In this document: piece by piece, positions 1 through 31,780 of the stretch | How positions within the stretch are numbered: position 1 is the stretch's first letter | How the letters are laid out: every line of letters starts with the position of its first letter | DNA from: Rotaria sp. | Lineage: Eukaryota | Direction of reading: 5' to 3' | Length of the DNA stretch: 31,780 nt | Assembly: GCA_905250055.1 (NCBI GenBank) | Contig: CAJNOF010000018.1 | Location: 1,159,575 to 1,191,354, forward strand | The notes under the pieces: generated by a model | Told to the model about the DNA's origin: nothing | Database searches by the model: none | What the model saw: the letters and a program-made list of their open reading frames with translations, nothing else | Made by a program: the position numbers and the translations under genes

Positions 1-214
1 ATTGTCCTCAGACTAAACTATTTCAACATCTTATCAATTTAATTAATTTTGTCAGATTTTCATTTTTAGATTGTTGAAAAATTTTTACAATACTCTTATC
101 TTAGTATATGGTACAAAGAAGGCTCTATTTTTCTGTGGTATTTAGTCATTCATCAACTAATATCATAATAATAAAATTTTGATAAGAGCTGTTTTCACAT
201 GATATGTGACAGTT

Positions 215-540
215 ATACCCAGGTCCACTGTTCCGATCGCTGGAACCGTTTGTTTCCTTTGTTTTCCGGCAGCGGATCCTATAGATTCCGTTGGTTTTCG
301 GTCGGCTCCGTTGACTTCCGACGATTTCTTGACTACAGGATTCCGGTCCAGTTTCCGCCGGAAAAATTCCGTTAAGTTTCGCAAAATTTCGACCAGGAAT
401 TCGTCGGAAATCGACGGGACCGATGGAAACTGATCGGAACTGGTCCGACGAAATCTGGACCGGAATCCTGTAGTAAAGAAATCGTCAGAATTCAACGGAA
501 CCGATCGGTTCCGACGTACCAAGCTTGACCTGGGTACTGC
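215..540. repeat. GC-rich imperfect palindrome (hairpin) built from TTCCG/CGGAA/ACCGG motifs. It is probably a small foldback or MITE-like element.
   Basis: Ends 217-227 ACCCAGGTCC and 527-537 GACCTGGGTAC are reverse complements. Inner arms 312-350 (GACGATTTCTTGACTACAGGATTCCGGTCCAG) and 453-484 are also reverse complements. GC content is far above the flanking sequence. Track ORFs 163-597(-) and 206-433(+) lie inside it and look non-coding. Confidence 0.55.
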
Positions 541-1056
541 TGTCGATTTAAAAAAAAGGTGAGTGGATAGTTTTCGAATAACTTTTGATAGAAACAAGAT
601 GGATAGCTGAAGTTTTCATAAGTCGAAAGAGAAAATAAAGATACATCGAATCGTATATTATAAGGATTTTTGACATGATTTTCTAAAAAAATTTTCACTC
701 TACCTCTTTGAAAACAAGTCTAAACCATGAAATGTTTACAGCGCATTTCCCAGTTTTCACGTGTGTATTCAAACTGTCGATGAAAGATCTACAATAATGC
801 ACAAGGTTCACATGTTTAGAACAAATAATTCAAGAGCTATAGGTATTCTAGTCGAAAGTCGATTTTTTTTTTATTAGGCATTAGTATAATCGTCACATAT
901 CATGGAAAAACAACATGATATTAGTTGAAGAATCATCAAATACCACAAAAAAAAATAGAACATTATTTGTACTATCTCTATATATGAAAAGAAAGTTTCC
1001 TAAAGCTTACTACAAGATATTAAAGTATTACTACCTCTATTTTTAGACTGTTCTAA

Positions 1057-1689
1057 CGAGGGAAGATTACCAACTGTTCAATCGCTTTTTAGTCGGAACT
1101 ATGTGCATCATGTAGGTCCTAATGAGCTATGAATACCCTGAAAAGAGTTCGGGCGGCTAGCTTATTATTGTCGAGATAATGCATTTTTATGGTATTTTTA
1201 ACTAAGCACAATGCCGTAGTCCCCCTCAGGAACCAGAACAACTAAGTTTCGAGTTTTGACTTGAAACTTTGTACAGAAACAGATCTCAGTGAGAGTAGTT
1301 TATTGTGAAAGTTTCAGGCCTTTTGGTTGTTCCTATCCTAAGATACAGCTAAAAAGGGTGTTTTTACACTGCTCGTATACCCTCGACAGGTTCCAATGTG
1401 CTTATTTCAGAATAGGAGCAACCAAAAGATCTGAAACTTTCAAAATAAGCCACTCTCATTGAGGTCTGTTTCTGTGCCAAACTTCAAGTCAAAATTCAAA
1501 ACTCAGTTTTTTTGGTGCTCCTGAGGGGGACCACGGCGTTCTGCTTAACAATATCGTAAAAATGCAGTATCTCGACAGTAATGGGCTAGCCGCCCGAACT
1601 CTTTTCAGGGTATTCATAGCTCATTAGGACCTACATGATGCACATAGTTCTGACTCAAAAGCGATTGAACAGTTGGTGACCTTCCCTCG
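1057..1689. mobile_element. Foldback element: a near-perfect palindrome of about 630 bp with arms of about 310 bp and a short central loop near 1373.
   Basis: 1057-1200 (CGAGGGAAGATTACCAACTGTTCAATCGC...GGGCGGCTAGC) is the reverse complement of 1590-1689 (GCTAGCCGCCCGAACTC...CAGTTGGTGACCTTCCCTCG). Arm complementarity continues inward to about 1370/1385. It sits in the presumed intron upstream of the nuclear-receptor LBD exon. Confidence 0.8.
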
Positions 1690-1724
1690 TAAGTATAACA
1701 TATTTTTTATTATTTATTTATTAG

Positions 1725-2498
1725 TTTCCAACATTAAATCTTTTACGAAAGGATCAATCATTACTAACTAGTAATCAATGGACACTTCTCACAAATTTAT
1801 TTCATTGTTATAAAGAGTCTCAGATTTTACCTTTTAGTCAACGTTTAATAGATACACACGATGTTTTACAATCTAATTATGTGATTTACCAAGCACTTGT
1901 AGATGATTTTTTAGGATCTATTTACAAAACAGTAGAAGCATATCTTTGTTCCAATGATGATTTTCGTAAATTATCATCTAATGATCGTTCCATAATGCTT
2001 CGTAGTGCTGCTGACAATTTATGCTGCATGAGTGGTGCATTCATTATGCATCATTGTCATTTATATGGTCTCGATGCTTTCTTAAACGTTATGAACGTAA
2101 AGTTTGGAAAATCTGCAATGGATATCCATATTTGGGCGAGAAAATTTGTTGATCCAGATATTGTATTGGTTAAATTGTCAATATCATTGTTCGCTTTCTC
2201 TGAAAATACATGTTGTTATTATTCAAATAGTTCGAATGACTTAACAAATCCTATTGATATTTTAGACATTCAAAATAAGTATGCAGAAGTAACATGGAAA
2301 TATCTTCTCTTCAAATATGGTTACCATAACGCTGTGAAAAGATTTCTTAATATAACTCTTTGGCTTGCTTCTATGAATATTATAGCAGTTCATGCTCAAT
2401 CTTTGCCAGTACATGTGAATAATATTGATTCACTTGTTGAACAAACTGAACTGACACTTATATTAGATGATATGGATCAAACAATTGAAACAAAATAA
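1725..2498 (+). CDS. Terminal coding exon for a nuclear hormone receptor ligand-binding domain. It is a partial gene, and no DNA-binding-domain exon was found in 600-1050.
   Basis: The reading frame is open from 1725 to the TAA at 2496-2498, which is followed by TAG. The translation ...NDDFRKLSSNDRSIMLRSAADNLCCMSGAF... fits the NR helix-3/4 signature (PGFxxLxxxDQxxLLKxxxxExxxL). The track ORF 1881-2498 begins at an internal GTG. The 5' acceptor is not resolved and lies somewhere in 1725-1880. Confidence 0.5.
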   Translation, partial: FPTLNLLRKDQSLLTSNQWTLLTNLFHCYKESQILPFSQRLIDTHDVLQSNYVIYQALVDDFLGSIYKTVEAYLCSNDDFRKLSSNDRSIMLRSAADNLCCMSGAFIMHHCHLYGLDAFLNVMNVKFGKSAMDIHIWARKFVDPDIVLVKLSISLFAFSENTCCYYSNSSNDLTNPIDILDIQNKYAEVTWKYLLFKYGYHNAVKRFLNITLWLASMNIIAVHAQSLPVHVNNIDSLVEQTELTLILDDMDQTIETK

Positions 2499-3044
2499 TA
2501 GAAGTCATTTGTTTTTCAGATGTTTAATAGTACTATTATTTTGTTAGTCAGTCATGATTGGAATTCTTATTAATAAAATAAAAACATCTACAAATCACTT
2601 TACAAAGTGATCTAAAACTATATATTTGAAATAAAATTGTTTAGTTGTTTATATTCAGAATTCGTAATCGAAAAAGTATTAATCAATTGCATGGGCATTA
2701 ATTATATTTGATGACTTAACACACTTAATGTGTTGAATTATTTTTTTAAAAGAAAAATATTCGATGATATTGAGGCTTTGTCAATACTAGAAACAGCAAA
2801 AACATGTGAATCTTTCTTTAATAGAAATAATCTGCTGTTGTTTTATTGAAGTTGATAGAAAGATATTCAATATCGGCAAAGAAAAGGAAATTATCAATTT
2901 TTCTTAAAAGATAATAAGATTGATAGAGATTAGTGCAGAGGAAGATTGTAAAATAGAAATTTAAGAAAGTTGATGACTTGGTAAGAATTATTTTTTGAGT
3001 CAAAATATGTTATTATGTGCTAAATTATTATTGTAACGTAAGTC

Positions 3045-3622
3045 TATGGGATGTCCAGTAAGTCATTAGCCAAAGAAAAATTTGAATATCTCAATCGTGC
3101 TTTGATCAAATGAACTGATTCTTTCACCACTGATAGAGGACTATTCCTAGTTCATATGCATAAGAATAACATTGGCAGAAAATATTTCGAAGTATCACTT
3201 TTGAAATCAATAAAAAGATATTGTCCACTTACGGGTTTCGAAAAATGTTATTTACGCTTAGGACAACGTAAAGTTGTAAGACATCTTAGTGTATCTGAGA
3301 GGAATTTAACCAGGTATATTCCTTTATACTTTAAAAAAATTAGTCTACTTTGGCTGGAATCTGCTAAACTTATTTAAATTTATTCTTTGCGATAACTTTT
3401 AGAACACACAATAAATAGGATCTTTTTTGAGAATTCACATAAGATGATATTTCCTTATTGGAGTCAATAGCGATACTTCGGAACAGCTCTTGTCAACATT
3501 ATTCTAATGAATATGGACTAGAAACAGTCCTCTATCAGCGTTAAAAGAATCAGTTCATTTAGTCAAAGCACGGTTGAGATATTCAAATTTTTCTTTGGCT
3601 AATGATTACTGGACACTCTATA
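3045..3622. mobile_element. Non-autonomous element with terminal inverted repeats of about 110 bp and about 350 bp of internal sequence.
   Basis: 3045-3157 (TATGGGATGTCCAGTAAGTCATTAGCCAAAG...) is the reverse complement of 3510-3622 (...CTTTGGCTAATGATTACTGGACACTCTATA). Track ORF 3156-3377 lies inside and has no recognisable homology. Confidence 0.6.
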
Positions 3623-6295
3623 ACATTCATGTCAATTGATCTGGTACTGTCGAAAAAATAATTTGAAATTTTTCAAAATTTCATTTCTAAACTTGAGTTT
3701 CGAATGCAATTCTACAACAATCCAAGAGGCTATACGAGAAATTTTATTCTAATTGGGCTCCTTCGAATAGTGGAATCATTTTACATACGAAACACAGTTC
3801 AAGGTCATAACAATAAACAAGAGGAATTGATTCAGAAAACTATCAGATTCTTGAGTACATGCAAAACCTATATGAATGGTCTTGACTAGATGTTACTTCA
3901 AGAGCCATTTGAATGTACCAAAAATTAGGATTGTCAAAAGCAACACTGGTATTTTTAGAGTTAGTCGTGAAAGAATTTCTTGAAAGATTAATCCTAAATT
4001 TTTATATTTATTTTTCTGTGCTCAACAGGTACAGTAACAAAACTGAAGAGTTAATACTTTAAGAAGTACAACAAGGAGAAAAAAGCACAAATGAAGAAAT
4101 TGCTAAACTGCTATCGAGTTAAATTTATGTATGTTGTGTTTCAGATATGCAAAAATCTATGGCAGTTATCGAAAAAATTTCGAGTCTTGGAAATAGAACT
4201 GAATAGTAAAAAGAATCCTATCATATTTATAAATAAAAATAGCTGAATGCACATCTCTGATTAGAATAGAATAATAACTTTAAATCATCTTAATATTTAA
4301 AACAAGTCAGTTCAAGTTTTATATCATGATCATTGTCCATCATTTATGAAAAATCATTTTTATCTTTCACATGCTTTCTTTCTTTTTTAATGACAAATCC
4401 TCCATTTTTGTATATTTCCTTATTAAAATTTTATCTTTCACATCATAAAATACCGTACACCGTTTCGATATGCAAAATCATGAAACTCTAATATTTCTCT
4501 TTCCTGGAATAAACTAGCATAATATTTAGGCAACATTTCTTTCCATGATTATATGACTATTAAAATGTATGTTTTGAAACTGATTAAATTTGAATGTGTT
4601 TCGAAAAAGATTGAGCATATTAATTGAAAGACGACTCTCGTTCATCTGCTGTATGCATATTTTGTCATAGCCAATGATTAGATCTCAATAATTGTATTCA
4701 TACATGTTGCTGACATTAATTATTCAGATGATTGTGAATTTCATTTCAACTTCTTTAGAAATTCTATTTAACTAATTGTAAAGTTGCTCGCTCTTATCAG
4801 AAGATGTTTCTTCGGTCAAAATTCGAGTATTAATATGGACTCAAATTCGGATCTACATCTCACTAATTTTCATAACAATTGATGTTATATTACATGCTTT
4901 TTTCAATGAGATCTACAGAAGCCGAACACAATTTTGAGATATCAATTTGTAAAACTTTTCTCTATATATTCTATTTCATTATCATCTAATTGATTAACAA
5001 TAGGATGATGAAGAAATGTCTTTCAAAATACTTGAATTTATGACTCGGTCATGACGTTTCATATTGATATGACAGTATATTCAAAAATAAAAAAATCTCC
5101 TGTCAATTGTTGAATACTATGGATCTAATTAAAATTTGAATTTCATTGATCTAATTCTGCTATAACTCAATTTCTCAAATATTTTGAGTTGTGAATCAAT
5201 TCTTATTACAATAGGCAAAGCTGAAGAAAAGATGTTAAATAAAAGCGTCTGTCTTTTGTACATGTTCTAGTTTTAGTGAGAAGAAATATTAAATTTATTT
5301 TAGAACGAAATCATTTTTTTTTGTTTTTTTTGGGTCTTTTGTAAAAATTCAGTAATTTGATAACGAAATAGTATCATAACCTAAAATTTTCAGGCTATAT
5401 TTCTAGACTTTGTCAAATTAAGAAGACACAAATTATTGACTTTTTGTTATGATTACCAAAAATATACGTACAATAGCAGAATAGTGTTTTTTTATAAACC
5501 AATCCAACGTATCAACTCGATTCTTTTGTTACTGGCATTAAGTTATTTAGATATGGTGATAATATATTTTTCAAAAATAATTTTTCGTTTTGGTAATATT
5601 ATCACGATTAATTGTCGTTCATATTCACTCTATTAAGTACTTGGTTGCAGGTGCATTTTTCTGTGACATGTGGGTAAATGAAGATAGGATCTTCCCTTCA
5701 ATCACATTCACTCATCCTCACACTCAATCACATGTAGATCCACACTATTGTGAAAGAAAACCAATGTGATCACATGATTTTGATGATAATATATCACAAA
5801 TCTAAAGAAATAAGATATTTTATTGTTTACAGAAGAAATATGTTTTATTCGTATAAAGATTAATCTAGTATAAGAAAAATAAATCTTAATAAATAAAAGA
5901 AATATAGAACAGATAAGAAGAACTTTAAAGAATGAATAGAAAACAAAAAAAAAAGGAAAATGAAATTTCGATTGTTGTACTATCAAAGCAGGTTCAACTT
6001 TTCCTAGTCTATCTCTTCTTCTTTTCTTTCCAATCGACACTGTTTTTGTTACTTGAGGCGGGTTTGAAATATTTCAAATGAATACTCACATCAACAACGT
6101 ATTTTCATATACAATTCTCAAGTAACAACTTGACTATTTTCGTTTTGATGTTTGACCAATTTTTATTATGGTCCATATTCAAACAACAAATATCAAACGA
6201 TTTTTTGAATGGATTAAAAGCAGTTCAATTTCTGCTTTTACATACATTTAAATTAGCTTGTTTAATCGATTGAAAATCACAAGCTGGTATATAAT

Positions 6296-6756
6296 ATCTT
6301 CTATTATTTTATTTTAATCAATTTAATGTGATATTAATAATTTATTTAAATTTCAAATTTGTGACGTTTTCGCATCTCGATGAAAGAGTTCATCAGACAT
6401 TAAAATTAAGGCAAATGACATGTAAATAAATACAACGAGAATAACAAAAAATTTTCTTTTCTTTAATATGAGTCATACATTTGATAGTGATACGAAAAAG
6501 GACTCAATCTCTATCTACGTAGCTATTATTATTAGTCTTGTTTTCTATATCACTATCAAATGTATGACTAATATCAAAGAAAAGAACAAAAGAAAATTTT
6601 TTGTTATTCTTATTGTATTTATTTACATGTCATTTGTCTTAATTTTAATGTCTGATGAACTCTTTCATCGAGATACGAAAATGTCACAAATTTGAAATTT
6701 AAATAAATTATTAATATCAAATTAAATTGATTAAAATAAAATAAAATAAAAGAAGA
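6296..6756. repeat. Long near-perfect palindrome of about 460 bp, a foldback-type hairpin element.
   Basis: 6300-6455 is the reverse complement of 6585-6750, and the centre 6455-6585 is itself palindromic (AGTCATACATTTGATAGTGATA / TATCACTATCAAATGTATGACT). Track ORFs 6468-6695(+) and 6619-6816(-) are mirror-image artefacts of the palindrome. Confidence 0.75.
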
Positions 6757-8130
6757 GAATAAAATCATGTCAAATACAGTATATAATATCTCTTTGAGGA
6801 ACCATTTGAAATACAAATTATATATTTTTTATTAGTGATTTCGCCGATTGATACGATAAAGTCCATAATGATAAAGATATTGATGATTCTGTAGCAAATA
6901 TTTTTGATTCATTGAGGTATTATCTTATTCCATTGACCAATTATTAAACAATATTTGAAGTTATTGTCAAAAAATTTCATAGAACCTGAGTTTTCCTACA
7001 CGTTCCATCATCTTTGATTTTTTTGTTGGTTGTTTCTAGAGAGTTGTTTATGTTTGGTACATAAAGTTGTATATCTTCATATCAACTTTTATTTATTTTG
7101 CATCATTTATTGTAAAAAAATAATTCAAAAAGTCTAATGTTGATCGATCTTTTTTTTTTGCTTATTGTTCATTTTCCACTTTATAAGTAATGTTAATATT
7201 ATCTAAATGAAGCTGTAGAATTGGACAATTGAAATATTTCAATACCTTTTATAATTTTTTTTTTGAAACATATGTATCATCTATTTGAGTTACTCTTGAA
7301 TAAATTTCGATTTTTATTATTACTATTTAATTTAATGATTTTTAAATATAACAAAAAATCTAATTATTTTAATAGCGGATCATTTAAATAGTTTACTGAC
7401 CACTCAAAATGATAGCCAAAATTATTTGCGTACAAACATTTGTGATTTTCATAACTAGTCTATAAATTTTCATCAATATAATAGCAGAAAATAAGAAGAA
7501 AAAAGTCTTTTAATTTTTCTTTTTTAATGTAATATTTTCAATATTTTTAAATATAAATAAGCTAGTATATATAGTTTTGAATCCTTTTCTCTTGATTGTT
7601 CGGCATAACTTTTGTTGATATTGATCATTCTATATAATAATCGATGTTCAAATTTCGAGACATCATTTAATAAAATTCTTGAATCTGCTTTTAAGTTAAC
7701 TTTTCGTAAGTCTTCCAATAAAATAAATAATTTAATCTTACTGAAGAATTGAGAAAAGATTCTCATGACTCTATTTTTATATGGACATATATATATCTGT
7801 TATTATCTCACTTATCTACTGTTGATAAATAGCTCTTGTAGAAAAAAGTCAAAGGGCGTACTCTCACATGTATGAATACGATGTACAAAACCTATTTTAT
7901 CATAAATGACGTCGACGAAAGAAAACAAAAACTTACATGCGTAAGCATAGGCATGCTTTATATATAATGACATATTGTATAATTGGATTAATATTTTATT
8001 TCTTGATTAATCTACAATAATGACAAAAATACTATTCAAAAAATAAGATATAATGTCGCCTACGTTGTCTTCGTTCTTTTTTTTTTTGTTTTTTAGTTGA
8101 AGTCATGCTCTATCAACCACTTTAATACTG

Positions 8131-8137
8131 TATAAAT
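8131..8137 (+). promoter_or_regulatory. TATA box (TATAAAT) about 70 bp upstream of the ATG of the WAP-like gene. It is conserved in the inverted paralog.
   Basis: CTGTATAAATCTCATCAATTG is conserved as TATATAAATCTCATTAATT on the minus strand of copy 2. Confidence 0.45.
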
Positions 8138-8206
8138 CTCATCAATTGTACAAAACAAATCGTTTTTTTACATAAGACTATTCAAGTTTGATATTATCAA
8201 AGGATC

Positions 8207-8671
8207 ATGAAAAAGTTAATCTTACATTTATTACTAGCTACTTTGACTATTGTTGCTCTATGTGCAGCTCAAGATGATCGAATTAAAATTGACAAACGAC
8301 GTGCTATACCCATAGCAACTCGAACAGTTCCTCCAATTGTCATTGGTTCAAAGACTTTCTGTTTAAGATTCCCATTTTCACCTAGATGCCATCCATGCAA
8401 ATATAGTCAACCAATCAGAAAGGCTATTTGTGGACAAGGACAAAGCAGATGTGAATTATTAGGTGGTACATGTAAATTTAATCAATATGAGAGAGCTTAT
8501 TGTTGTCCATATGAACATCGAGGTTGCTGTCCTTTGGTAATATATTTTCCTATTATTACTGGACGTCCTCCTATATGCCGTTCTCCACAATGTAGAACAG
8601 ATGCGCAATGCAAAAATTATGAAAAATGTTGTGGAATTTGCCGACAATGTGTCAATGCTACACTCGCATAA
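8207..8671 (+). CDS. Secreted cysteine-rich protein (154 aa, single exon) with an N-terminal signal peptide and a C-terminal WAP-like four-disulfide-core motif.
   Basis: Uninterrupted ORF. The N-terminus is hydrophobic (MKKLILHLLLATLTIVALCAA). There are 16 Cys, including CRTDAQCKNYEKCCGICRQC (the C..D..C....KCC..C..C WAP signature) and CC pairs (YCCPY, GCCPL). A paralog lies at 21843-22301(-). Confidence 0.75.
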   Translation: MKKLILHLLLATLTIVALCAAQDDRIKIDKRRAIPIATRTVPPIVIGSKTFCLRFPFSPRCHPCKYSQPIRKAICGQGQSRCELLGGTCKFNQYERAYCCPYEHRGCCPLVIYFPIITGRPPICRSPQCRTDAQCKNYEKCCGICRQCVNATLA

Positions 8672-8733
8672 TTACGAAGAGTAATATTTATTTTGCCGAC
8701 AAATAAGCTTGAAAACTCTTTTTTTGTGTAACA

Positions 8734-8739
8734 AATAAA
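8734..8739 (+). terminator. AATAAA polyadenylation signal about 65 nt after the stop codon of the WAP-like gene.
   Basis: ACAAATAAACTC is conserved in the copy-2 3'UTR (CAAATAAACTTTG on the minus strand). Confidence 0.4.
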
Positions 8740-9142
8740 CTCAATTCAATTATTTTTACTTCGTGTTTCGTTTCACAAAACAGAATTCTTCTTCTTATGT
8801 AACATTTACAGTAATATTAGGATTGGAATCAAGAAAAACAACGAGATTATCATTTTTTTTTATCTATTGAATAGAGCCGTTTTCGTGAGAAATATCTTTG
8901 GAATAAATAATATATTGTAATTTAATGAATGCCTTTTTATGTCACATCCATTAGAAAAAGAATATTATTTTCGGAAGCTATGTTTTAATACATTGTTTAG
9001 TTCGACAAAAATTCGAATAGCTAAGATTACATTACTGTGTATTTGTAATTTGCTTACCCATTGAAAAATAGTTGTTATTCGTGAAACAAGTTTATTACAA
9101 AATGTATATGTAAAGTACAAAGGACATAAGTGTTGCGAATTG

Positions 9143-9700
9143 TATTTTTCTTATTAAAAATTTAGTTTATAAATGAAATAATTTTATGAAGTTAGATAGG
9201 AATAGTGCAAGAATAGACTCTTCCAATATAATTTATAAAGCTTACAATGAAGATACAAAATGTTGATGGAACATTGGATGCTTCATTGGACCGCTTTCTC
9301 TAGCACCTCGTATTATTTTAAGTTTTCTATTTGAATTTTATATCCAATAATGTTCTATATTAACTAAATGGCGCAACAATCAGGACTATAACTAGATCAT
9401 TTGTATACTTTAGAATTATGTTCGTAACTAGAGAACGTGACCTTTCAAGCATGCAGTGATTTTTATATACAAATGTTATTCAAAAATGTATGGAGAAAAA
9501 TACAAATGATATACGAACACATTTCTCTTTCGTTGTAAACTTCTAATTATATTATAAGTATCTATTCTTATAATATTAATATTTATCGTTGTAACATTAT
9601 TTCAATCACAAACTGGATATTTAATATCAAAAATACGATTCACAATATTTTTGTTATCGGTTGATACGTATACATCATTGATATTTCACATAAAATTGTT
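9143..9700. repeat. Downstream flank segment duplicated near 21000-21500. Sub-blocks A and C are in direct orientation and sub-block B is inverted.
   Basis: A: 9143-9222 approximately equals 21020-21100 (direct; TTTATAAATGAAATAATTTTATGAAGTTAGATAGGAATAG vs TTTGTAAATGAAATAATGTTATGAAGATAGATATAAATAG). B: 9236-9375 approximately equals the reverse complement of 21195-21349. C: 9620-9700 approximately equals 21420-21500 (direct; AATATCAAAAATACGATTCACAA vs AATATCAAAAATATAATTTGCAA). Confidence 0.6.
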
Positions 9701-10188
9701 ATATCAATTCAGTTTTTGTTGAGATATGATCAAGTTTTTTCTTTACTTTTATTTCAGATCTTAGTTATTGTCATTGGGCTGATTCAAATACAAATCTTGC
9801 CATGACCATTCTATGTGTTGCATCGAATAAAACGGAGAAGTAGGTAGACATTGAGTAATAAAAAAAACTCACGAGAGAAGATTCACCAGTGATTCGCACT
9901 GTTTGGACTCATCTTTTGCTGACATGTGGAGCTCATCATATAGATCAAATACCTGAAAGAGTTCGTGCCATTGCTGTATAGTTTCAAAGTTATGAGCGAA
10001 GCAGCTGTTATGATGGATGGTGTCACCCAGAGATGGAACCAGTCTACCGGTACTAAACAGAATGCTGATGATACGCCAGTTTATTAGAGAAAATTCGACC
10101 TACCGTCAAAATATCGATCTACAGACAACAGGCTGAGGCTTGAAATGAAACCTTGTTTCATGGTAAACTCTCTTGCGGGCTATCTTCC

Positions 10189-11876
10189 AGAGACCGTCAC
10201 AGGGCAGGACTGCCCTGATGCCCTGCCCTGTTCTTCAGGGCAGGGCAGGGCGAAACTTTTTGCTCTGATTCAAAGAAAGTTTTTAGCAGAGTGTGAATAA
10301 AATTCAGTTTTTTATTAGAAAACTGATTAAAATGGCAAAATTGTCATTGAATTTTAACCTAATTATTTGATGTTCAATCGATTAAACTTTGTGACTAGAT
10401 CAACACTTGTATATTCCATTCAAATTTATTTTTCTAGTACCTTTTTCTCAAGAAGTTTTTATGCCAGAAGGCTTTCTTGCTCAGCTCAAGAAGTGTATGT
10501 GGATCAAAACAAAGTTTAACCGAGAGATCCAATCAAATGTTGCCTGTCGATCTTAAGAGAAGACTTAATTTATCTCTGTTGAAAAATAGCCGCCTTTCGT
10601 ATAATATCCACGATAAATAAACAATCATTTTATTTTATATTAGAAGTTCGTTCACAAGAGCACAACAAAGGCGAAATAGAAGCTAATCTGATTCCTAATT
10701 TTGTTTTCAAAAATTCTGAAATTTCTTTAGATTTATTAATGTCAAACTTGGTTTTTTGAGTAACAGACAATTGTTTTACAATTAAAATCACTTTACTCCG
10801 ATTAAAGAATTTTTTTCAGCAAAAATCTTAGTATTCTGCAATATTTAGTTTCTAAAACGTCTATCAACGATAAAAGGCTAAAGTTCAAATTTAAATTGAT
10901 TGTTTTTGGATTAAAAATCAATTGTAATAGCACTACTTTAATCGGATTTTGTCAGCTAATAGACAGATTTCATTCGATTTAAAATCTTTTTTCATTTATT
11001 ATAATCGATGACTCAAAATACAGCAATTATAAATTATTATTAGAAATCGATTTCAATTGATGAAAGTTATTTCACCCAAAGTATTATTAAAAAATCTTAC
11101 AATAAAATGAAATCTGTCTTTTTGACTGAAAACTCTGGCTAAAGGCAGTCTAAAATAGTGCTATTTTAACTAACGTTTACGTCAGACACAATCGATTTTA
11201 ATCTAATCTTGAACCGTTTTTCTACATGGACAAATAAGTCTCAGAATATGTTTTTAAATGTTTGGTTCTATATGTGAATGCGAGGAAAAAACTTGGCGAT
11301 GAATGGAAGGCCAGTATTGGTAGGGTTACATGAACTTTCGTAATAGAAAACCATCACGTTTTATTTCATGGAAATGAGACATGAGTTTTATTTATTGCTA
11401 TGTTAGTTTATACAATTGAACAAGCAATTATTATCGTATGTTGAAACATGATATGTCAAAGATCGACTTAATATTACACGTACTGTTTGTCTTAGTAAGG
11501 AGTTCAGAAAAAATGAATTTTTTAAGTTTCACTTTCAAAAATACACCATTCAGCCATATCATTATTGAAAACGGTTGAAAATCGAATAATCTGATTCTAA
11601 TAGTAGTATTTTCATTCAATTTTTAAACATAAGAAGTCCATTAAAATGATATGATTTCTGAAGCTCGTACAACAGTACTTCTTTCTGGTACATGATGGTG
11701 TTTAATTACATAATAACTTTGATTGTGGCACTTTCGAAATAACATAAAGTATGAGTATAAAATTCGAAAGCAATCAAATAATTTTTATGAAGATTTTAGA
11801 TCTTATACTATAGGCTTACTTAGCTTAGACACCCTGCCCTGCCCTCAGGGCAAAAAAACTACCCTATGACGGTCTC
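10189..11876. mobile_element. Non-autonomous DNA-transposon-like element of about 1.69 kb with GC-rich TIRs ((A)GAGACCGTCAyAGGG...CAGGGCAGGGCAGGG) and a probable 11-bp target-site duplication.
   Basis: The left end 10189-10255 (AGAGACCGTCACAGGGCAGG...CAGGGCAGGGCAGGGCG) is the reverse complement of the right end 11831-11876 (CACCCTGCCCTGCCCTCAGGG...CCCTATGACGGTCTC). The flanking direct repeats are GGCTATCTTCC (10178-10188) and GGCTACCTTCG (11877-11887). The AT-rich interior has internal inverted repeats (10907-10985 vs 11110-11175) and no ORF. Confidence 0.7.
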
Positions 11877-12089
11877 GGCTACCTTCGTACCTTCACGCAT
11901 AATGGCATAATGCTTCACAGTTGATAACAATAGTCTCATTGATGGGCATTCTGAGAATTATTTGTTAAATAAATTCGTGTGTGATGAGTGGAACTAGTCT
12001 TGGTTTCAGTTGTTTTTTCATGTGAATACCATCAAAGAGTAGGAAAGTGAAATTTAGATCGGTATAAGGCGGTTTCGACTGATGAGACC

Positions 12090-12165
12090 AGTTTAGACCG
12101 GCCGATCTAAAAATCCAGACCGGTACCGAACCGGATAGGACCGGCCGGTTACCGGTACCGGTTCT
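12090..12165. repeat. GC-rich ACCGG/CCGGT palindromic hairpin, related in motif to the element at 215-540.
   Basis: GGTACCGAACCGGATAGGACCGGCCGGTTACCGGTACCGGTTC is self-complementary. Track ORF 11965-12405(-) runs through it and reads TRGRTGTGNRPVLSGSVP, which is low-complexity and probably not coding. Confidence 0.5.
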
Positions 12166-14801
12166 ACCTCTGGTGTCACCTTCTATGCAGTACTTTTTTG
12201 TTCCTTTTGTAGCTTGACTAGATGATAGCCTTTTGCATAGAGGCTTATAATACATACTTGTTTCAGCTTGCTCGAATGAAAAACGTTTTAAGAAATATGA
12301 TTCAGTTACATTATGGAAAATAGAAACCATTATTGAATAGATGGTAGCACTATCTATCATAGCAGATATTTCGCTCATAACTTGGAAACTGTGCAACAAT
12401 GGCACGAACCCTGTAAGGCATTTGACCTATATAATGGGTCCCACATACCAACCAAAGATGAACCCAAACGATGTGAATCACTTGGAAATGTTCCTCGTTA
12501 GACTATGAAAGAATACAATGAGAAGCAATAAATCACTAAACCATATACATATGAAAAGAAGAGATAAAGAATAGAGCTATTAAGAATCTTATAAGTTCTA
12601 TTTAATGAATGAGTGAGTGACAGATATATCCAGAATGAATAATTTTTCTGTTCTCTCTTACACCATTCACTGAGTTTCTCTTTCAACTATAGGAACACAA
12701 ATGTATTTTGATCGAATGGTTATTTAACTTGTTGTAATAAAAGAACTCGGACATTTCAATAACTAATTACATCTTTCTGCGTAGTTTATTGACAATCAAA
12801 CAGCTCGAATCTTGTCGTCATTCCTTTCTTATTTTCATGAAATGAATCATATTTTATATTTTTCTTAACAAACTAAACTCATGACATTGCCTCTATCATA
12901 ATATACTCTGTCATCAATTTAGTGATGCATTAAATAATTGACAATAACAAATTCAGTCCAACATGAAAGCTCACAAATGCTTATATTATCAAGAAATTTC
13001 TATTTACTTTCAAAATATTTTCCAAGTCGCTGTATGTTATAAATGAACGCGAAAACTATTAACTATTTGCTGTTGCGCATAAATGCAAGATAATATTACA
13101 TGTATAAAAATAAATTTTTTTTTAAATATCTTTTTAAACAAAACATATGAGACTATAGATGACTGTTTTTCTTGTAAATAATGGATGACTTATAATCCAT
13201 GACAGGACTTTGAATTTTATTTTTTCATCGTCTAATACATTTCATTAAAAAACAATATATATCCACAAGATGTAGCGTACAAAGTTCTCGACCGTACGAA
13301 AACTGATTACAAGGAATTTTAATTTTTTTTGAAAACAATTACAATAAGTTTTGCTGTATATTTTGAAATTATTTTTACTGCATCAACCCGATAAAACAAA
13401 TATGAAAATAATAGATTATTTTTAATGGTTTTTACCATTTTTATCAGAATGTATAAAACATATTTTCAGTATGTTTCAAGAGATTTTATTGAATTTAAAT
13501 TTTATTTACTTATTCAATGATTATGAATAACAAAAAATATTTTCCTTGTAATTGTGTTAATTGTGAAAAGTTAGTATTTAAATGAAGTTTTTGTCAAGAT
13601 TTTTCATTTTACTTGTTAATTGAATTCCTTTTTTTTTTGTTGTTTCGTATATTTAAGCTTATATTTCTTATATTTGAATAAAAACTTATCTAATTCATTC
13701 ATTGATTTTATGATGAAATTTCTCTAATACAAGTTTAGTTTTTTCTTTAATTTAGGTTATATTTTTTCACAAAAGTATACTTGAAATCATGCGTTTGTCT
13801 TTGATATAAGATAAAGAAGAAAAAATGTTATTTTGACATCATATTTCAATATTTTTTATTTTGTTGAAACTTTTATTTTGCTATTTTGATTTAAATTTAA
13901 ATCAAATAATTCTATTCAATTTTTTGTTTCCATATTCATACGTATTGGTGTGAACGGAGCCGACGGATTCTGATGAACTGCAAATCCTTGATGTAAGGCT
14001 TGTGAAGGCGAAACCTCAGTGAGCATGTTCGATAACATGTGCCTAATATCCTCGCTTTTACCAGACCTCTAAAATTCAAGTGTAAAATATTCTCAAATCG
14101 ATCTAAATCGATCATGATAGCTTTACATCGAACATATTTTTACTTAATATTAAACTAAGTATTTTATGACATGATTGTGCAACAATTTCAGAATAGTATT
14201 CTTGTATATGGGATCCCGAAGTAAGTACGTATATTTGAATTTGAGATAACTACTTAAATAGAACCTCAACATAAACTTCTCATCCTTTTGAATACTAAAA
14301 TTTGCATTCAAATATAGAATATGTTAATAAGTGTGATATTGTGTTGTTCTGTTTATTGTTCGAATCTCAAAACTGTACAGCAAATTCAATTGTCTCATCA
14401 AATGTTTATTCTAATTTAGTATAAGTCACTCTTCTTTTCGGTCTTCAGATTCTACTATGAATGCAAGTGAAGATATAGTGAACAGACAGAGATGGCAATG
14501 CGACTGAAGTGGACATCTTCACCAAACATCTTCAATCTCAATTCTAAAGCAACACAAATGCCTTGTCTCCTTTAGTTCTTGTGCTTATGTTAGATGGTAT
14601 GTGTCAATGTCACTTATTTGCTTTAATAGCATGCACAAAAAAGCTTTTGATTGTAAAAAAACAGTAGAATAAAGAGAAGACCATTGACGATGATATTTAT
14701 GTTACATATCAAACTTAACGAAATTTTTCATTATCAAGAAAATGTAAATTAATTATCCAACTAATAAATACAATGAAGTGAAAAACTTTTTTCTTAGATA
14801 T

Positions 14802-15147
14802 TTAATGTTTTTCAACGAAATTAATAAGAGAATTAGCAATCTTTCCATGACACAGTATGGAATTCTTTTGTATTAATCTTGCACATAAACACTTCAAGCT
14901 AAGTTTTGTTTTAGTTCTAATAAATTGCTTAATATTTGAATTTGTTGCAATATCAATAGGTGTCTCTCGTAAAGCATTGACATAATCAGCATGAGAACCA
15001 GCATCAAATAGATATTGAATTATAGTATTATCAACTATAGTTGATTGGGAAACAAATATATGAAGAGGTGTGTTTTGAACAGCATCCCTGGCATTCACAT
15101 CAGCACCACATTGTATAAGTAAATGAACTGTATGTAAAGATGGATAT
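14802..15147 (-). CDS. fem-1: fem-1 homolog, exon 3 (final exon). It encodes the C-terminal ankyrin repeats and tail.
   Basis: Acceptor TTATAG|A at 15148. The translation ...YPSLHTVHLLIQCGADVNARDAVQNTPLHIFV...LKCLCARLIQ...INFVEKH* aligns without gaps to the FEM1B C-terminus ([21 protein letters not shown]...LKCLAARAV...EEFVGFH). The stop codon is at 14799-14801. Confidence 0.85.
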
Positions 15148-15201
15148 CTATAACAATCGATAATCTTTCACAAATAAGTATTTTAAGAAAAAAAAACATA
15201 C

Positions 15202-15371
15202 TTGCAAATGAAGTCGATGAAATAGTCATTTGCAGATGTATGATTACTTAAACTTAAATGTAATAGAGAAGATCGATAGGTTTGGGTAACATATTGACGT
15301 TGAATAATGCTGTGAATATGTCGATAAAATAGTTTACGGTCATCATATGAAATCATTGATTTTGATAGCAT
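15202..15371 (-). CDS. fem-1: fem-1 homolog, exon 2.
   Basis: Acceptor TTGTTTAG at 15372-15379 (minus sense). Donor AA|GTATGT at 15201. Intron 2 is 54 nt (15148-15201). The translation ...LLHLSLSNHTSANDYFIDFICK matches FEM1 [23 protein letters not shown]. Confidence 0.8.
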
Positions 15372-15434
15372 CTAAACAAGAAAATCTCGATTGAAAAAAA
15401 AGAACAGCAAAATTTCAGCTAGATATCTCAATAC

Positions 15435-16796
15435 CTGACTAACGATTGTTATTAAGAAAAGTAAAGTATGTAGATTATAATCAAAATCTTTCGTATGATG
15501 TTCTAATTCTTCAATTACTACTGTTATTATTGTCTGCCATGATACAATCGGTATCGATAATGAATTACGTAACATGTCACTAAACATTGAAGCCCACTGA
15601 CGCAAATCTTCCATGTCAATAGATAATGAGTACTGTCGACGTAAATTAAGTTCATACAACCAAAACTCAATTCCTCGATAATGCTCTGCATTATCAGCTA
15701 GAGCGGCACCATGATATTGAAGAGAACGACGATATTTTGTATTAGTTGAACCAAGCAAACGTTCACGTACAAGTAATGCTTCAATGTACATATGATTATC
15801 ATTTAATTGAAGTTTTTTTAATTCATCGATTGTTTGACATTCTTGTCGATTATCAAATACTTCAACAGTTGATAACCGTAGAACTTTAGGAAGATTATGT
15901 TGAAATCGAAGTTCAAGTGCTCGATAGAAGTATTCAAACGATTGTTCAAGATTATAGCTTCCATGTTCACCACAGGCAAAAGCACTTCCAAGTAATTCAT
16001 GCGCTTCGATTTTTTCAAGCAATGAACATTGTGGAGAAATAGCATCGACAAGATCAATTCGTCTCTTTTCAGCTGCTAATAATAGTGGAGACATTTGATC
16101 ATGATTTGATCGAAAATTTCGAGCACCATGATTTAGTAAAAATTGAACTAATTCAAATGAACCACGATCTACAGCAAAGTAAAGTGGTGAACAACCATTA
16201 TCCATTGATTCATTTACATCACAACCTAATTCATCAACAAGATAAGTTACCATTTTTAAATCTTCATTGTAAACAGTTAATATAAGATTTGTTTCATTAT
16301 GTATTTTGGCAATATGTATATTAGCACCGTTCTTATTCAAATAACGAGCAATATTCATATTACCATTGGAACAAGCACAACGAAATGCTGTTGAATTTGT
16401 TTTAGTTGTATGATTAATTTTAGCTCCATGTTCGATAAGTAATTTCACAATATTAACATTGTCAATGGCAACTGCTGCCCATAAAACAGTTACATTTTCA
16501 TACATTAATAAACTTTCATCTCTTTCTTCGAGTTGTATATCATTTAGCACTTCGAGATCAACTCCAGAATAATTAAGCAATATTTGTACTATGTCTTCGA
16601 ACTCATTTAAACAAGCAATCATAAGTAAAGTACATTTTTGTTTGTTCGATTCATCATATGTTCGATTTAAATAGATCTCAGGATTGTTCATTGTCGACAA
16701 ATGATTTTGGAATGTTTTAACATCTCCTTGACGAACAGCAGATAATAGTAAGTTACTTACGTCCTCCTTGAAGTCATCGTTGTATTTCATCGTCAT
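15435..16796 (-). CDS. fem-1: fem-1 homolog, exon 1 (454 codons; ankyrin repeats). The full gene encodes about 626 aa.
   Basis: ATG at 16796. The translation matches FEM1B throughout, for example LWAAVAIDNVNIVKLLIEHGAKINHTTKTNSTAFRCACSNGNMNIARYL vs [49 protein letters not shown], and IEAHELLGSAFA vs IEALELLGASFA. Donor CAG|GTATTG at 15434. Intron 1 is 63 nt. Confidence 0.9.
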
Positions 16797-18738
16797 TGCA
16801 AATGCATAGAAATGAAAAAAAATAATGTTTTACCTTGCATTTCTATTCACACGTGCAAGTTGTATTTCTTGGATATTTCTTCCGCTCTTCTGTTTTCTTG
16901 TGTTAGTTAAGATGAATCATAGTATGCATAGAAGGTAAAAAATATTTTGACTAAACAGAACAATAAAAATACACTTATGTTCAGCTGTTCTTTTTCTAAA
17001 ATATTTGATTGTCAAATAGTGATAAGTCTTCATGAGTTTTTATCTAATGTTTGATTAAAATAACCCAGTGTGTAAAATGATTGATAATTCTTCTTATTAT
17101 CTTAGAAAATTGTATGATATTTGAATTCATTCCATACAATCAATACTGTAAGGAGAGAAGCAGTTAGGTTTACAAATCCTTTACAATTATTAATAATAAT
17201 TTACTATTTTTAATAATTCATCATTCTATATTCAAAATCACAAGCTAATTATGAGTTTTAATTTTAGTTGTAAAATAAATGAAGAGTTAAGAACTTTATA
17301 TCAACTTGAAAATGATTGACAAAAAAATTCAAGTTGGCGTTTCATTATAGAAATAGTCAAATATAAGTTTTAACACGACTATAATTTTAGTAAGAAACAG
17401 AAACCATCGTAGAAATTTCGTGAATAGATTTAGAGTGAGAGAGATGACCGAATGAAACACGGGACATCATCAGAGTTCTATTGAACCTCTACTTGAATTA
17501 TAAATATTAATTCACTCAAACTCTATTTTTGATTATGGATATGAATTGCTAATGGTTCGGTTTTATCATTTTTATTTATATTCGAACTCAAATTAGACTA
17601 CTACTCAAAACATCGTACCATGCAGCTAATTTACTTCTTGATAAAAATTTATTATCATTGTTTGCGTTACCTTATTTAGTGTTTTCATTAAATATATGTT
17701 TGTGCAGTGAAGATTTACTTGTTCATACTACAGTAGTTAATTTTTGTAAATTTGAAAGAAATACATGCCACTTGTTCTGGATTTTGTTGGTTCATTAGTA
17801 TTCTTGCATGTGCGCCTAGAAAATGCAAGTAAAGAATGATCCCATATTTCCACTACACAGTGGAATTAAGTGTTCAGTTGATCGCATGTCTTAGAACAGT
17901 AATACCCGTCGTGACAATATCAAGAATATCTCATTAAAATATTTTTGTAGTAAAATTCACTAACGTTTAATTATAATTCATCAAAATATTAATAATCAGG
18001 CATTGAAACGATTTATCAACATCTGACAATATTAAAATCTTTAAATGCTAAAAGCTATGAAAAAATAAATGTGTGCAGATTTCAGATATAATAGATACTA
18101 TTTAATGGCTATTATCATAAGACTTTATTAGTATAATTAAAATCGCAACTATACTATATTTTTTTCGTTCCTTATATACTATTTCCTAGCATAGAGAGAC
18201 CTTGAAAAATACAGTAAACGTAATAACAGAAAAATACGGGGTGTGCAAGGACAAATTCAGAGAAGAACAAAGGTTAAGTTACAATTATAGATAGCGCTAC
18301 GTACGAAGGAAGGACAAACTAATAATGCCATTCCAATGTACATATAGGAGAAAAATGAGATGAAAGCACATAGAAGTATTGATAGATAATAGACAAAAAA
18401 GGCATCGTGGTCATTTCAATCGAGGATAAGGAACAACTTCTTGTACGTTAGATTAGATTGTTATAAAGTGATCTAATGTCAAAAAAAGACAATTAGTAAA
18501 CACAAAAGTTATCTAGCTTTTTTCATACTTGAAAAACAATTGTCTTCTCTCATACAAGGTGACATTCGTGTTCTCAAGATAAGTTTTTTTTTCGTTCTTT
18601 TATCATACTGTTAAGATAAAAACGACAGTAGGAAGACAAACACAATAAACTATTAGATCTTTAGAAAAAGTACAAAAAAGCCAGTATCAGTCTATTTCAT
18701 TCATCAGAATTTAAAAAGATATTCACATAGTTATCAAC

Positions 18739-19725
18739 ATGGTAGACTTTCTACTAGTCAATATCGTTTGGCTTCTTCATTTTGTCATATGTTTCTACAT
18801 TATCCGTCCTATTCGTCACATTCTAATTCGAGCCATTTTGACTTGCGTACCATGTATATTACTGACTGATATTTGCACACGTAATCTTCCTCCACATCAT
18901 ATTTTTTCTGTCTTTACCATTGCAATATATTGGATGGTATCGATTCGTCTCTTTCATTTAGTCGTTCTTACACCTGACACGTTTCCAACATTTTCTTCCT
19001 TTACTGCAAAATGTCTATGGATTCTCTTACCAGTTATACCTTGTCAATCGAAAGAGAAGCAATGGCCTATCATCTTTTATTTGATTTTTGGTGTAGTAAA
19101 ATTTATACTTAATCGTTGGTTACATAGATGGTTACTGATATGTGAATCAAATGATAGTTATATGAGAGTATTTATTTATTTCTTATCAATATTAACATTT
19201 TCATATGTAGTCGATATTGAGACGGTTCTTGTGCGAATAATCACTCGAGATAAATATACACTTCAATCACTTAACAATTTTCCATTCTTCTCTCAATCAT
19301 TACGTGAATTTTGGGGTCGACGATACAATCGGATCATCAGTACAATTTTCAATGAATCAATTTTTCGGCCTCTCAGTTTATTTATACCTTCTCGATCAAT
19401 CGTATCTTTATTAATATTCATTATCAGTGGTCTTTTTCATGTACATATTGTCTTTATTGTTTTCAATGAGCCTTCATCGGCTTTGCCTACATTTGCCTGT
19501 TTCTTTCTGAATGGTATTGCTTGTTGCATAGAAGCACATCTTGCAATTAAGTTACCACCATTACTTGGATGGTTGGTAACACATAGTGTCCTTTTTGTAA
19601 CAGCACCAATGTGTCTTGGAACGTTTGCACGAGACAAATCTGTATTTTTTGGTCTAGATGGTCTTTCAACGTATGGTGATCAATGGATTTCAAAATTGCC
19701 TATGCCCAAGAGTTGTCCGAAATAA
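18739..19725 (+). CDS. Intronless multi-pass membrane protein (328 aa) with MBOAT_2 / wax-synthase-like acyltransferase motifs.
   Basis: Uninterrupted ORF with many hydrophobic segments. It contains SLREFWGRRYN (compare the wax-synthase / MBOAT_2 motif S..FWGRRWN) followed about 45 aa later by IISGLFHVH (compare the conserved vSGllHE histidine motif). Confidence 0.55.
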   Translation: MVDFLLVNIVWLLHFVICFYIIRPIRHILIRAILTCVPCILLTDICTRNLPPHHIFSVFTIAIYWMVSIRLFHLVVLTPDTFPTFSSFTAKCLWILLPVIPCQSKEKQWPIIFYLIFGVVKFILNRWLHRWLLICESNDSYMRVFIYFLSILTFSYVVDIETVLVRIITRDKYTLQSLNNFPFFSQSLREFWGRRYNRIISTIFNESIFRPLSLFIPSRSIVSLLIFIISGLFHVHIVFIVFNEPSSALPTFACFFLNGIACCIEAHLAIKLPPLLGWLVTHSVLFVTAPMCLGTFARDKSVFFGLDGLSTYGDQWISKLPMPKSCPK

Positions 19726-20996
19726 ACAACAACAAGAAAAATGTCAAAACTGTACTGATATGTTTTATGATGATCAGTATTGAATAAATAAAAGAAAAGC
19801 ATTTTTTTACAATTTTGTAGTGAACTAAAACTCGTAAACGAAGATTGTTAAAAGTCGACGTCAAAATGGACGTAATTGATTTTAATTGTATTCGCACGCT
19901 ATAGCTCGAATAATCATGCTTCACAGAGATGATAGCAAAGAATTTTTTTTGCCTATATGTAGTAACAAAATGAATAGGTGGTGTCAATAGGCAACAAATG
20001 GCCCTGAAGTATCAGAGTCTATTGAGCTCGATCAGTTCCTATTTCAATCCGACAACTCTGACTGATTAATCGAATAAAACATTCGAACCAACTGATCTGC
20101 AATAGATACACTCGGATTAATTCAGAAGCAATTGTGGTAAAAGACATTCATATAAAAATAATGTAACTTTGATGATCTACATTCATTACGGTGTCTTGAG
20201 ATCAGACAAACAAACTATTTTTGCACTACAATCGAGGCAATCAATCGTGCGCATGATTTTTTTTTCGGCAGTTTTTTTTACTGATTCGCTCGACTTTTAT
20301 TATGAGCCAATGTATCAAGAGGTAGCTCATAATTGATAAGAAGAACGAAAATAAAGCTTAATGTAGTACTCGGCAATATTGAAAATCTAATTACAAGTCA
20401 ACGTAGAATATTATTTATTTTCTTGATTCATTCTCAATCAATTTAATAAGGACTCTGGAGAGAGAACTAAACAATACAAAGACTATTAGGTACAACAATG
20501 TCATTCATGCAAGAATATTTTAGTCGGTTCTCTTATTCATCTTCTTCTCAAACATTTCTTGCCTGGTCATGGTATTCATTTCGGCTTGTATATAGTTCAG
20601 AAGAATGACGTTCAGATGATAGATAATTTACAATACAAAACAGTACAAAGACTCTATTCAGTATCAGCACAGTTTTTCCTTTGCATCTTCCATTAACACA
20701 TAATAAAAGTTGAAAAAAAAATAATAAATCACAAAAATAAAACTGTATTTCATATGCGTGTCTAATAATATTTCTATTAGAACATAACTGAGTTTTTTTT
20801 ATTACTCAATGTCCACTAAATTTTCCGGTTTTTTACATGCAATATATACAATATCCTGGCATGCTTGGTACTTGAACCAGCCAAATAAAAAAAGCTAAGA
20901 TATTAGATAAAAATACAGAAAAATTTTGATCATTTTTCAACAAAAACACCATTGATATAAAAGTATCATATATGAAATGTCATGATACATACGTAT

Positions 20997-21500
20997 CTAC
21001 CAATGACAAAAATACTATAAGTTGTATTTTTGATATAAAATATAGGATTTGTAAATGAAATAATGTTATGAAGATAGATATAAATAGCACATAAAAGTTG
21101 ACAACGAAAGGACAATATGTTTATATATTGTTTGTATTTTTCTCAATACATATCACATTCTCCAGTTAAGAATATTTTTTTGAAGTATGCAATTAATCAA
21201 ATTATAATCGTGATGTTTACACTATTGAGCTAATATGAAACATTATCAAATGGAAAATTAAAATAAAGAACTTGAAATCACATGTTAAACTAGAGAATAC
21301 GATCCGATGAAGTATACAATGTTCTATCAACACTTTGTATCTTCATCTTAAGCTTTTTACTACACTAGAAGAGTCTATTCTGGTACTATTCATATAAGTG
21401 ATTTCATTTATAAACTATAGTTTTAATATCAAAAATATAATTTGCAACACTCTTTTGTCCCTGGTAGTATAGTCAGACATTTTGTAATAAACTTGTTTTA
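20997..21500. repeat. Second copy of the downstream flank segment, A' and C' direct and B' inverted, adjacent to the inverted gene arm.
   Basis: See the 9143-9700 entry. The reverse complement of 21311-21349 (CAATGTTCTATCAACACTTTGTATCTTCATCTTAAGCTT) matches 9236-9275 (AAGCTTACAATGAAGATACAAAATGTTGATGGAACATTG). Confidence 0.6.
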
Positions 21501-21842
21501 CTACTAGGAACTATATCTCAGTGGAGAAGTACATTACAAATACACAGCAATATAATCTTAGTGATTTGAAATTTTGTCAAATTGAACAACTTTTTACAAC
21601 ATAACTTCCGAATATAATATACTTTATCTAACGGATGCAATATAAAGAAGTGTTCATTCTTTTTTTTTCTTTATACCACTCTTCATAATATTATAAAGGT
21701 CACAGAAAGAGGATACTTCTGTTTTGTGAAATGAAACACATAGTAAAAATAATTGAAGCAAGGCTATTAGTTATGCAAAAAACAAAAAAAAAGAATTTCA
21801 AAGTTTATTTGTAGGCAAAGTAAATATTAGTCTTTGTAATTA

Positions 21843-22301
21843 TTAATAGACGGCTGGAACACATTTTCGGCAAATTCCACAACATTTTTCATAAGGTTTG
21901 CATGATGCATCTGTTTGACATCGATGACAGAATGGACTAGGACGTGGAAAGATAATAGTTCGGTATTCTACTGTTGGACAACAACCTCGATGTTCCCTTG
22001 GACAACAATAAGCTATGCCGTATTGATTAAATTTACATGTACCACCTAATGCTTCACATCTTCTTTGTCCTTGTCCACAAGTAACACCTATAATTGGTGA
22101 GCCATATGTGCATGGATTACATTTGGTTGATGATGGAAATTGTAAACAGTACTTAATTGGATCAAAGATAATTGGAGGAACCGTTCGAATTGGTATTAGT
22201 ACAGTACGTGATTTGTCAATGTCAACAGAATCACCTGGAATTGCATGTAAGCCAACAATAGCCAAAGTTGTTAATAATAAGCGTAAGATTAACTTGTTCA
22301 T
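21843..22301 (-). CDS. Secreted cysteine-rich protein paralog (152 aa, single exon) with signal peptide and WAP-like four-disulfide-core motif.
   Basis: MNKLILRLLLTTLAIVGLHA signal peptide. The Cys framework is conserved with the 8207-8671 product (CGQGQRRCEALGGTCKFNQYGIAYCCPREHRGCCP...CQTDASCKPYEKCCGICRKC). I estimate about 65% amino-acid identity. Confidence 0.75.
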   Translation of the reverse strand: MNKLILRLLLTTLAIVGLHAIPGDSVDIDKSRTVLIPIRTVPPIIFDPIKYCLQFPSSTKCNPCTYGSPIIGVTCGQGQRRCEALGGTCKFNQYGIAYCCPREHRGCCPTVEYRTIIFPRPSPFCHRCQTDASCKPYEKCCGICRKCVPAVY

Positions 22302-22368
22302 GATCCTTTGATAATATCAAACTCGAATAATCTTATATAAAACATAATTTGTTTTGTAAATTAATGAG

Positions 22369-22377
22369 ATTTATATA
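22369..22377 (-). promoter_or_regulatory. Conserved TATA box (TATATAAAT on the minus strand) about 70 bp upstream of the copy-2 ATG.
   Basis: Minus-strand read GATATTATATAAATCTCATTAATTTAC. The position matches that of the copy-1 TATA. Confidence 0.4.
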
Positions 22378-24122
22378 ATATCATAGTGATTGACAGGGCA
22401 TGACTTCAATGCAAGAAAAAAAAAATTAAGACAATGTAGGCGATGTCATATCTTTTTTTTTGAATCATATTGATCTATTTTTGCCAGTATTGTAGATTAG
22501 CGTTGCAAAAAAATATTCATCTAGTAATAAAATATATCGTTGTATAAAACATGACTATACTTACGCATATAGGTTTTTGTTGTTTGTCTTTCGTTGACGT
22601 TATTTACGATTAAATGGATTTTGCGCATTGTAATTACACATGAATGAGTATGCTCGTTAGCTTTTTAGATGCATTATTTATCGATAGTAGATAAATGAGT
22701 TAATAATAGGTATATACGTTAATATAAAAATACTATCATGAGAATCTTTTCTCAAATATTCAGTAGGATTAAATTGTTCTTTTTATCTAAAGACTTATGA
22801 GAGGCTTAGTTGAAAATAGATTTAAGAAGTATATGAAATTATGCCTTGAAATTTGGTACATCGATTATAATATAAAATGATCATTATTAACAAAACAAAT
22901 GACGAAAAACGAAGAAAAGACAAAAAAAAAACAAGGACTCACAATTGCATATACTACTTTATTTATGTTTAGACATATTTTGAAATATTACATTAAAAAA
23001 TTATAAGACTTTTTTCTTCTTATTTTCTGCTATTATATTGCTAAAAATAAATACATCTGTTGTCAAAATCATAAATCCTTGTACGTAAACAACTTTGACT
23101 ATTATTTAAGTGGTCAGTAAAATATATAAATCATTAACCATTAATATAGTTAGCTTTGTTAATGTATTTGCAATCAGTAAATTAAACTAAATTAAAATTA
23201 AAATATATTAAGAAGTAACTCAAATAAATGATACATATATTGAAGAAAAAATAATAGAAGATATTGAAATATATCAATGATCTTATTCCTTTAGATTTGT
23301 AGCGTAGTATCATCAAAATGATGATAATATTGGTTTCCTTCCACAATAGTATGGGTTTGTATGTAACTGAAGAAAATACTCTACTCTCACGCGACAGAAA
23401 AAATTCATTTGCAGCAATTTTATCAGAATCACGAAAGCAATTCACTTACATATTGATATTATCTATTTTAGTAATTAGTAGATTGGCTATATGAAGAATA
23501 TATTTTGACAAATTAGAACTATCAAGTCAAACATCTCAAACTTCTCTTAGGAAAAGTCAGATTTATCTAATAAATCGAATATATCACTACGTAACTATAT
23601 CATGTGCTTGTCAGGAGAACTTTCATAATTGATGACACATATTCAATAGACATTGTCACATTGTGAAAAACCGCAAAGAATAATTTATGCCATACAATAT
23701 TCTAGACTTTCTTGAAGAGATATAATTATCTGTTTTTAATTGTGTTCTATTCAATGGATAATTTTGTCATAGTAAGAAGTCATTTTTAGCCAATCGTTCA
23801 ATACTGTTTATGTCGTTTGAGAATGACCTTGAACCATTTTATCAAGCATTGTTTGGTTTCAACGAGAACTACGACTGTTTTCATAATAATAAGGATATAA
23901 AATAATATCAATATGTATAATCATTTATTCATTCATGAATATCTTGAAAGAAATGTGTTTTGTTTTCAATGATTTCTATTTTGTTTATTAAATAAAACGA
24001 CGCAAACCAATCCACAATACGAAAGCAGCGATAGAAGGAAAGAAGATTATTTTGTTGCTTATAGCTTTTTTCAACACGAACAATATCGAAAGAAAAACAA
24101 GTAAAAATAAAGAAACAAATAT

Positions 24123-24490
24123 AGATCCAGAAAGATTGATGTATGTAAAATGTTCGTCAGGTTCTAACATGACTAATTCTGGTCCTAATATAATTCTTGA
24201 ACTTTTTGCTTTATAATCATATACTTGTACAGCTTGATTTTGTGGTACTCGATATGTAACCACTTTGGTTTTGTCTCGTTTAGTCGTTTGCAACGATGAT
24301 GATGATGATGATGTTATTGTTGTTTTGTTCTGTCTTTCACCTAAACGATCTCGTTGCAGAAATTCTTCTATGCTTACGGGTAGCTCTTTTTCCCAGAGTT
24401 CTTCATCTTGCGTTAACATATATGTATTACCAATGATCGCACGAACACGACCACTTCTCAAGTCACGAACATAGATACCTTCATTTTCAT
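24123..24490 (-). CDS. MVP: MVP exon 6. The 3' boundary is uncertain, and MVP homology stops after ...INLSGS.
   Basis: Acceptor TTTTCTAG|[40 protein letters not shown]...[45 protein letters not shown] matches [41 protein letters not shown]...[45 protein letters not shown]. It includes an in-frame (TCA)6 poly-Ser stretch at 24295-24315. Below about 24123 the frame stays open but reads as a hydrophobic, non-MVP tail down to the stop at 23988. Confidence 0.7.
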
Positions 24491-24541
24491 CTAGAAAAAT
24501 TTTTACTAGATAAACAAAATATGAGAGATCAATCAAACTAC

Positions 24542-24628
24542 CCAAAGGTATCGCTTTTCGTTTTTGTAATACTTCAACTTGTACTGGTGGTATATACTCT
24601 CGTGGTCCTCTGGCTACCCATTTGTCAC
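24542..24628 (-). CDS. MVP: MVP exon 5 (87 nt).
   Basis: Acceptor TTTTTTTAAG|[31 protein letters not shown] matches MVP [29 protein letters not shown]. Donor G|GTAGTT. Confidence 0.8.
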
Positions 24629-24752
24629 CTTAAAAAAATTCAAATTATTTTAGAGTCATATATAATAGACATATCTAATTATTGTCGAGTTAGAACCTAT
24701 CGATTGGTTATTTTTCTATGATAGAAACACAAGAAAAATTATTTTCTCTTAC

Positions 24753-24938
24753 CCGGTACACGGATGACATTATCTATTTCGTCATTAAACGTTTCAATAC
24801 ATTTCACGACGACACCTTCATCGTTACTCAAAATACATACATCTTGAATTCCTTTCTCTAATTGTTCATTAGGTTGTAGAAAAAATGATTTATCACCAAC
24901 GACTAATTTCTTCTTGCCCAATTGATTTTTACCATCAG
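24753..24938 (-). CDS. MVP: MVP exon 4.
   Basis: Acceptor TTTTCAAG|CT. (S)[37 protein letters not shown]... matches MVP [37 protein letters not shown]. Donor G|GTAAGA. Confidence 0.85.
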
Positions 24939-24999
24939 CTTGAAAAGAAAATAGATATCATAAGAATTTCGATCATAATTCGATGTTTAATATTCTTAC

Positions 25000-25422
25000 A
25001 TGAAACTGGATTTAAGATAACACAATATTGTCTTGAATTCAGTATATTTATATTAACAATGTCTACAAGTTGTTCATAAACGTTCAAAATATGTGTTTCA
25101 GTTTGTTCTTTTGTGACGAGCCATTCGTCACCATTATTTCGTATTTGACCAAAATCATCCTTGAATGTTTTCAATGCACGTAAATGTAATGCTTTTTTAT
25201 CTGTTACAACATGAGCATTTTCGAGGCTTACAACCGTTTCATAAGCCAATGGTACATAAGCACCTAACTTTTTTACTAACCAGTTTTCACCCGCTACACG
25301 ATGTTGACCTGTACGATCGATAAATTCTTTTTTAGCACTCAATCTTATTGCTTGATTTGGACCGATCACAGTGGCAACAATATATTCTTCTACGGATACT
25401 TCTTTTCGTGGTGTATACGTGC
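25000..25422 (-). CDS. MVP: MVP exon 3.
   Basis: Acceptor TTTCATAG|[66 protein letters not shown]...[11 protein letters not shown] matches MVP [32 protein letters not shown]...HNYCVILDPV. Donor T|GTAAGA at 24999. Confidence 0.85.
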
Positions 25423-25518
25423 CTATGAAATCCAAATATTTGTACAATTGAAAATAAATCAATCATGACTCGAGTGCATTAATTGCATAACTTATAGCTG
25501 GGAATACACCGTCACTTA

Positions 25519-25640
25519 CCAGGTCCTTCGAATAACCATTCATCTCCAGTTTTTCGGTGTTCTCTATTATCATCAAAATCCAAAACAGCTTTTAATCTTA
25601 ATGCTGAATTAGCTGCAACATATTTTAAAAGTGTAGGAGC
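25519..25640 (-). CDS. MVP: MVP exon 2.
   Basis: Acceptor TTATTTTAG|GCT. Translation [41 protein letters not shown] (MVP: [34 protein letters not shown]). Donor G|GTAAGT. Confidence 0.85.
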
Positions 25641-25700
25641 CTAAAATAATATCATCATATATTGTTAAAAAATTACTTTTCATAATGCTATTCATAATAC

Positions 25701-26048
25701 CTGTTTTAAAACTTCACCAGGATACAATGGAAATGGTTCTTTATAATCGTTTTCCAGTCGAACATCTAGGCTACCATGCGACAATTTTGCCTGACCATTT
25801 TTGTCGAATTGTGCTTGATCATCTTCATTCTTAACGACTGGATTTTCAATAACACAATAATGTCTTGGTGGTAGAGTGATCATTTTATCGGGTCCAAAAA
25901 CTATTGTTTCATTGTCCTGTCTAAAAAATGTTTTTGGACCAATTTCCAATCGTGTCACACTTGTATTCTGGTCTAATACATGAATATAATAGTAAGGTGG
26001 AATACGATAGATAGGATCCATCTGAGTCGGTAAACTCTTCGAAGACAT
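25701..26048 (-). CDS. MVP: Major vault protein (MVP), exon 1.
   Basis: ATG at 26048. [71 protein letters not shown] matches human MVP [59 protein letters not shown]. The exon ends ...PLYPGEVLKQ with donor CAG|GTATTA. Confidence 0.9.
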
Positions 26049-27961
26049 GCTATTGTCGAGTTTTAATACTAGAATAGAACCGAAAAACAAAAACTACCAC
26101 ATATTACTTCATTGTATCGTACTCATTGTTACGCGAAAAATATGACTTTTTCTTCTAGTCATCTATGAAAACGCATTAAAATATACAAACATATATGTTT
26201 TGATTGATGAACAATTATCTATTATTAACACTTCATGATAAGGAAAAATGTTAATCGTAATATGTTATCACTAATATCTGTAGAGCATATTTCGAAAAAA
26301 GAGAGTAACCCTAAGTGAGTGACACATTCTGTGTACATCTCTGCAAGTTTATCAGTACCCACTCAATGCATACACTCATCGGACTCATGTAAATAACAAT
26401 AGTGGCCATACAGTGTCAAGAATCGCAGAAAAAGACAGTAAAACTGGTGTCAAATAGAGAAAAAAATATGTATTCTGAGTGTGGATTTGTGAGTGAGCAA
26501 TAATGCTGCTTTTATGTTAAAAGAAATTGACAAAAATGAGACTGCCCCAATCAACAAAGTAGGATCAGGGTTGCTTGACTGTATGAGTAACCGGTAAAAC
26601 AATCTCATAAGGTGAGCTTAACAACGACAGCAAAAAAACTAACAATTCTCTTTCACCAATGCTTACTATACGCAAAAAAAAAGTGAAAGCATAATGTGCT
26701 TTAATTTGTTTCATGGTCGTCTCTTTATAATTCTTACTGTAAATCATTTTCCAAATCTTGCGCACCATGCTCATTGGTGTTATGAAATAACAGAAAAGCA
26801 AAACAATCATTGACACATTTGCTTCAACCAATGAATCAAAGGAAAAAAAAGGTGGCGTGCAGTAAGCGTTGCAAAAATAGATCAAAGTAAGTATCCAAGT
26901 CGATGGATACGCCTATGATATCCGTAGAGACATTATACATAGTCTCATGGGTGTCGAATGTTCTACAACACGGATTTTGTTGTACTACGTAATTTAGTTC
27001 CAGCAATGATTAAATTTTTGAGAAAGAAAGCACTTTTATGGATTGATTAGGAATATCTAATATTATTTCTACGAATGTTGCAAGTTGTTTAATTCCTTAT
27101 TAGATAATGACTAGTGATAATAATATACACTGAGTGATCAAGATATTCATTCATCAATGCATAAGCTTATGCGATCACTAGGACACAATATTTGATTGCA
27201 TTTACAAATGTCTGTAGTAAAAATACAATCAATATAACATTATGATGAAATAAAAATCTATCAATTACTCAAGTATCGATCACCAATTCTGGATAGTCAT
27301 GATTTCGAACTATTCGACACCTTAACACTTTAGGGTATGCTTAAAACGTATCTACTCTCACACTGTCAAACGATTATCCGTCTCCCTCATTCCTTACAAG
27401 TTTAAACTATTGTCTCGGTCAAAATAATATATATATTTTAATTGTACCTTGATAACGTGAAGTTATTGGTGCAATAGCATTTTTATTGTTAGCATAAAAT
27501 ATTAAATATTTAATACAACTTTCGGTTTTTCTCTAGTGAAGAAACTAGTCTTAAACCTTCGAATTTAGTGAATCAAAAGTGAATCTAAAATAGCTGATAA
27601 ATGTATTCATCACCAGTGTATATAAGAATGGTAATGTCAAAACACAACTCAAAATCAGTTTATTAATTCAAATATTGAAATAAACATGACTGAATCGATT
27701 ATGATTTAAAAAAAAAGAGAAATAGAAACTATTGAAATGTGTTAACTATGAAATATAATCTTTTTAAATCAGATTTGGCAGTTTATAATTTTCGCATTGA
27801 ATAGTTAACCAGAAAATTTCATTTTCCAGTATGATTTTTATTTAATTGAAAAGAAAAAGAGAAGCAAAGCCATTGAATTCATATTTGTTCTAGATAGTTA
27901 TTTCTTCAATAGATAAAATTGTTTATTCAGATGATTTTGATGGTGCATTAGTATGAACCAA

Positions 27962-28359
27962 TTATTGGATCGTATGAAGTTTTTGTTTTTTCTCTTGTTT
28001 TTTCCGTCGAATTCTTTCTAATTCTTCACGTGTAGGATCAATACCAAAACAATATTTCAATATATCCATTATGACAACAAACATAGCAACACTTATCATA
28101 GCAACAATTCCAAGATAAGCAAATGATGTCGAAACAGCTTTATAAATAACAATTTTCGTAGAAACTCCTTCGCAATGACGACCATAATAACTATTACCAA
28201 GACATTCACATGTATAATTCAACAATAATGGTCGACAAACACCATTATGCTCACATGTAATATTATCACAAAAGTTTATCATTAATTCACAGTTAGTTCC
28301 TTGCCAACCATCATTGCATATACAATAAAATGTGGTATTTGATGTTTCATTACATGTAC
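27962..28359 (-). CDS. EGF-repeat single-pass transmembrane protein, terminal exon. It encodes the end of an EGF domain, one full EGF domain, the TM helix and a short basic cytoplasmic tail.
   Basis: Acceptor TTTTGTTTTAG|GTACATGT. (G)TCNETSNTTFYCICNDGWQGTNCEL..FCDNITCEHNGVCRPLLLNYTCECLGNSYYGRHCEG then a hydrophobic run IVIYKAVSTSFAYLGIVAMISVAMFVVIMDIL, then KYCFGIDPTREELERIRRKKQEKKQKLHTIQ*. Stop codon at 27959-27961. Confidence 0.75.
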
Positions 28360-28417
28360 CTAAAACAAAATAAGTCTTATGAATTTTTTTTAGATAGTTT
28401 AACAATAATCTATTTAC

Positions 28418-28657
28418 CATGATCCAAACAAGTATGTGATTTACAAGGTCGATAATCAAATTCACAATCAGTACTATTAAAACCAGATGGACATGCACAA
28501 CAATAACCAAGGATTTTACTCTGATCATTTACACATGATCCATTATTTTGACATGGTTTACTCATGGCACATAAACTATTAGAAATATCGCAATAGGTAC
28601 CAATCATTGTTAAATCGTTACAAGGAGTTGGCTTAAAGGCTTGTAATACTGGTTTAA
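28418..28657 (-). CDS. EGF-repeat transmembrane protein, internal exon (EGF domains).
   Basis: Acceptor CCCTTTAG|TT at 28658. (V)KPVLQAFKPTPCNDLTMIGTYCDISNSLCAMSKPCQNNGSCVNDQSKILGYCCACPSGFNSTDCEFDYRPCKSHTCLDHG with donor G|GTAAAT at 28417. The Cys spacing is the canonical EGF pattern (C-x4-C-x5-C-x8-C-x-C-x8-C). Confidence 0.7.
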
Positions 28658-28787
28658 CTAAAGGGTATAGAAAGTAGAATTAAATTCAAAATAAAAATAA
28701 TAAACTAACTCGTTGATGTTACAGTCAAATCTATCAAATAAATAGCATTTCATTTTGATCAGAAATAAATAAAGAAAAGAAAATTAC

Positions 28788-28832
28788 CGTTTGCACTTTC
28801 GATTGAAGTTATTCTTTCGTTTGTCGTCACAT
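28788..28832 (-). CDS. Candidate 45-nt micro-exon of the EGF/TM gene. Speculative.
   Basis: TTTTAG|ATGTGACG...CAAACG|GTAATT has an AG acceptor and a GTAATT donor. The phase is compatible with the Thr-rich exon upstream (ends phase 1) and the EGF exon downstream (starts with 2 nt), giving ..SQ/D-VTTNERITSIESAN/V-KPVLQ... There is no homology support. Confidence 0.2.
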
Positions 28833-31456
28833 CTAAAAGATAGCAGGCATTACGAACTGTTTATAAAAGATTTGAATCGAAATTTTGTTTGTTCATAATT
28901 ATAATGATGACATCAAATTTTCGTTGGAATTATATAAACTTATCAATCACATCTCAAATTAGATTATACAGAAATTATTCGAGCTTTATTTTGTGCCAAA
29001 CAGATTTGATATAAATCATACTCAGGTTATGAAATTGTTTACATTGTTATATAATAGACTAATATAATAGAGTATATATGAGTGATTTTATTCTTTAGCA
29101 ACATGACTTCGCAAAATTAAATTGAAAAGTAGCATACATACTGCAGATGATTCATTAAGCTAAAAAATCTCTATTGAAAGTTTTTTTTTTGTGAGCATGA
29201 CTGAGTTTTTCAAAGCATCGATTTTATTTATCTTTGACGACATGACTGAGTAAATAATAAATGCCATTGTAACGGAATCAGAGATTAAAAAACTAATTTT
29301 GAATTTTAGAAATTTTTTTGGGGATTTTGGAACTTTTAATGCCCAATCTGGCTGAAAATTGCATCATTTCTGCAGTTAGTGATGTAAAATCTATTGTGAA
29401 ATTTTTGATCTTCTTCATCATAAGGTTAATGAGTTATTCGCTAATTATTTTTTAATTAAATAGATAATTTTAATTAGATATGAGCTGAAAGAACCAACAT
29501 TTATATATATATTTATGGTAAAAAAATTTGTTCAAAATAAATTCTGTAAGAGAACAGAAGTTGCCGCAGAATTCTTTTATATGATTTGTATCAGCACAAT
29601 TCTATTCTGATAATCGGTAAATTATTTAATAGCATGCCATGAATGGTATTTAAATGAAACATAAATGACGAGTGACAAATACAATATCATCCGATATTTC
29701 TTGTCTATACTGATATTTTACTCAGTTCTTTATAGATAGTATTTAACTTTGATCCTTATGTTCTCGAGAAGTCAAACTAATCTTGTTCTACTTTTCTATG
29801 CTTGTAAAGGCGGGGGTCGCATAAGAGATCAAAGTGTCCCACTACTACTTTTCTGGGTCAACTCTCTTCAATTATATATCAACGTCAAGAGTATATTGAG
29901 ACTAACATTTTGATTAATTCATCCTATCATAGTTAATTCAATTTGAGAATAAATCGACAAGACGTATGAGTTTGATGGGGCTTCAAACTCATATATAAAT
30001 CACCAATTAATGGTTTGATTTAATGAGATATAAGTTCGATGTACTCGTAGACTCTGCTACTATATTTACTATATTTATCATTTACTCTTATCTTTGAACA
30101 AAGATTTTATTTTAAAAATTGAAATGATCAAAACTGTCCTGTTGCTCATGCCATATCCTTTTTTAAAACGCTACAAAATTATATATTATCTAAAATATAA
30201 AAAAATTGGTTAATTGAAAAATTCTCTAAGCAAAGAGTTCTCCAGTCTCAATTCTTTGTGTTTTGGATCAATATTTAGAACACTTTAATTAAAAATTAGG
30301 TTTTATGCTGATTCAGAATATCATATAAGTTTTGACTCGAGTTGAAATTTTTCTTATCAAAATCTTCTAAATATTGATTAAAAGAATACAAGCACTGTAC
30401 ATGCAAGAATAATTTGCTTAGGAATTTTTTTAGTGACTAAAGTTTGTGTGACTTTGGAAAATATATGATTTTGTAGATTTTCAAATTTGCAAAGAATATC
30501 TTTTTTCGACGTAAAATGAATAATTTCTTTTTACTTGATAACTATATCAAAATAATAACTCTTCATAAATACACTAATACAACACCAACCGATAGTTTCT
30601 GAAAAACAGTATATATTTATATACACATCAATAACATAGTTTAAGGTAGGATTGTTAAGTTTTATAGCGCAAATAAGCTCACTGTTATGCTTTCGGTTAA
30701 TATTTGTTCTTTTTCTATAGTTTACATCAAGATTTGTTCTATAGAGTAACAAGAAAATATACAGGCATTAATTTAAAATTTGTTTTTAGTATTGAAACAT
30801 GAATCCATCATCGAAATATGGAGTTTGAGAATAGTTAATAAGTGAATCGAAAAGTCATGAAATTTCATGATCACAACAATATATGTCAGTTTTAATGAAT
30901 AATTTTACTAGAAAAGAAGAAACTAACTTTACTAATTGAATTCATAATTGAATTATTACACTAATGGTGATGAAGCATAAAAAGCAATGAGATATGAAAG
31001 AAAATTCCGAGAATTTTCTACCTTTCGAAATTCTTATTGTGTTGAGCTTGAACATTCACATGTTCAAACCACACCACTGCTTAGATTAGACACAGTCAAA
31101 ATATCATCCCAATATCTCTTTGCTTTTCCTAGAAAACGTTGATTTGAAAGCAAAATTGTATACTTAGCTTATAACTTAGGACTCATAACTACTGCTAGAA
31201 GTAAATTGCAACCAATATGTATGGGTACAGGTTTTCAGTTAAAACATTCCCCCTTTCACGCACACCCTTATTCACTTGATAAAAAAACTTTTTTCATAAT
31301 GATCATGCCATAAATAGATAGTCGATTCTTAGAAAACTGTGTTTTTGTGTCTTTAAATAGCAATTGAAAATACGAAGCATTCAACTACCAAGACTCCCTT
31401 GATAATAAAACATTGTTCATATATTTAAGATATATAACTTTTTCTTCAACACTTAC

Positions 31457-31780
31457 CTTGTGAATGACTAGTCGATGAATTACTCGTTGTGTATTTGGAT
31501 GTTGTAGTTGTTGTACTAGAAATTGTTGTTATTTTAGTTGTAGTTGTCGAAGTTGTTGTTGATGCTGTTATTGTTGTTGCTGATGTTGATGTTGTTGTAA
31601 TTGATGCTGTTGTAGTTGATGTTGTTATTATTGTTGTAGTTGATGTTGTTGTGGCTGATGTTGTTGTAGTTGATGTTGTAGTTGTTGAGGTTTTTGTTGT
31701 TGATGTTGTTGTTAGTGGTGTTGTCGTTGTTGATGTTGTTGTTGTTGATATTGTTGTTAGTGTTGCTGTTGATGTTGTTG
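31457..31780 (-). CDS. Thr/Ser-rich mucin-like coding exon, truncated by the window end. It is possibly the extracellular N-terminal region of the EGF/TM gene.
   Basis: On the minus strand the ACA/ACT/TCA frame is open across the entire repeat (…TTSTATLTTISTTTSTTTTPLTTTSTTKTSTTTTSTTTTSATT…TTTSKYTTSNSSTSHSQ). The other two frames hit stops. It ends with a canonical donor CAAG|GTAAGT (1451-1456 on the + strand reads ACTTAC). Confidence 0.45.
31480..31780. repeat. Imperfect tandem repeat of GTTGTTGATGTTGTTGTAGTTGAT-like units (+ strand), equivalent to Thr codons ACA/ACT on the minus strand.
   Basis: Visible periodic GTTGTTGATG / GTAGTTGATG units to the window end. Confidence 0.8.

Follow-up and report, generated by a model that had tools for sequence, protein, structure and literature searches.

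The window, the whole 31,780-nucleotide stretch of DNA that was analysed, belongs to the bdelloid rotifer Rotaria sp. Silwood-1. It contains two ~2.5-kb units in inverted orientation, A on the plus strand and B on the minus strand, each consisting of a promoter, an intronless coding sequence and a 3' flank. At a probability of about 0.7, we read them as an old paralogous pair from a small secreted Cys-rich family of WAP type, produced by ordinary gene-family duplication. The divergence of the two units is about that of orthologous intergenic DNA between Silwood-1 and Silwood-2 (K about 0.25-0.3): identity is 75-77% for A versus B, 76.5% for B versus the Silwood-2 unit, and 72-77% for orthologous intergenic DNA. 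The A-B alignment shows no sign of recent exchange between the arms and contains no high-identity tracts.

Genes A and B

Gene A (8207-8671, plus strand) is an intronless ORF encoding 154 amino acids; NCBI lists the identical protein for Rotaria sp. Silwood1, on 7-8 contigs. Gene B (21843-22301, minus strand) is likewise intronless and encodes 152 amino acids, with 17/17 mature cysteines retained. The sequence-only reading had described the two as convergent paralogs, and this was borne out: both ORFs are intact, and the proteins, with 17 cysteines each, are 61% identical (E=1e-54). No exact match to the gene B protein was found among recorded proteins, and the gene has no separate annotation in public assemblies, being merged into the major vault protein (MVP) gene model. 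The models in two other Silwood-1 assemblies (L013/L014, 12910-17088) carry Vault domains and stop at the gene B stop codon; tblastn located gene B in both at 100%.

The proximal promoter of gene A (8097-8142, plus strand) contains an upstream motif, TTGAAGTCATGC, at 8097-8108 and a TATA box, TATAAATCTCAT, at 8131-8142; that of gene B (22364-22409, minus strand) has its TATA box at 22364-22375 and the motif at 22398-22409. The TATA box is invariant across seven family loci. Both elements are kept in A, B, the Silwood-1 copies C, D and E, and the Silwood-2 copy, while R. socialis keeps the TATA core and differs by one base in the upstream motif. A and B are 84% identical at -175 to -1 versus 74% in the CDS, and the promoter is thus the more conserved. 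Both genes are probably transcribed from this conserved TATA promoter, which for gene B we infer solely from the intact ORF and promoter.

Family members give dN/dS values (NG86) of 0.74-1.41, as compared with 0.25-0.34 for the neighbouring fem-1 gene at similar dS, in line with the small, diversifying secreted family that had been proposed. The A-B flanks have accumulated 24 indels in 1988 bp, 21 of them frame-breaking, versus one 3-bp indel in the CDS. Neither ORF has thus been broken and no cysteine is lost, yet the protein overall evolves near the synonymous rate, and selection on the loops between the cysteines may be diversifying or strongly relaxed. Relaxed constraint, too, yields a dN/dS near 1.

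An alternative is that one of the two genes, B being the likelier, is decaying into a pseudogene, its high dN/dS then reflecting loss of function and not diversifying selection. Besides its missing annotation, gene B departs from family-conserved residues (it reads NQYGIAY in place of NQYDRAY and lacks the C-terminal NAT sequon), its dN/dS is about 0.8-1.0, and a clearly degenerate member (P0140) exists in R. sordida. However, the gene B ORF is full-length and free of frame-breaking indels, of which the flanks have 21; the gene retains the WAP signature, every one of the 17 mature cysteines and an intact TATA box and upstream motif, and it shares its high dN/dS with every other family pair, clearly annotated copies included. 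We consider decay of gene B unlikely.

Family copies and neighbouring DNA

A count of family members, which the sequence-only reading had suggested, returned 21 clusters among 5.8e9 and 29 representatives among 1.84e9 proteins; every named member is from Rotaria, and the family is so far found only in bdelloid rotifers and metagenome sequences. Silwood-1 has at least six copies, at least five as DNA (A and B; C, L011; D, P0135 and L019; E, P0131 and L023/L024) plus protein F (P0137). Unit A is matched at 72-77% in Silwood-2 and at three further Silwood-1 loci. On its 3' side the unit ends sharply, at a boundary common to A, B, C, D and Silwood-2; the shared flank is reduced to 7753-9099 in E and to 8040-8694 in R. 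socialis. Such shortening with greater divergence is expected of ordinary duplicated DNA. C and D have in common a 2.1-kb tract of 91% identity, probably the result of gene conversion between the two loci, and copy C holds a fragment of the MBOAT gene that adjoins B. The signals conflict in part: A, C and D have a common upstream segment that is missing in B and Silwood-2, but in its 5' flank C most resembles B.

Directly adjoining the 3' end of unit A is a Harbinger-like non-autonomous transposon (9872-12497) with ~150-bp TIRs (I7, arms 9877-10027 and 12343-12493, 77%) and termini CGAGAG... that resemble those of a polymorphic element at 1057-1689. Nested within it is a 1.69-kb polymorphic TIR element (10188-11876), missing from L002-L004 and associated with a ~10-bp target duplication. 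Homology with the paralogous segment, where the A-type unit D lies in the opposite orientation, ends exactly at 12497/12498. The transposon junction is common to A and D, with a remnant of the Harbinger-like element adjoining D. Inversion of a block made up of the unit and the adjoining transposon would have given unit A its inverted orientation or, in the paralogous segment, abolished it; inverted tandem duplication or arm-arm recombination was probably not the source of this orientation.

These associations might also suggest that the ~2.5-kb unit is mobile-element cargo, acquired for example by Helitron- or Harbinger-mediated capture, and that the pair represents two independent insertions. 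The copies are dispersed together with their flanks and their common 3' boundary, and R. sordida is without the unit at the orthologous A and B positions. But neither TIRs nor target-site duplications nor ends of Helitron type were found at the unit boundaries, a transposase is lacking, the copies are few, and the shared flank shortens with divergence. Moreover, locus C is syntenic with R. socialis and B with Silwood-2, and we regard capture by a mobile element as improbable.

The synteny of B is anchored by the MVP gene (23988-26090, minus strand) upstream of it, which is represented by ORFs in the window, by Vault repeats (Vault Pfam domains in the gene models) and by 81-84% amino acid identity to Silwood-2 exons. 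The Silwood-2 order MVP(+) - P0002(+) - fem-1(+) equals MVP - B - fem-1 on the minus strand of the window, and by this gene order unit B is the positional orthologue of the single Silwood-2 unit. As had been predicted, the DNA between the arms contains a fem-1 gene and an acyltransferase gene, each identified by Pfam domains. The fem-1 homologue (14805-16796, minus strand) has two exons and ankyrin repeats (Pfam Ank), is of the homolog B type (relatives are named 'Protein fem-1 homolog B') and is 100% identical to P0010. The MBOAT_2 membrane O-acyltransferase (18739-19725, plus strand; PF13813, E=8.6e-10) is convergent with gene B and is annotated in L013/L014 as a 263-aa product.

The inverted repeat

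The arms, 7228-9871 and 20789-23278, share 77.5% identity over 2450 aligned positions (MAFFT). The outer blastn match (7228-8863 versus 23278-21640; 75.0%, 1674 columns, E=0) is well above AT-rich background and nearly the same as the 1.6-kb arms first described (7235-8830 and 21640-23285). Homology continues inward, however, at 8924-9871 versus 21658-20789 (71.3%, 952 columns), so that the arms are ~1 kb longer, at ~2.6 and 2.5 kb, and the spacer (9872-20788) is 10.9 kb and not 12.8 kb. The left-arm core (7228-9871, plus strand) comprises ~980 bp of 5' flank, gene A and ~1.2 kb of 3' flank, and the right arm (20789-23370, minus strand) has the same parts around gene B; homology spanning the 5' flank with its TATA box, the CDS and the 3' flank had been correctly recognized. 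A distal piece of the left arm (5707-5827, plus strand) matches Silwood-2 (L017, 483-601) at 77%, and a 93-bp stretch of it (5724-5816) matches 23370-23280 at 78%. It is split from the core by ~1.4 kb of additional DNA (5828-7227), partly common to C and D and missing from B and Silwood-2: 5947-6300 and 6778-7228 match L011 8257-9032, and 5831-6118 matches L019 8806-9077. A ~450-bp foldback at 6299-6749 (inverted repeats I3, with 165-nt arms at 95%, and I23) lies within this segment, and copy C is without 6301-6777.

The arms had been viewed as substrates for non-allelic homologous recombination (NAHR), inverting the fem-1/MBOAT spacer and driving palindromic expansion of the family. They are indeed true inverted homologues of 2.5 kb, arranged around unique DNA like the gene-carrying arms of NAHR-inverting palindromes (human X/Y; Factor VIII int22h), and some past inversion nearby is evident from the orientation of unit A relative to D. 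Unlike those palindromes, whose arms are typically >99% identical through arm-to-arm conversion, the Rotaria arms reach at most 89% in any 100-column window, their longest identical stretch is 36 bp, and neither conversion tracts nor spacer inversion were seen. Wherever these genes are present in Silwood-1, the paralogous segment (X), Silwood-2 and R. sordida, fem-1 faces the same way with respect to the outer MVP gene, as does MBOAT with respect to fem-1, and the spacer genes keep their orientation in L001-L004 and L013/L014 as well. The inversion that is observed turns the unit and transposon, not the spacer, and family copies outside the window are dispersed or in direct orientation. Given ortholog-level divergence, the 36-bp longest run and the conserved spacer orientation, present-day inversion and "palindrome-driven expansion" are unsupported, and an active recombinogenic palindrome is very unlikely; the inverted repeat is probably structurally inert today.

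Short-read and 10x assemblies of bdelloids have yielded spurious palindromes before, as in Adineta vaga. The single-individual assemblies used here were scaffolded on a 10x reference (PMC7943196), so only their N-free stretches count as independent evidence. Duplication or mis-joining of one locus by the assembler can nevertheless be dismissed for practical purposes, because the arms are 22% diverged with 24 indels between them, their proteins are only 61% identical, both copies occur in the same layout in N-free sequence of L013 and L014 with 100% identical proteins, and gene B has a positional orthologue in Silwood-2.

Protein architecture and relation to WAP proteins

The gene A protein begins with a signal-peptide-like segment, followed by a linker rich in Pro and Ile, a middle Cys domain (~9 cysteines in the family protein) and, at the C-terminus, a divergent WAP domain (~107-150). 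The description of A and B as WAP-like secreted proteins thus holds for the N-terminus and the C-terminal core, but the WAP-like part is only the C-terminal third and is below the Pfam threshold, with copy A scoring 7.1 bits where 20.8 are required and copy B giving no match in the Pfam WAP search. WAP is nevertheless the sole recurrent Pfam family (6/10 members, best E=7e-4). The family profile reaches true multi-WAP proteins (P0159, nine WAP repeats, E=1e-9). Its PDB matches were three only, to nawaprin and SLPI, and not significant (E 0.13-0.96). The best four Foldseek matches are SLPI and omwaprin. The signature C-x-{C}-[DN]-x2-C-x5-CC is found in both A and B, whose eight cysteines are ordered as in WAP; their C6-C7 and C7-C8 spacings of 2 and 2 are less than those of canonical WAP domains. 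We read the C-terminal ~45 residues as a divergent WAP four-disulfide-core domain nearest to snake waprins, on evidence that is consistent but, for A and B, below the Pfam threshold.

Waprins (nawaprin and omwaprin; PDB 1UDK, 3NGG) are single-WAP snake-venom proteins; of the PDB sequences, nawaprin matches the family profile best, and omwaprin is one of the leading matches by fold. Like the rotifer proteins, they have the eight cysteines in this order, a C1-C2 loop that is long and Pro/hydrophobic, only a few residues between C2 and C3 (3 for nawaprin and 2-4 for the rotifer proteins) and cationic character (net charge of the mature proteins +14 for A and +8 for B). The rotifer proteins differ in being ~3x longer, with the extra linker and middle domain, and in their 2/2 spacing, and the sequence similarity is marginal (E 0.13). 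SLPI and elafin (trappin) are inhibitory, secreted, cationic mucosal defence proteins with the WAP fold; they rank second and third among the PDB sequence matches and also stand near the top by fold. In them, an inhibitory loop of 8 residues including P1, usually with a Met, follows C2. This loop has no rotifer counterpart, the alignment showing a 4-residue gap at this position, so that inhibition of the canonical elastase or trypsin type would not be predicted.

Distant members with an Antistasin domain (P0139, P0141, P0154 and P0161) resemble A and B in the middle Cys domain, the WAP-like C-terminus or both (profile E 1e-11 to 1e-20). On the N-terminal side of this region, however, they have a true Antistasin domain (PF02822), and A and B have the Pro/Ile-rich linker. 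Crustins, the antimicrobial peptides of crustaceans, have the same order of signal peptide, low-complexity region, Cys-rich region and single C-terminal WAP domain as the rotifer proteins. Type I/II crustins have four cysteines in the region corresponding to the rotifer middle domain, which has 8-9. Crustins are defined for crustaceans, and no direct sequence link between them and the rotifer family was found in this analysis. They are multigene, highly diverse and without the protease 'primary contact region' around C2, and omwaprin is antibacterial (PMC9680087).

The products of A and B would be extracellular defence-type effectors, whether antimicrobial, waprin- or crustin-like, or protease-binding. 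The family to which they belong would have evolved by birth-and-death, with gene conversion between loci and local rearrangement.

The inverted repeat and its age

The sequence-only reading had described gene A (8207-8671, plus strand) and gene B (21843-22301, minus strand) as paralogues lying in inverted arms, and the inverted homology was recovered by repeat scan and blastn at the coordinates it had proposed (7228-8863 versus 23278-21640, 75.0% identity over 1674 columns, E=0). The match extends further towards the centre, where 8924-9871 aligns with 21658-20789 at 71.3% over 952 columns, and a 93-bp distal match (5724-5816 versus 23370-23280) implies that 5828-7227, about 1.4 kb, is additional DNA in the left arm. 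Aligned globally, the two arms are 77.5% identical over 2450 aligned positions. The left arm thus measures about 2.6 kb and the right arm about 2.5 kb, separated by a spacer of 10.9 kb (9872-20788). The spacer contains fem-1 (14805-16796, minus strand), whose product has an N-terminal ankyrin-repeat block (Pfam Ank_2, E=6e-29) and 127 homologues at E<=1e-60, many of them named Fem-1 family protein b or fem-1 homolog B, and an MBOAT gene (18739-19725, plus strand) scoring 39.2 bits for MBOAT_2 (PF13813; cut-off 25).

Because the scaffolding of the Silwood-1 single-individual assemblies used the 10x reference (PMC7943196), only gap-free sequence was counted as evidence that the arrangement is real. 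The A/B layout, with both ORFs intact, is also present in N-free stretches of two Silwood-1 assemblies (L013 and L014), and this recurrence together with the 22% divergence between the arms excludes duplication by the assembler. The 154-aa ORF of gene A is identical to an NCBI protein of Rotaria sp. Silwood1 found on seven contigs from several assemblies. The window is AT-rich (G+C about 23-36% per 1-kb window). Rfam at gathering thresholds and tRNA scans detected no known RNA genes anywhere in the window, so known RNA genes do not account for the conserved flanks. Within the 3' flank of every unit (gene plus flanks) lies an inverted repeat of about 150 bp, located at 9116-9267/9500-9652 in the left arm and at about 21325-21466/20997-21087 in the right, which appears to be an old foldback-like structure older than the duplications. 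One Silwood-1 individual (GCA_905331535) has a 583-bp tandem duplication in the 3' flank of unit A (L001 11611-12193, corresponding to window 9233-9815).

It had also been proposed that the arms are substrates for inversion of the DNA between them, and this was not supported. The best 100-column windows of the arm alignment, over the promoter and the Cys core, reach at most 89% identity, no run of identical bases exceeds 36 bp, and the alignment (77.5% identity) gives no sign of arm-to-arm conversion. The orientation of the spacer genes relative to the outer markers is constant in every Silwood-1 locus fetched, in a paralogous Silwood-1 segment (segment X, below), in Silwood-2 and in R. sordida. 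The near-identical arms, accompanied by conversion or inversion polymorphism, that characterize a recombinogenic palindrome were therefore not found. Since homologous recombination is strongly suppressed above 20% divergence, we take the repeat to be structurally inert at present. The further suggestion of palindrome-driven expansion of the family is not borne out by the other Silwood-1 copies, which are either dispersed (E and F) or in direct orientation (C and D). We conclude that the two inverted arms represent an old and ordinary pair of paralogues.

Gene order in related species indicates how old the pair is. Silwood-2 has the order MVP(+) - P0002(+) - fem-1(+), where MVP is the major-vault-protein gene and P0002 the Silwood-2 family copy. 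Read on its minus strand, the window has the order MVP(+) - B(+) - MBOAT(-) - fem-1(+) - A(-) - nuclear receptor(-). The correspondence with MVP - B - (MBOAT) - fem-1 makes P0002 the positional orthologue of B. Searching up to 10 kb past fem-1 revealed no A-like copy in either Silwood-2 or R. sordida. Between Silwood-1 and Silwood-2, identity is 72-77% in intergenic orthologous DNA, 85% in fem-1 exons and 82-84% in MVP exons; for the units it is 76.5%/70.4% between B and Silwood-2, 76.8% between A and Silwood-2, and 75.0%/71.3% between A and B. These values place the A/B split at about the same age as the split between Silwood-1 and Silwood-2. R. sordida retains MBOAT and fem-1, lacks a unit at both the A and the B positions, and has elsewhere only one family member, the degenerate P0140. 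Just past the 3' end of its fem-1, R. sordida L018 11989-12177 matches window 3832-4011 (74.6%, 189 columns), which suggests that window 4011-14752 (about 10.7 kb, including unit A) is either absent in R. sordida or an insertion in the Silwood-1 lineage; alternatively, the match could be a dispersed repeat.

Probable rearrangement and exchange among the copies, and nearby insertions

Segment X, on Silwood-1 contig CAJNOP010000103, has the order C(+) - MBOAT fragment(-) - about 42 kb - fem-1'(+) - D(+) - nuclear receptor'(-), with D (P0135) in the position that A occupies in the window. On either side of the A/D position the two segments are collinear, over 12498-16888 on one flank and in patches over 1694-5540 on the other, and the unit at 5831-9877 is inverted between them. 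A Harbinger-like element with terminal repeats of about 150 bp (9872-12497) adjoins the 3' end of unit A, D keeps about 60 bp of the junction between unit and element, and the window-X homology on the fem-1 side ends exactly at the transposon end, 12497/12498. On the simplest reading, a block consisting of the unit plus the transposon would have been inverted in one of the two segments, the window or X. The nuclear-receptor gene (zf-C4) on the A side of the locus lies at window 1694-2594 (L003 1595-4299), and its paralogue has the same relative position in segment X (L019 13922-15734, 82% nucleotide identity).

Similarities among the copies form a mosaic. C and D have a common 2.1-kb tract at 91% identity (96% in the CDS) inside older homology of about 70-79%, and this tract looks like the product of gene conversion. 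In its 5' flank C is most similar to B (86% identity), and downstream of C lies a fragment of MBOAT, a gene whose proper place adjoins B. The C locus itself shares synteny with the one locus of R. socialis, an alkylsulfatase lying upstream, and A, C and D have a common upstream segment that is missing from B and the Silwood-2 copy. As read from the alignments, these mosaic similarities indicate exchange between loci. The mosaic signals among A, B, C, D and the Silwood-2 copy did not resolve into a single consistent duplication history or one tree.

No transposon hallmarks were found at the ends of the units themselves, and inspection of the ORFs of 9870-14800 revealed no obvious transposase. 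Several insertions lie nearby. At 1057-1689 lies a 633-bp non-autonomous Harbinger/PIF-like element, with TAA as its target duplication, whose terminal inverted repeats measure 149 bp (92%), and its termini (CGAGGGAAGATT...) resemble those of the 9872-12497 element; since it is present in the window and absent from L001-L003, it represents an insertion polymorphism. Nested in the older transposon is a 1.69-kb element (10188-11876) whose terminal inverted repeats are short (GAGACCGTCA...) and whose target duplication of about 10 bp, GGCTAYCTTC, suggests by its length a Mutator-like element. L002, L003 and L004 lack it and L005 contains its start, making it another insertion polymorphism. The extra segment of the left arm contains a near-perfect foldback of about 450 bp (6299-6749; arms of 165 nt at 95%, inner arms at 89%), which is absent from the matching place in C and is therefore probably a foldback or MITE insertion.

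The cysteine scaffold and the WAP assignment

Both genes have been maintained as open reading frames. The A-B flanks contain 24 indel events in 1988 aligned bp, 21 of which are not multiples of three, whereas the 462-bp CDS contains a single 3-bp indel, compared with about 5.6 events expected at the flank rate, and no stop codon; the CDS is likewise preserved in every other pair examined. A and B agree at 84% of positions in the proximal promoter (-175 to -1) and at 74% in the CDS. The TATA box (8131-8142 in A, 22364-22375 in B) and a second promoter motif, TTGAAGTCATGC, are kept in all Silwood-species copies; the R. socialis promoter keeps the TATA core and differs by one base from the TTGAAGTCATGC motif. 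Whole-gene dN/dS, calculated with our own Nei-Gojobori implementation, is 0.74-1.41 among A, B, C, D, E and the Silwood-2 copy (A-B, 0.79; 1.0 by YN00), and that of fem-1 is 0.25-0.34 at similar dS (0.3-0.46). Taken together, the indel, promoter and dN/dS data indicate that the frame, the cysteines and the promoter are under selection and that other residues change at close to the neutral rate. Such change is compatible with loops under diversifying selection, or with very weak constraint outside the scaffold. When the scaffold was defined using outgroup members, loop dN/dS was 0.76-1.49, a partition that is not decisive, and because there is no consistent excess over 1 we do not claim positive selection as proven.

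Gene A encodes 154 aa and gene B 152 aa, and the two proteins share 61% identity. Each begins with a hydrophobic helix (modelled at residues 2-20) that has a small-residue end (..ALCAA|QDD) and that we read, by inspection, as a putative signal peptide. The mature protein has 17 cysteines that are invariant across the family alignment, the last eight of which are in WAP order, C1...C2...C3-x5-C4-x5-C5C6...C7...C8. A, B, C, D and 19 of the 22 sequences checked fit C1(P)-x13..20-C2-x2..4-C3-x5-C4-x5-CC-x2-C-x2-C. The WAP PROSITE-type signature is C-x-{C}-[DN]-x(2)-C-x(5)-C-C; it occurs in A as CRTDAQCKNYEKCC at residue 129 and in B as CQTDASCKPYEKCC at residue 128, and is carried by A, B, C, D and again 19 of the 22 sequences checked.

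Profile searches gave no significant match for A and B taken alone: Pfam reported no WAP match at E<=1, A scores 7.1 bits for PF00095 (E=9.2) against a gathering threshold of 20.8 bits, and B has no match. The WAP signal surfaced only when all members and a family profile were used. WAP (PF00095) is then the only recurrent Pfam family, found in six of ten aligned members (best E=7e-4), and a more distant relative, P0150, exceeds the threshold at 22.1 bits. An exhaustive search of 1.84 billion (1.84e9) representative proteins with the family profile returned only 29 proteins, and the profile reaches unquestionable WAP proteins, namely P0159 (nine WAP repeats, E=1.1e-9), P0160 (E=1.4e-8) and P0166, whose matches fall at profile positions 110-160. 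In the PDB the family profile matches just three entries, nawaprin plus two SLPI half-molecules (E 0.13-0.96, not significant alone). Members from R. magnacalcarata and R. socialis carry the UniRef name 'WAP domain-containing protein'. An AF2 model (mean pLDDT 73) has 1/2SLPI and omwaprin structures as its top four Foldseek PDB matches, with target-normalised TM scores of 0.65-0.69 for three and 0.48 for the rank-1 match, 4doq_B, at E of about 2, which is not significant; Foldseek E-values of 45-residue domains usually fall short of significance. The family proteins are thus individually below the Pfam WAP threshold, yet pass the profile-level tests. The spacings C6-C7 and C7-C8 are 2 and 2 in every member, outside the canonical C6-x(3-5)-C7-x(3-4)-C8, and mark a divergent WAP subtype. 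We conclude that the C-terminal third of the protein is a divergent WAP domain in the style of waprins and crustins. Distant members have an Antistasin domain ahead of the shared middle Cys domain.

An exact-protein look-up found no record of B, its absence from protein records being due to a chimeric MVP gene model. Public models join B to the upstream MVP gene (window 21843-26090, minus strand; L013/L014 12910-17088), with products of 641-657 aa. The MVP gene at this locus encodes Vault-repeat domains only (models of 526-657 aa) and so may be a truncated paralogue. P0006 (144 aa; L010/L011/L012 10001-13424) is a mis-spliced model of the intact, intronless 152-aa copy C (L011 10001-10459), with a false 3' exon beyond the MBOAT pseudogene fragment at L011 11774-12476. 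Elsewhere in the window, minus-strand ORFs at 27962-28607 combine EGF-like cysteine patterns (CxCxxGWxGxxC) with a transmembrane-like stretch after them, and probably belong as exons to a membrane protein of the Notch-ligand or EGF-repeat type. A degenerate tandem array of 9/15-nt periodicity, GTTGTTGAT-like, runs from 31468 to the window end at 31780 and recurs at 24279-24324; it is probably a low-complexity coding repeat, rich in Asn, Thr and Ile, on the minus strand.

Possible function and significance

In inhibitory WAP proteins, a protease 'primary contact region' is located around and after C2, usually with a Met beside the scissile bond, and crustins lack this region (PMC9680087). The rotifer family resembles crustins in this respect: a reactive-site loop of the SLPI/elafin type was not found, the C2-C3 segment being short and without Met. 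That segment is 2-4 residues long, comparable to the 3 residues of nawaprin, whereas SLPI has 8, and the HMM alignment with SLPI has a 4-residue gap there. Crustins have an analogous architecture (signal peptide, single C-terminal WAP), but the host here is a rotifer and not a crustacean, and the family is a crustin analogue rather than a member. It belongs to neither named group, waprins nor crustins. Mature A is strongly cationic (net charge +14, pI 9.25) and B has a net charge of +8; members outside the Silwood species range from 0 to +5. By analogy, the proteins most plausibly work like waprins and crustins, being secreted and cationic with a single C-terminal WAP domain and no inhibitory loop.

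A more far-reaching and speculative reading, to which we assign roughly one chance in four, is that these are bdelloid-specific innate-immune effectors, crustin- or waprin-like antimicrobial or antifungal proteins with a new middle domain, that evolve under pathogen-driven positive selection; in these asexual animals, ectopic conversion and small transposon-associated rearrangements would spread new variants among loci in place of allelic recombination, and A (+14) would be recently specialised. Horizontally acquired genes have already been described in bdelloid pathogen defence (PMC11258130). If the proteins are immune effectors, they would be a metazoan-derived component of that defence.

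The old, inert repeat lends no support to palindrome biology or to the debated bdelloid 'palindromes'. A literature search turned up no publication on this locus or on any WAP family of bdelloids. The analysis corrects the public annotation, in which B was hidden in a chimeric major-vault-protein model and C mis-spliced as P0006, and defines a small, uncharacterised, secreted WAP-type family, so far only in bdelloid rotifers: a lineage-restricted, new representative of WAP-type proteins that combines unusually fast protein evolution with a fixed 17-cysteine scaffold. The locus provides a worked example of family turnover in an asexual bdelloid, by duplication, loss, conversion between loci and transposon-adjacent inversion.

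Follow-up and report, generated by a model that had tools for sequence, protein, structure and literature searches.

Inverted paralogs encoding putatively secreted, disulfide-rich WAP-family proteins from Rotaria sp. Silwood1, a bdelloid rotifer

The closest described counterparts of the proteins reported here are the waprins of snake venom, of which omwaprin is antibacterial, the chelonianin WAP protease inhibitors SLPI and elafin, whose inhibitory loop sits in a longer C2-C3 segment, and the crustins, immune effectors that combine a four-cysteine region with a WAP domain and have 12 conserved cysteines. Quick evolution between the cysteines is a familiar trait of WAP and antistasin-type proteins, and the defence of bdelloids against fungal pathogens is a topic of current interest. 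Small secreted proteins with WAP and antistasin domains are also known from the pedal mucus of limpets and the footprints of sea stars, where they have been read as protective inhibitors (PMC7333891, PMC9382459).

Here we analyse a window of 31,780 nucleotides, by which we mean the whole stretch of DNA under study, from Rotaria sp. Silwood1. This bdelloid rotifer is free-living, which removes the parasite-effector context proposed in the initial annotation. Our results favor the reading, to which we assign a probability of about 0.72, that two genes in the window, A and B, are paralogs from a 2.6-kb inverted duplication that encode small, putatively secreted, disulfide-rich proteins of a Rotaria WAP family, both under selection and fast-evolving between constrained positions.

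The inverted duplication and its two genes

Positions 7218-9871 pair with 23288-20789 far beyond chance (75-84% identity between the arms by blastn and MAFFT), and the inverted-repeat pairs I1-I22 form a chain that spans both arms. The features of the two arms are as follows.

7218 to 9871, forward strand: arm A, a whole transcription unit with flanks of ~1 kb on its 5' side and 1.2 kb on its 3' side (aligned to arm B by blastn and MAFFT)
8131 to 8137, forward strand: TATAAAT, 76 nt 5' of the ATG of A, within the conserved TATAAATCTCAT block (consensus match only)
8207 to 8671, forward strand: coding sequence of gene A, single exon, 154 aa (uninterrupted ORF)
8734 to 8739, forward strand: AATAAA, 62 nt past the stop codon of A (sequence match)
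20789 to 23288, reverse strand: arm B, the inverted counterpart of arm A (aligned to it by blastn and MAFFT)
22369 to 22375, reverse strand: TATAAAT, 74 nt 5' of the ATG of B, in the equivalent conserved block (consensus match)
21843 to 22301, reverse strand: coding sequence of gene B, single exon, 152 aa (uninterrupted ORF with all 17 mature cysteines)
21804 to 21809, reverse strand: AATAAA, 33 nt past the stop codon of B (sequence match)

Both genes are intronless and convergently oriented, an arrangement that inverted duplication of one entire transcription unit would have produced in Silwood1. The TATA box, coding sequence and poly(A) signal are present in both arms, so that the duplication took in the unit as a whole, and the promoter appears retained, as had been noted, with TATAAAT ~75 nt before each ATG inside a conserved block. 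A scan for tRNA genes found none. Arm B is syntenic with the sole Silwood2 copy, which adjoins the major vault protein gene. The A/B pair is not isolated, since another contig carries P0010, a close paralog and the third copy, and in non-coding DNA arm B is nearer to P0010 than to arm A. Two further observations concern arm B: the detached segment 5773-5823 likewise pairs with 23273-23323, and the copy on the other contig is more similar to the arm than is the positional ortholog from the sister species.

The product of gene A is identical to P0001, an 'unnamed protein product [Rotaria sp. Silwood1]', and the gene is annotated in five assemblies as a 465-nt single-exon gene; an exact look-up of the B protein in the public collection gave no matching product. 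The paralogy claimed in the initial annotation holds, at an identity slightly below the ~65% given there (BLASTP 93/153, 61%, E 1e-54). Its cysteine alignment also stands, with 17/17 aligned in the mature part (in A, C52, 61, 64, 75, 82, 89, 99, 100, 107, 108, 124, 129, 135, 141, 142, 145 and 148, with equivalents in B), so that both mature proteins carry an odd number of cysteines; the sole mismatch lies in the signal peptide, where C19 of A corresponds to His in B. The motifs CxxDxxCxxxxKCCxxCxxC and CGQGxxRCExLGGTCKFNQYxxAYCCPxEHRGCCP are found in both proteins. Moreover, the flanks are indeed at least as conserved as the coding sequence (75-84% vs 74.2% nucleotide identity), reaching 83.8% at -200..-1, 77% at -1000..-201 and 75-80% of aligned positions over the 1.2 kb downstream.

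Modules of A and B and the wider family

Four parts appear to follow one another in both A and B: first a signal peptide and a linker of variable sequence, then a 6-Cys module that fits no known class, and last a WAP four-disulfide core. They are placed as follows.

8207 to 8269, forward strand: signal-peptide-like leader of A, residues 1-21, MKKLILHLLLATLTIVALCAA (read from the sequence)
8270 to 8359, forward strand: variable linker of A, residues 22-51 (alignment of A and B)
8396 to 8506, forward strand: middle 6-Cys module of A, residues 64-100, C-x10-C-x6-C-x6-C-x9-CC (family alignment)
22002 to 22112, reverse strand: middle 6-Cys module of B, residues 64-100 (alignment with A)
8528 to 8650, forward strand: WAP-type four-disulfide-core module of A, residues 108-148 (hhalign, PDB profile, Foldseek)
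21861 to 21980, reverse strand: WAP-type module of B, residues 108-147 (family alignment, hhalign)

Both A and B have a hydrophobic N-terminal leader, in keeping with the signal peptide already proposed. In A its n-region is basic, its hydrophobic core is 15 residues long, and positions -3 and -1 ahead of QDD are taken by small residues; AF2 puts a helix at residues 2-21, in a full-length model that was built from 9 sequences and is poor (pLDDT 57). A comparable leader is present in most family members with a complete N-terminus. The linker is only 40% identical between A and B at the amino acid level, and its position is taken in relatives by a longer Pro/Ile-rich stretch or by an antistasin domain.

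The C-terminal module is, by its sequence, a divergent WAP four-disulfide core that becomes evident at the level of the family. The 'WAP-like' label is thus sustained for this module in the family as a whole and fails for A or B taken alone, which stay below the Pfam gathering threshold of 20.8 bits for WAP (PF00095; A 7.1 bits, E 9.2; B no hit) and otherwise give spurious DUFs. In relatives the threshold is passed (P0014 21.3, P0015 27.5, P0022 26.5 and P0025 26.9 bits), four members pass it for WAP and Antistasin together, and Pfam WAP matches at E up to 10 occur in 22 of the 35 members (best 4e-6). In hhalign, the family module matched 15 bona fide WAP domains at 97.3% (E 2.8e-11, 44 columns) with all eight cysteines in register, compared with 0.1% for the middle module as a control; this should be interpreted with some caution, as the 15 proteins (Pfam WAP E 1e-16 to 1e-53) had themselves been found by the family profile. 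Against PDB sequences the profile matched only WAP chains, nawaprin and SLPI (E 0.04-0.25), the best Foldseek matches of the module were omwaprin and then half-SLPI, and UniRef labels the members from R. magnacalcarata and R. socialis 'WAP domain-containing protein'.

Cysteines C1-C8 of the core are C108, C124, C129, C135, C141, C142, C145 and C148 in A, and C108, C125, C128, C134, C140, C141, C144 and C147 in B. Both proteins have the eight-cysteine order and, as C-xTDAx-C-x5-CC, the WAP signature C-x-x-[DN]-x2-C-x5-CC, with C6-C7 and C7-C8 spacings of 2 residues, which fall short of those in the canonical WAPs used for comparison. Under the WAP pairing scheme (C1-C6, C2-C7, C3-C5, C4-C8), the joint loss of C2 and C7 in P0015, P0061 and P0067 is as expected for a C2-C7 disulfide. 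C107, just N-terminal to the A module, is an extra cysteine and probably unpaired; several relatives do not have it, which gives them an even cysteine count.

The middle module is the best-conserved part of the family (consensus '...CNPCxFGQPL...CGQG...C...GGxCK......AYCCPxE'). It had been described as not nameable, which agrees with our searches: it matched nothing in Pfam, in PDB sequences or among the family's own WAP and antistasin modules. We rejected a degenerate WAP or antistasin origin (hhalign at most 1.3%; 0.1% against canonical WAP), a Lustrin cysteine-rich repeat (PF14625; no hit in 35 members at E up to 10) and a granulin-type resemblance (no Pfam hit; granulin A appeared only as a meaningless Foldseek match, E 5.1).

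The Antistasin HMM (PF02822) had no hit in A or B. With the domain defined as the six-cysteine pattern C-x4-C-x3/4-C-x2-G-x6-G-C-x2/3-C-x-C matching the HMM, only C52 and C61 align with antistasin cysteines, namely the last two of the six. Many Rotaria relatives, in contrast, bear the domain at their N-terminus, above the Pfam threshold (22-31 bits). These antistasin - 6-Cys - WAP proteins (P0057, P0059, P0014, P0015, P0022, P0025 and others) are true homologs (E 1e-27 to 1e-56) that have the middle and WAP modules in common with A and B. Antistasin - 6-Cys - WAP is the fuller architecture of the family, in which the A/B subgroup would have swapped the antistasin domain for the linker, retaining two of its six cysteines. 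The named members are all from Rotaria, and in the literature on antistasin- and WAP-domain proteins of rotifers and bdelloids we found nothing on this family.

Rates of evolution and alternative readings

A and B are both maintained by selection. The gene-wide dN/dS ratio (omega) was 0.45-0.92 over six pairs by GY94 maximum likelihood and, by counting, 0.82-0.97 or, with NG86, 0.75-1.45, none of these values being significantly above 1, and by GY94 omega = 1 was rejected in favor of lower values in 5/6 pairs (p 0.005-0.035). Neighbouring genes gave 0.14-0.29 by the same method as the six pairs, about 2-4 times less. The claim that the cysteine scaffold is held while the rest evolves unusually fast is thereby supported (17/17 cysteines, omega 2-4 times that of the neighbours). 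Omega was 0.16 at family-conserved positions, 0.45-0.61 at variable positions and 0.30 in the WAP C1-C3 loop; the linker alone (residues 22-51) exceeded 1, at 1.8 (GY94, p 0.36) to 2.9 (NG86), not significantly. The dS between copies (0.33-0.54) matches that of neighbouring genes against the sister species, and the conserved flanks need no special cause, since at this level neutral DNA still aligns at ~77%. We suggest that the disulfide scaffold and ~38 core positions are strongly constrained, and that the other surface positions and the linker evolve near the neutral rate, which would yield the overall omega of 0.5-0.9. The fast surface turnover would then come from weak constraint, to which adaptive episodes may have added.

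False palindromes and haplotype mis-joins are known from early bdelloid assemblies, and an artefact of this kind could mimic an inverted pair; the loci compared from other assemblies end before arm B. However, ~23-25% of aligned positions differ between the arms and 26 indels separate them, far more than the 1-2% by which haplotypes were measured to diverge here. The neighbours of each arm are also unique to it and show synteny elsewhere, on the B side with the Silwood2 locus and on the A side with the paralogous segment L009. We therefore reject this explanation as extremely improbable. Slightly less remote, yet still very unlikely, is that one of the two genes is a pseudogene in decay, with B, which is unannotated, as the likelier candidate, and that their similarity is a mere remnant of duplication. 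Its exact product is missing from public gene sets, it has lost the C-terminal N-x-T sequon, its leader cleavage site is less canonical, and both dN and dS are higher on its lineage (three-way arithmetic on distances). Against this, the B ORF is intact with every indel in frame, the TATA block and AATAAA are kept, and omega does not differ between B, A and the Silwood2 copy. Moreover, in neutral simulations at flank-level divergence the probability of acquiring no stop was 0.002, of no frameshifting indel 0.01 and of keeping all 17 cysteines 2e-5, the last of which excludes neutral decay; on these grounds the pseudogene reading was rejected. Gene prediction for Rotaria sp. Silwood1 relied on RNA-seq of another species (PMC7943196), so that a small, fast-evolving gene such as B is easily missed.

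The initial annotation had taken conserved flanks around a diverged coding sequence as the signature of diversifying selection on the mature peptide, as in an arms-race effector or inhibitor. We regard such positive selection as a tentative possibility only, and the annotated signature is not upheld, since no pair or region had dN/dS significantly above 1. The elevated omega relative to neighbouring genes and the high values of the linker are in its favor, as are a dN of 0.26-0.33, at or above the divergence of the non-coding arms (K80 0.21-0.30), and, for B vs P0010, a K80 of 0.316 in the coding sequence vs 0.207 in the flanks, although gapped alignment of AT-rich DNA makes the non-coding distances come out too low. 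Among six Silwood1 haplotypes, coding sequence A has a single, synonymous variant where ~7-13 are expected from long-term omega, compared with 60 variants in 2190 flank columns, or 28 in 1880 without a hypervariable edge (HKA-like Fisher p 2.5e-5 for all flank sites; ~0.008 by hand Poisson without the edge). However, this polymorphism valley also spans ~360 nt of promoter and is consequently not codon-specific, and the low omega of the WAP C1-C3 loop and the downward rejection of omega = 1 likewise argue against the idea. A broader proposal, in which the middle module is an undescribed disulfide-rich domain that together with the WAP core defines a family, confined to rotifers, of effectors that serve immunity or protect secretions, diversifying by episodic positive selection and ectopic exchange between paralogous segments, is rather doubtful as a whole. 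Somewhat less probable still is that A and B, instead of being immune effectors, belong to a secreted adhesive or mucus, for example pedal-gland cement, as structural or protective components. Bdelloids do attach temporarily by pedal glands, and the pedal mucus of limpets (P-vulgata_12) and the adhesive footprints of sea stars (Sfp3, 8, 15) contain small secreted proteins with WAP and antistasin-like domains; but A and B have no antistasin domain, and the link is one of shared domain types.

Likely role and comparison with known systems

Returning to the favored reading of A and B as maintained, putatively secreted WAP-family paralogs, the most likely role by analogy with other WAP and antistasin proteins is that of a secreted anti-protease and/or antimicrobial. 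They would act outside the cell, as factors of host defence or protecting a secretion. Protease inhibition of the elafin type is doubtful, because the longer C2-C3 segment is missing in A and B.

A and B are divergent members of a well-known family, and their fast change is interesting and not unusual; the pair overturns no expectation. Its value is modest: it documents in bdelloid rotifers a lineage-restricted, fast-evolving, predicted-secreted WAP-domain family, draws attention to paralog B, for which the searched public collection gave no matching product, singles out a conserved 6-Cys module that could be placed in no family, and offers, for bdelloid genomes, a clean local example of exchange between segments and of an inverted duplication that is old.

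Among known systems, the limpet and sea-star adhesive proteins are small, secreted and cysteine-rich and show the domain combination of the wider rotifer family; however, domain order and number differ and A and B are without antistasin, so that the likeness lies at the level of domain type. SLPI and elafin share the WAP four-disulfide core with A and B, and half-SLPI ranks near the top in both the sequence and the fold comparisons, but C2 of SLPI and the segment leading to C3 (CLMLNPPNF, the inhibitory loop) have no aligned counterpart in the family (HMMER alignment), whose C2-C3 loop has just 2-4 residues. Crustins and crustacean single-WAP proteins have an analogous layout of signal peptide, low-complexity region, cysteine-rich region and C-terminal WAP. 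Their low-complexity region is Gly-rich, whereas that of the rotifer relatives is Pro/Ile-rich, and A and B carry 6 + 2 + 1 cysteines before the WAP core vs 4 in crustins; with the phylum also differing, the likeness is architectural. The best sequence-profile and fold matches to the family are the waprins (nawaprin, 1UDK; omwaprin, 3NGG). These consist of a single WAP of ~50 aa, to which A and B add the linker, the 6-Cys module and an extra cysteine before C1; the taxa are unrelated, and C6-C7 and C7-C8 have 3-4 residues in waprins instead of 2. Waprins are nevertheless small and secreted, as is predicted for A and B, and resemble them in that the loop between C1 and C2 is long, that between C2 and C3 has 3 residues, and the arrangement C3-x5-C4-x5-CC follows. 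Judged by these spacings, with the long C1-C2 and short C2-C3 loops, the putative WAP core of A and B is waprin-like.

The gene pair and its duplicated arms

The analysis shows A and B to be two selectively maintained genes whose disulfide-rich products carry a leader and, at the C-terminus, a WAP-type core. Within the AT-rich window (~30% GC) they occupy convergent, uninterrupted open reading frames:

8207..8671, + strand: gene A, 154 aa
21843..22301, - strand: gene B, 152 aa

The two proteins are identical at 93 of 153 positions (61%, E 1e-54, BLASTP), and the cysteines of the mature part pair one to one (17/17), leaving as the sole unpaired cysteine C19 of A's leader, where B has a histidine. 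The pair described in the initial annotation was confirmed, and both motifs cited there were found in A and in B; the parasite context it supplied was wrong, as Rotaria sp. Silwood1 is a free-living bdelloid rotifer. An unnamed Rotaria sp. Silwood1 protein has the same sequence as protein A, which is found on contigs of several of the Silwood1 assemblies described in PMC7943196. The public collection has no gene encoding exactly protein B, and B is likely an unannotated gene. Its absence from the gene sets may be due to the RNA-seq used for Silwood1 gene prediction, which came from another species (PMC7943196).

Homology between A and B extends beyond the coding sequence into two halves of an inverted duplication, arm A and arm B:

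7218-9871: arm A, inverted repeat with 23288-20789 (arm B), 2.6 kb
5773-5823: detached piece, pairs with 23273-23323

Nucleotide identity of arm A and arm B at aligned positions
Coding sequence: 74%
-200..-1: 84%
Further upstream: 77%
Downstream: 75-80%

Both genes have a TATAAATCTCAT block ~75 nt upstream of the ATG and an AATAAA 3' of the stop codon, and consequently the whole transcription unit was duplicated. Along the window, arm A follows a zf-C4 nuclear-receptor gene; after it come a 2.6-kb insertion flanked by inverted repeats, the Kelch-like and ankyrin genes and an MBOAT gene, then arm B and finally the major vault protein gene.

Several further elements were observed in the window:

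5823-7218: 1.4-kb stretch breaking the upstream homology of the arms; within it, at 6292-6761, lies a near-perfect foldback (arms 6299-6463 and 6585-6749, 165 nt, 95% complementary, loop 121 nt) that resembles an insertion of MITE or foldback type
9877-12493: block that looks like a transposon, with inverted repeats of 151 nt at its two ends (9877-10027 and 12343-12493, 77%) and, near 10195-10255, a palindrome of the GC-rich CAGGGCAGG type
27962-28528, - strand: ORF in which EGF-like cysteine patterns precede a hydrophobic segment; it is probably a membrane-protein exon with no relation to A and B
31468-31780: imperfect tandem array rich in TGT/TTG (periods 15, 30 and 45) continuing past the window end; CAA/AAC-rich on the opposite strand, possibly low-complexity coding sequence

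The start of the transposon-like block coincides exactly with arm A's distal edge, and L009, a paralogous segment on another Silwood1 contig (CAJNOP010000103.1), lacks the block. The block's interior (~10188-11877) is missing from four other Silwood1 assemblies and at least partly present at a further locus, L005, and is therefore polymorphic.

In L009 the zf-C4, Kelch and ankyrin genes are 82-86% identical to those of the window, and a third copy is found there:

L009 9290-11418: P0010, 152 aa, at A's position, inverted relative to A

A single copy, P0002, was seen in Silwood2 when 10 kb on each side were searched; it lies at B's position, adjoining the vault gene, at roughly equal distance to A and to B. 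In non-coding sequence the arm carrying P0010 clusters with arm B (K80 0.207 vs 0.26-0.30, bootstrap 99%), and B is nearer to P0010 than to its own positional ortholog in Silwood2, which suggests that the segments underwent ectopic exchange or conversion with one another.

Maintenance and rate of evolution

The initial annotation read the conserved flanks as a sign of diversifying selection on the mature peptide. The flanks are indeed as conserved as the coding sequence (75-84% vs 74%), but the dS separating A from B (0.33-0.54) is close to what neighbouring genes show when Silwood1 is compared with Silwood2 (0.31-0.52), and at that dS neutral DNA is expected to be still alignable, which accounts for the flanks.

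A pseudogene status of gene B was also considered. When neutral substitution was simulated with the spectrum and level taken from the flanks, the open frame was retained in ~0.2% of the simulations and all 17 of the 17 cysteines in ~2e-5. At the flank indel rate 5.4 events would be expected in the coding sequence, of which the MAFFT alignment shows one, of 3 nt; the gaps in the A/B protein alignment are in-frame only, and the probability of no frameshift is ~0.01. Since retention of the frame and of the cysteines is this improbable under neutrality, a pseudogene was ruled out.

Estimates of omega for A vs B
NG86: 0.82 (bootstrap 0.51-1.40)
LWL85: 0.97
YN00: 0.90
Biopython ML: 0.49
Our own GY94-F3x4 implementation: 0.49 (omega = 1 rejected, p 0.01)

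Over the six pairs formed by A, B, P0010 and P0002, GY94 omega ranged from 0.45 to 0.92 and was significantly below 1 in five of them. The same method at the same evolutionary distance gave 0.14-0.29 for the ankyrin, vault and nuclear-receptor neighbours, and NG86 and YN00 gave 0.18-0.35 for the ankyrin and vault genes. When A-B codons were binned by conservation across 31 distant relatives, omega was 0.16 at conserved positions, 0.45 at positions less than 80% conserved (mid and variable) and 0.61 at the most variable (<50%). The WAP C1-C3 loop gave 0.30, and the linker that follows the leader (residues 22-51) gave 1.8 (p 0.36). These values indicate that the proteins evolve fast, as the initial annotation had it, yet the diversifying selection it proposed is unproven.

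The values of dN (0.26-0.33) match or exceed K80 for the non-coding parts of the arms (0.21-0.30), and across six Silwood1 haplotypes coding sequence A holds one variant, a synonymous one, against 60 in 2190 columns of flank, or 28 in 1880 when a hypervariable edge is left out. For this deficit the Poisson p is 4e-5 with all flank sites and, as a hand estimate, ~0.008 without that edge; ~360 nt of promoter also lie inside the low-polymorphism valley. Both the high dN and the scarce polymorphism in coding sequence A would favor more than drift, and both are suggestive only. A separate observation is that 27 of the 60 flank substitutions fall in one 155-nt bin (9707-9861) at the end of arm A, beside the transposon-like insertion, reflecting either a local hypervariable stretch or a junction alignment problem.

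Family identity and architecture

The label "WAP-like" given initially holds for the family, but not for A and B searched singly in Pfam: A alone scored 7.1 bits for WAP, below the cut-off of 20.8, and B alone gave no match. Homology searches returned ~40 relatives, all the species-named ones being Rotaria, and the members from R. magnacalcarata and R. socialis are already named "WAP domain-containing protein" in UniRef. Among the 35 aligned members, 22 match Pfam WAP and 13 Antistasin, with four clearing both gathering thresholds. Searched against PDB, the family profile matched only WAP chains (nawaprin and SLPI, E 0.04-0.25). Compared profile to profile with 15 bona fide WAP domains, the C-terminal module reached a probability of 97.3% (E 2.8e-11) and its eight cysteines were all in register; the middle module, the six-cysteine region before it, gave 0.1% as a control. 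WAP identity is clear at the family level. Moreover, three relatives (P0015, P0061 and P0067, family alignment A4) have jointly lost WAP C2 and C7, as would follow from their pairing in the canonical C2-C7 disulfide.

In its fuller form the family architecture comprises an antistasin domain (6 Cys), the middle module (6 Cys) and WAP (8 Cys), so that members without C107, an extra cysteine directly before WAP C1, have 20 cysteines. In the A/B subgroup the linker, which is longer and Pro/Ile-rich in several relatives, stands in place of the antistasin domain, of whose cysteines only C52 and C61 are kept. Most members, A and B included, carry C107, hence the odd total of 17 in these two; in the approximately nine relatives of alignment A4 without an equivalent the count is even again. 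Conservation within the family is highest in the middle module (C-x10-C-x6-C-x6-C-x9-CC), which had no match in Pfam or PDB sequences, nor to the family's own WAP and antistasin modules. The protein type is already known except for this one conserved module, which has no assignable family.

Proposed function and known WAP proteins

Both proteins bear leaders and are apparently secreted, as the initial annotation also claimed. Given that they lack a loop of the SLPI/elafin type, an antimicrobial role like that of waprins or crustins, or a different surface for inhibition, seems likelier than inhibition of the canonical elafin kind. The WAP spacing of the family resembles that of waprins: the C1-C2 loop is long and the C2-C3 loop has 2-4 residues. 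The post-C2 segment of SLPI (CLMLNPPNF), the site of its inhibitory loop, has no aligned counterpart. A and B may act extracellularly, in defence or in the protection of secretions, like WAP and antistasin proteins elsewhere. Small secreted proteins combining WAP and antistasin domains have been reported from the pedal mucus of limpets and the adhesive footprints of sea stars, and have been read as protective inhibitors there (PMC7333891, PMC9382459).

Follow-up and report, generated by a model that had tools for sequence, protein, structure and literature searches.

The analysed window, a stretch of 31,780 nucleotides from a contig of Rotaria sp. (CAJNOF010000018.1), is AT-rich, with a GC content of 22-36% per 1-kb window. 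The window is eukaryotic, and its split genes encode an ankyrin-repeat, an MBOAT-like and a major-vault-protein-like product. An element with inverted termini is located at an intergenic site in this window. A Rfam gathering scan and a tRNA scan of the whole window revealed no matches, and exact-protein look-up of the ORFs at 18739-19725 and 21843-22301 returned no record. A CUGAUGAG-like string at approximately 12090 was considered as a hammerhead and rejected, as it is not a recognised one. A MITE at 1060-1689 was observed as a second hemizygous insertion in the window, on the same haplotype as the element. The parts of the element and its flanks are the following:

Positions 10178 to 10187: left copy of the target-site duplication (TSD), GGCTATCTTC in a 10-bp reading; only 10180 to 10187, CTATCTTC, in an 8-bp reading
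Positions 10188 to 11876 or 11878: whole element, inverted termini CAGAGACCGTCACAGGGCA and ccGAGACCGTCAtAGGGtA, length 1689-1691 bp
Positions 10188 to 10206, plus strand: left terminal inverted repeat (TIR), CAGAGACCGTCACAGGGCA, an A-type end; the identical 19-mer opens every related copy and has an inverted match to 11859-11876
Positions 10200 to 10251: left subterminal region with seven clustered CAGGGC/GCCCTG hexamers, four in forward and three in reverse orientation
Positions 10252 to 11830: interior, AT-rich and non-coding, unlike the interiors of related copies
Positions 11831 to 11858: right subterminal region, CCCTGCCCTGCCCTCAGGGC and then an A7 run (T7 if read inward from the end), a B-type end
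Positions 11859 to 11878, minus strand: right TIR, which reads CCGAGACCGTCATAGGGTAG inward; the element ends at 11876 if the TSD is 10 bp long
Positions 11877 to 11886: right copy of the TSD, GGCTACCTTC in a 10-bp reading; only 11879 to 11886, CTACCTTC, in an 8-bp reading

The 15-mer GAGACCGTCAYAGGG was found in two exact copies in the 31.8 kb, in inverted orientation at 10190-10204 (plus strand) and 11862-11876 (minus strand), and was matched in 0 of 100 dinucleotide-preserving shuffles. According to a repeat finder, the inverted repeat of the element reaches 18 nt with 89% identity (16/18 bases), and a second, perfect inverted pair of 14 nt, AGGGCAGGGCAGGG and CCCTGCCCTGCCCT, is located just inside the TIR arms. 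Short repeats follow inward from each terminus. All six occurrences of CAGGGCAGGG (with at most one mismatch; expected, 0.08) lie within 65 bp of the element ends, and 9 of the 11 window matches to the CAGGGC hexamer lie in the same two end regions (expected, 1.05); the hexamers of the left cluster are presumed to be transposase-binding repeats. The longest ORF in the element encodes 62 aa, stop codons are dense in all six frames, and no transposase ORF was found in this copy; exact-protein look-up of the 62-aa ORF gave no match on record. Additionally, an imperfect palindrome spans 10869-11222 in the interior; its DNA fold outperformed that of every shuffle (z-score, -3.55). A prior reading of this DNA from its letters (hereafter the sequence-only reading) had described a 1.7-kb TIR element with inward repeats at each terminus and a non-coding interior that holds its own inverted repeats, and the present results agree with it in all of these respects. 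MITEs are typically shorter than 800 bp and high in copy number, whereas the window copy measures 1689-1691 bp, and 'non-autonomous element' is the apt term for it.

Homologous contigs were located by exact-protein look-up of a 154-aa Cys-rich ORF (8207-8671), which gave seven contigs from the NCBI assemblies GCA_9053315xx/9053322xx-23xx/905250075. Nowell et al. (2021) list these assemblies under Rotaria sp. 'Silwood-1' in their tables (PMC7943196), which is also the source of the window. The contigs derive from the following assemblies:

L001/L126: RSIL806
L002: RSIL806 maximum-haplotig
L003: 10x maximum-haplotig
L004: RSIL801 maximum-haplotig
L129: RSIL801
L005: RSIL802 maximum-haplotig

In five of these conspecific contigs (L001-L004 and L129), precisely 10188..11876 is missing and one GGCTACCTTC remains in its place, which indicates a true insertion. 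In BLAST, the alignments of L001-L004 to the window stop at 10187 and restart at 11877, with a 10-bp overlap in the subject, and in L129 the genes are as closely spaced as in the empty contigs. The filled allele reads ...CTCTTGCG GGCTATCTTC / CAGAGACC...GGTCTC / GGCTACCTTC GTACC..., and the empty allele reads ...CTCTTGTG GGCTACCTTC GTACC..., without a footprint. The filled left junction is present in L005, which breaks 543 bp into the element. Upon multiple alignment of the flanks, we found two haplotypes that are approximately 1.3% apart: haplotype A (the window and L005) is filled, and haplotype B (L001, L002 and L003) is empty. The RSIL801 contigs pass from haplotype B to haplotype A between 11934 and 12136. 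RSIL801, RSIL802 and the 10x sample represent one clonal laboratory line (PMC7943196). RSIL802 was filled, and RSIL801 and the 10x assembly were empty; as both states occur within one clonal line, the insertion is hemizygous, and the element is absent from the homologous haplotype.

Relatives of the element were found in peat-moss metagenome contigs. The contigs were scanned with the 15-mer, and the matches listed were mostly chance matches in GC-rich bacterial contigs; the real relatives among the matches listed were L008, L016 and L020, which are AT-rich and contain CAGAGACCGTCACAGGGCA followed by dense GCCCTG/CAGGGC repeats. Among the data sets from which the relatives derive, ERZ12298644 and 3300047171 are part of a Sphagnum-microbiome metagenome series in the literature (PMC9584203). 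L016 was extended by a search with its flanking amidohydrolase exon, which showed L130 and L131 to be the same locus. L131 contains a complete copy of 2079 bp (3976-6054) that bears the family terminus at both ends, with a far end of ...GCCCTGATAACGGTCTCTG and final bases of ...ACGGTCTCTG. No ORF longer than 126 aa was found in this copy, and Pfam lists no domain for the 126-aa ORF. The contig L133 is homologous to the L131 locus with 91% identity, and the alignment ends exactly one base before CAGAG. L133 is a second empty site, reading ...CAGATAAAT/ATAACTTTG versus ...CAGATGAAT/CAGAGACC in the filled L131.

Four further contigs, L136, L137, L138 and L139, were found by searching with spurious ORFs predicted inside the L131 copy, and each showed the identical terminus at its start after a different flank. 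The identical 19-bp terminus with GCCCTG/CAGGGC repeats is thus present at at least seven other loci with differing flanks. L136, L137 and L139 have one common internal-deletion junction at an 8-bp microhomology, CCTCCCAC, yet their flanks are different, which indicates that a deleted non-coding derivative transposed to at least three sites. This spread is direct evidence of mobilisation in trans. The internal deletion of L020 is different from that of L136, L137 and L139. A scan of GTDB genomes and IMG/VR with the 19-mer terminus gave 0 matches, and when the terminal sequences were searched in full-text literature, the only matches were to unrelated primers. The contigs of the metagenome relatives are AT-rich, and L133 has an intron-split amidohydrolase gene of bacterial type; both observations are consistent with a bdelloid origin of these contigs and are not proof of it.

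The alignment of ten ends gave the consensus terminus CAGAGACCGTCACAGGGCA, and the family tips are CAGAG...CTCTG. CAGAG was present at 9/10 ends; the exception was the right end of the window copy, which has CCGAG. Compared with the family consensus, the right TIR of the window copy differs at position 2 (A>C) and position 13 (C>T) and has GGGCAC>GGGTAG. The two ends of an element are asymmetric. The A-type end continues as ...GGGCAGGRCTGCCCTG... and is found in the window left end, L008 and end B of L131, and the B-type end continues as ...GGGCAC-T6-7-(C)TGCCCTG... and is found in the window right end, end A of L131, L020 and L136-L139. The Rotaria copy and the metagenome copies have the same end polarity. 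Beyond the ends, the similarity between the Rotaria copy and the L131 copy is limited to approximately 36 nt of subterminal sequence, and the interiors are unrelated. Across the family, between 2 and 17 hexamers were counted in the first 220 bp, at varying positions; the terminus and the motif are kept, not the spacing. Family members share only CAGAGACCGTCACAGGGCA, the two-end asymmetry and the dense subterminal CAGGGC/GCCCTG repeats. Such a pattern would be expected of a terminal cleavage site combined with an array of transposase-binding sites, as Ac (AAACGG) and Hermes are organised. The family is apparently unnamed, with distinctive (CAGGG)n-rich ends.

The length of the TSD was considered on the basis of the window copy, the one copy with both flanks verified. 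The sequence-only reading had proposed an 11-bp flanking duplication. The duplication was upheld by the single target copy in the empty alleles; the length was not, and was revised to 8-10 bp with 10188 inside the element. The flanks GGCTATCTTCC (10178-10188) and GGCTACCTTCG (11877-11887) match at 9/11 positions, and an 11-bp TSD was rejected, as it needs two mismatches and the conserved C of the CAGAG tip would be lost. As the terminus of the family is CAGAG, base 10188 (C) was counted as part of the element, which limits the TSD to 10 bp at most. Taken letter by letter, the duplication at the verified empty site spans 10 bp, GGCTAYCTTC, with 9/10 positions identical; T10183 in the left copy differs from both the right copy and the empty haplotype. 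The window right end reads ...GGTCTCGG, whereas family ends bear CA...TG tips. We prefer an 8-bp TSD (CTAYCTTC), in which case the penultimate base of the right terminus has undergone a T>G substitution. A 9-bp TSD with a 1-nt deletion and a 10-bp TSD with a 2-nt truncation of the right end also fit. The 8-bp length is preferred as the cheapest, because the right TIR departs from the consensus at three further positions and the left TSD copy is mutated at T10183. With 8 bp, the right tip was originally CTCTG and is now CTCGG, a mutation that may have fixed the window copy in place; the decay of its right tip and right TIR makes further mobility of this copy improbable. The complete L131 copy has non-matching flanks (AGATGAAT versus GTCGGAGA) and no TSD, and collinearity with the empty homologue L133 is lost in its right flank. 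We attribute this mismatch to a chimeric metagenome join across the repeat or to a rearrangement, with no bearing on TSD length.

Taken together, we assign 10188-11876/8, with a probability of roughly 0.95, to the non-autonomous DNA transposons of class II (cut-and-paste, TIR). The sequence-only reading had arrived at the same class of element, which is now supported by empty sites, a multi-locus family, the lack of coding capacity and internal-deletion derivatives at several loci. It had also proposed looking for empty-site alleles and for other copies, and both exist, the former as five conspecific contigs without the element and the latter as at least seven independent loci in peat-moss metagenome contigs. 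A non-mobile haplotype-specific indel, produced by a deletion between short direct repeats in the other haplotype or by a filler-DNA insertion, is highly improbable. One deletion between two 10-bp repeats would likewise leave a single copy, but the same termini, asymmetry and motif occur at at least seven loci with unrelated flanks, and there is a second empty site; given the multi-locus family, the indel is effectively refuted. For the transposon, a transposase encoded elsewhere would bind the CAGGGC repeats via a sequence-specific N-terminal domain, would then pair both ends and would cut at the CAGAG/CTCTG tips. On integration, the target would be cut in a staggered manner, and repair would convert the stagger into the flanking duplication.

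Within class II, the ends point to hAT (hobo/Ac-like) as the superfamily, at slightly better than even odds. hAT elements are characterized by 8-bp TSDs and YARNG tips (PMC3014272). In the family described here, the CAGAG tip fits the YARNG motif (9/10 ends). The first 12 nt of the element, CAGAGACCGTCA, match hobo (CAGAGAACTGCA; PMC9682801), Hermes (CAGAGAACAACA; PMC3030943) and an anole non-autonomous TIR of the hobo clade (CAGAGSCGGYCC; PMC3014272) at 9/12 positions each, which is a resemblance over 12 nt and not a homology test. The view of the sequence-only reading that the ends match no nameable family was not sustained, as the termini resemble hobo/Hermes-like CAGAGA ends of hAT elements. 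Thus, hAT is favoured by the YARNG tip, by the short TIR with 9/12 identity to hobo/Hermes, by the repeats near the ends and by a duplication that may be 8 bp long. In published bdelloid RepeatMasker tables, hAT was the most frequent of six DNA-transposon superfamily names searched; MuDR, Merlin and Zisupton are also named there. The target preference of the Ac/hobo clade is nTnnnnAn. Among ten flanks, T was present at position 2 in 4/10 and A at position 7 in 6/10, a weak trace of this preference that does not stand out from the AT-rich background. An autonomous hAT partner would encode a DDE transposase with a BED finger and a hAT dimerisation domain (PF05699). A consensus of the dimerisation domain, run in a word-indexed protein search, gave 9 short fragments, all unrelated, and no autonomous partner, although it recovers Hermes from the PDB at 1e-20. 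Against hAT, the duplication of the window copy is literally 10 bp, and the complete L131 copy provides no second TSD. Because no transposase was found, we infer the superfamily from the ends.

A transposase other than a conventional hAT, for example one with a THAP-type or undescribed DNA-binding module that reads the G-rich (CAGGG)n arrays, in a lineage with a 9-10-bp duplication, would be a long shot; the family may in that case also move horizontally among micro-invertebrates that live in moss and water. If true, this would explain why the identical 19-bp terminus occurs in Rotaria sp. 'Silwood-1' and in Sphagnum-metagenome organisms of different studies although the interiors are unrelated. 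A different superfamily with 8-bp TSDs, such as P, Zisupton, Novosib or similar, is conceivable though unlikely; in the case of P, a THAP-domain transposase would read a GGGCA core. The P superfamily has the tip CANRG and 7-8-bp TSDs, and CAGAG also fits CANRG. The THAP1 site TxxGGGCA has a GGGCA core, and the repeat unit xCAGGGCA holds GGGCA, which is a lead only. One Zisupton family is annotated in a bdelloid in the same tables. Against these superfamilies, the sole P entry in the table passages covered is a single 40-bp match (P-2_LG), the P-element end CATGATGAAATAACATAAGG shows no similarity to the family terminus, and no THAP or KDZ transposase is linked to these ends.

It is rather unlikely that the element is a non-autonomous Mutator-like element (MULE), for which the 10-bp GGCTAYCTTC would be the true TSD and the right end would lack its last two bases. 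The literal 10-bp duplication (9/10) at the verified empty site is in line with it, and MuDR families are annotated in bdelloid genomes according to the RepeatMasker tables. However, CA...TG tips at both consensus ends mean that the window copy would need an aberrant right end truncated by 2 nt, and, with four substitutions relative to the consensus already in the right TIR, a single tip substitution is simpler than a truncation. To our knowledge, CAGAG tips and a 19-bp TIR are untypical of MULEs. 

Bdelloid rotifers are textbook ancient asexuals, and ongoing transposon activity in them bears on the theory of sex and selfish DNA. A population survey of the same assemblies tested insertion polymorphism for LTR retrotransposons only (PMC7943196), and the present locus adds a hemizygous DNA-transposon insertion to that record. 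Since the element and the MITE at 1060-1689 are both hemizygous on one haplotype, class II insertions have occurred since the haplotypes diverged. The recognisable GC-rich ends would make the family an easy marker for genome-wide presence/absence scans. The element is real but ordinary and would not surprise a specialist, with some local value for the question of transposon activity in asexual bdelloids.

Comparison with known systems revealed overall likeness with clear differences. Like hobo from Drosophila and Hermes from Musca, the family has a CAGAGA tip (9/12 over the first 12 nt), a short TIR of approximately 12-19 bp, short subterminal repeats in both orientations and internal-deletion derivatives mobilised in trans. 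The 8-bp TSD of hobo and Hermes is compatible with the window copy, though the literal duplication there is 10 bp. Unlike in hobo and Hermes, the repeated hexamer is CAGGGC and frequently forms (CAGGG)n runs, the GC-rich ends reach 44-65% GC over their first 150 bp against approximately 30% GC genome-wide, no hAT transposase is linked to the element, and the host is a bdelloid rotifer. The TIR of Anolis hobo_AC and hAT-N6/7/8_AC likewise matches the family at 9/12 positions. What the Anolis non-autonomous families have in common with their master is limited to TIR and TSD features; they outnumber it and comprise hundreds to thousands of copies with documented 8-bp TSD patterns (PMC3014272), whereas the family described here is known from one Rotaria copy and at least seven metagenome loci. 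MULEs are also TIR elements with abundant non-autonomous forms, and MuDR is annotated in bdelloids in the RepeatMasker tables. However, their 9-11-bp TSDs agree with a 10-bp TSD here only if the right end is truncated, and the family differs in its CAGAG/CTCTG tips and short TIR. Maize Ac/Ds has a different TIR (Ac, CAGGGATGAAA), a plant host and a different hexamer; the subterminal transposase-binding hexamer of Ac is AAACGG. Both Ac and Hermes reportedly carry multiple short subterminal repeats in both orientations (Kunze & Starlinger 1989; Hickman et al. 2014). Ac/Ds is nevertheless organised like the family described here: the ends are asymmetric, subterminal hexamers are numerous, and there are non-coding derivatives of the Ds type.

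The studied transposon was enclosed by an inverted repeat of 152 bp with 78% identity (window 9871-10022 versus 12348-12501). We also found this bracketing repeat in the empty haplotypes, which indicated that the transposon had inserted within an older inverted-repeat structure; that structure is either another TIR element or the inverted duplicate of a gene fragment.

Directly to the left of the insertion, three differences between the haplotypes fell within 17 bp (window positions 10167, 10176 and 10183), one of them inside the target-site duplication (TSD). The regional average was approximately one difference per 75 bp, and the nearest difference on the right side of the insertion was 58 bp away. 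The cluster on the left could be due to chance or to mutation linked to the insertion. In the two RSIL801 contigs (L004 and L129), the sequence left of the site, and on up to window position 11934, was that of the empty haplotype B; from position 12136 onwards, these contigs carried variants of the filled haplotype A. This change from B to A between 11934 and 12136 is either a phase switch made during assembly, at the heterozygous insertion, or a genuine tract of recombination or gene conversion. Additionally, the RSIL806 contig (L001) contained a tandem duplication of approximately 583 bp just upstream of the insertion site (L001 11611-12193, corresponding to window 9233-9815), which was absent from the window and the other contigs.

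The complete family copy in the peat-moss metagenome contig L131 (positions 3976-6054) split a bacterial-type amidohydrolase gene that contains introns. The downstream exons of this gene were present in L133, the homologous locus with an empty site, whereas L131 lacked them and contained unrelated sequence in their place. Either the L131 contig is a chimera produced during assembly, or the replacement of the exons reflects a rearrangement associated with the transposon.

Several other features were observed in the window. The large inverted segmental duplication (window 7228-9871 versus 23278-20789) showed an identity of approximately 76%, and each arm contained one paralogue of a Cys-rich secreted-protein ORF of 152-154 aa:
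8207-8671, + strand, ORF of the first arm
21843-22301, - strand, ORF of the second arm

A near-perfect palindrome of 441 bp, self-complementary at 88.5%, was located at window 6304-6744, and a separate inverted-repeat pair of 162 bp with 84% identity at 3052-3213/3455-3615; each of the two is possibly another foldback or MITE-like element. The GC-rich cluster at window 12060-12170 was abundant in CCGG/GGTACC palindromes (...GACCGGCCGATCT...CCGGTACCGAACCGGATAGGACCGGCCGGTTACCGGTACCGG...) and included the string CTGATGAG; the Rfam scan of the window at the gathering threshold revealed no match here. An imperfect (TTG)n-based minisatellite extended from window position 31500 to the window end at 31780.

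Another hemizygous insertion, on the same haplotype as the studied transposon, was found at window 1060-1689. This foldback-like element of approximately 630 bp, with TIRs of 149 nt and 92% identity, was absent from L001 and from L003, a contig of the 10x maximum-haplotig assembly. Comparison of the filled site (CTGTTC-TAA-CGAGGGAAG...CTTCCCTCG-TAA-GTATAAC) with the empty site (CTGTTCTAAGTATAAC) revealed a 3-bp duplication of TAA, a TSD type that matches that of PIF/Harbinger-like MITEs.

Follow-up and report, generated by a model that had tools for sequence, protein, structure and literature searches.

How does an intronless gene for a wax synthase-like membrane acyltransferase come to lie in an animal locus, where did it originate, and what might its product do? 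The question arises from a 31,780-nucleotide stretch of Rotaria sp. DNA (contig CAJNOF010000018.1), analyzed here as a whole and called the window. An earlier examination of its letters without database searches (the sequence-only reading) had recognized in it a single-exon open reading frame (ORF) with two motifs of the MBOAT_2 family and had offered three accounts of that ORF: a retrogene, a recent horizontal acquisition, or an unannotated, lineage-specific lipid-modifying enzyme. We examined the locus, the encoded protein, and its relatives.

RESULTS

The gene lies among intron-containing animal genes in a bdelloid genome

Over 18 kb and 10.7 kb, the window DNA matches scaffolds of two Rotaria sp. 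Silwood assemblies at 99.3% and 99.8% identity, respectively. The ORF differs from these assemblies at a single nucleotide, giving L164F, and the best database match of the encoded protein is a Rotaria sp. Silwood1 protein. The host is a bdelloid rotifer, either Rotaria sp. Silwood1 or an isolate almost identical to it. The 285-kb scaffold CAJNZB010000121.1 has the same gene order as the window: a gene for a cysteine-rich protein of 154 aa is followed by an ankyrin gene, the MBOAT_2 gene, a second cysteine-rich gene (152 aa), and the vault gene. Within the window, a FEM1B-like gene lies 1.9 kb upstream of the MBOAT_2 gene and a major vault protein (MVP) gene lies 4.3 kb downstream (Table 1). 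Because the neighbors are animal genes and the same gene order is found in Rotaria sp. Silwood assemblies, contamination is excluded.

Both neighbors contain introns: the 590 annotated residues of the FEM1-like gene are spread over 1891 nt, and the vault gene is split into at least three ORF pieces. The MBOAT_2 ORF, in contrast, is colinear along its full length with 328-aa homologs of several species, and the absence of introns that had set it apart from fem-1 and MVP in the sequence-only reading is therefore borne out. Six loci of the family were examined, namely the window, one locus in A. vaga, two in A. steineri, and one each in R. socialis and R. magnacalcarata. All six are single-exon, with intron-containing neighbors each time, and in the three NCBI-annotated loci that were checked the gene span equals 3 x (aa + 1). 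The A. vaga copy is interior to a 20-Mb chromosome, at 14.3 Mb, and further homologs are found on scaffolds of 244 to 330 kb. The copies are dispersed: those of A. vaga, A. steineri, and R. magnacalcarata have different neighbors and may be paralogs rather than orthologs. Synteny was considered as a dating tool and dropped, since neighbors that differ among species are uninformative.

Table 1. Features of the MBOAT_2 locus and its neighbors (positions in the window)
Feature	Position	Strand	Basis and remarks
MBOAT_2 coding sequence, single exon, complete	18739..19725	+	ATG start, 328 aa plus stop; ORF listing
In-frame TAA	18712-18714	+	27 nt 5' of the ATG; read from sequence
AATAAA, candidate polyadenylation signal	19783..19788	+	58 nt past the stop; pattern search, function inferred only
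Internal Met66 codon	18934..18936	+	Start of the public 263-aa Rotaria sp. Silwood1 model (MVSIRLFH = aa 66)
PF13813 MBOAT_2 region, catalytic core	19282..19506	+	aa 182-256; HMM positions 8-84 of 85
FWGRRYN motif, with Asn197 as putative active-site Asn	19309..19329	+	aa 191-197
His234 codon (CAT) in SGLFH, putative catalytic His	19438..19440	+	Conserved columns; MBOAT hallmark
H236 codon	19444-19446	+	Invariant only within bdelloids
FEM1B-like gene (ORF)	15372-16796	-	Full-length alignment with human FEM1B, E 6.7e-59
Major vault protein (MVP) pieces	23988-26090	-	E 4e-51

The ORF is complete and longer than public gene models

The ORF and both motifs that had been described are all present as stated, SLREFWGRRYN at residues 187 to 197 and IISGLFHVH at residues 228 to 236 of the 328-aa product. 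Given the in-frame TAA upstream of the ATG, a 5' extension of the ORF is impossible without splicing. The GC content of the whole window is 29.5%, a composition at which ~8% of random codons are stops, and arithmetic from this GC value puts the chance of an open 328-codon run at ~1e-12 per start. A chance origin of an ORF of this length in DNA of this composition is thereby ruled out.

The gene is not unannotated, which had been offered as one possibility: it is already present in NCBI and UniProt, either as an unnamed protein or under the automatic label "Wax synthase domain-containing protein." The public Rotaria sp. Silwood1 model, which begins at the internal Met66, is probably misannotated and lacks two to three predicted transmembrane helices at the N terminus. 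In the bdelloid alignment, residues 1 to 65 are conserved across 28 homologs, mostly 324 to 330 aa long, and in an AF2 model (described below) the same residues form confident transmembrane helices, with a block pLDDT of 82 to 96. Because this segment is both conserved and confidently modeled, the 328-aa ORF is likely the true product. The public A. vaga model, at 288 aa, is also shortened at its 5' end; the uninterrupted A. vaga ORF encodes 332 aa. Public models of Rotaria sp. Silwood1 and A. vaga thus begin at an internal Met and need lengthening to 328 and 332 aa, respectively.

The protein is a member of PF13813 with conserved Asn and His residues

Searching with hmmscan matched the ORF protein to only one Pfam family, PF13813 (MBOAT_2), at an E value of 8.6e-10 and with 39.2 bits against a gathering cutoff of 25. 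A precomputed PF13813 match is also recorded for 38 of 39 homologs. The classical MBOAT family, PF03062, gave no match to the ORF protein at E<=1 in the same type of search, NCBIfam gave none, and hmmsearch with the family profile against PDB sequences found no match at E<=10. The family assignment of the sequence-only reading therefore stands with respect to PF13813, where the match exceeds the cutoff, and falls short with respect to PF03062, which it had named as a second check. The rotifer protein belongs to PF13813, a sister family of PF03062.

Residue conservation was assessed in a bdelloid alignment of 29 full-length sequences, which has 28 invariant columns, and in a protist-type alignment of 28 distant matches, drawn from microbial eukaryotes and unnamed metagenome sequences and including Flabellula and Paramoeba. 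Within the first motif, F191, W192, G193, R195, Y196, and N197 are invariant in the 29 bdelloid sequences. The motif aligns column for column between the two alignments (hhalign), and in the protist-type set, too, its W, Y, and N positions do not vary. The 37-residue spacing from Asn197 to His234 is, we presume, the same as that between N378 and H415 of human DGAT1. H234 is invariant among bdelloids, and the matching His is invariant in both the protist-type and the bacterial-type alignments; a conserved His in the membrane-embedded core is the hallmark of MBOAT enzymes (PMC10213974).

The predicted structure resembles solved MBOAT enzymes

An AF2 model was computed from the 29-sequence family alignment (pLDDT, 87.4; pTM, 0.85). 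It consists of about 9 to 10 long helices and places H234 in a predicted helix spanning residues 219 to 242. When the model was compared with solved structures, MBOAT proteins gave the highest scores: 17.5 for DltB, 17.0 for plant DGAT1, 15.4 for human DGAT1, 14.7 for HHAT, 14.5 for MBOAT7, 14.4 and 14.3 for PORCN, 13.8 for ACAT2, 13.1 for LPCAT3, and 10.4 for ACAT1. The next match after the MBOATs was an unrelated helical protein, at 9.1. As modeled, the MBOAT core fold, a cone of transmembrane helices around a central catalytic channel, is present in the rotifer protein.

The solved MBOATs (DltB, DGAT1, ACAT1/2, HHAT, PORCN, MBOAT7, and LPCAT3) have no detectable sequence similarity to the rotifer protein, which at 328 aa is smaller than their chains of 359 to 484 residues. 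Since neither PF03062 nor the PDB sequences gave a match, the link to the solved enzymes is one of predicted structure only.

Relatives are bdelloid, amoebozoan, plant, and bacterial

A word-indexed search returned 39 relatives, at identities of 41 to 72%, and all those with organism names are from bdelloids: Rotaria sp. Silwood1, R. magnacalcarata, R. socialis, R. sordida, Adineta ricciae, A. steineri, and A. vaga. Didymodactylos carnosus, also a bdelloid, has a relative at 35% identity, and two paralogs are found in Didymodactylos. At least five paralog clades, with identities of 35 to 72%, can be distinguished among the bdelloid homologs.

An exhaustive profile search (HMMER) of 1.84 billion representative sequences yielded 2,499 relatives at E<=1e-3, 51 of them at E<=1e-30. 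Thirty of the top 150 profile matches were looked up, and organism names were attached to six; no non-bdelloid animal was among these 30 top matches, 6 of them named. The named relatives outside the bdelloids come from the Amoebozoa (Flabellula, Paramoeba, Vannella, and Nolandella) and from the plant Cannabis, at 24 to 32% identity. The Cannabis match is a 972-aa fused tandem gene model, with ~29% identity over ~180 aa. In BLASTP comparisons with the window protein, Flabellula and Paramoeba scored 96 to 99 bits (Paramoeba, 99), compared with 61.6 bits for a myxobacterial clade and 51.6 bits for Cannabis. The amoebozoan proteins are the best named nonrotifer matches. They are uncharacterized, transcriptome-derived sequences of 330 to 430 aa, and their relationship to the bdelloids is not a supported sister relationship.

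Profile-profile comparison (hhalign) separated the outside groups further. The protist-type profile aligned with the bdelloid profile along its entire length, including the N-terminal transmembrane helices (293 columns; E 1e-59), whereas the bacterial-type profile aligned over the C-terminal catalytic half only (141 columns; E 2e-28). A distant branch of ~300-aa proteins is bacterial, and one of its members, P0172, shares 88% identity with a gene of a Polyangiales metagenome-assembled genome (MAG). Scanning 185,579 prokaryote genomes with the pattern [ED]FWG[RQ]RYN yielded 14 matching stretches, none of which was confirmed as a close relative.

In a neighbor-joining (NJ) tree of 126 sequences, the core bdelloid clade was recovered with a bootstrap value of 84/100. 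Bootstrap values were <40 at every node joining the bdelloids to an outgroup, and the tree gives no supported sister or donor lineage. The cluster nearest the bdelloids in this tree includes one member on a 52%-GC contig, beside a CCT-alpha gene. This CCT-alpha neighbor is intronless, which points to an intron-poor microbial eukaryote as the host of that relative.

A tier of sequences at 29 to 31% identity (P0050, P0051, P0053, P0054, P0057, and P0058) was considered as a candidate donor lineage. The closest named relative of P0050 is the second Didymodactylos paralog, at 45% identity, and its 33-kb contig carries fragmented eukaryotic genes and resembles that of an intron-rich eukaryote. On these two grounds the tier was rejected as a donor, and its members are probably divergent bdelloid paralogs.

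Composition and distribution point to an ancient acquisition

The GC3 of the ORF is 0.247, compared with 0.155 to 0.256 in eight neighboring coding pieces. Its relative synonymous codon usage (RSCU) correlates with that of the pooled neighbors at r = 0.82, within the range of 0.65 to 0.91 found for the neighbors among themselves. By the comparison of codon usage and GC3 that had been suggested for this gene, then, the ORF is indistinguishable from its neighbors, and this host-like composition argues for an ancient rather than a recent acquisition. A recent arrival is likewise at odds with the occurrence of the gene in Rotaria, Adineta, and Didymodactylos and with the divergence of its paralog clades, at 41 to 72% identity. 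Of the three original accounts, horizontal acquisition has the most support; what does not survive is the qualifier "recent," given the spread, the divergence, and the host-like composition of the family.

We therefore favor, as the probable history of the locus, a functional bdelloid MBOAT_2 acyltransferase gene that was anciently acquired from a microbial eukaryote, domesticated, and expanded. Horizontal transfer would have brought the family into the bdelloid lineage before the Adineta/Rotaria split, from a donor that is more likely to have been a microbial eukaryote than a bacterium. After the transfer, the gene would have adapted fully to host codon usage, still without gaining introns, and would have been duplicated into several dispersed paralog clades.

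Alternative explanations

The principal alternative that survives is vertical descent with extensive gene loss, in which an ancestral eukaryotic or opisthokont gene was kept in bdelloids and lost in all, or nearly all, other animals. Such a history would require many independent losses across Metazoa, and the named matches include no non-bdelloid animal. The wide occurrence of the family, in several supergroups (Amoebozoa and plants) and also in fungi (PMC9239057), speaks in its favor, as does the fully host-like codon usage. So do the values of <40 at the deep nodes of the NJ tree and the fact that only a minority of matches carry names, so that a homolog in a non-bdelloid animal, such as a monogonont rotifer, may exist. 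Set against these points are the uniformly intronless state of the gene inside an intron-containing genome and the high uptake of foreign genes documented in bdelloids (PMC4632278). On balance, we consider vertical descent improbable.

It is very unlikely that the gene is a processed, retroposed copy of an intron-containing bdelloid parent, the first of the three accounts in the sequence-only reading. No intron-bearing parent was found: the six loci examined, which represent several paralog clades, are without exception single-exon. We also know of no metazoan parent family for an MBOAT_2 retrogene. The intronless state of the gene would fit retroposition, but no poly(A) tract is present 3' of it, a mark that would, however, have decayed in an old insertion. 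Dispersal of the copies without conserved synteny is compatible with retroposition, and this process may have spread paralogs after the arrival of the family; it could account for the dispersal of copies but not for the origin of the family.

That the ORF is a decaying relic, left intact by luck and without an active enzyme, strikes us as extremely improbable. The public gene models are shortened and the function of the ORF is a predicted one, both of which a relic would allow, but the 29 full-length homologs have kept their 28 invariant columns, the putative catalytic His and Asn included, across genera. An ORF of 328 codons at 29.5% GC would be extremely unlikely without selection, and the fold is predicted with confidence.

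A recent horizontal transfer or an assembly contamination, that is, nonrotifer DNA recently inserted or misassembled, is effectively refuted: although the closest nonrotifer relatives are nonanimal, the locus and its gene order are repeated in two independent assemblies at 99.3 to 99.8% identity, animal genes lie on both flanks, homologs are present in three or more bdelloid genera, GC3 and RSCU resemble those of the host, and the best non-bdelloid identity is only ~24 to 32%.

DISCUSSION

Comparison with jojoba-type wax synthases and proposed function

The characterized enzymes most directly comparable to the rotifer protein are the jojoba-type wax synthases (WS), among them Simmondsia WS, Arabidopsis At5g55320-380, and Euonymus EaDAcT. 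The rotifer protein has PF13813 in common with them, and it also has their EFWGRRYN and SG..H core motifs and, as predicted, their MBOAT core fold. The Arabidopsis WS are proteins of 333 to 351 aa with 7 to 8 predicted transmembrane segments (PMC9319179), and the rotifer protein, with 328 aa and about 9 to 10 long helices, agrees with them in size and helix count. A difference is H236 of the HVH sequence, which is conserved in bdelloids only. The jojoba-type WS class has been described as unique to plants (PMC9319179), whereas the host of the rotifer gene is an animal.

By analogy with these relatives, we predict with good confidence that the rotifer enzyme would catalyze acyl-CoA-dependent O-acylation of a lipophilic alcohol. 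We infer that the gene is expressed and that its product is active. As a multipass protein of the endoplasmic reticulum (ER) membrane, a location suggested by the family, it would take acyl-CoA from the cytosolic side. His234, aided by Asn197 37 residues upstream, would then transfer the acyl moiety to a hydroxyl on a hydrophobic acceptor. Candidate acceptors are a fatty alcohol, a sterol, diacylglycerol (DAG), or another lipophilic alcohol; the reaction would yield a neutral ester.

The acceptors of characterized relatives include fatty alcohols for jojoba WS and DAG, with acetyl-CoA, for EaDAcT (PMC5100001). A sterol is the acceptor of Arabidopsis ASAT1, which is grouped with the same enzyme cluster in the EaDAcT paper (PMC5100001), and the fungal MBOAT_2 member APR3 acylates polyketide intermediates (PMC9239057). 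Characterized relatives also differ widely in their preferences for acceptor and acyl donor (PMC5100001). Since the acceptors of relatives vary from fatty alcohols, sterols, and DAG to polyketides, the acceptor of the rotifer enzyme is not predictable from them. The description of the gene product as a lineage-specific lipid-modifying enzyme was nonetheless a fair one: by PF13813 and predicted fold, it is an MBOAT_2, wax synthase-like acyltransferase.

Relation to the foreign genes of bdelloids

Bdelloid rotifers are rich in foreign genes. In Rotaria, ~10% of transcripts have been scored as foreign, and close to half of the foreign genes were already present before Adineta and Rotaria diverged (PMC4632278); the split of bdelloid families has been dated to >60 Mya (PMC4632278). 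The ancient foreign genes of bdelloids are mostly enzymes, have host-like GC, and are linked to native metazoan genes (PMC4632278; Eyres et al. 2015). The rotifer MBOAT_2 gene fits this published "ancient core": it is likewise common to Adineta and Rotaria, has host-like GC, encodes a predicted enzyme, and is linked to metazoan genes. It differs from that class (PMC4632278) in its inferred donor, which here would be eukaryotic rather than bacterial. No mention of wax, MBOAT, or PF13813 was found in the available portions of three surveys of horizontal gene transfer in bdelloids and their supplements (Eyres 2015, Nowell 2018, and Nowell 2024), and our literature search found no paper tying bdelloids to the MBOAT_2/wax synthase family.

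The high foreign-gene content of bdelloids makes the finding much less surprising than it would otherwise be. The enzyme family is well known, as is the phenomenon; ancient foreign enzymes are expected in bdelloids, and current understanding is not challenged. With this locus, the list of foreign genes long kept by bdelloids grows by one enzyme family, in this case an expanded one with a donor that was likely a microbial eukaryote.

Animals normally use DGAT2-type enzymes for wax esters. If the rotifer enzyme works, an animal would possess an enzyme family of the jojoba type, a minor biochemical oddity that might be tied to lipid-based desiccation or stress biology. A bolder proposal, which we regard as unlikely, is that bdelloids are the sole animals to make wax or neutral lipid esters through a jojoba-type MBOAT_2 enzyme, acquired once from a microbial eukaryote, then expanded, and serving a bdelloid-specific trait connected with desiccation or defense. 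If that were true, the esters could act as a barrier to water loss or as a lipid store for desiccation survival, or the enzymes could tailor horizontally acquired secondary metabolites.

Gene models and divergent relatives of the MBOAT_2 gene

The public models of the intronless wax-synthase-like MBOAT_2 gene take an internal methionine as their start, giving proteins of 263 aa in Rotaria sp. Silwood1 and 288 aa in A. vaga; the uninterrupted conserved open reading frames (ORFs) encode 328 aa and 332 aa, respectively. A divergent family member lies on a eukaryotic contig of 36% GC and shares 31% identity with the window protein and 45% with a second Didymodactylos paralog, which points to another, deeper lineage of paralogs, belonging either to bdelloids or to a related organism. 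Among the relatives found in protein searches, the plant protein Cannabis sativa KAF4361069.1 (P0055; 972 aa) aligns to the family profile at five distinct places, as if several wax-synthase-like genes arranged in tandem had been merged into one gene model. Because of this apparent fusion, its summed score of 206 bits in the profile search is inflated.

Features of the window and of other loci. Coordinates are those of the locus named.
Feature	Location	Strand	Detail
MBOAT_2 5' stretch missing from public Silwood1 model	window 18739-18933		
A. vaga MBOAT_2 5' stretch missing from public model	L001 (A. vaga locus) 9869-10000		
Divergent MBOAT_2 family member	L004 10001-11008		Logan SRR10663366 contig, 33 kb
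Cysteine-rich protein gene, 154 aa	window 8207-8671	+	annotated in Silwood1 assembly
Cysteine-rich protein gene, 152 aa	window 21843-22301	-	annotated in Silwood1 assembly
Structural difference	window about 9233-11877 vs L002 (CAJNZB010000121.1) 1996-2948		BLAST tiling
205-aa ORF	window 1881-2498	+	GC3 0.209
188-aa ORF	window 27962-28528	-	EGF-like domain PF00008, E 1.9e-6
Two GH5 mannosidase-like genes	L008/L009 3981-4916 and 7445-8146		R. magnacalcarata

Genomic surroundings

The FEM1-like and MBOAT_2 pair is bracketed by two paralogous cysteine-rich genes, mutually inverted, whose products share 59% identity (E 5e-54) and match no Pfam family. The hydrophobic N termini of both proteins suggest that they may be secreted. 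An inverted DNA repeat of about 76% identity surrounds these genes (window 7228-8863 versus about 21640-22642).

BLAST tiling against the Silwood scaffold CAJNZB010000121.1 revealed that about 2 kb of the window (roughly 9.8-11.9 kb) is missing or rearranged there, with an overlapping match alongside at 9233-10187. The haplotypes or assemblies differ in structure here, and the cause may be a tandem duplication or an insertion.

The window contains two further ORFs. The 205-aa ORF has no Pfam match at E<=0.01; its GC3 looks like that of coding sequence, and the ORF may represent one exon of a gene not yet characterized. In the 188-aa ORF, a hydrophobic segment and then a basic tail come after the EGF-like domain; this ORF probably represents one exon of a gene for a single-pass membrane protein.

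In R. magnacalcarata, the MBOAT_2 family member adjoins two GH5 mannosidase-like genes. These may also be foreign in origin, in which case they would point to local clustering of acquired enzymes.

What the first reader, a model, noticed from the sequence alone, without database searches (positions are those of the whole stretch)
22650..24545. The MVP gene appears to lack its C-terminal half, and coding homology ends beside the duplication-arm boundary
Six exons encode MVP repeat domains up to about residue 510 of the human protein (…FTVLSLS). The shoulder, cap-helix and cap-ring regions (about 380 aa) should follow on the minus strand between about 24120 and the next gene. However, 22300-24120 has no long minus-strand ORF, and the right arm of the inverted duplication ends at about 23285. 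After …INLSGS the open frame continues as a hydrophobic, non-MVP tail to a stop at 23988, with no obvious canonical donor. Either the gene was truncated by the rearrangement, leaving a pseudogene or a vault-repeat-only protein, or its 3' exons are displaced or misassembled.
Basis: partly seen in the sequence, partly recalled or inferred. Interest (0 to 1): 0.7.

Follow-up and report, generated by a model that had tools for sequence, protein, structure and literature searches.

The report
Conserved short, membrane-tailed vault protein gene
The "half" major vault protein gene is not damage from a rearrangement: it is an intact paralogue kept in several bdelloid rotifer genera, in which the vault-assembly half has been replaced by a short, probably membrane-anchoring tail, and its Adineta vaga counterpart is switched on after desiccation followed by X-rays.

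Summary
Six minus-strand exons (26048-24123) encode MVP repeats R1 to most of R9. Homology stops at 24123, equivalent to rat MVP residue 502. The frame then runs through 44 hydrophobic codons to TAA at 23990-23988. No shoulder or cap coding exists anywhere in the window.

The main interpretation does not hold. The same truncation point and the same two-helix tail (…LSGS, H1, a basic KK..NK loop, H2, RRF-stop) occur in Rotaria socialis, R. magnacalcarata, R. sp. Silwood2, a second Silwood1 copy, Adineta ricciae and A. steineri. They also occur in A. vaga, where the tail is one base out of frame in the assembly, and in several environmental contigs. These loci have different neighbouring genes.

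The short genes form a 100%-bootstrap clade. The MVP part evolves at dN/dS of about 0.1-0.2 and the tail at about 0.3-0.5, with no indels. The Silwood2 locus is colinear with the window straight across the supposed duplication boundary. In A. vaga a shoulder-less MVP model, linked to the orthologue through one shared neighbouring gene, rises about 15-fold 2.5 h after desiccation plus X-rays.

So this is a conserved, expressed MVP derivative, probably membrane-anchored and probably unable to build vault caps. I found no paper describing it. Its function is unknown.

The parts
25701..26048 (-). Exon 1 of the short MVP gene. The ATG is at 26048-26046. It encodes residues 1-116 (repeats R1-R2).
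   Evidence: Splice reconstruction. The start MSSK…PIYRIPPYYY is conserved in P0003, P0005 and P0010. tblastn match to full-length MVPs.
25520..25640 (-). Exon 2.
   Evidence: AG|GCTCC … CCTG|GTAAGT boundaries. tblastn.
25000..25422 (-). Exon 3 (repeats R3-R5 region).
   Evidence: 78-82% identical to full-length bdelloid MVPs.
24753..24938 (-). Exon 4.
24542..24628 (-). Exon 5. It is followed by a 51-nt intron (24541-24491) that is in frame and free of stops; some public gene models retain it.
   Evidence: Models P0131 and P0128 contain [17 protein letters not shown] at this point. Homology to all other MVPs (…[13 protein letters not shown]…) supports splicing.
24123..24490 (-). MVP-homologous part of the last exon: R8 and the first roughly three quarters of R9, ending …[12 protein letters not shown].
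   Evidence: Vault_4 and Vault_3 hits, with Vault_3 matched over 1-46 of 62. The alignment to rat MVP ends at residue 502.
23991..24122 (-). 44-codon C-terminal tail: hydrophobic helix 1 ([17 protein letters not shown]), a basic loop (KKAISNK), hydrophobic helix 2 ([16 protein letters not shown]), then RRFI. It replaces the end of R9, the shoulder, the cap-helix and the cap-ring.
   Evidence: Conserved in 9+ lineages with no indels. dN/dS is 0.26-0.53 among Rotaria and 0.16 for A. ricciae versus A. vaga. In 40,000 simulated 44-codon frames of intergenic composition, 925 were open and none had two uncharged runs of 15 aa or more. AlphaFold2 on the orthologue P0003 predicts two helices, 508-529 and 531-550.
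23984..23990 (-). Stop codon TAA (23990-23988) overlapping an AATAAA hexamer (23989-23984), a likely polyadenylation signal.
   Evidence: Read from the sequence. The same TAA-TAAA arrangement is present in L001, L007 and L010. Use as a poly(A) signal is inferred and not shown.
22302..23983 (.). Intergenic DNA between the short MVP gene and the next gene. It carries no MVP remnant and is colinear with the Silwood2 locus.
   Evidence: tblastn is negative here. blastn blocks 23964-23840, 23751-23496, 23485-23418, 23370-23280 and 23104-21656 match L010 in order.
20789..23323 (.). Right arm of the old inverted duplication. Its partner is roughly 5773/7249-9871, and the arms are about 77% identical.
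   Evidence: Inverted pairs I1, I2, I4, I8, I9, I11-I13, I15-I22. Both arms match L010 12835-15274 at about 76%.
21843..22301 (-). Downstream neighbour: a 152-aa secreted-looking cysteine-rich protein. It is not part of the MVP gene, but several public gene models fuse it to MVP. An inverted copy lies at 8207-8671 (+).
   Evidence: ORFs. No Pfam hit. Fusion models P0001, P0128, P0002 and P0006. P0126 is a stand-alone 152-aa model.
26560..26930 (-). Conserved non-coding block 0.5-0.9 kb upstream of the ATG. It may be a promoter or regulatory region of the short MVP gene.
   Evidence: 82% identity to Silwood2 and 69-77% to three other Rotaria-type loci. Invariant motifs CACGCCACC, (G)ATTCATTGG and GTTATTTCA. 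The ORF is broken in the orthologues. No Rfam hit.

Best explanation
The window comes from a bdelloid rotifer; the best match is Rotaria sp. Silwood1. The gene is a bona fide lineage-specific paralogue of the major vault protein.

Origin. It arose from a full-length MVP duplicate before the Rotaria and Adineta lineages split. It lost the last roughly 17 residues of repeat R9, the shoulder, the cap-helix and the cap-ring. It gained a 44-48 residue C-terminal tail made of two short hydrophobic helices joined by a basic loop and ending in RRF.

What is shown: the truncation and tail are ancestral to these genera, under purifying selection, independent of the local inverted duplication, and present in two diverged copies within this one species. 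A shoulder-less MVP gene model in A. vaga is transcribed and induced about 15-fold 2.5 h after desiccation plus X-rays. That model is linked to the orthologue only through one shared neighbouring gene.

What is inferred: (i) the protein cannot close a vault half-shell by itself, because it lacks the cap-helix coiled coil and shoulder that hold the 39 chains of a half-vault together; (ii) the tail is a membrane anchor. It lies at the extreme C-terminus of a protein with no signal peptide, so it would be inserted post-translationally, in the manner of a tail-anchor or hairpin. That would display a rod of about nine vault repeats on the cytosolic face of a membrane; (iii) the protein uses the repeat surface for a vault-independent, stress-related function, or it tethers or modulates full-length MVP assemblies. 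Target membrane, topology and partners are unknown.
For: Identity and architecture. The spliced product is 511 aa of MVP repeats plus a 44-aa tail. Pfam finds only vault repeats, with Vault_3 cut at 46 of 62. The match to rat MVP ends at residue 502. No C-terminal MVP coding exists in the window.

Conservation of the tail. R. socialis, Silwood1 copy B, Silwood2, A. ricciae, A. steineri, a Logan contig and an ENA contig all read through …(L/S)SGS into the same two-segment tail ending RRF/RRY, then stop. R. magnacalcarata has it too (P0137). A scan of 1.84 billion representative proteins adds P0270, P0271, P0276 and P0290, plus weaker candidates P0287 and P0403.

Selection. NG86 dN/dS is 0.11-0.20 for the MVP part among Rotaria pairs. 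For the tail it is 0.26-0.53 among Rotaria pairs and 0.157 for A. ricciae versus A. vaga. There are zero indels in the tail. The chance of an open 44-codon frame is about 0.02, and no simulated open frame had two long uncharged runs. Nucleotide homology to L007 and L001 stops within about 35 nt after the stop codon.

Phylogeny. The short clade has 100% bootstrap support, with Rotaria and Adineta subclades at 100% each. It is sister to the full-length Didymodactylos MVPs and separate from the full-length Rotaria/Adineta MVPs.

Independence from the duplication. Colinearity with L010 runs across 23285. Adineta loci have different neighbours.

Expression. In Moris et al. 2024 Table S3, FUN_013870-T1 is an MVP with PF01505/17794/17795/17796 and no shoulder. 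Its mean count is 1501, DESeq2 log2FC 3.94 and FDR 4e-75 at 2.5 h after desiccation plus X-rays. Its neighbour FUN_013871 is a PF00685 sulfotransferase. That matches the gene next to the A. vaga short MVP in L008.

Structure. AlphaFold2 on orthologue P0003 models the tail as two helices, and repeats R3-R7 reach pLDDT above 85.
Against: There is no direct transcript or protein evidence for the Rotaria gene or for translation of the tail.

The A. vaga expression link rests on Pfam content plus one shared neighbour gene, not on sequence identity.

In the A. vaga chromosome assembly the tail sits in the +1 frame, after a 1-nt insertion at the junction. The annotated product there ends in a different 30-aa peptide. 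This could be an assembly error, or it could mean the tail is dispensable in that species.

Tail dN/dS approaches or exceeds 1 in comparisons with the most divergent ENA contig. Those values rest on 44 codons with saturated dS.

The hydrophobic segments are short (15-21 aa) and the loop between them is basic. That fits neither a simple two-pass topology nor a classical single-span tail anchor.

AlphaFold2 confidence in the tail is only about 60, and the model as a whole is mediocre (mean pLDDT 65.6).

Membrane association and inability to form vaults are inferences from knowledge of rat and human MVP, not tests.
Confidence: 0.8

Rival explanations
1. One reading: the MVP gene was truncated by the local inverted duplication or rearrangement, leaving a decaying pseudogene whose hydrophobic tail is accidental read-through into AT-rich non-coding DNA.
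For: The end of MVP homology (24123) lies within about 800 bp of the outer end of the right arm at about 23323. AT-rich read-through naturally yields peptides rich in F, I, L and K. An unrelated metagenomic eukaryote has an MVP copy cut at almost the same residue, followed by such read-through and tandem repeats (P0044/L014).
Against: An identical breakpoint and a homologous tail occur in species and loci without this duplication. Silwood2 is colinear across the boundary. dN/dS is well below 1, with no indels. Random frames of this composition essentially never give this architecture. The probable orthologue is expressed and induced.
Confidence: 0.03
2. Assembly or annotation artefact: the 3' exons that encode the shoulder and cap exist but are displaced, collapsed or lie on another scaffold.
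For: These are draft assemblies. Public gene models at this locus are inconsistent: they include fusions to the next gene and retained or invented introns.
Against: The same structure is seen in 12 cluster members from several Silwood1 assemblies, on contigs up to 1.87 Mb. It is also seen in seven other named species and on a 20-Mb A. vaga chromosome, where unrelated genes follow within 1-2 kb. The stop codon and an AATAAA hexamer overlapping or within a few nt of it are conserved in most loci. No bdelloid C-terminal-only MVP gene appeared among the 120 listed hits of the shoulder/cap search; that list did not show the known full-length proteins either.
Confidence: 0.02
3. The gene is real and conserved, but the tail is not a membrane anchor. 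It could instead be a hydrophobic oligomerisation element that substitutes for the cap-helix, a lipid-droplet or amphipathic association motif, or a degron that keeps the protein unstable until stress.
For: The segments are short for bilayer spans (15-21 aa). The basic inter-helix loop argues against a simple in-out-in topology. The tail evolves faster than the repeats. The A. vaga assembly has the tail out of frame.
Against: There are two uncharged runs with mean Kyte-Doolittle hydropathy of 2.0-3.0, flanked by basic residues, and this pattern is kept across all lineages. That is the classical signature of membrane-embedded helices. The property conserved is composition and length rather than sequence, which is typical of transmembrane segments.
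Confidence: 0.12
4. The short form is one isoform only. The tail would come from an alternative terminal read-through, and a rarer splice produces another C-terminus.
For: There is no RNA evidence either way for Rotaria. Annotators have placed introns inside the tail (P0009) or after FTY (P0004, P0011).
Against: No canonical donor is conserved at the junction. No alternative coding exon is conserved downstream. Nucleotide conservation drops right after the stop in two of three Rotaria comparisons. The annotators' alternative ends are unrelated to each other.
Confidence: 0.05

Closest known systems
Canonical major vault protein (rat/human MVP; PDB 4V60, 4HL8, 7PKR and others)
   Same: Homologous over residues 11-510 to rat MVP 5-502 (E about 1e-180). 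It has the same set of vault repeat domains R1-R8 and most of R9.
   Different: It lacks the last roughly 17 residues of R9 and the whole shoulder, cap-helix and cap-ring. From my knowledge of the rat vault structure (Tanaka et al. 2009), those are roughly residues 520-646, 647-802 and 803-845. It carries a 44-aa double hydrophobic tail that no described MVP has. It therefore lacks the parts that hold the half-vault together.
Full-length bdelloid MVP paralogues (for example P0012 of the same species, 894 aa; Didymodactylos carnosus P0007, 864 aa)
   Same: 70-75% identical over the repeat region, within the same genomes. The Didymodactylos proteins are the sister group of the short clade.
   Different: They keep VPKKPNQ…, the shoulder (PF11978) and the cap. 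In the two full-length genes examined there is no intron at the breakpoint, so the tail is not simply a retained present-day intron.
Recombinant MVP repeat fragments (PDB 3GF5 R1-R7, 1Y7X; the MVP3-5 construct of Nat Commun 2025, PMC12280208)
   Same: They consist of repeats only. The MVP3-5 construct was purified from E. coli and stably binds the PARP4 MINT domain outside the vault cage. This shows that the repeat surface can work without a vault.
   Different: They are laboratory constructs, not natural genes, and have no hydrophobic tail. The human MINT-contact residues Q164, R169 and D214 correspond to V, G and S in this protein and to R, G and S in the full-length bdelloid MVP. This is my reading of the alignments. 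PARP4 binding therefore cannot be inferred here.
Tail-anchored or C-terminal hairpin membrane proteins
   Same: No signal peptide, a large N-terminal cytosolic-type domain, hydrophobic segments within the last roughly 45 residues, and basic flanking residues.
   Different: There are two hydrophobic segments rather than one. Insertion pathway, topology and target membrane are untested.

Membership tests
Major vault protein family (sequence family) | Tandem vault repeat domains (Pfam Vault, Vault_2, Vault_4, Vault_3) | tested here: met
   All four Pfam families score far above their gathering cut-offs: 203, 120, 64 and 90 bits. PDB MVP chains match at E about 1e-180.
Major vault protein family (vault-shell-forming MVP) | Shoulder domain (PF11978, SPFH-like) following R9 | tested here: not met
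   The 555-aa product has no PF11978 hit, whereas paralogue P0012 has one at 547-665. There is no tblastn signal in the window.
Major vault protein family (vault-shell-forming MVP) | Cap-helix coiled coil and cap-ring at the C-terminus | tested here: not met
   The alignment to rat MVP stops at residue 502 of 861. tblastn with residues beyond 532 of three full-length MVPs finds nothing at E below 1.
Major vault protein family (vault-shell-forming MVP) | Assembly into 39-fold half-vault particles | not testable with these tools
   Needs expression plus electron microscopy or sedimentation. It is predicted not to occur because the cap-helix and shoulder are absent (inference).
Tail-anchored / C-terminally anchored membrane proteins | Hydrophobic segment(s) within about 50 residues of the C-terminus | tested here: met
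   There are two uncharged runs (17-21 and 15-16 aa, mean hydropathy 2.0-3.0) in the last 44-48 residues in nearly all lineages. AlphaFold2 models them as helices.
Tail-anchored / C-terminally anchored membrane proteins | No N-terminal signal peptide | not tested
   No signal-peptide predictor was run. By eye the N-terminus has no hydrophobic stretch, and it is homologous to cytosolic MVP.
Tail-anchored / C-terminally anchored membrane proteins | A single transmembrane span (classical definition) | tested here: not met
   Two segments separated by a 6-8 residue basic loop are present in every lineage.
Tail-anchored / C-terminally anchored membrane proteins | Demonstrated membrane integration | not testable with these tools
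   Requires fractionation or imaging.
Pseudogene | Disabled reading frame (stops, frameshifts, broken splice sites) | tested here: not met
   All six exons are open, with GT-AG introns. The same holds in 7 of 8 orthologous last exons. The exception is a 1-nt frameshift at the junction in the A. vaga assembly.
Pseudogene | Neutral evolution (dN/dS about 1) | tested here: not met
   dN/dS is 0.11-0.20 in the MVP part among Rotaria pairs and 0.26-0.53 in the tail for Rotaria pairs.

The most novel reading that the evidence does not exclude
Bdelloid rotifers have kept, for a very long time, a natural separation-of-function version of MVP. It would be a membrane-anchored rod of vault repeats that cannot form vaults and is switched on after desiccation and radiation damage. 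If so, the repeat body of MVP would have a vault-independent, membrane-proximal role in the stress response. Examples are docking of half-vaults or vault cargo such as PARP4-like enzymes at membranes, or protection or repair of membranes during rehydration. This would give a handle on the long-unsolved question of what MVP does.
Probability: 0.2. Interest if true: 0.8.

Novelty: new variant of a known kind. Interest (0 to 1): 0.55.

Why it matters
The function of vaults remains unclear nearly four decades after their discovery. Work on MVP treats the cage as the functional unit. Here a clade of animals known for surviving desiccation and ionising radiation has kept, under purifying selection, an MVP that lacks every element needed to close the cage and has a hydrophobic anchor instead. 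[quoted passage not shown] Published analysis groups it with ordinary MVPs.

This suggests a testable idea: the repeat array has a function of its own. It also corrects a practical problem. Many public gene models at this locus are wrong, with fusions to the neighbouring cysteine-rich gene, invented introns and retained introns. Proteomic and transcriptomic studies of bdelloid stress responses may therefore be misassigning this protein.

Tried and rejected
(1) A search for MVP shoulder or cap remnants in the window found nothing (tblastn, word size 2, E up to 10).

(2) Intron retention as the origin of the tail. The full-length paralogue L004 and the Didymodactylos gene L006 have no intron after LSG(S/T). 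Their next intron is about 40 codons downstream. The tail is therefore not read-through of an intron that exists today.

(3) Derivation of the tail from the lost C-terminal sequence. Local alignments of five tails against the C-terminal halves of P0007 and P0012 were compared with 500 shuffles each. All were non-significant except one (ENA tail versus P0007 517-551, p=0.004, out of 10 tests). I treat this as inconclusive.

(4) Gene fission, meaning a separate C-terminal-only bdelloid MVP gene. None was seen among the 120 listed hits to the shoulder/cap half. That list showed only proteins not returned earlier and omitted the known full-length MVPs, so this negative is weak.

(5) The exact-sequence look-up of the spliced 555-aa product found nothing.

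(6) PARP4-MINT binding. The human contact residues are not conserved in any bdelloid MVP, so no inference is possible.

(7) The Rfam scan of the window found nothing.

(8) The conserved upstream block is not a conserved ORF.

(9) Literature searches found no description of a truncated or membrane-tailed MVP in rotifers.

(10) The taxonomic origin of the environmental tail-bearing contigs could not be determined.
Full report
**1. What is in the window**

The window is AT-rich (about 30% GC) and has short GT-AG introns. On the minus strand, six exons splice in frame to 511 residues of major vault protein (MVP) repeats. The exons are 26048-25701, 25640-25520, 25422-25000, 24938-24753, 24628-24542 and 24490-24123.

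The last exon does not end at 24123. The same frame continues for 44 codons: [44 protein letters not shown]. It stops at TAA, 23990-23988, which overlaps an AATAAA hexamer.

Pfam finds only the four vault-repeat families. The R9 model (Vault_3) is matched over positions 1-46 of 62, and the MVP_shoulder family is absent. A full-length paralogue has that family at 547-665. Against solved structures the match runs to rat MVP residue 502 of 861.

tblastn with three full-length MVPs, at very permissive settings, finds no shoulder, cap-helix or cap-ring coding anywhere in the 31.8 kb. The inverted duplication is also real. Its arms are roughly 5773/7249-9871 and 20789-23323, about 77% identical.

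**2. Where it comes from and what its relatives look like**

The best protein hit is 99% identical and comes from Rotaria sp. Silwood1, a bdelloid rotifer. The closest relatives after that are all 'short' MVPs of 526-552 aa without the shoulder domain. They come from R. sordida, R. socialis, R. sp. Silwood2, a second Silwood1 locus, Adineta vaga, A. steineri and A. ricciae. The same species also have ordinary 884-895 aa MVPs at about 70% identity.

I fetched the orthologous loci and read the last exon through. The same structure appears in R. socialis, Silwood1 copy B, Silwood2, A. ricciae, A. steineri and two environmental contigs:

- …(L/S)(S/T)G(S) at the junction;
- a hydrophobic segment of about 17 aa;
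- a basic loop (KK/RR/QK…NK);
- a second hydrophobic segment of about 16 aa;
- RRF/RRY, one to three more residues, then stop.

R. magnacalcarata has it too. Several annotated models (P0004, P0009, P0011) hide the tail because the predictors placed introns in or before it. One public model of this very gene (P0131) ends in the tail.

A scan of 1.84 billion representative proteins with the last exon found further tail-bearing fragments from metagenomes. P0270, P0271, P0276 and P0290 are clear; P0287 and P0403 are more doubtful. Their source organisms cannot be identified.

In the A. vaga chromosome assembly the whole tail is present and very similar to that of A. ricciae. It sits in the +1 frame, after a single extra base at the junction. 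I cannot tell whether that is real or an assembly error.

**3. Is the tail coding?**

An alignment of nine last exons has no indel in the tail. By contrast, the R8-R9 linker varies in length. NG86 dN/dS values are:

| Region | Comparison | dN/dS |
|---|---|---|
| MVP part | Rotaria pairs | 0.11-0.20 |
| Tail | Rotaria pairs | 0.26-0.53 |
| Tail | A. ricciae vs A. vaga | 0.157 |

Values near 1 occur only against the most divergent contig, where dS is saturated and only 44 codons are available.

Given the local intergenic composition, a 44-codon frame is open about 2% of the time. Of 925 simulated open frames, none had two uncharged runs of 15 aa or more. Nucleotide similarity to two of the three Rotaria orthologues ends within about 35 nt after the stop codon.

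AlphaFold2 on the 83%-identical orthologue P0003 models the tail as two helices, 508-529 and 531-550, at moderate confidence. The repeat body R3-R7 is confident. Together these results show a translated, constrained, compositionally conserved hydrophobic tail.

**4. Is the truncation linked to the duplication?**

No. There are three lines of evidence.

(a) The truncation is shared by Rotaria and Adineta, whose loci have different neighbours. In Adineta these are a sulfotransferase and ATG27. In other Rotaria loci the upstream gene is zf-UBP.

(b) The Silwood2 locus L010 is colinear with window 27542->20799. It runs through the MVP gene, the 0.6 kb after its stop, the supposed arm boundary and the cysteine-rich gene. 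Both arms match the same L010 segment at about 76%.

(c) A neighbour-joining tree (505 columns, 200 bootstraps) gives the short genes 100% support as a clade. The Rotaria and Adineta subclades each have 100% support. The sister group is the full-length Didymodactylos MVPs.

The simplest history is an old MVP duplicate that lost its 3' half before the Rotaria-Adineta split. The proximity to the arm end is coincidence. How the tail arose is unresolved. The full-length genes examined have no intron at the breakpoint, and the tail shows no convincing similarity to the lost sequence.

**5. Expression**

Moris et al. 2024 (PMC10809525) report five over-expressed MVP genes in A. vaga. [quoted passage not shown]

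Their Table S3 lists that gene as FUN_013870-T1. Its Pfam content is PF01505, PF17794, PF17795 and PF17796, with no shoulder. Mean count is 1501, log2FC 3.94 and FDR 4e-75 at 2.5 h after desiccation plus X-rays. The next gene, FUN_013871, is a PF00685 sulfotransferase and is also in that table.

In the A. vaga locus that carries the short MVP (L008), the adjacent gene is a Sulfotransfer_1 gene in the matching order. I therefore identify FUN_013870 as the A. vaga short MVP. This is an inference from domain content plus one shared neighbour, not from sequence. The paper treats it as an ordinary MVP.

**6. How it probably works**

The following rests on established knowledge of rat and human vaults. 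The repeats form the barrel wall. The shoulder, and especially the cap-helix coiled coil, hold the 39 chains of a half-vault together. A protein that ends inside R9 should not be able to close a cage.

Isolated repeat fragments can be purified on their own and can still bind partners. MVP3-5 binds the PARP4 MINT domain in solution (PMC12280208).

The tail has two short uncharged helices flanked by basic residues at the extreme C-terminus, and the protein has no signal peptide. That is the signature of a post-translationally inserted membrane anchor or hairpin.

My best reading is a membrane-anchored array of vault repeats facing the cytosol, induced by stress. It would act either independently of vaults or as a tether or modulator for them. 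Only the architecture, conservation and induction are shown. Localisation, topology, partners and the inability to assemble are inferred.

The human MINT-contact residues are not conserved in any bdelloid MVP. The tempting link to the radiation-induced PARP4-like genes of A. vaga is therefore pure speculation.

**7. Novelty and verdict**

Full-text searches found no description of a truncated or membrane-tailed MVP in rotifers. The proteins exist in databases only as unnamed products or as 'Major vault protein'. I class this as a new variant of a known kind.

Interest is moderate (0.55). The gene is not a genomic accident. It is a conserved, stress-induced natural experiment on an enigmatic protein. 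Its function remains untested, and the expression link needs confirmation by sequence.

Noticed in passing
window 26560-26930 (minus strand), 0.5-0.9 kb upstream of the MVP ATG: A non-coding block conserved about as well as the coding sequence: 82% identity to Silwood2 and 69-77% to three other Rotaria-type loci. It has invariant motifs CACGCCACC, (G)ATTCATTGG (a reverse CCAAT) and GTTATTTCA. The 106-aa ORF across it is broken in the orthologues, and there is no Rfam hit. It may be the promoter or a stress-response element of the short MVP gene.
   Followed up: partly
window 21843-22301 (-) and 8207-8671 (+): Two diverged inverted copies, one per duplication arm, of a 152-154 aa secreted-looking cysteine-rich protein. 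By eye it has a WAP-like C-x2-D-x2-C-x5-K-C-C motif, but Pfam gives no hit. Public gene models P0001, P0128, P0002, P0006 and P0032 wrongly fuse this gene to the short MVP.
   Followed up: partly
L008 about 9795-9810 (A. vaga CP075492.1, reversed): A single extra base (AAT[G]ATATCC) puts the otherwise intact, A. ricciae-like tail of the A. vaga short MVP in the +1 frame. The annotated protein therefore ends in an unrelated 30-aa peptide. This is either a real frameshift or an assembly error.
   Followed up: partly
window 24491-24541: Intron 5 is 51 nt long, in frame and free of stops. Several public models translate it ([17 protein letters not shown]). The same applies in R. sordida and in Silwood1 copy B. 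An intron-retaining isoform is possible.
   Followed up: no
PMC10809525 Table S3 (A. vaga FUN_013871) / L008 6881-7750: The sulfotransferase next to the A. vaga short MVP has cyanobacterial best hits. It is listed in the same table of genes over-expressed after desiccation and radiation, which suggests a co-regulated gene pair.
   Followed up: no
L014 and L015 (JGI metagenome 3300071516, contig Ga0620986_00212, 24% GC): An unidentified AT-rich eukaryote carries a tandem array of intron-less MVP genes. One copy (P0044) is cut at …DEQFTLIS, five residues before the bdelloid breakpoint. It reads into a hydrophobic peptide followed by tandem repeats. This looks like an independent, recent truncation at almost the same place.
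   Followed up: partly
window 6299-6749, 1053-1693, 3063-3605: Local hairpin (foldback) repeats with 82-95% complementary arms of 150-165 nt. The first lies inside the roughly 1.4 kb that interrupts the left duplication arm, so it is a possible MITE or foldback element insertion.
   Followed up: no
window 31468-31779: A GTT/GAT-rich repeat with 9-15 nt periodicity runs to the end of the window. On the minus strand it would be an Asn/Thr/Ile-rich low-complexity coding stretch, if it is coding at all.
   Followed up: no
window 24279-24324: A (GAT)n run encodes a Ser6 stretch in the R8-R9 linker. This linker varies in length between orthologues (indels of 4-12 residues), unlike the indel-free tail.
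   Followed up: no
window 15372-16796 (-), 18739-19725 (+), 27962-28528 (-): Other genes in the window: an ankyrin-repeat protein in the spacer between the arms, also found downstream of the short MVP in the Logan contig L012; an MBOAT_2-like ORF; and an EGF-domain ORF.
   Followed up: partly
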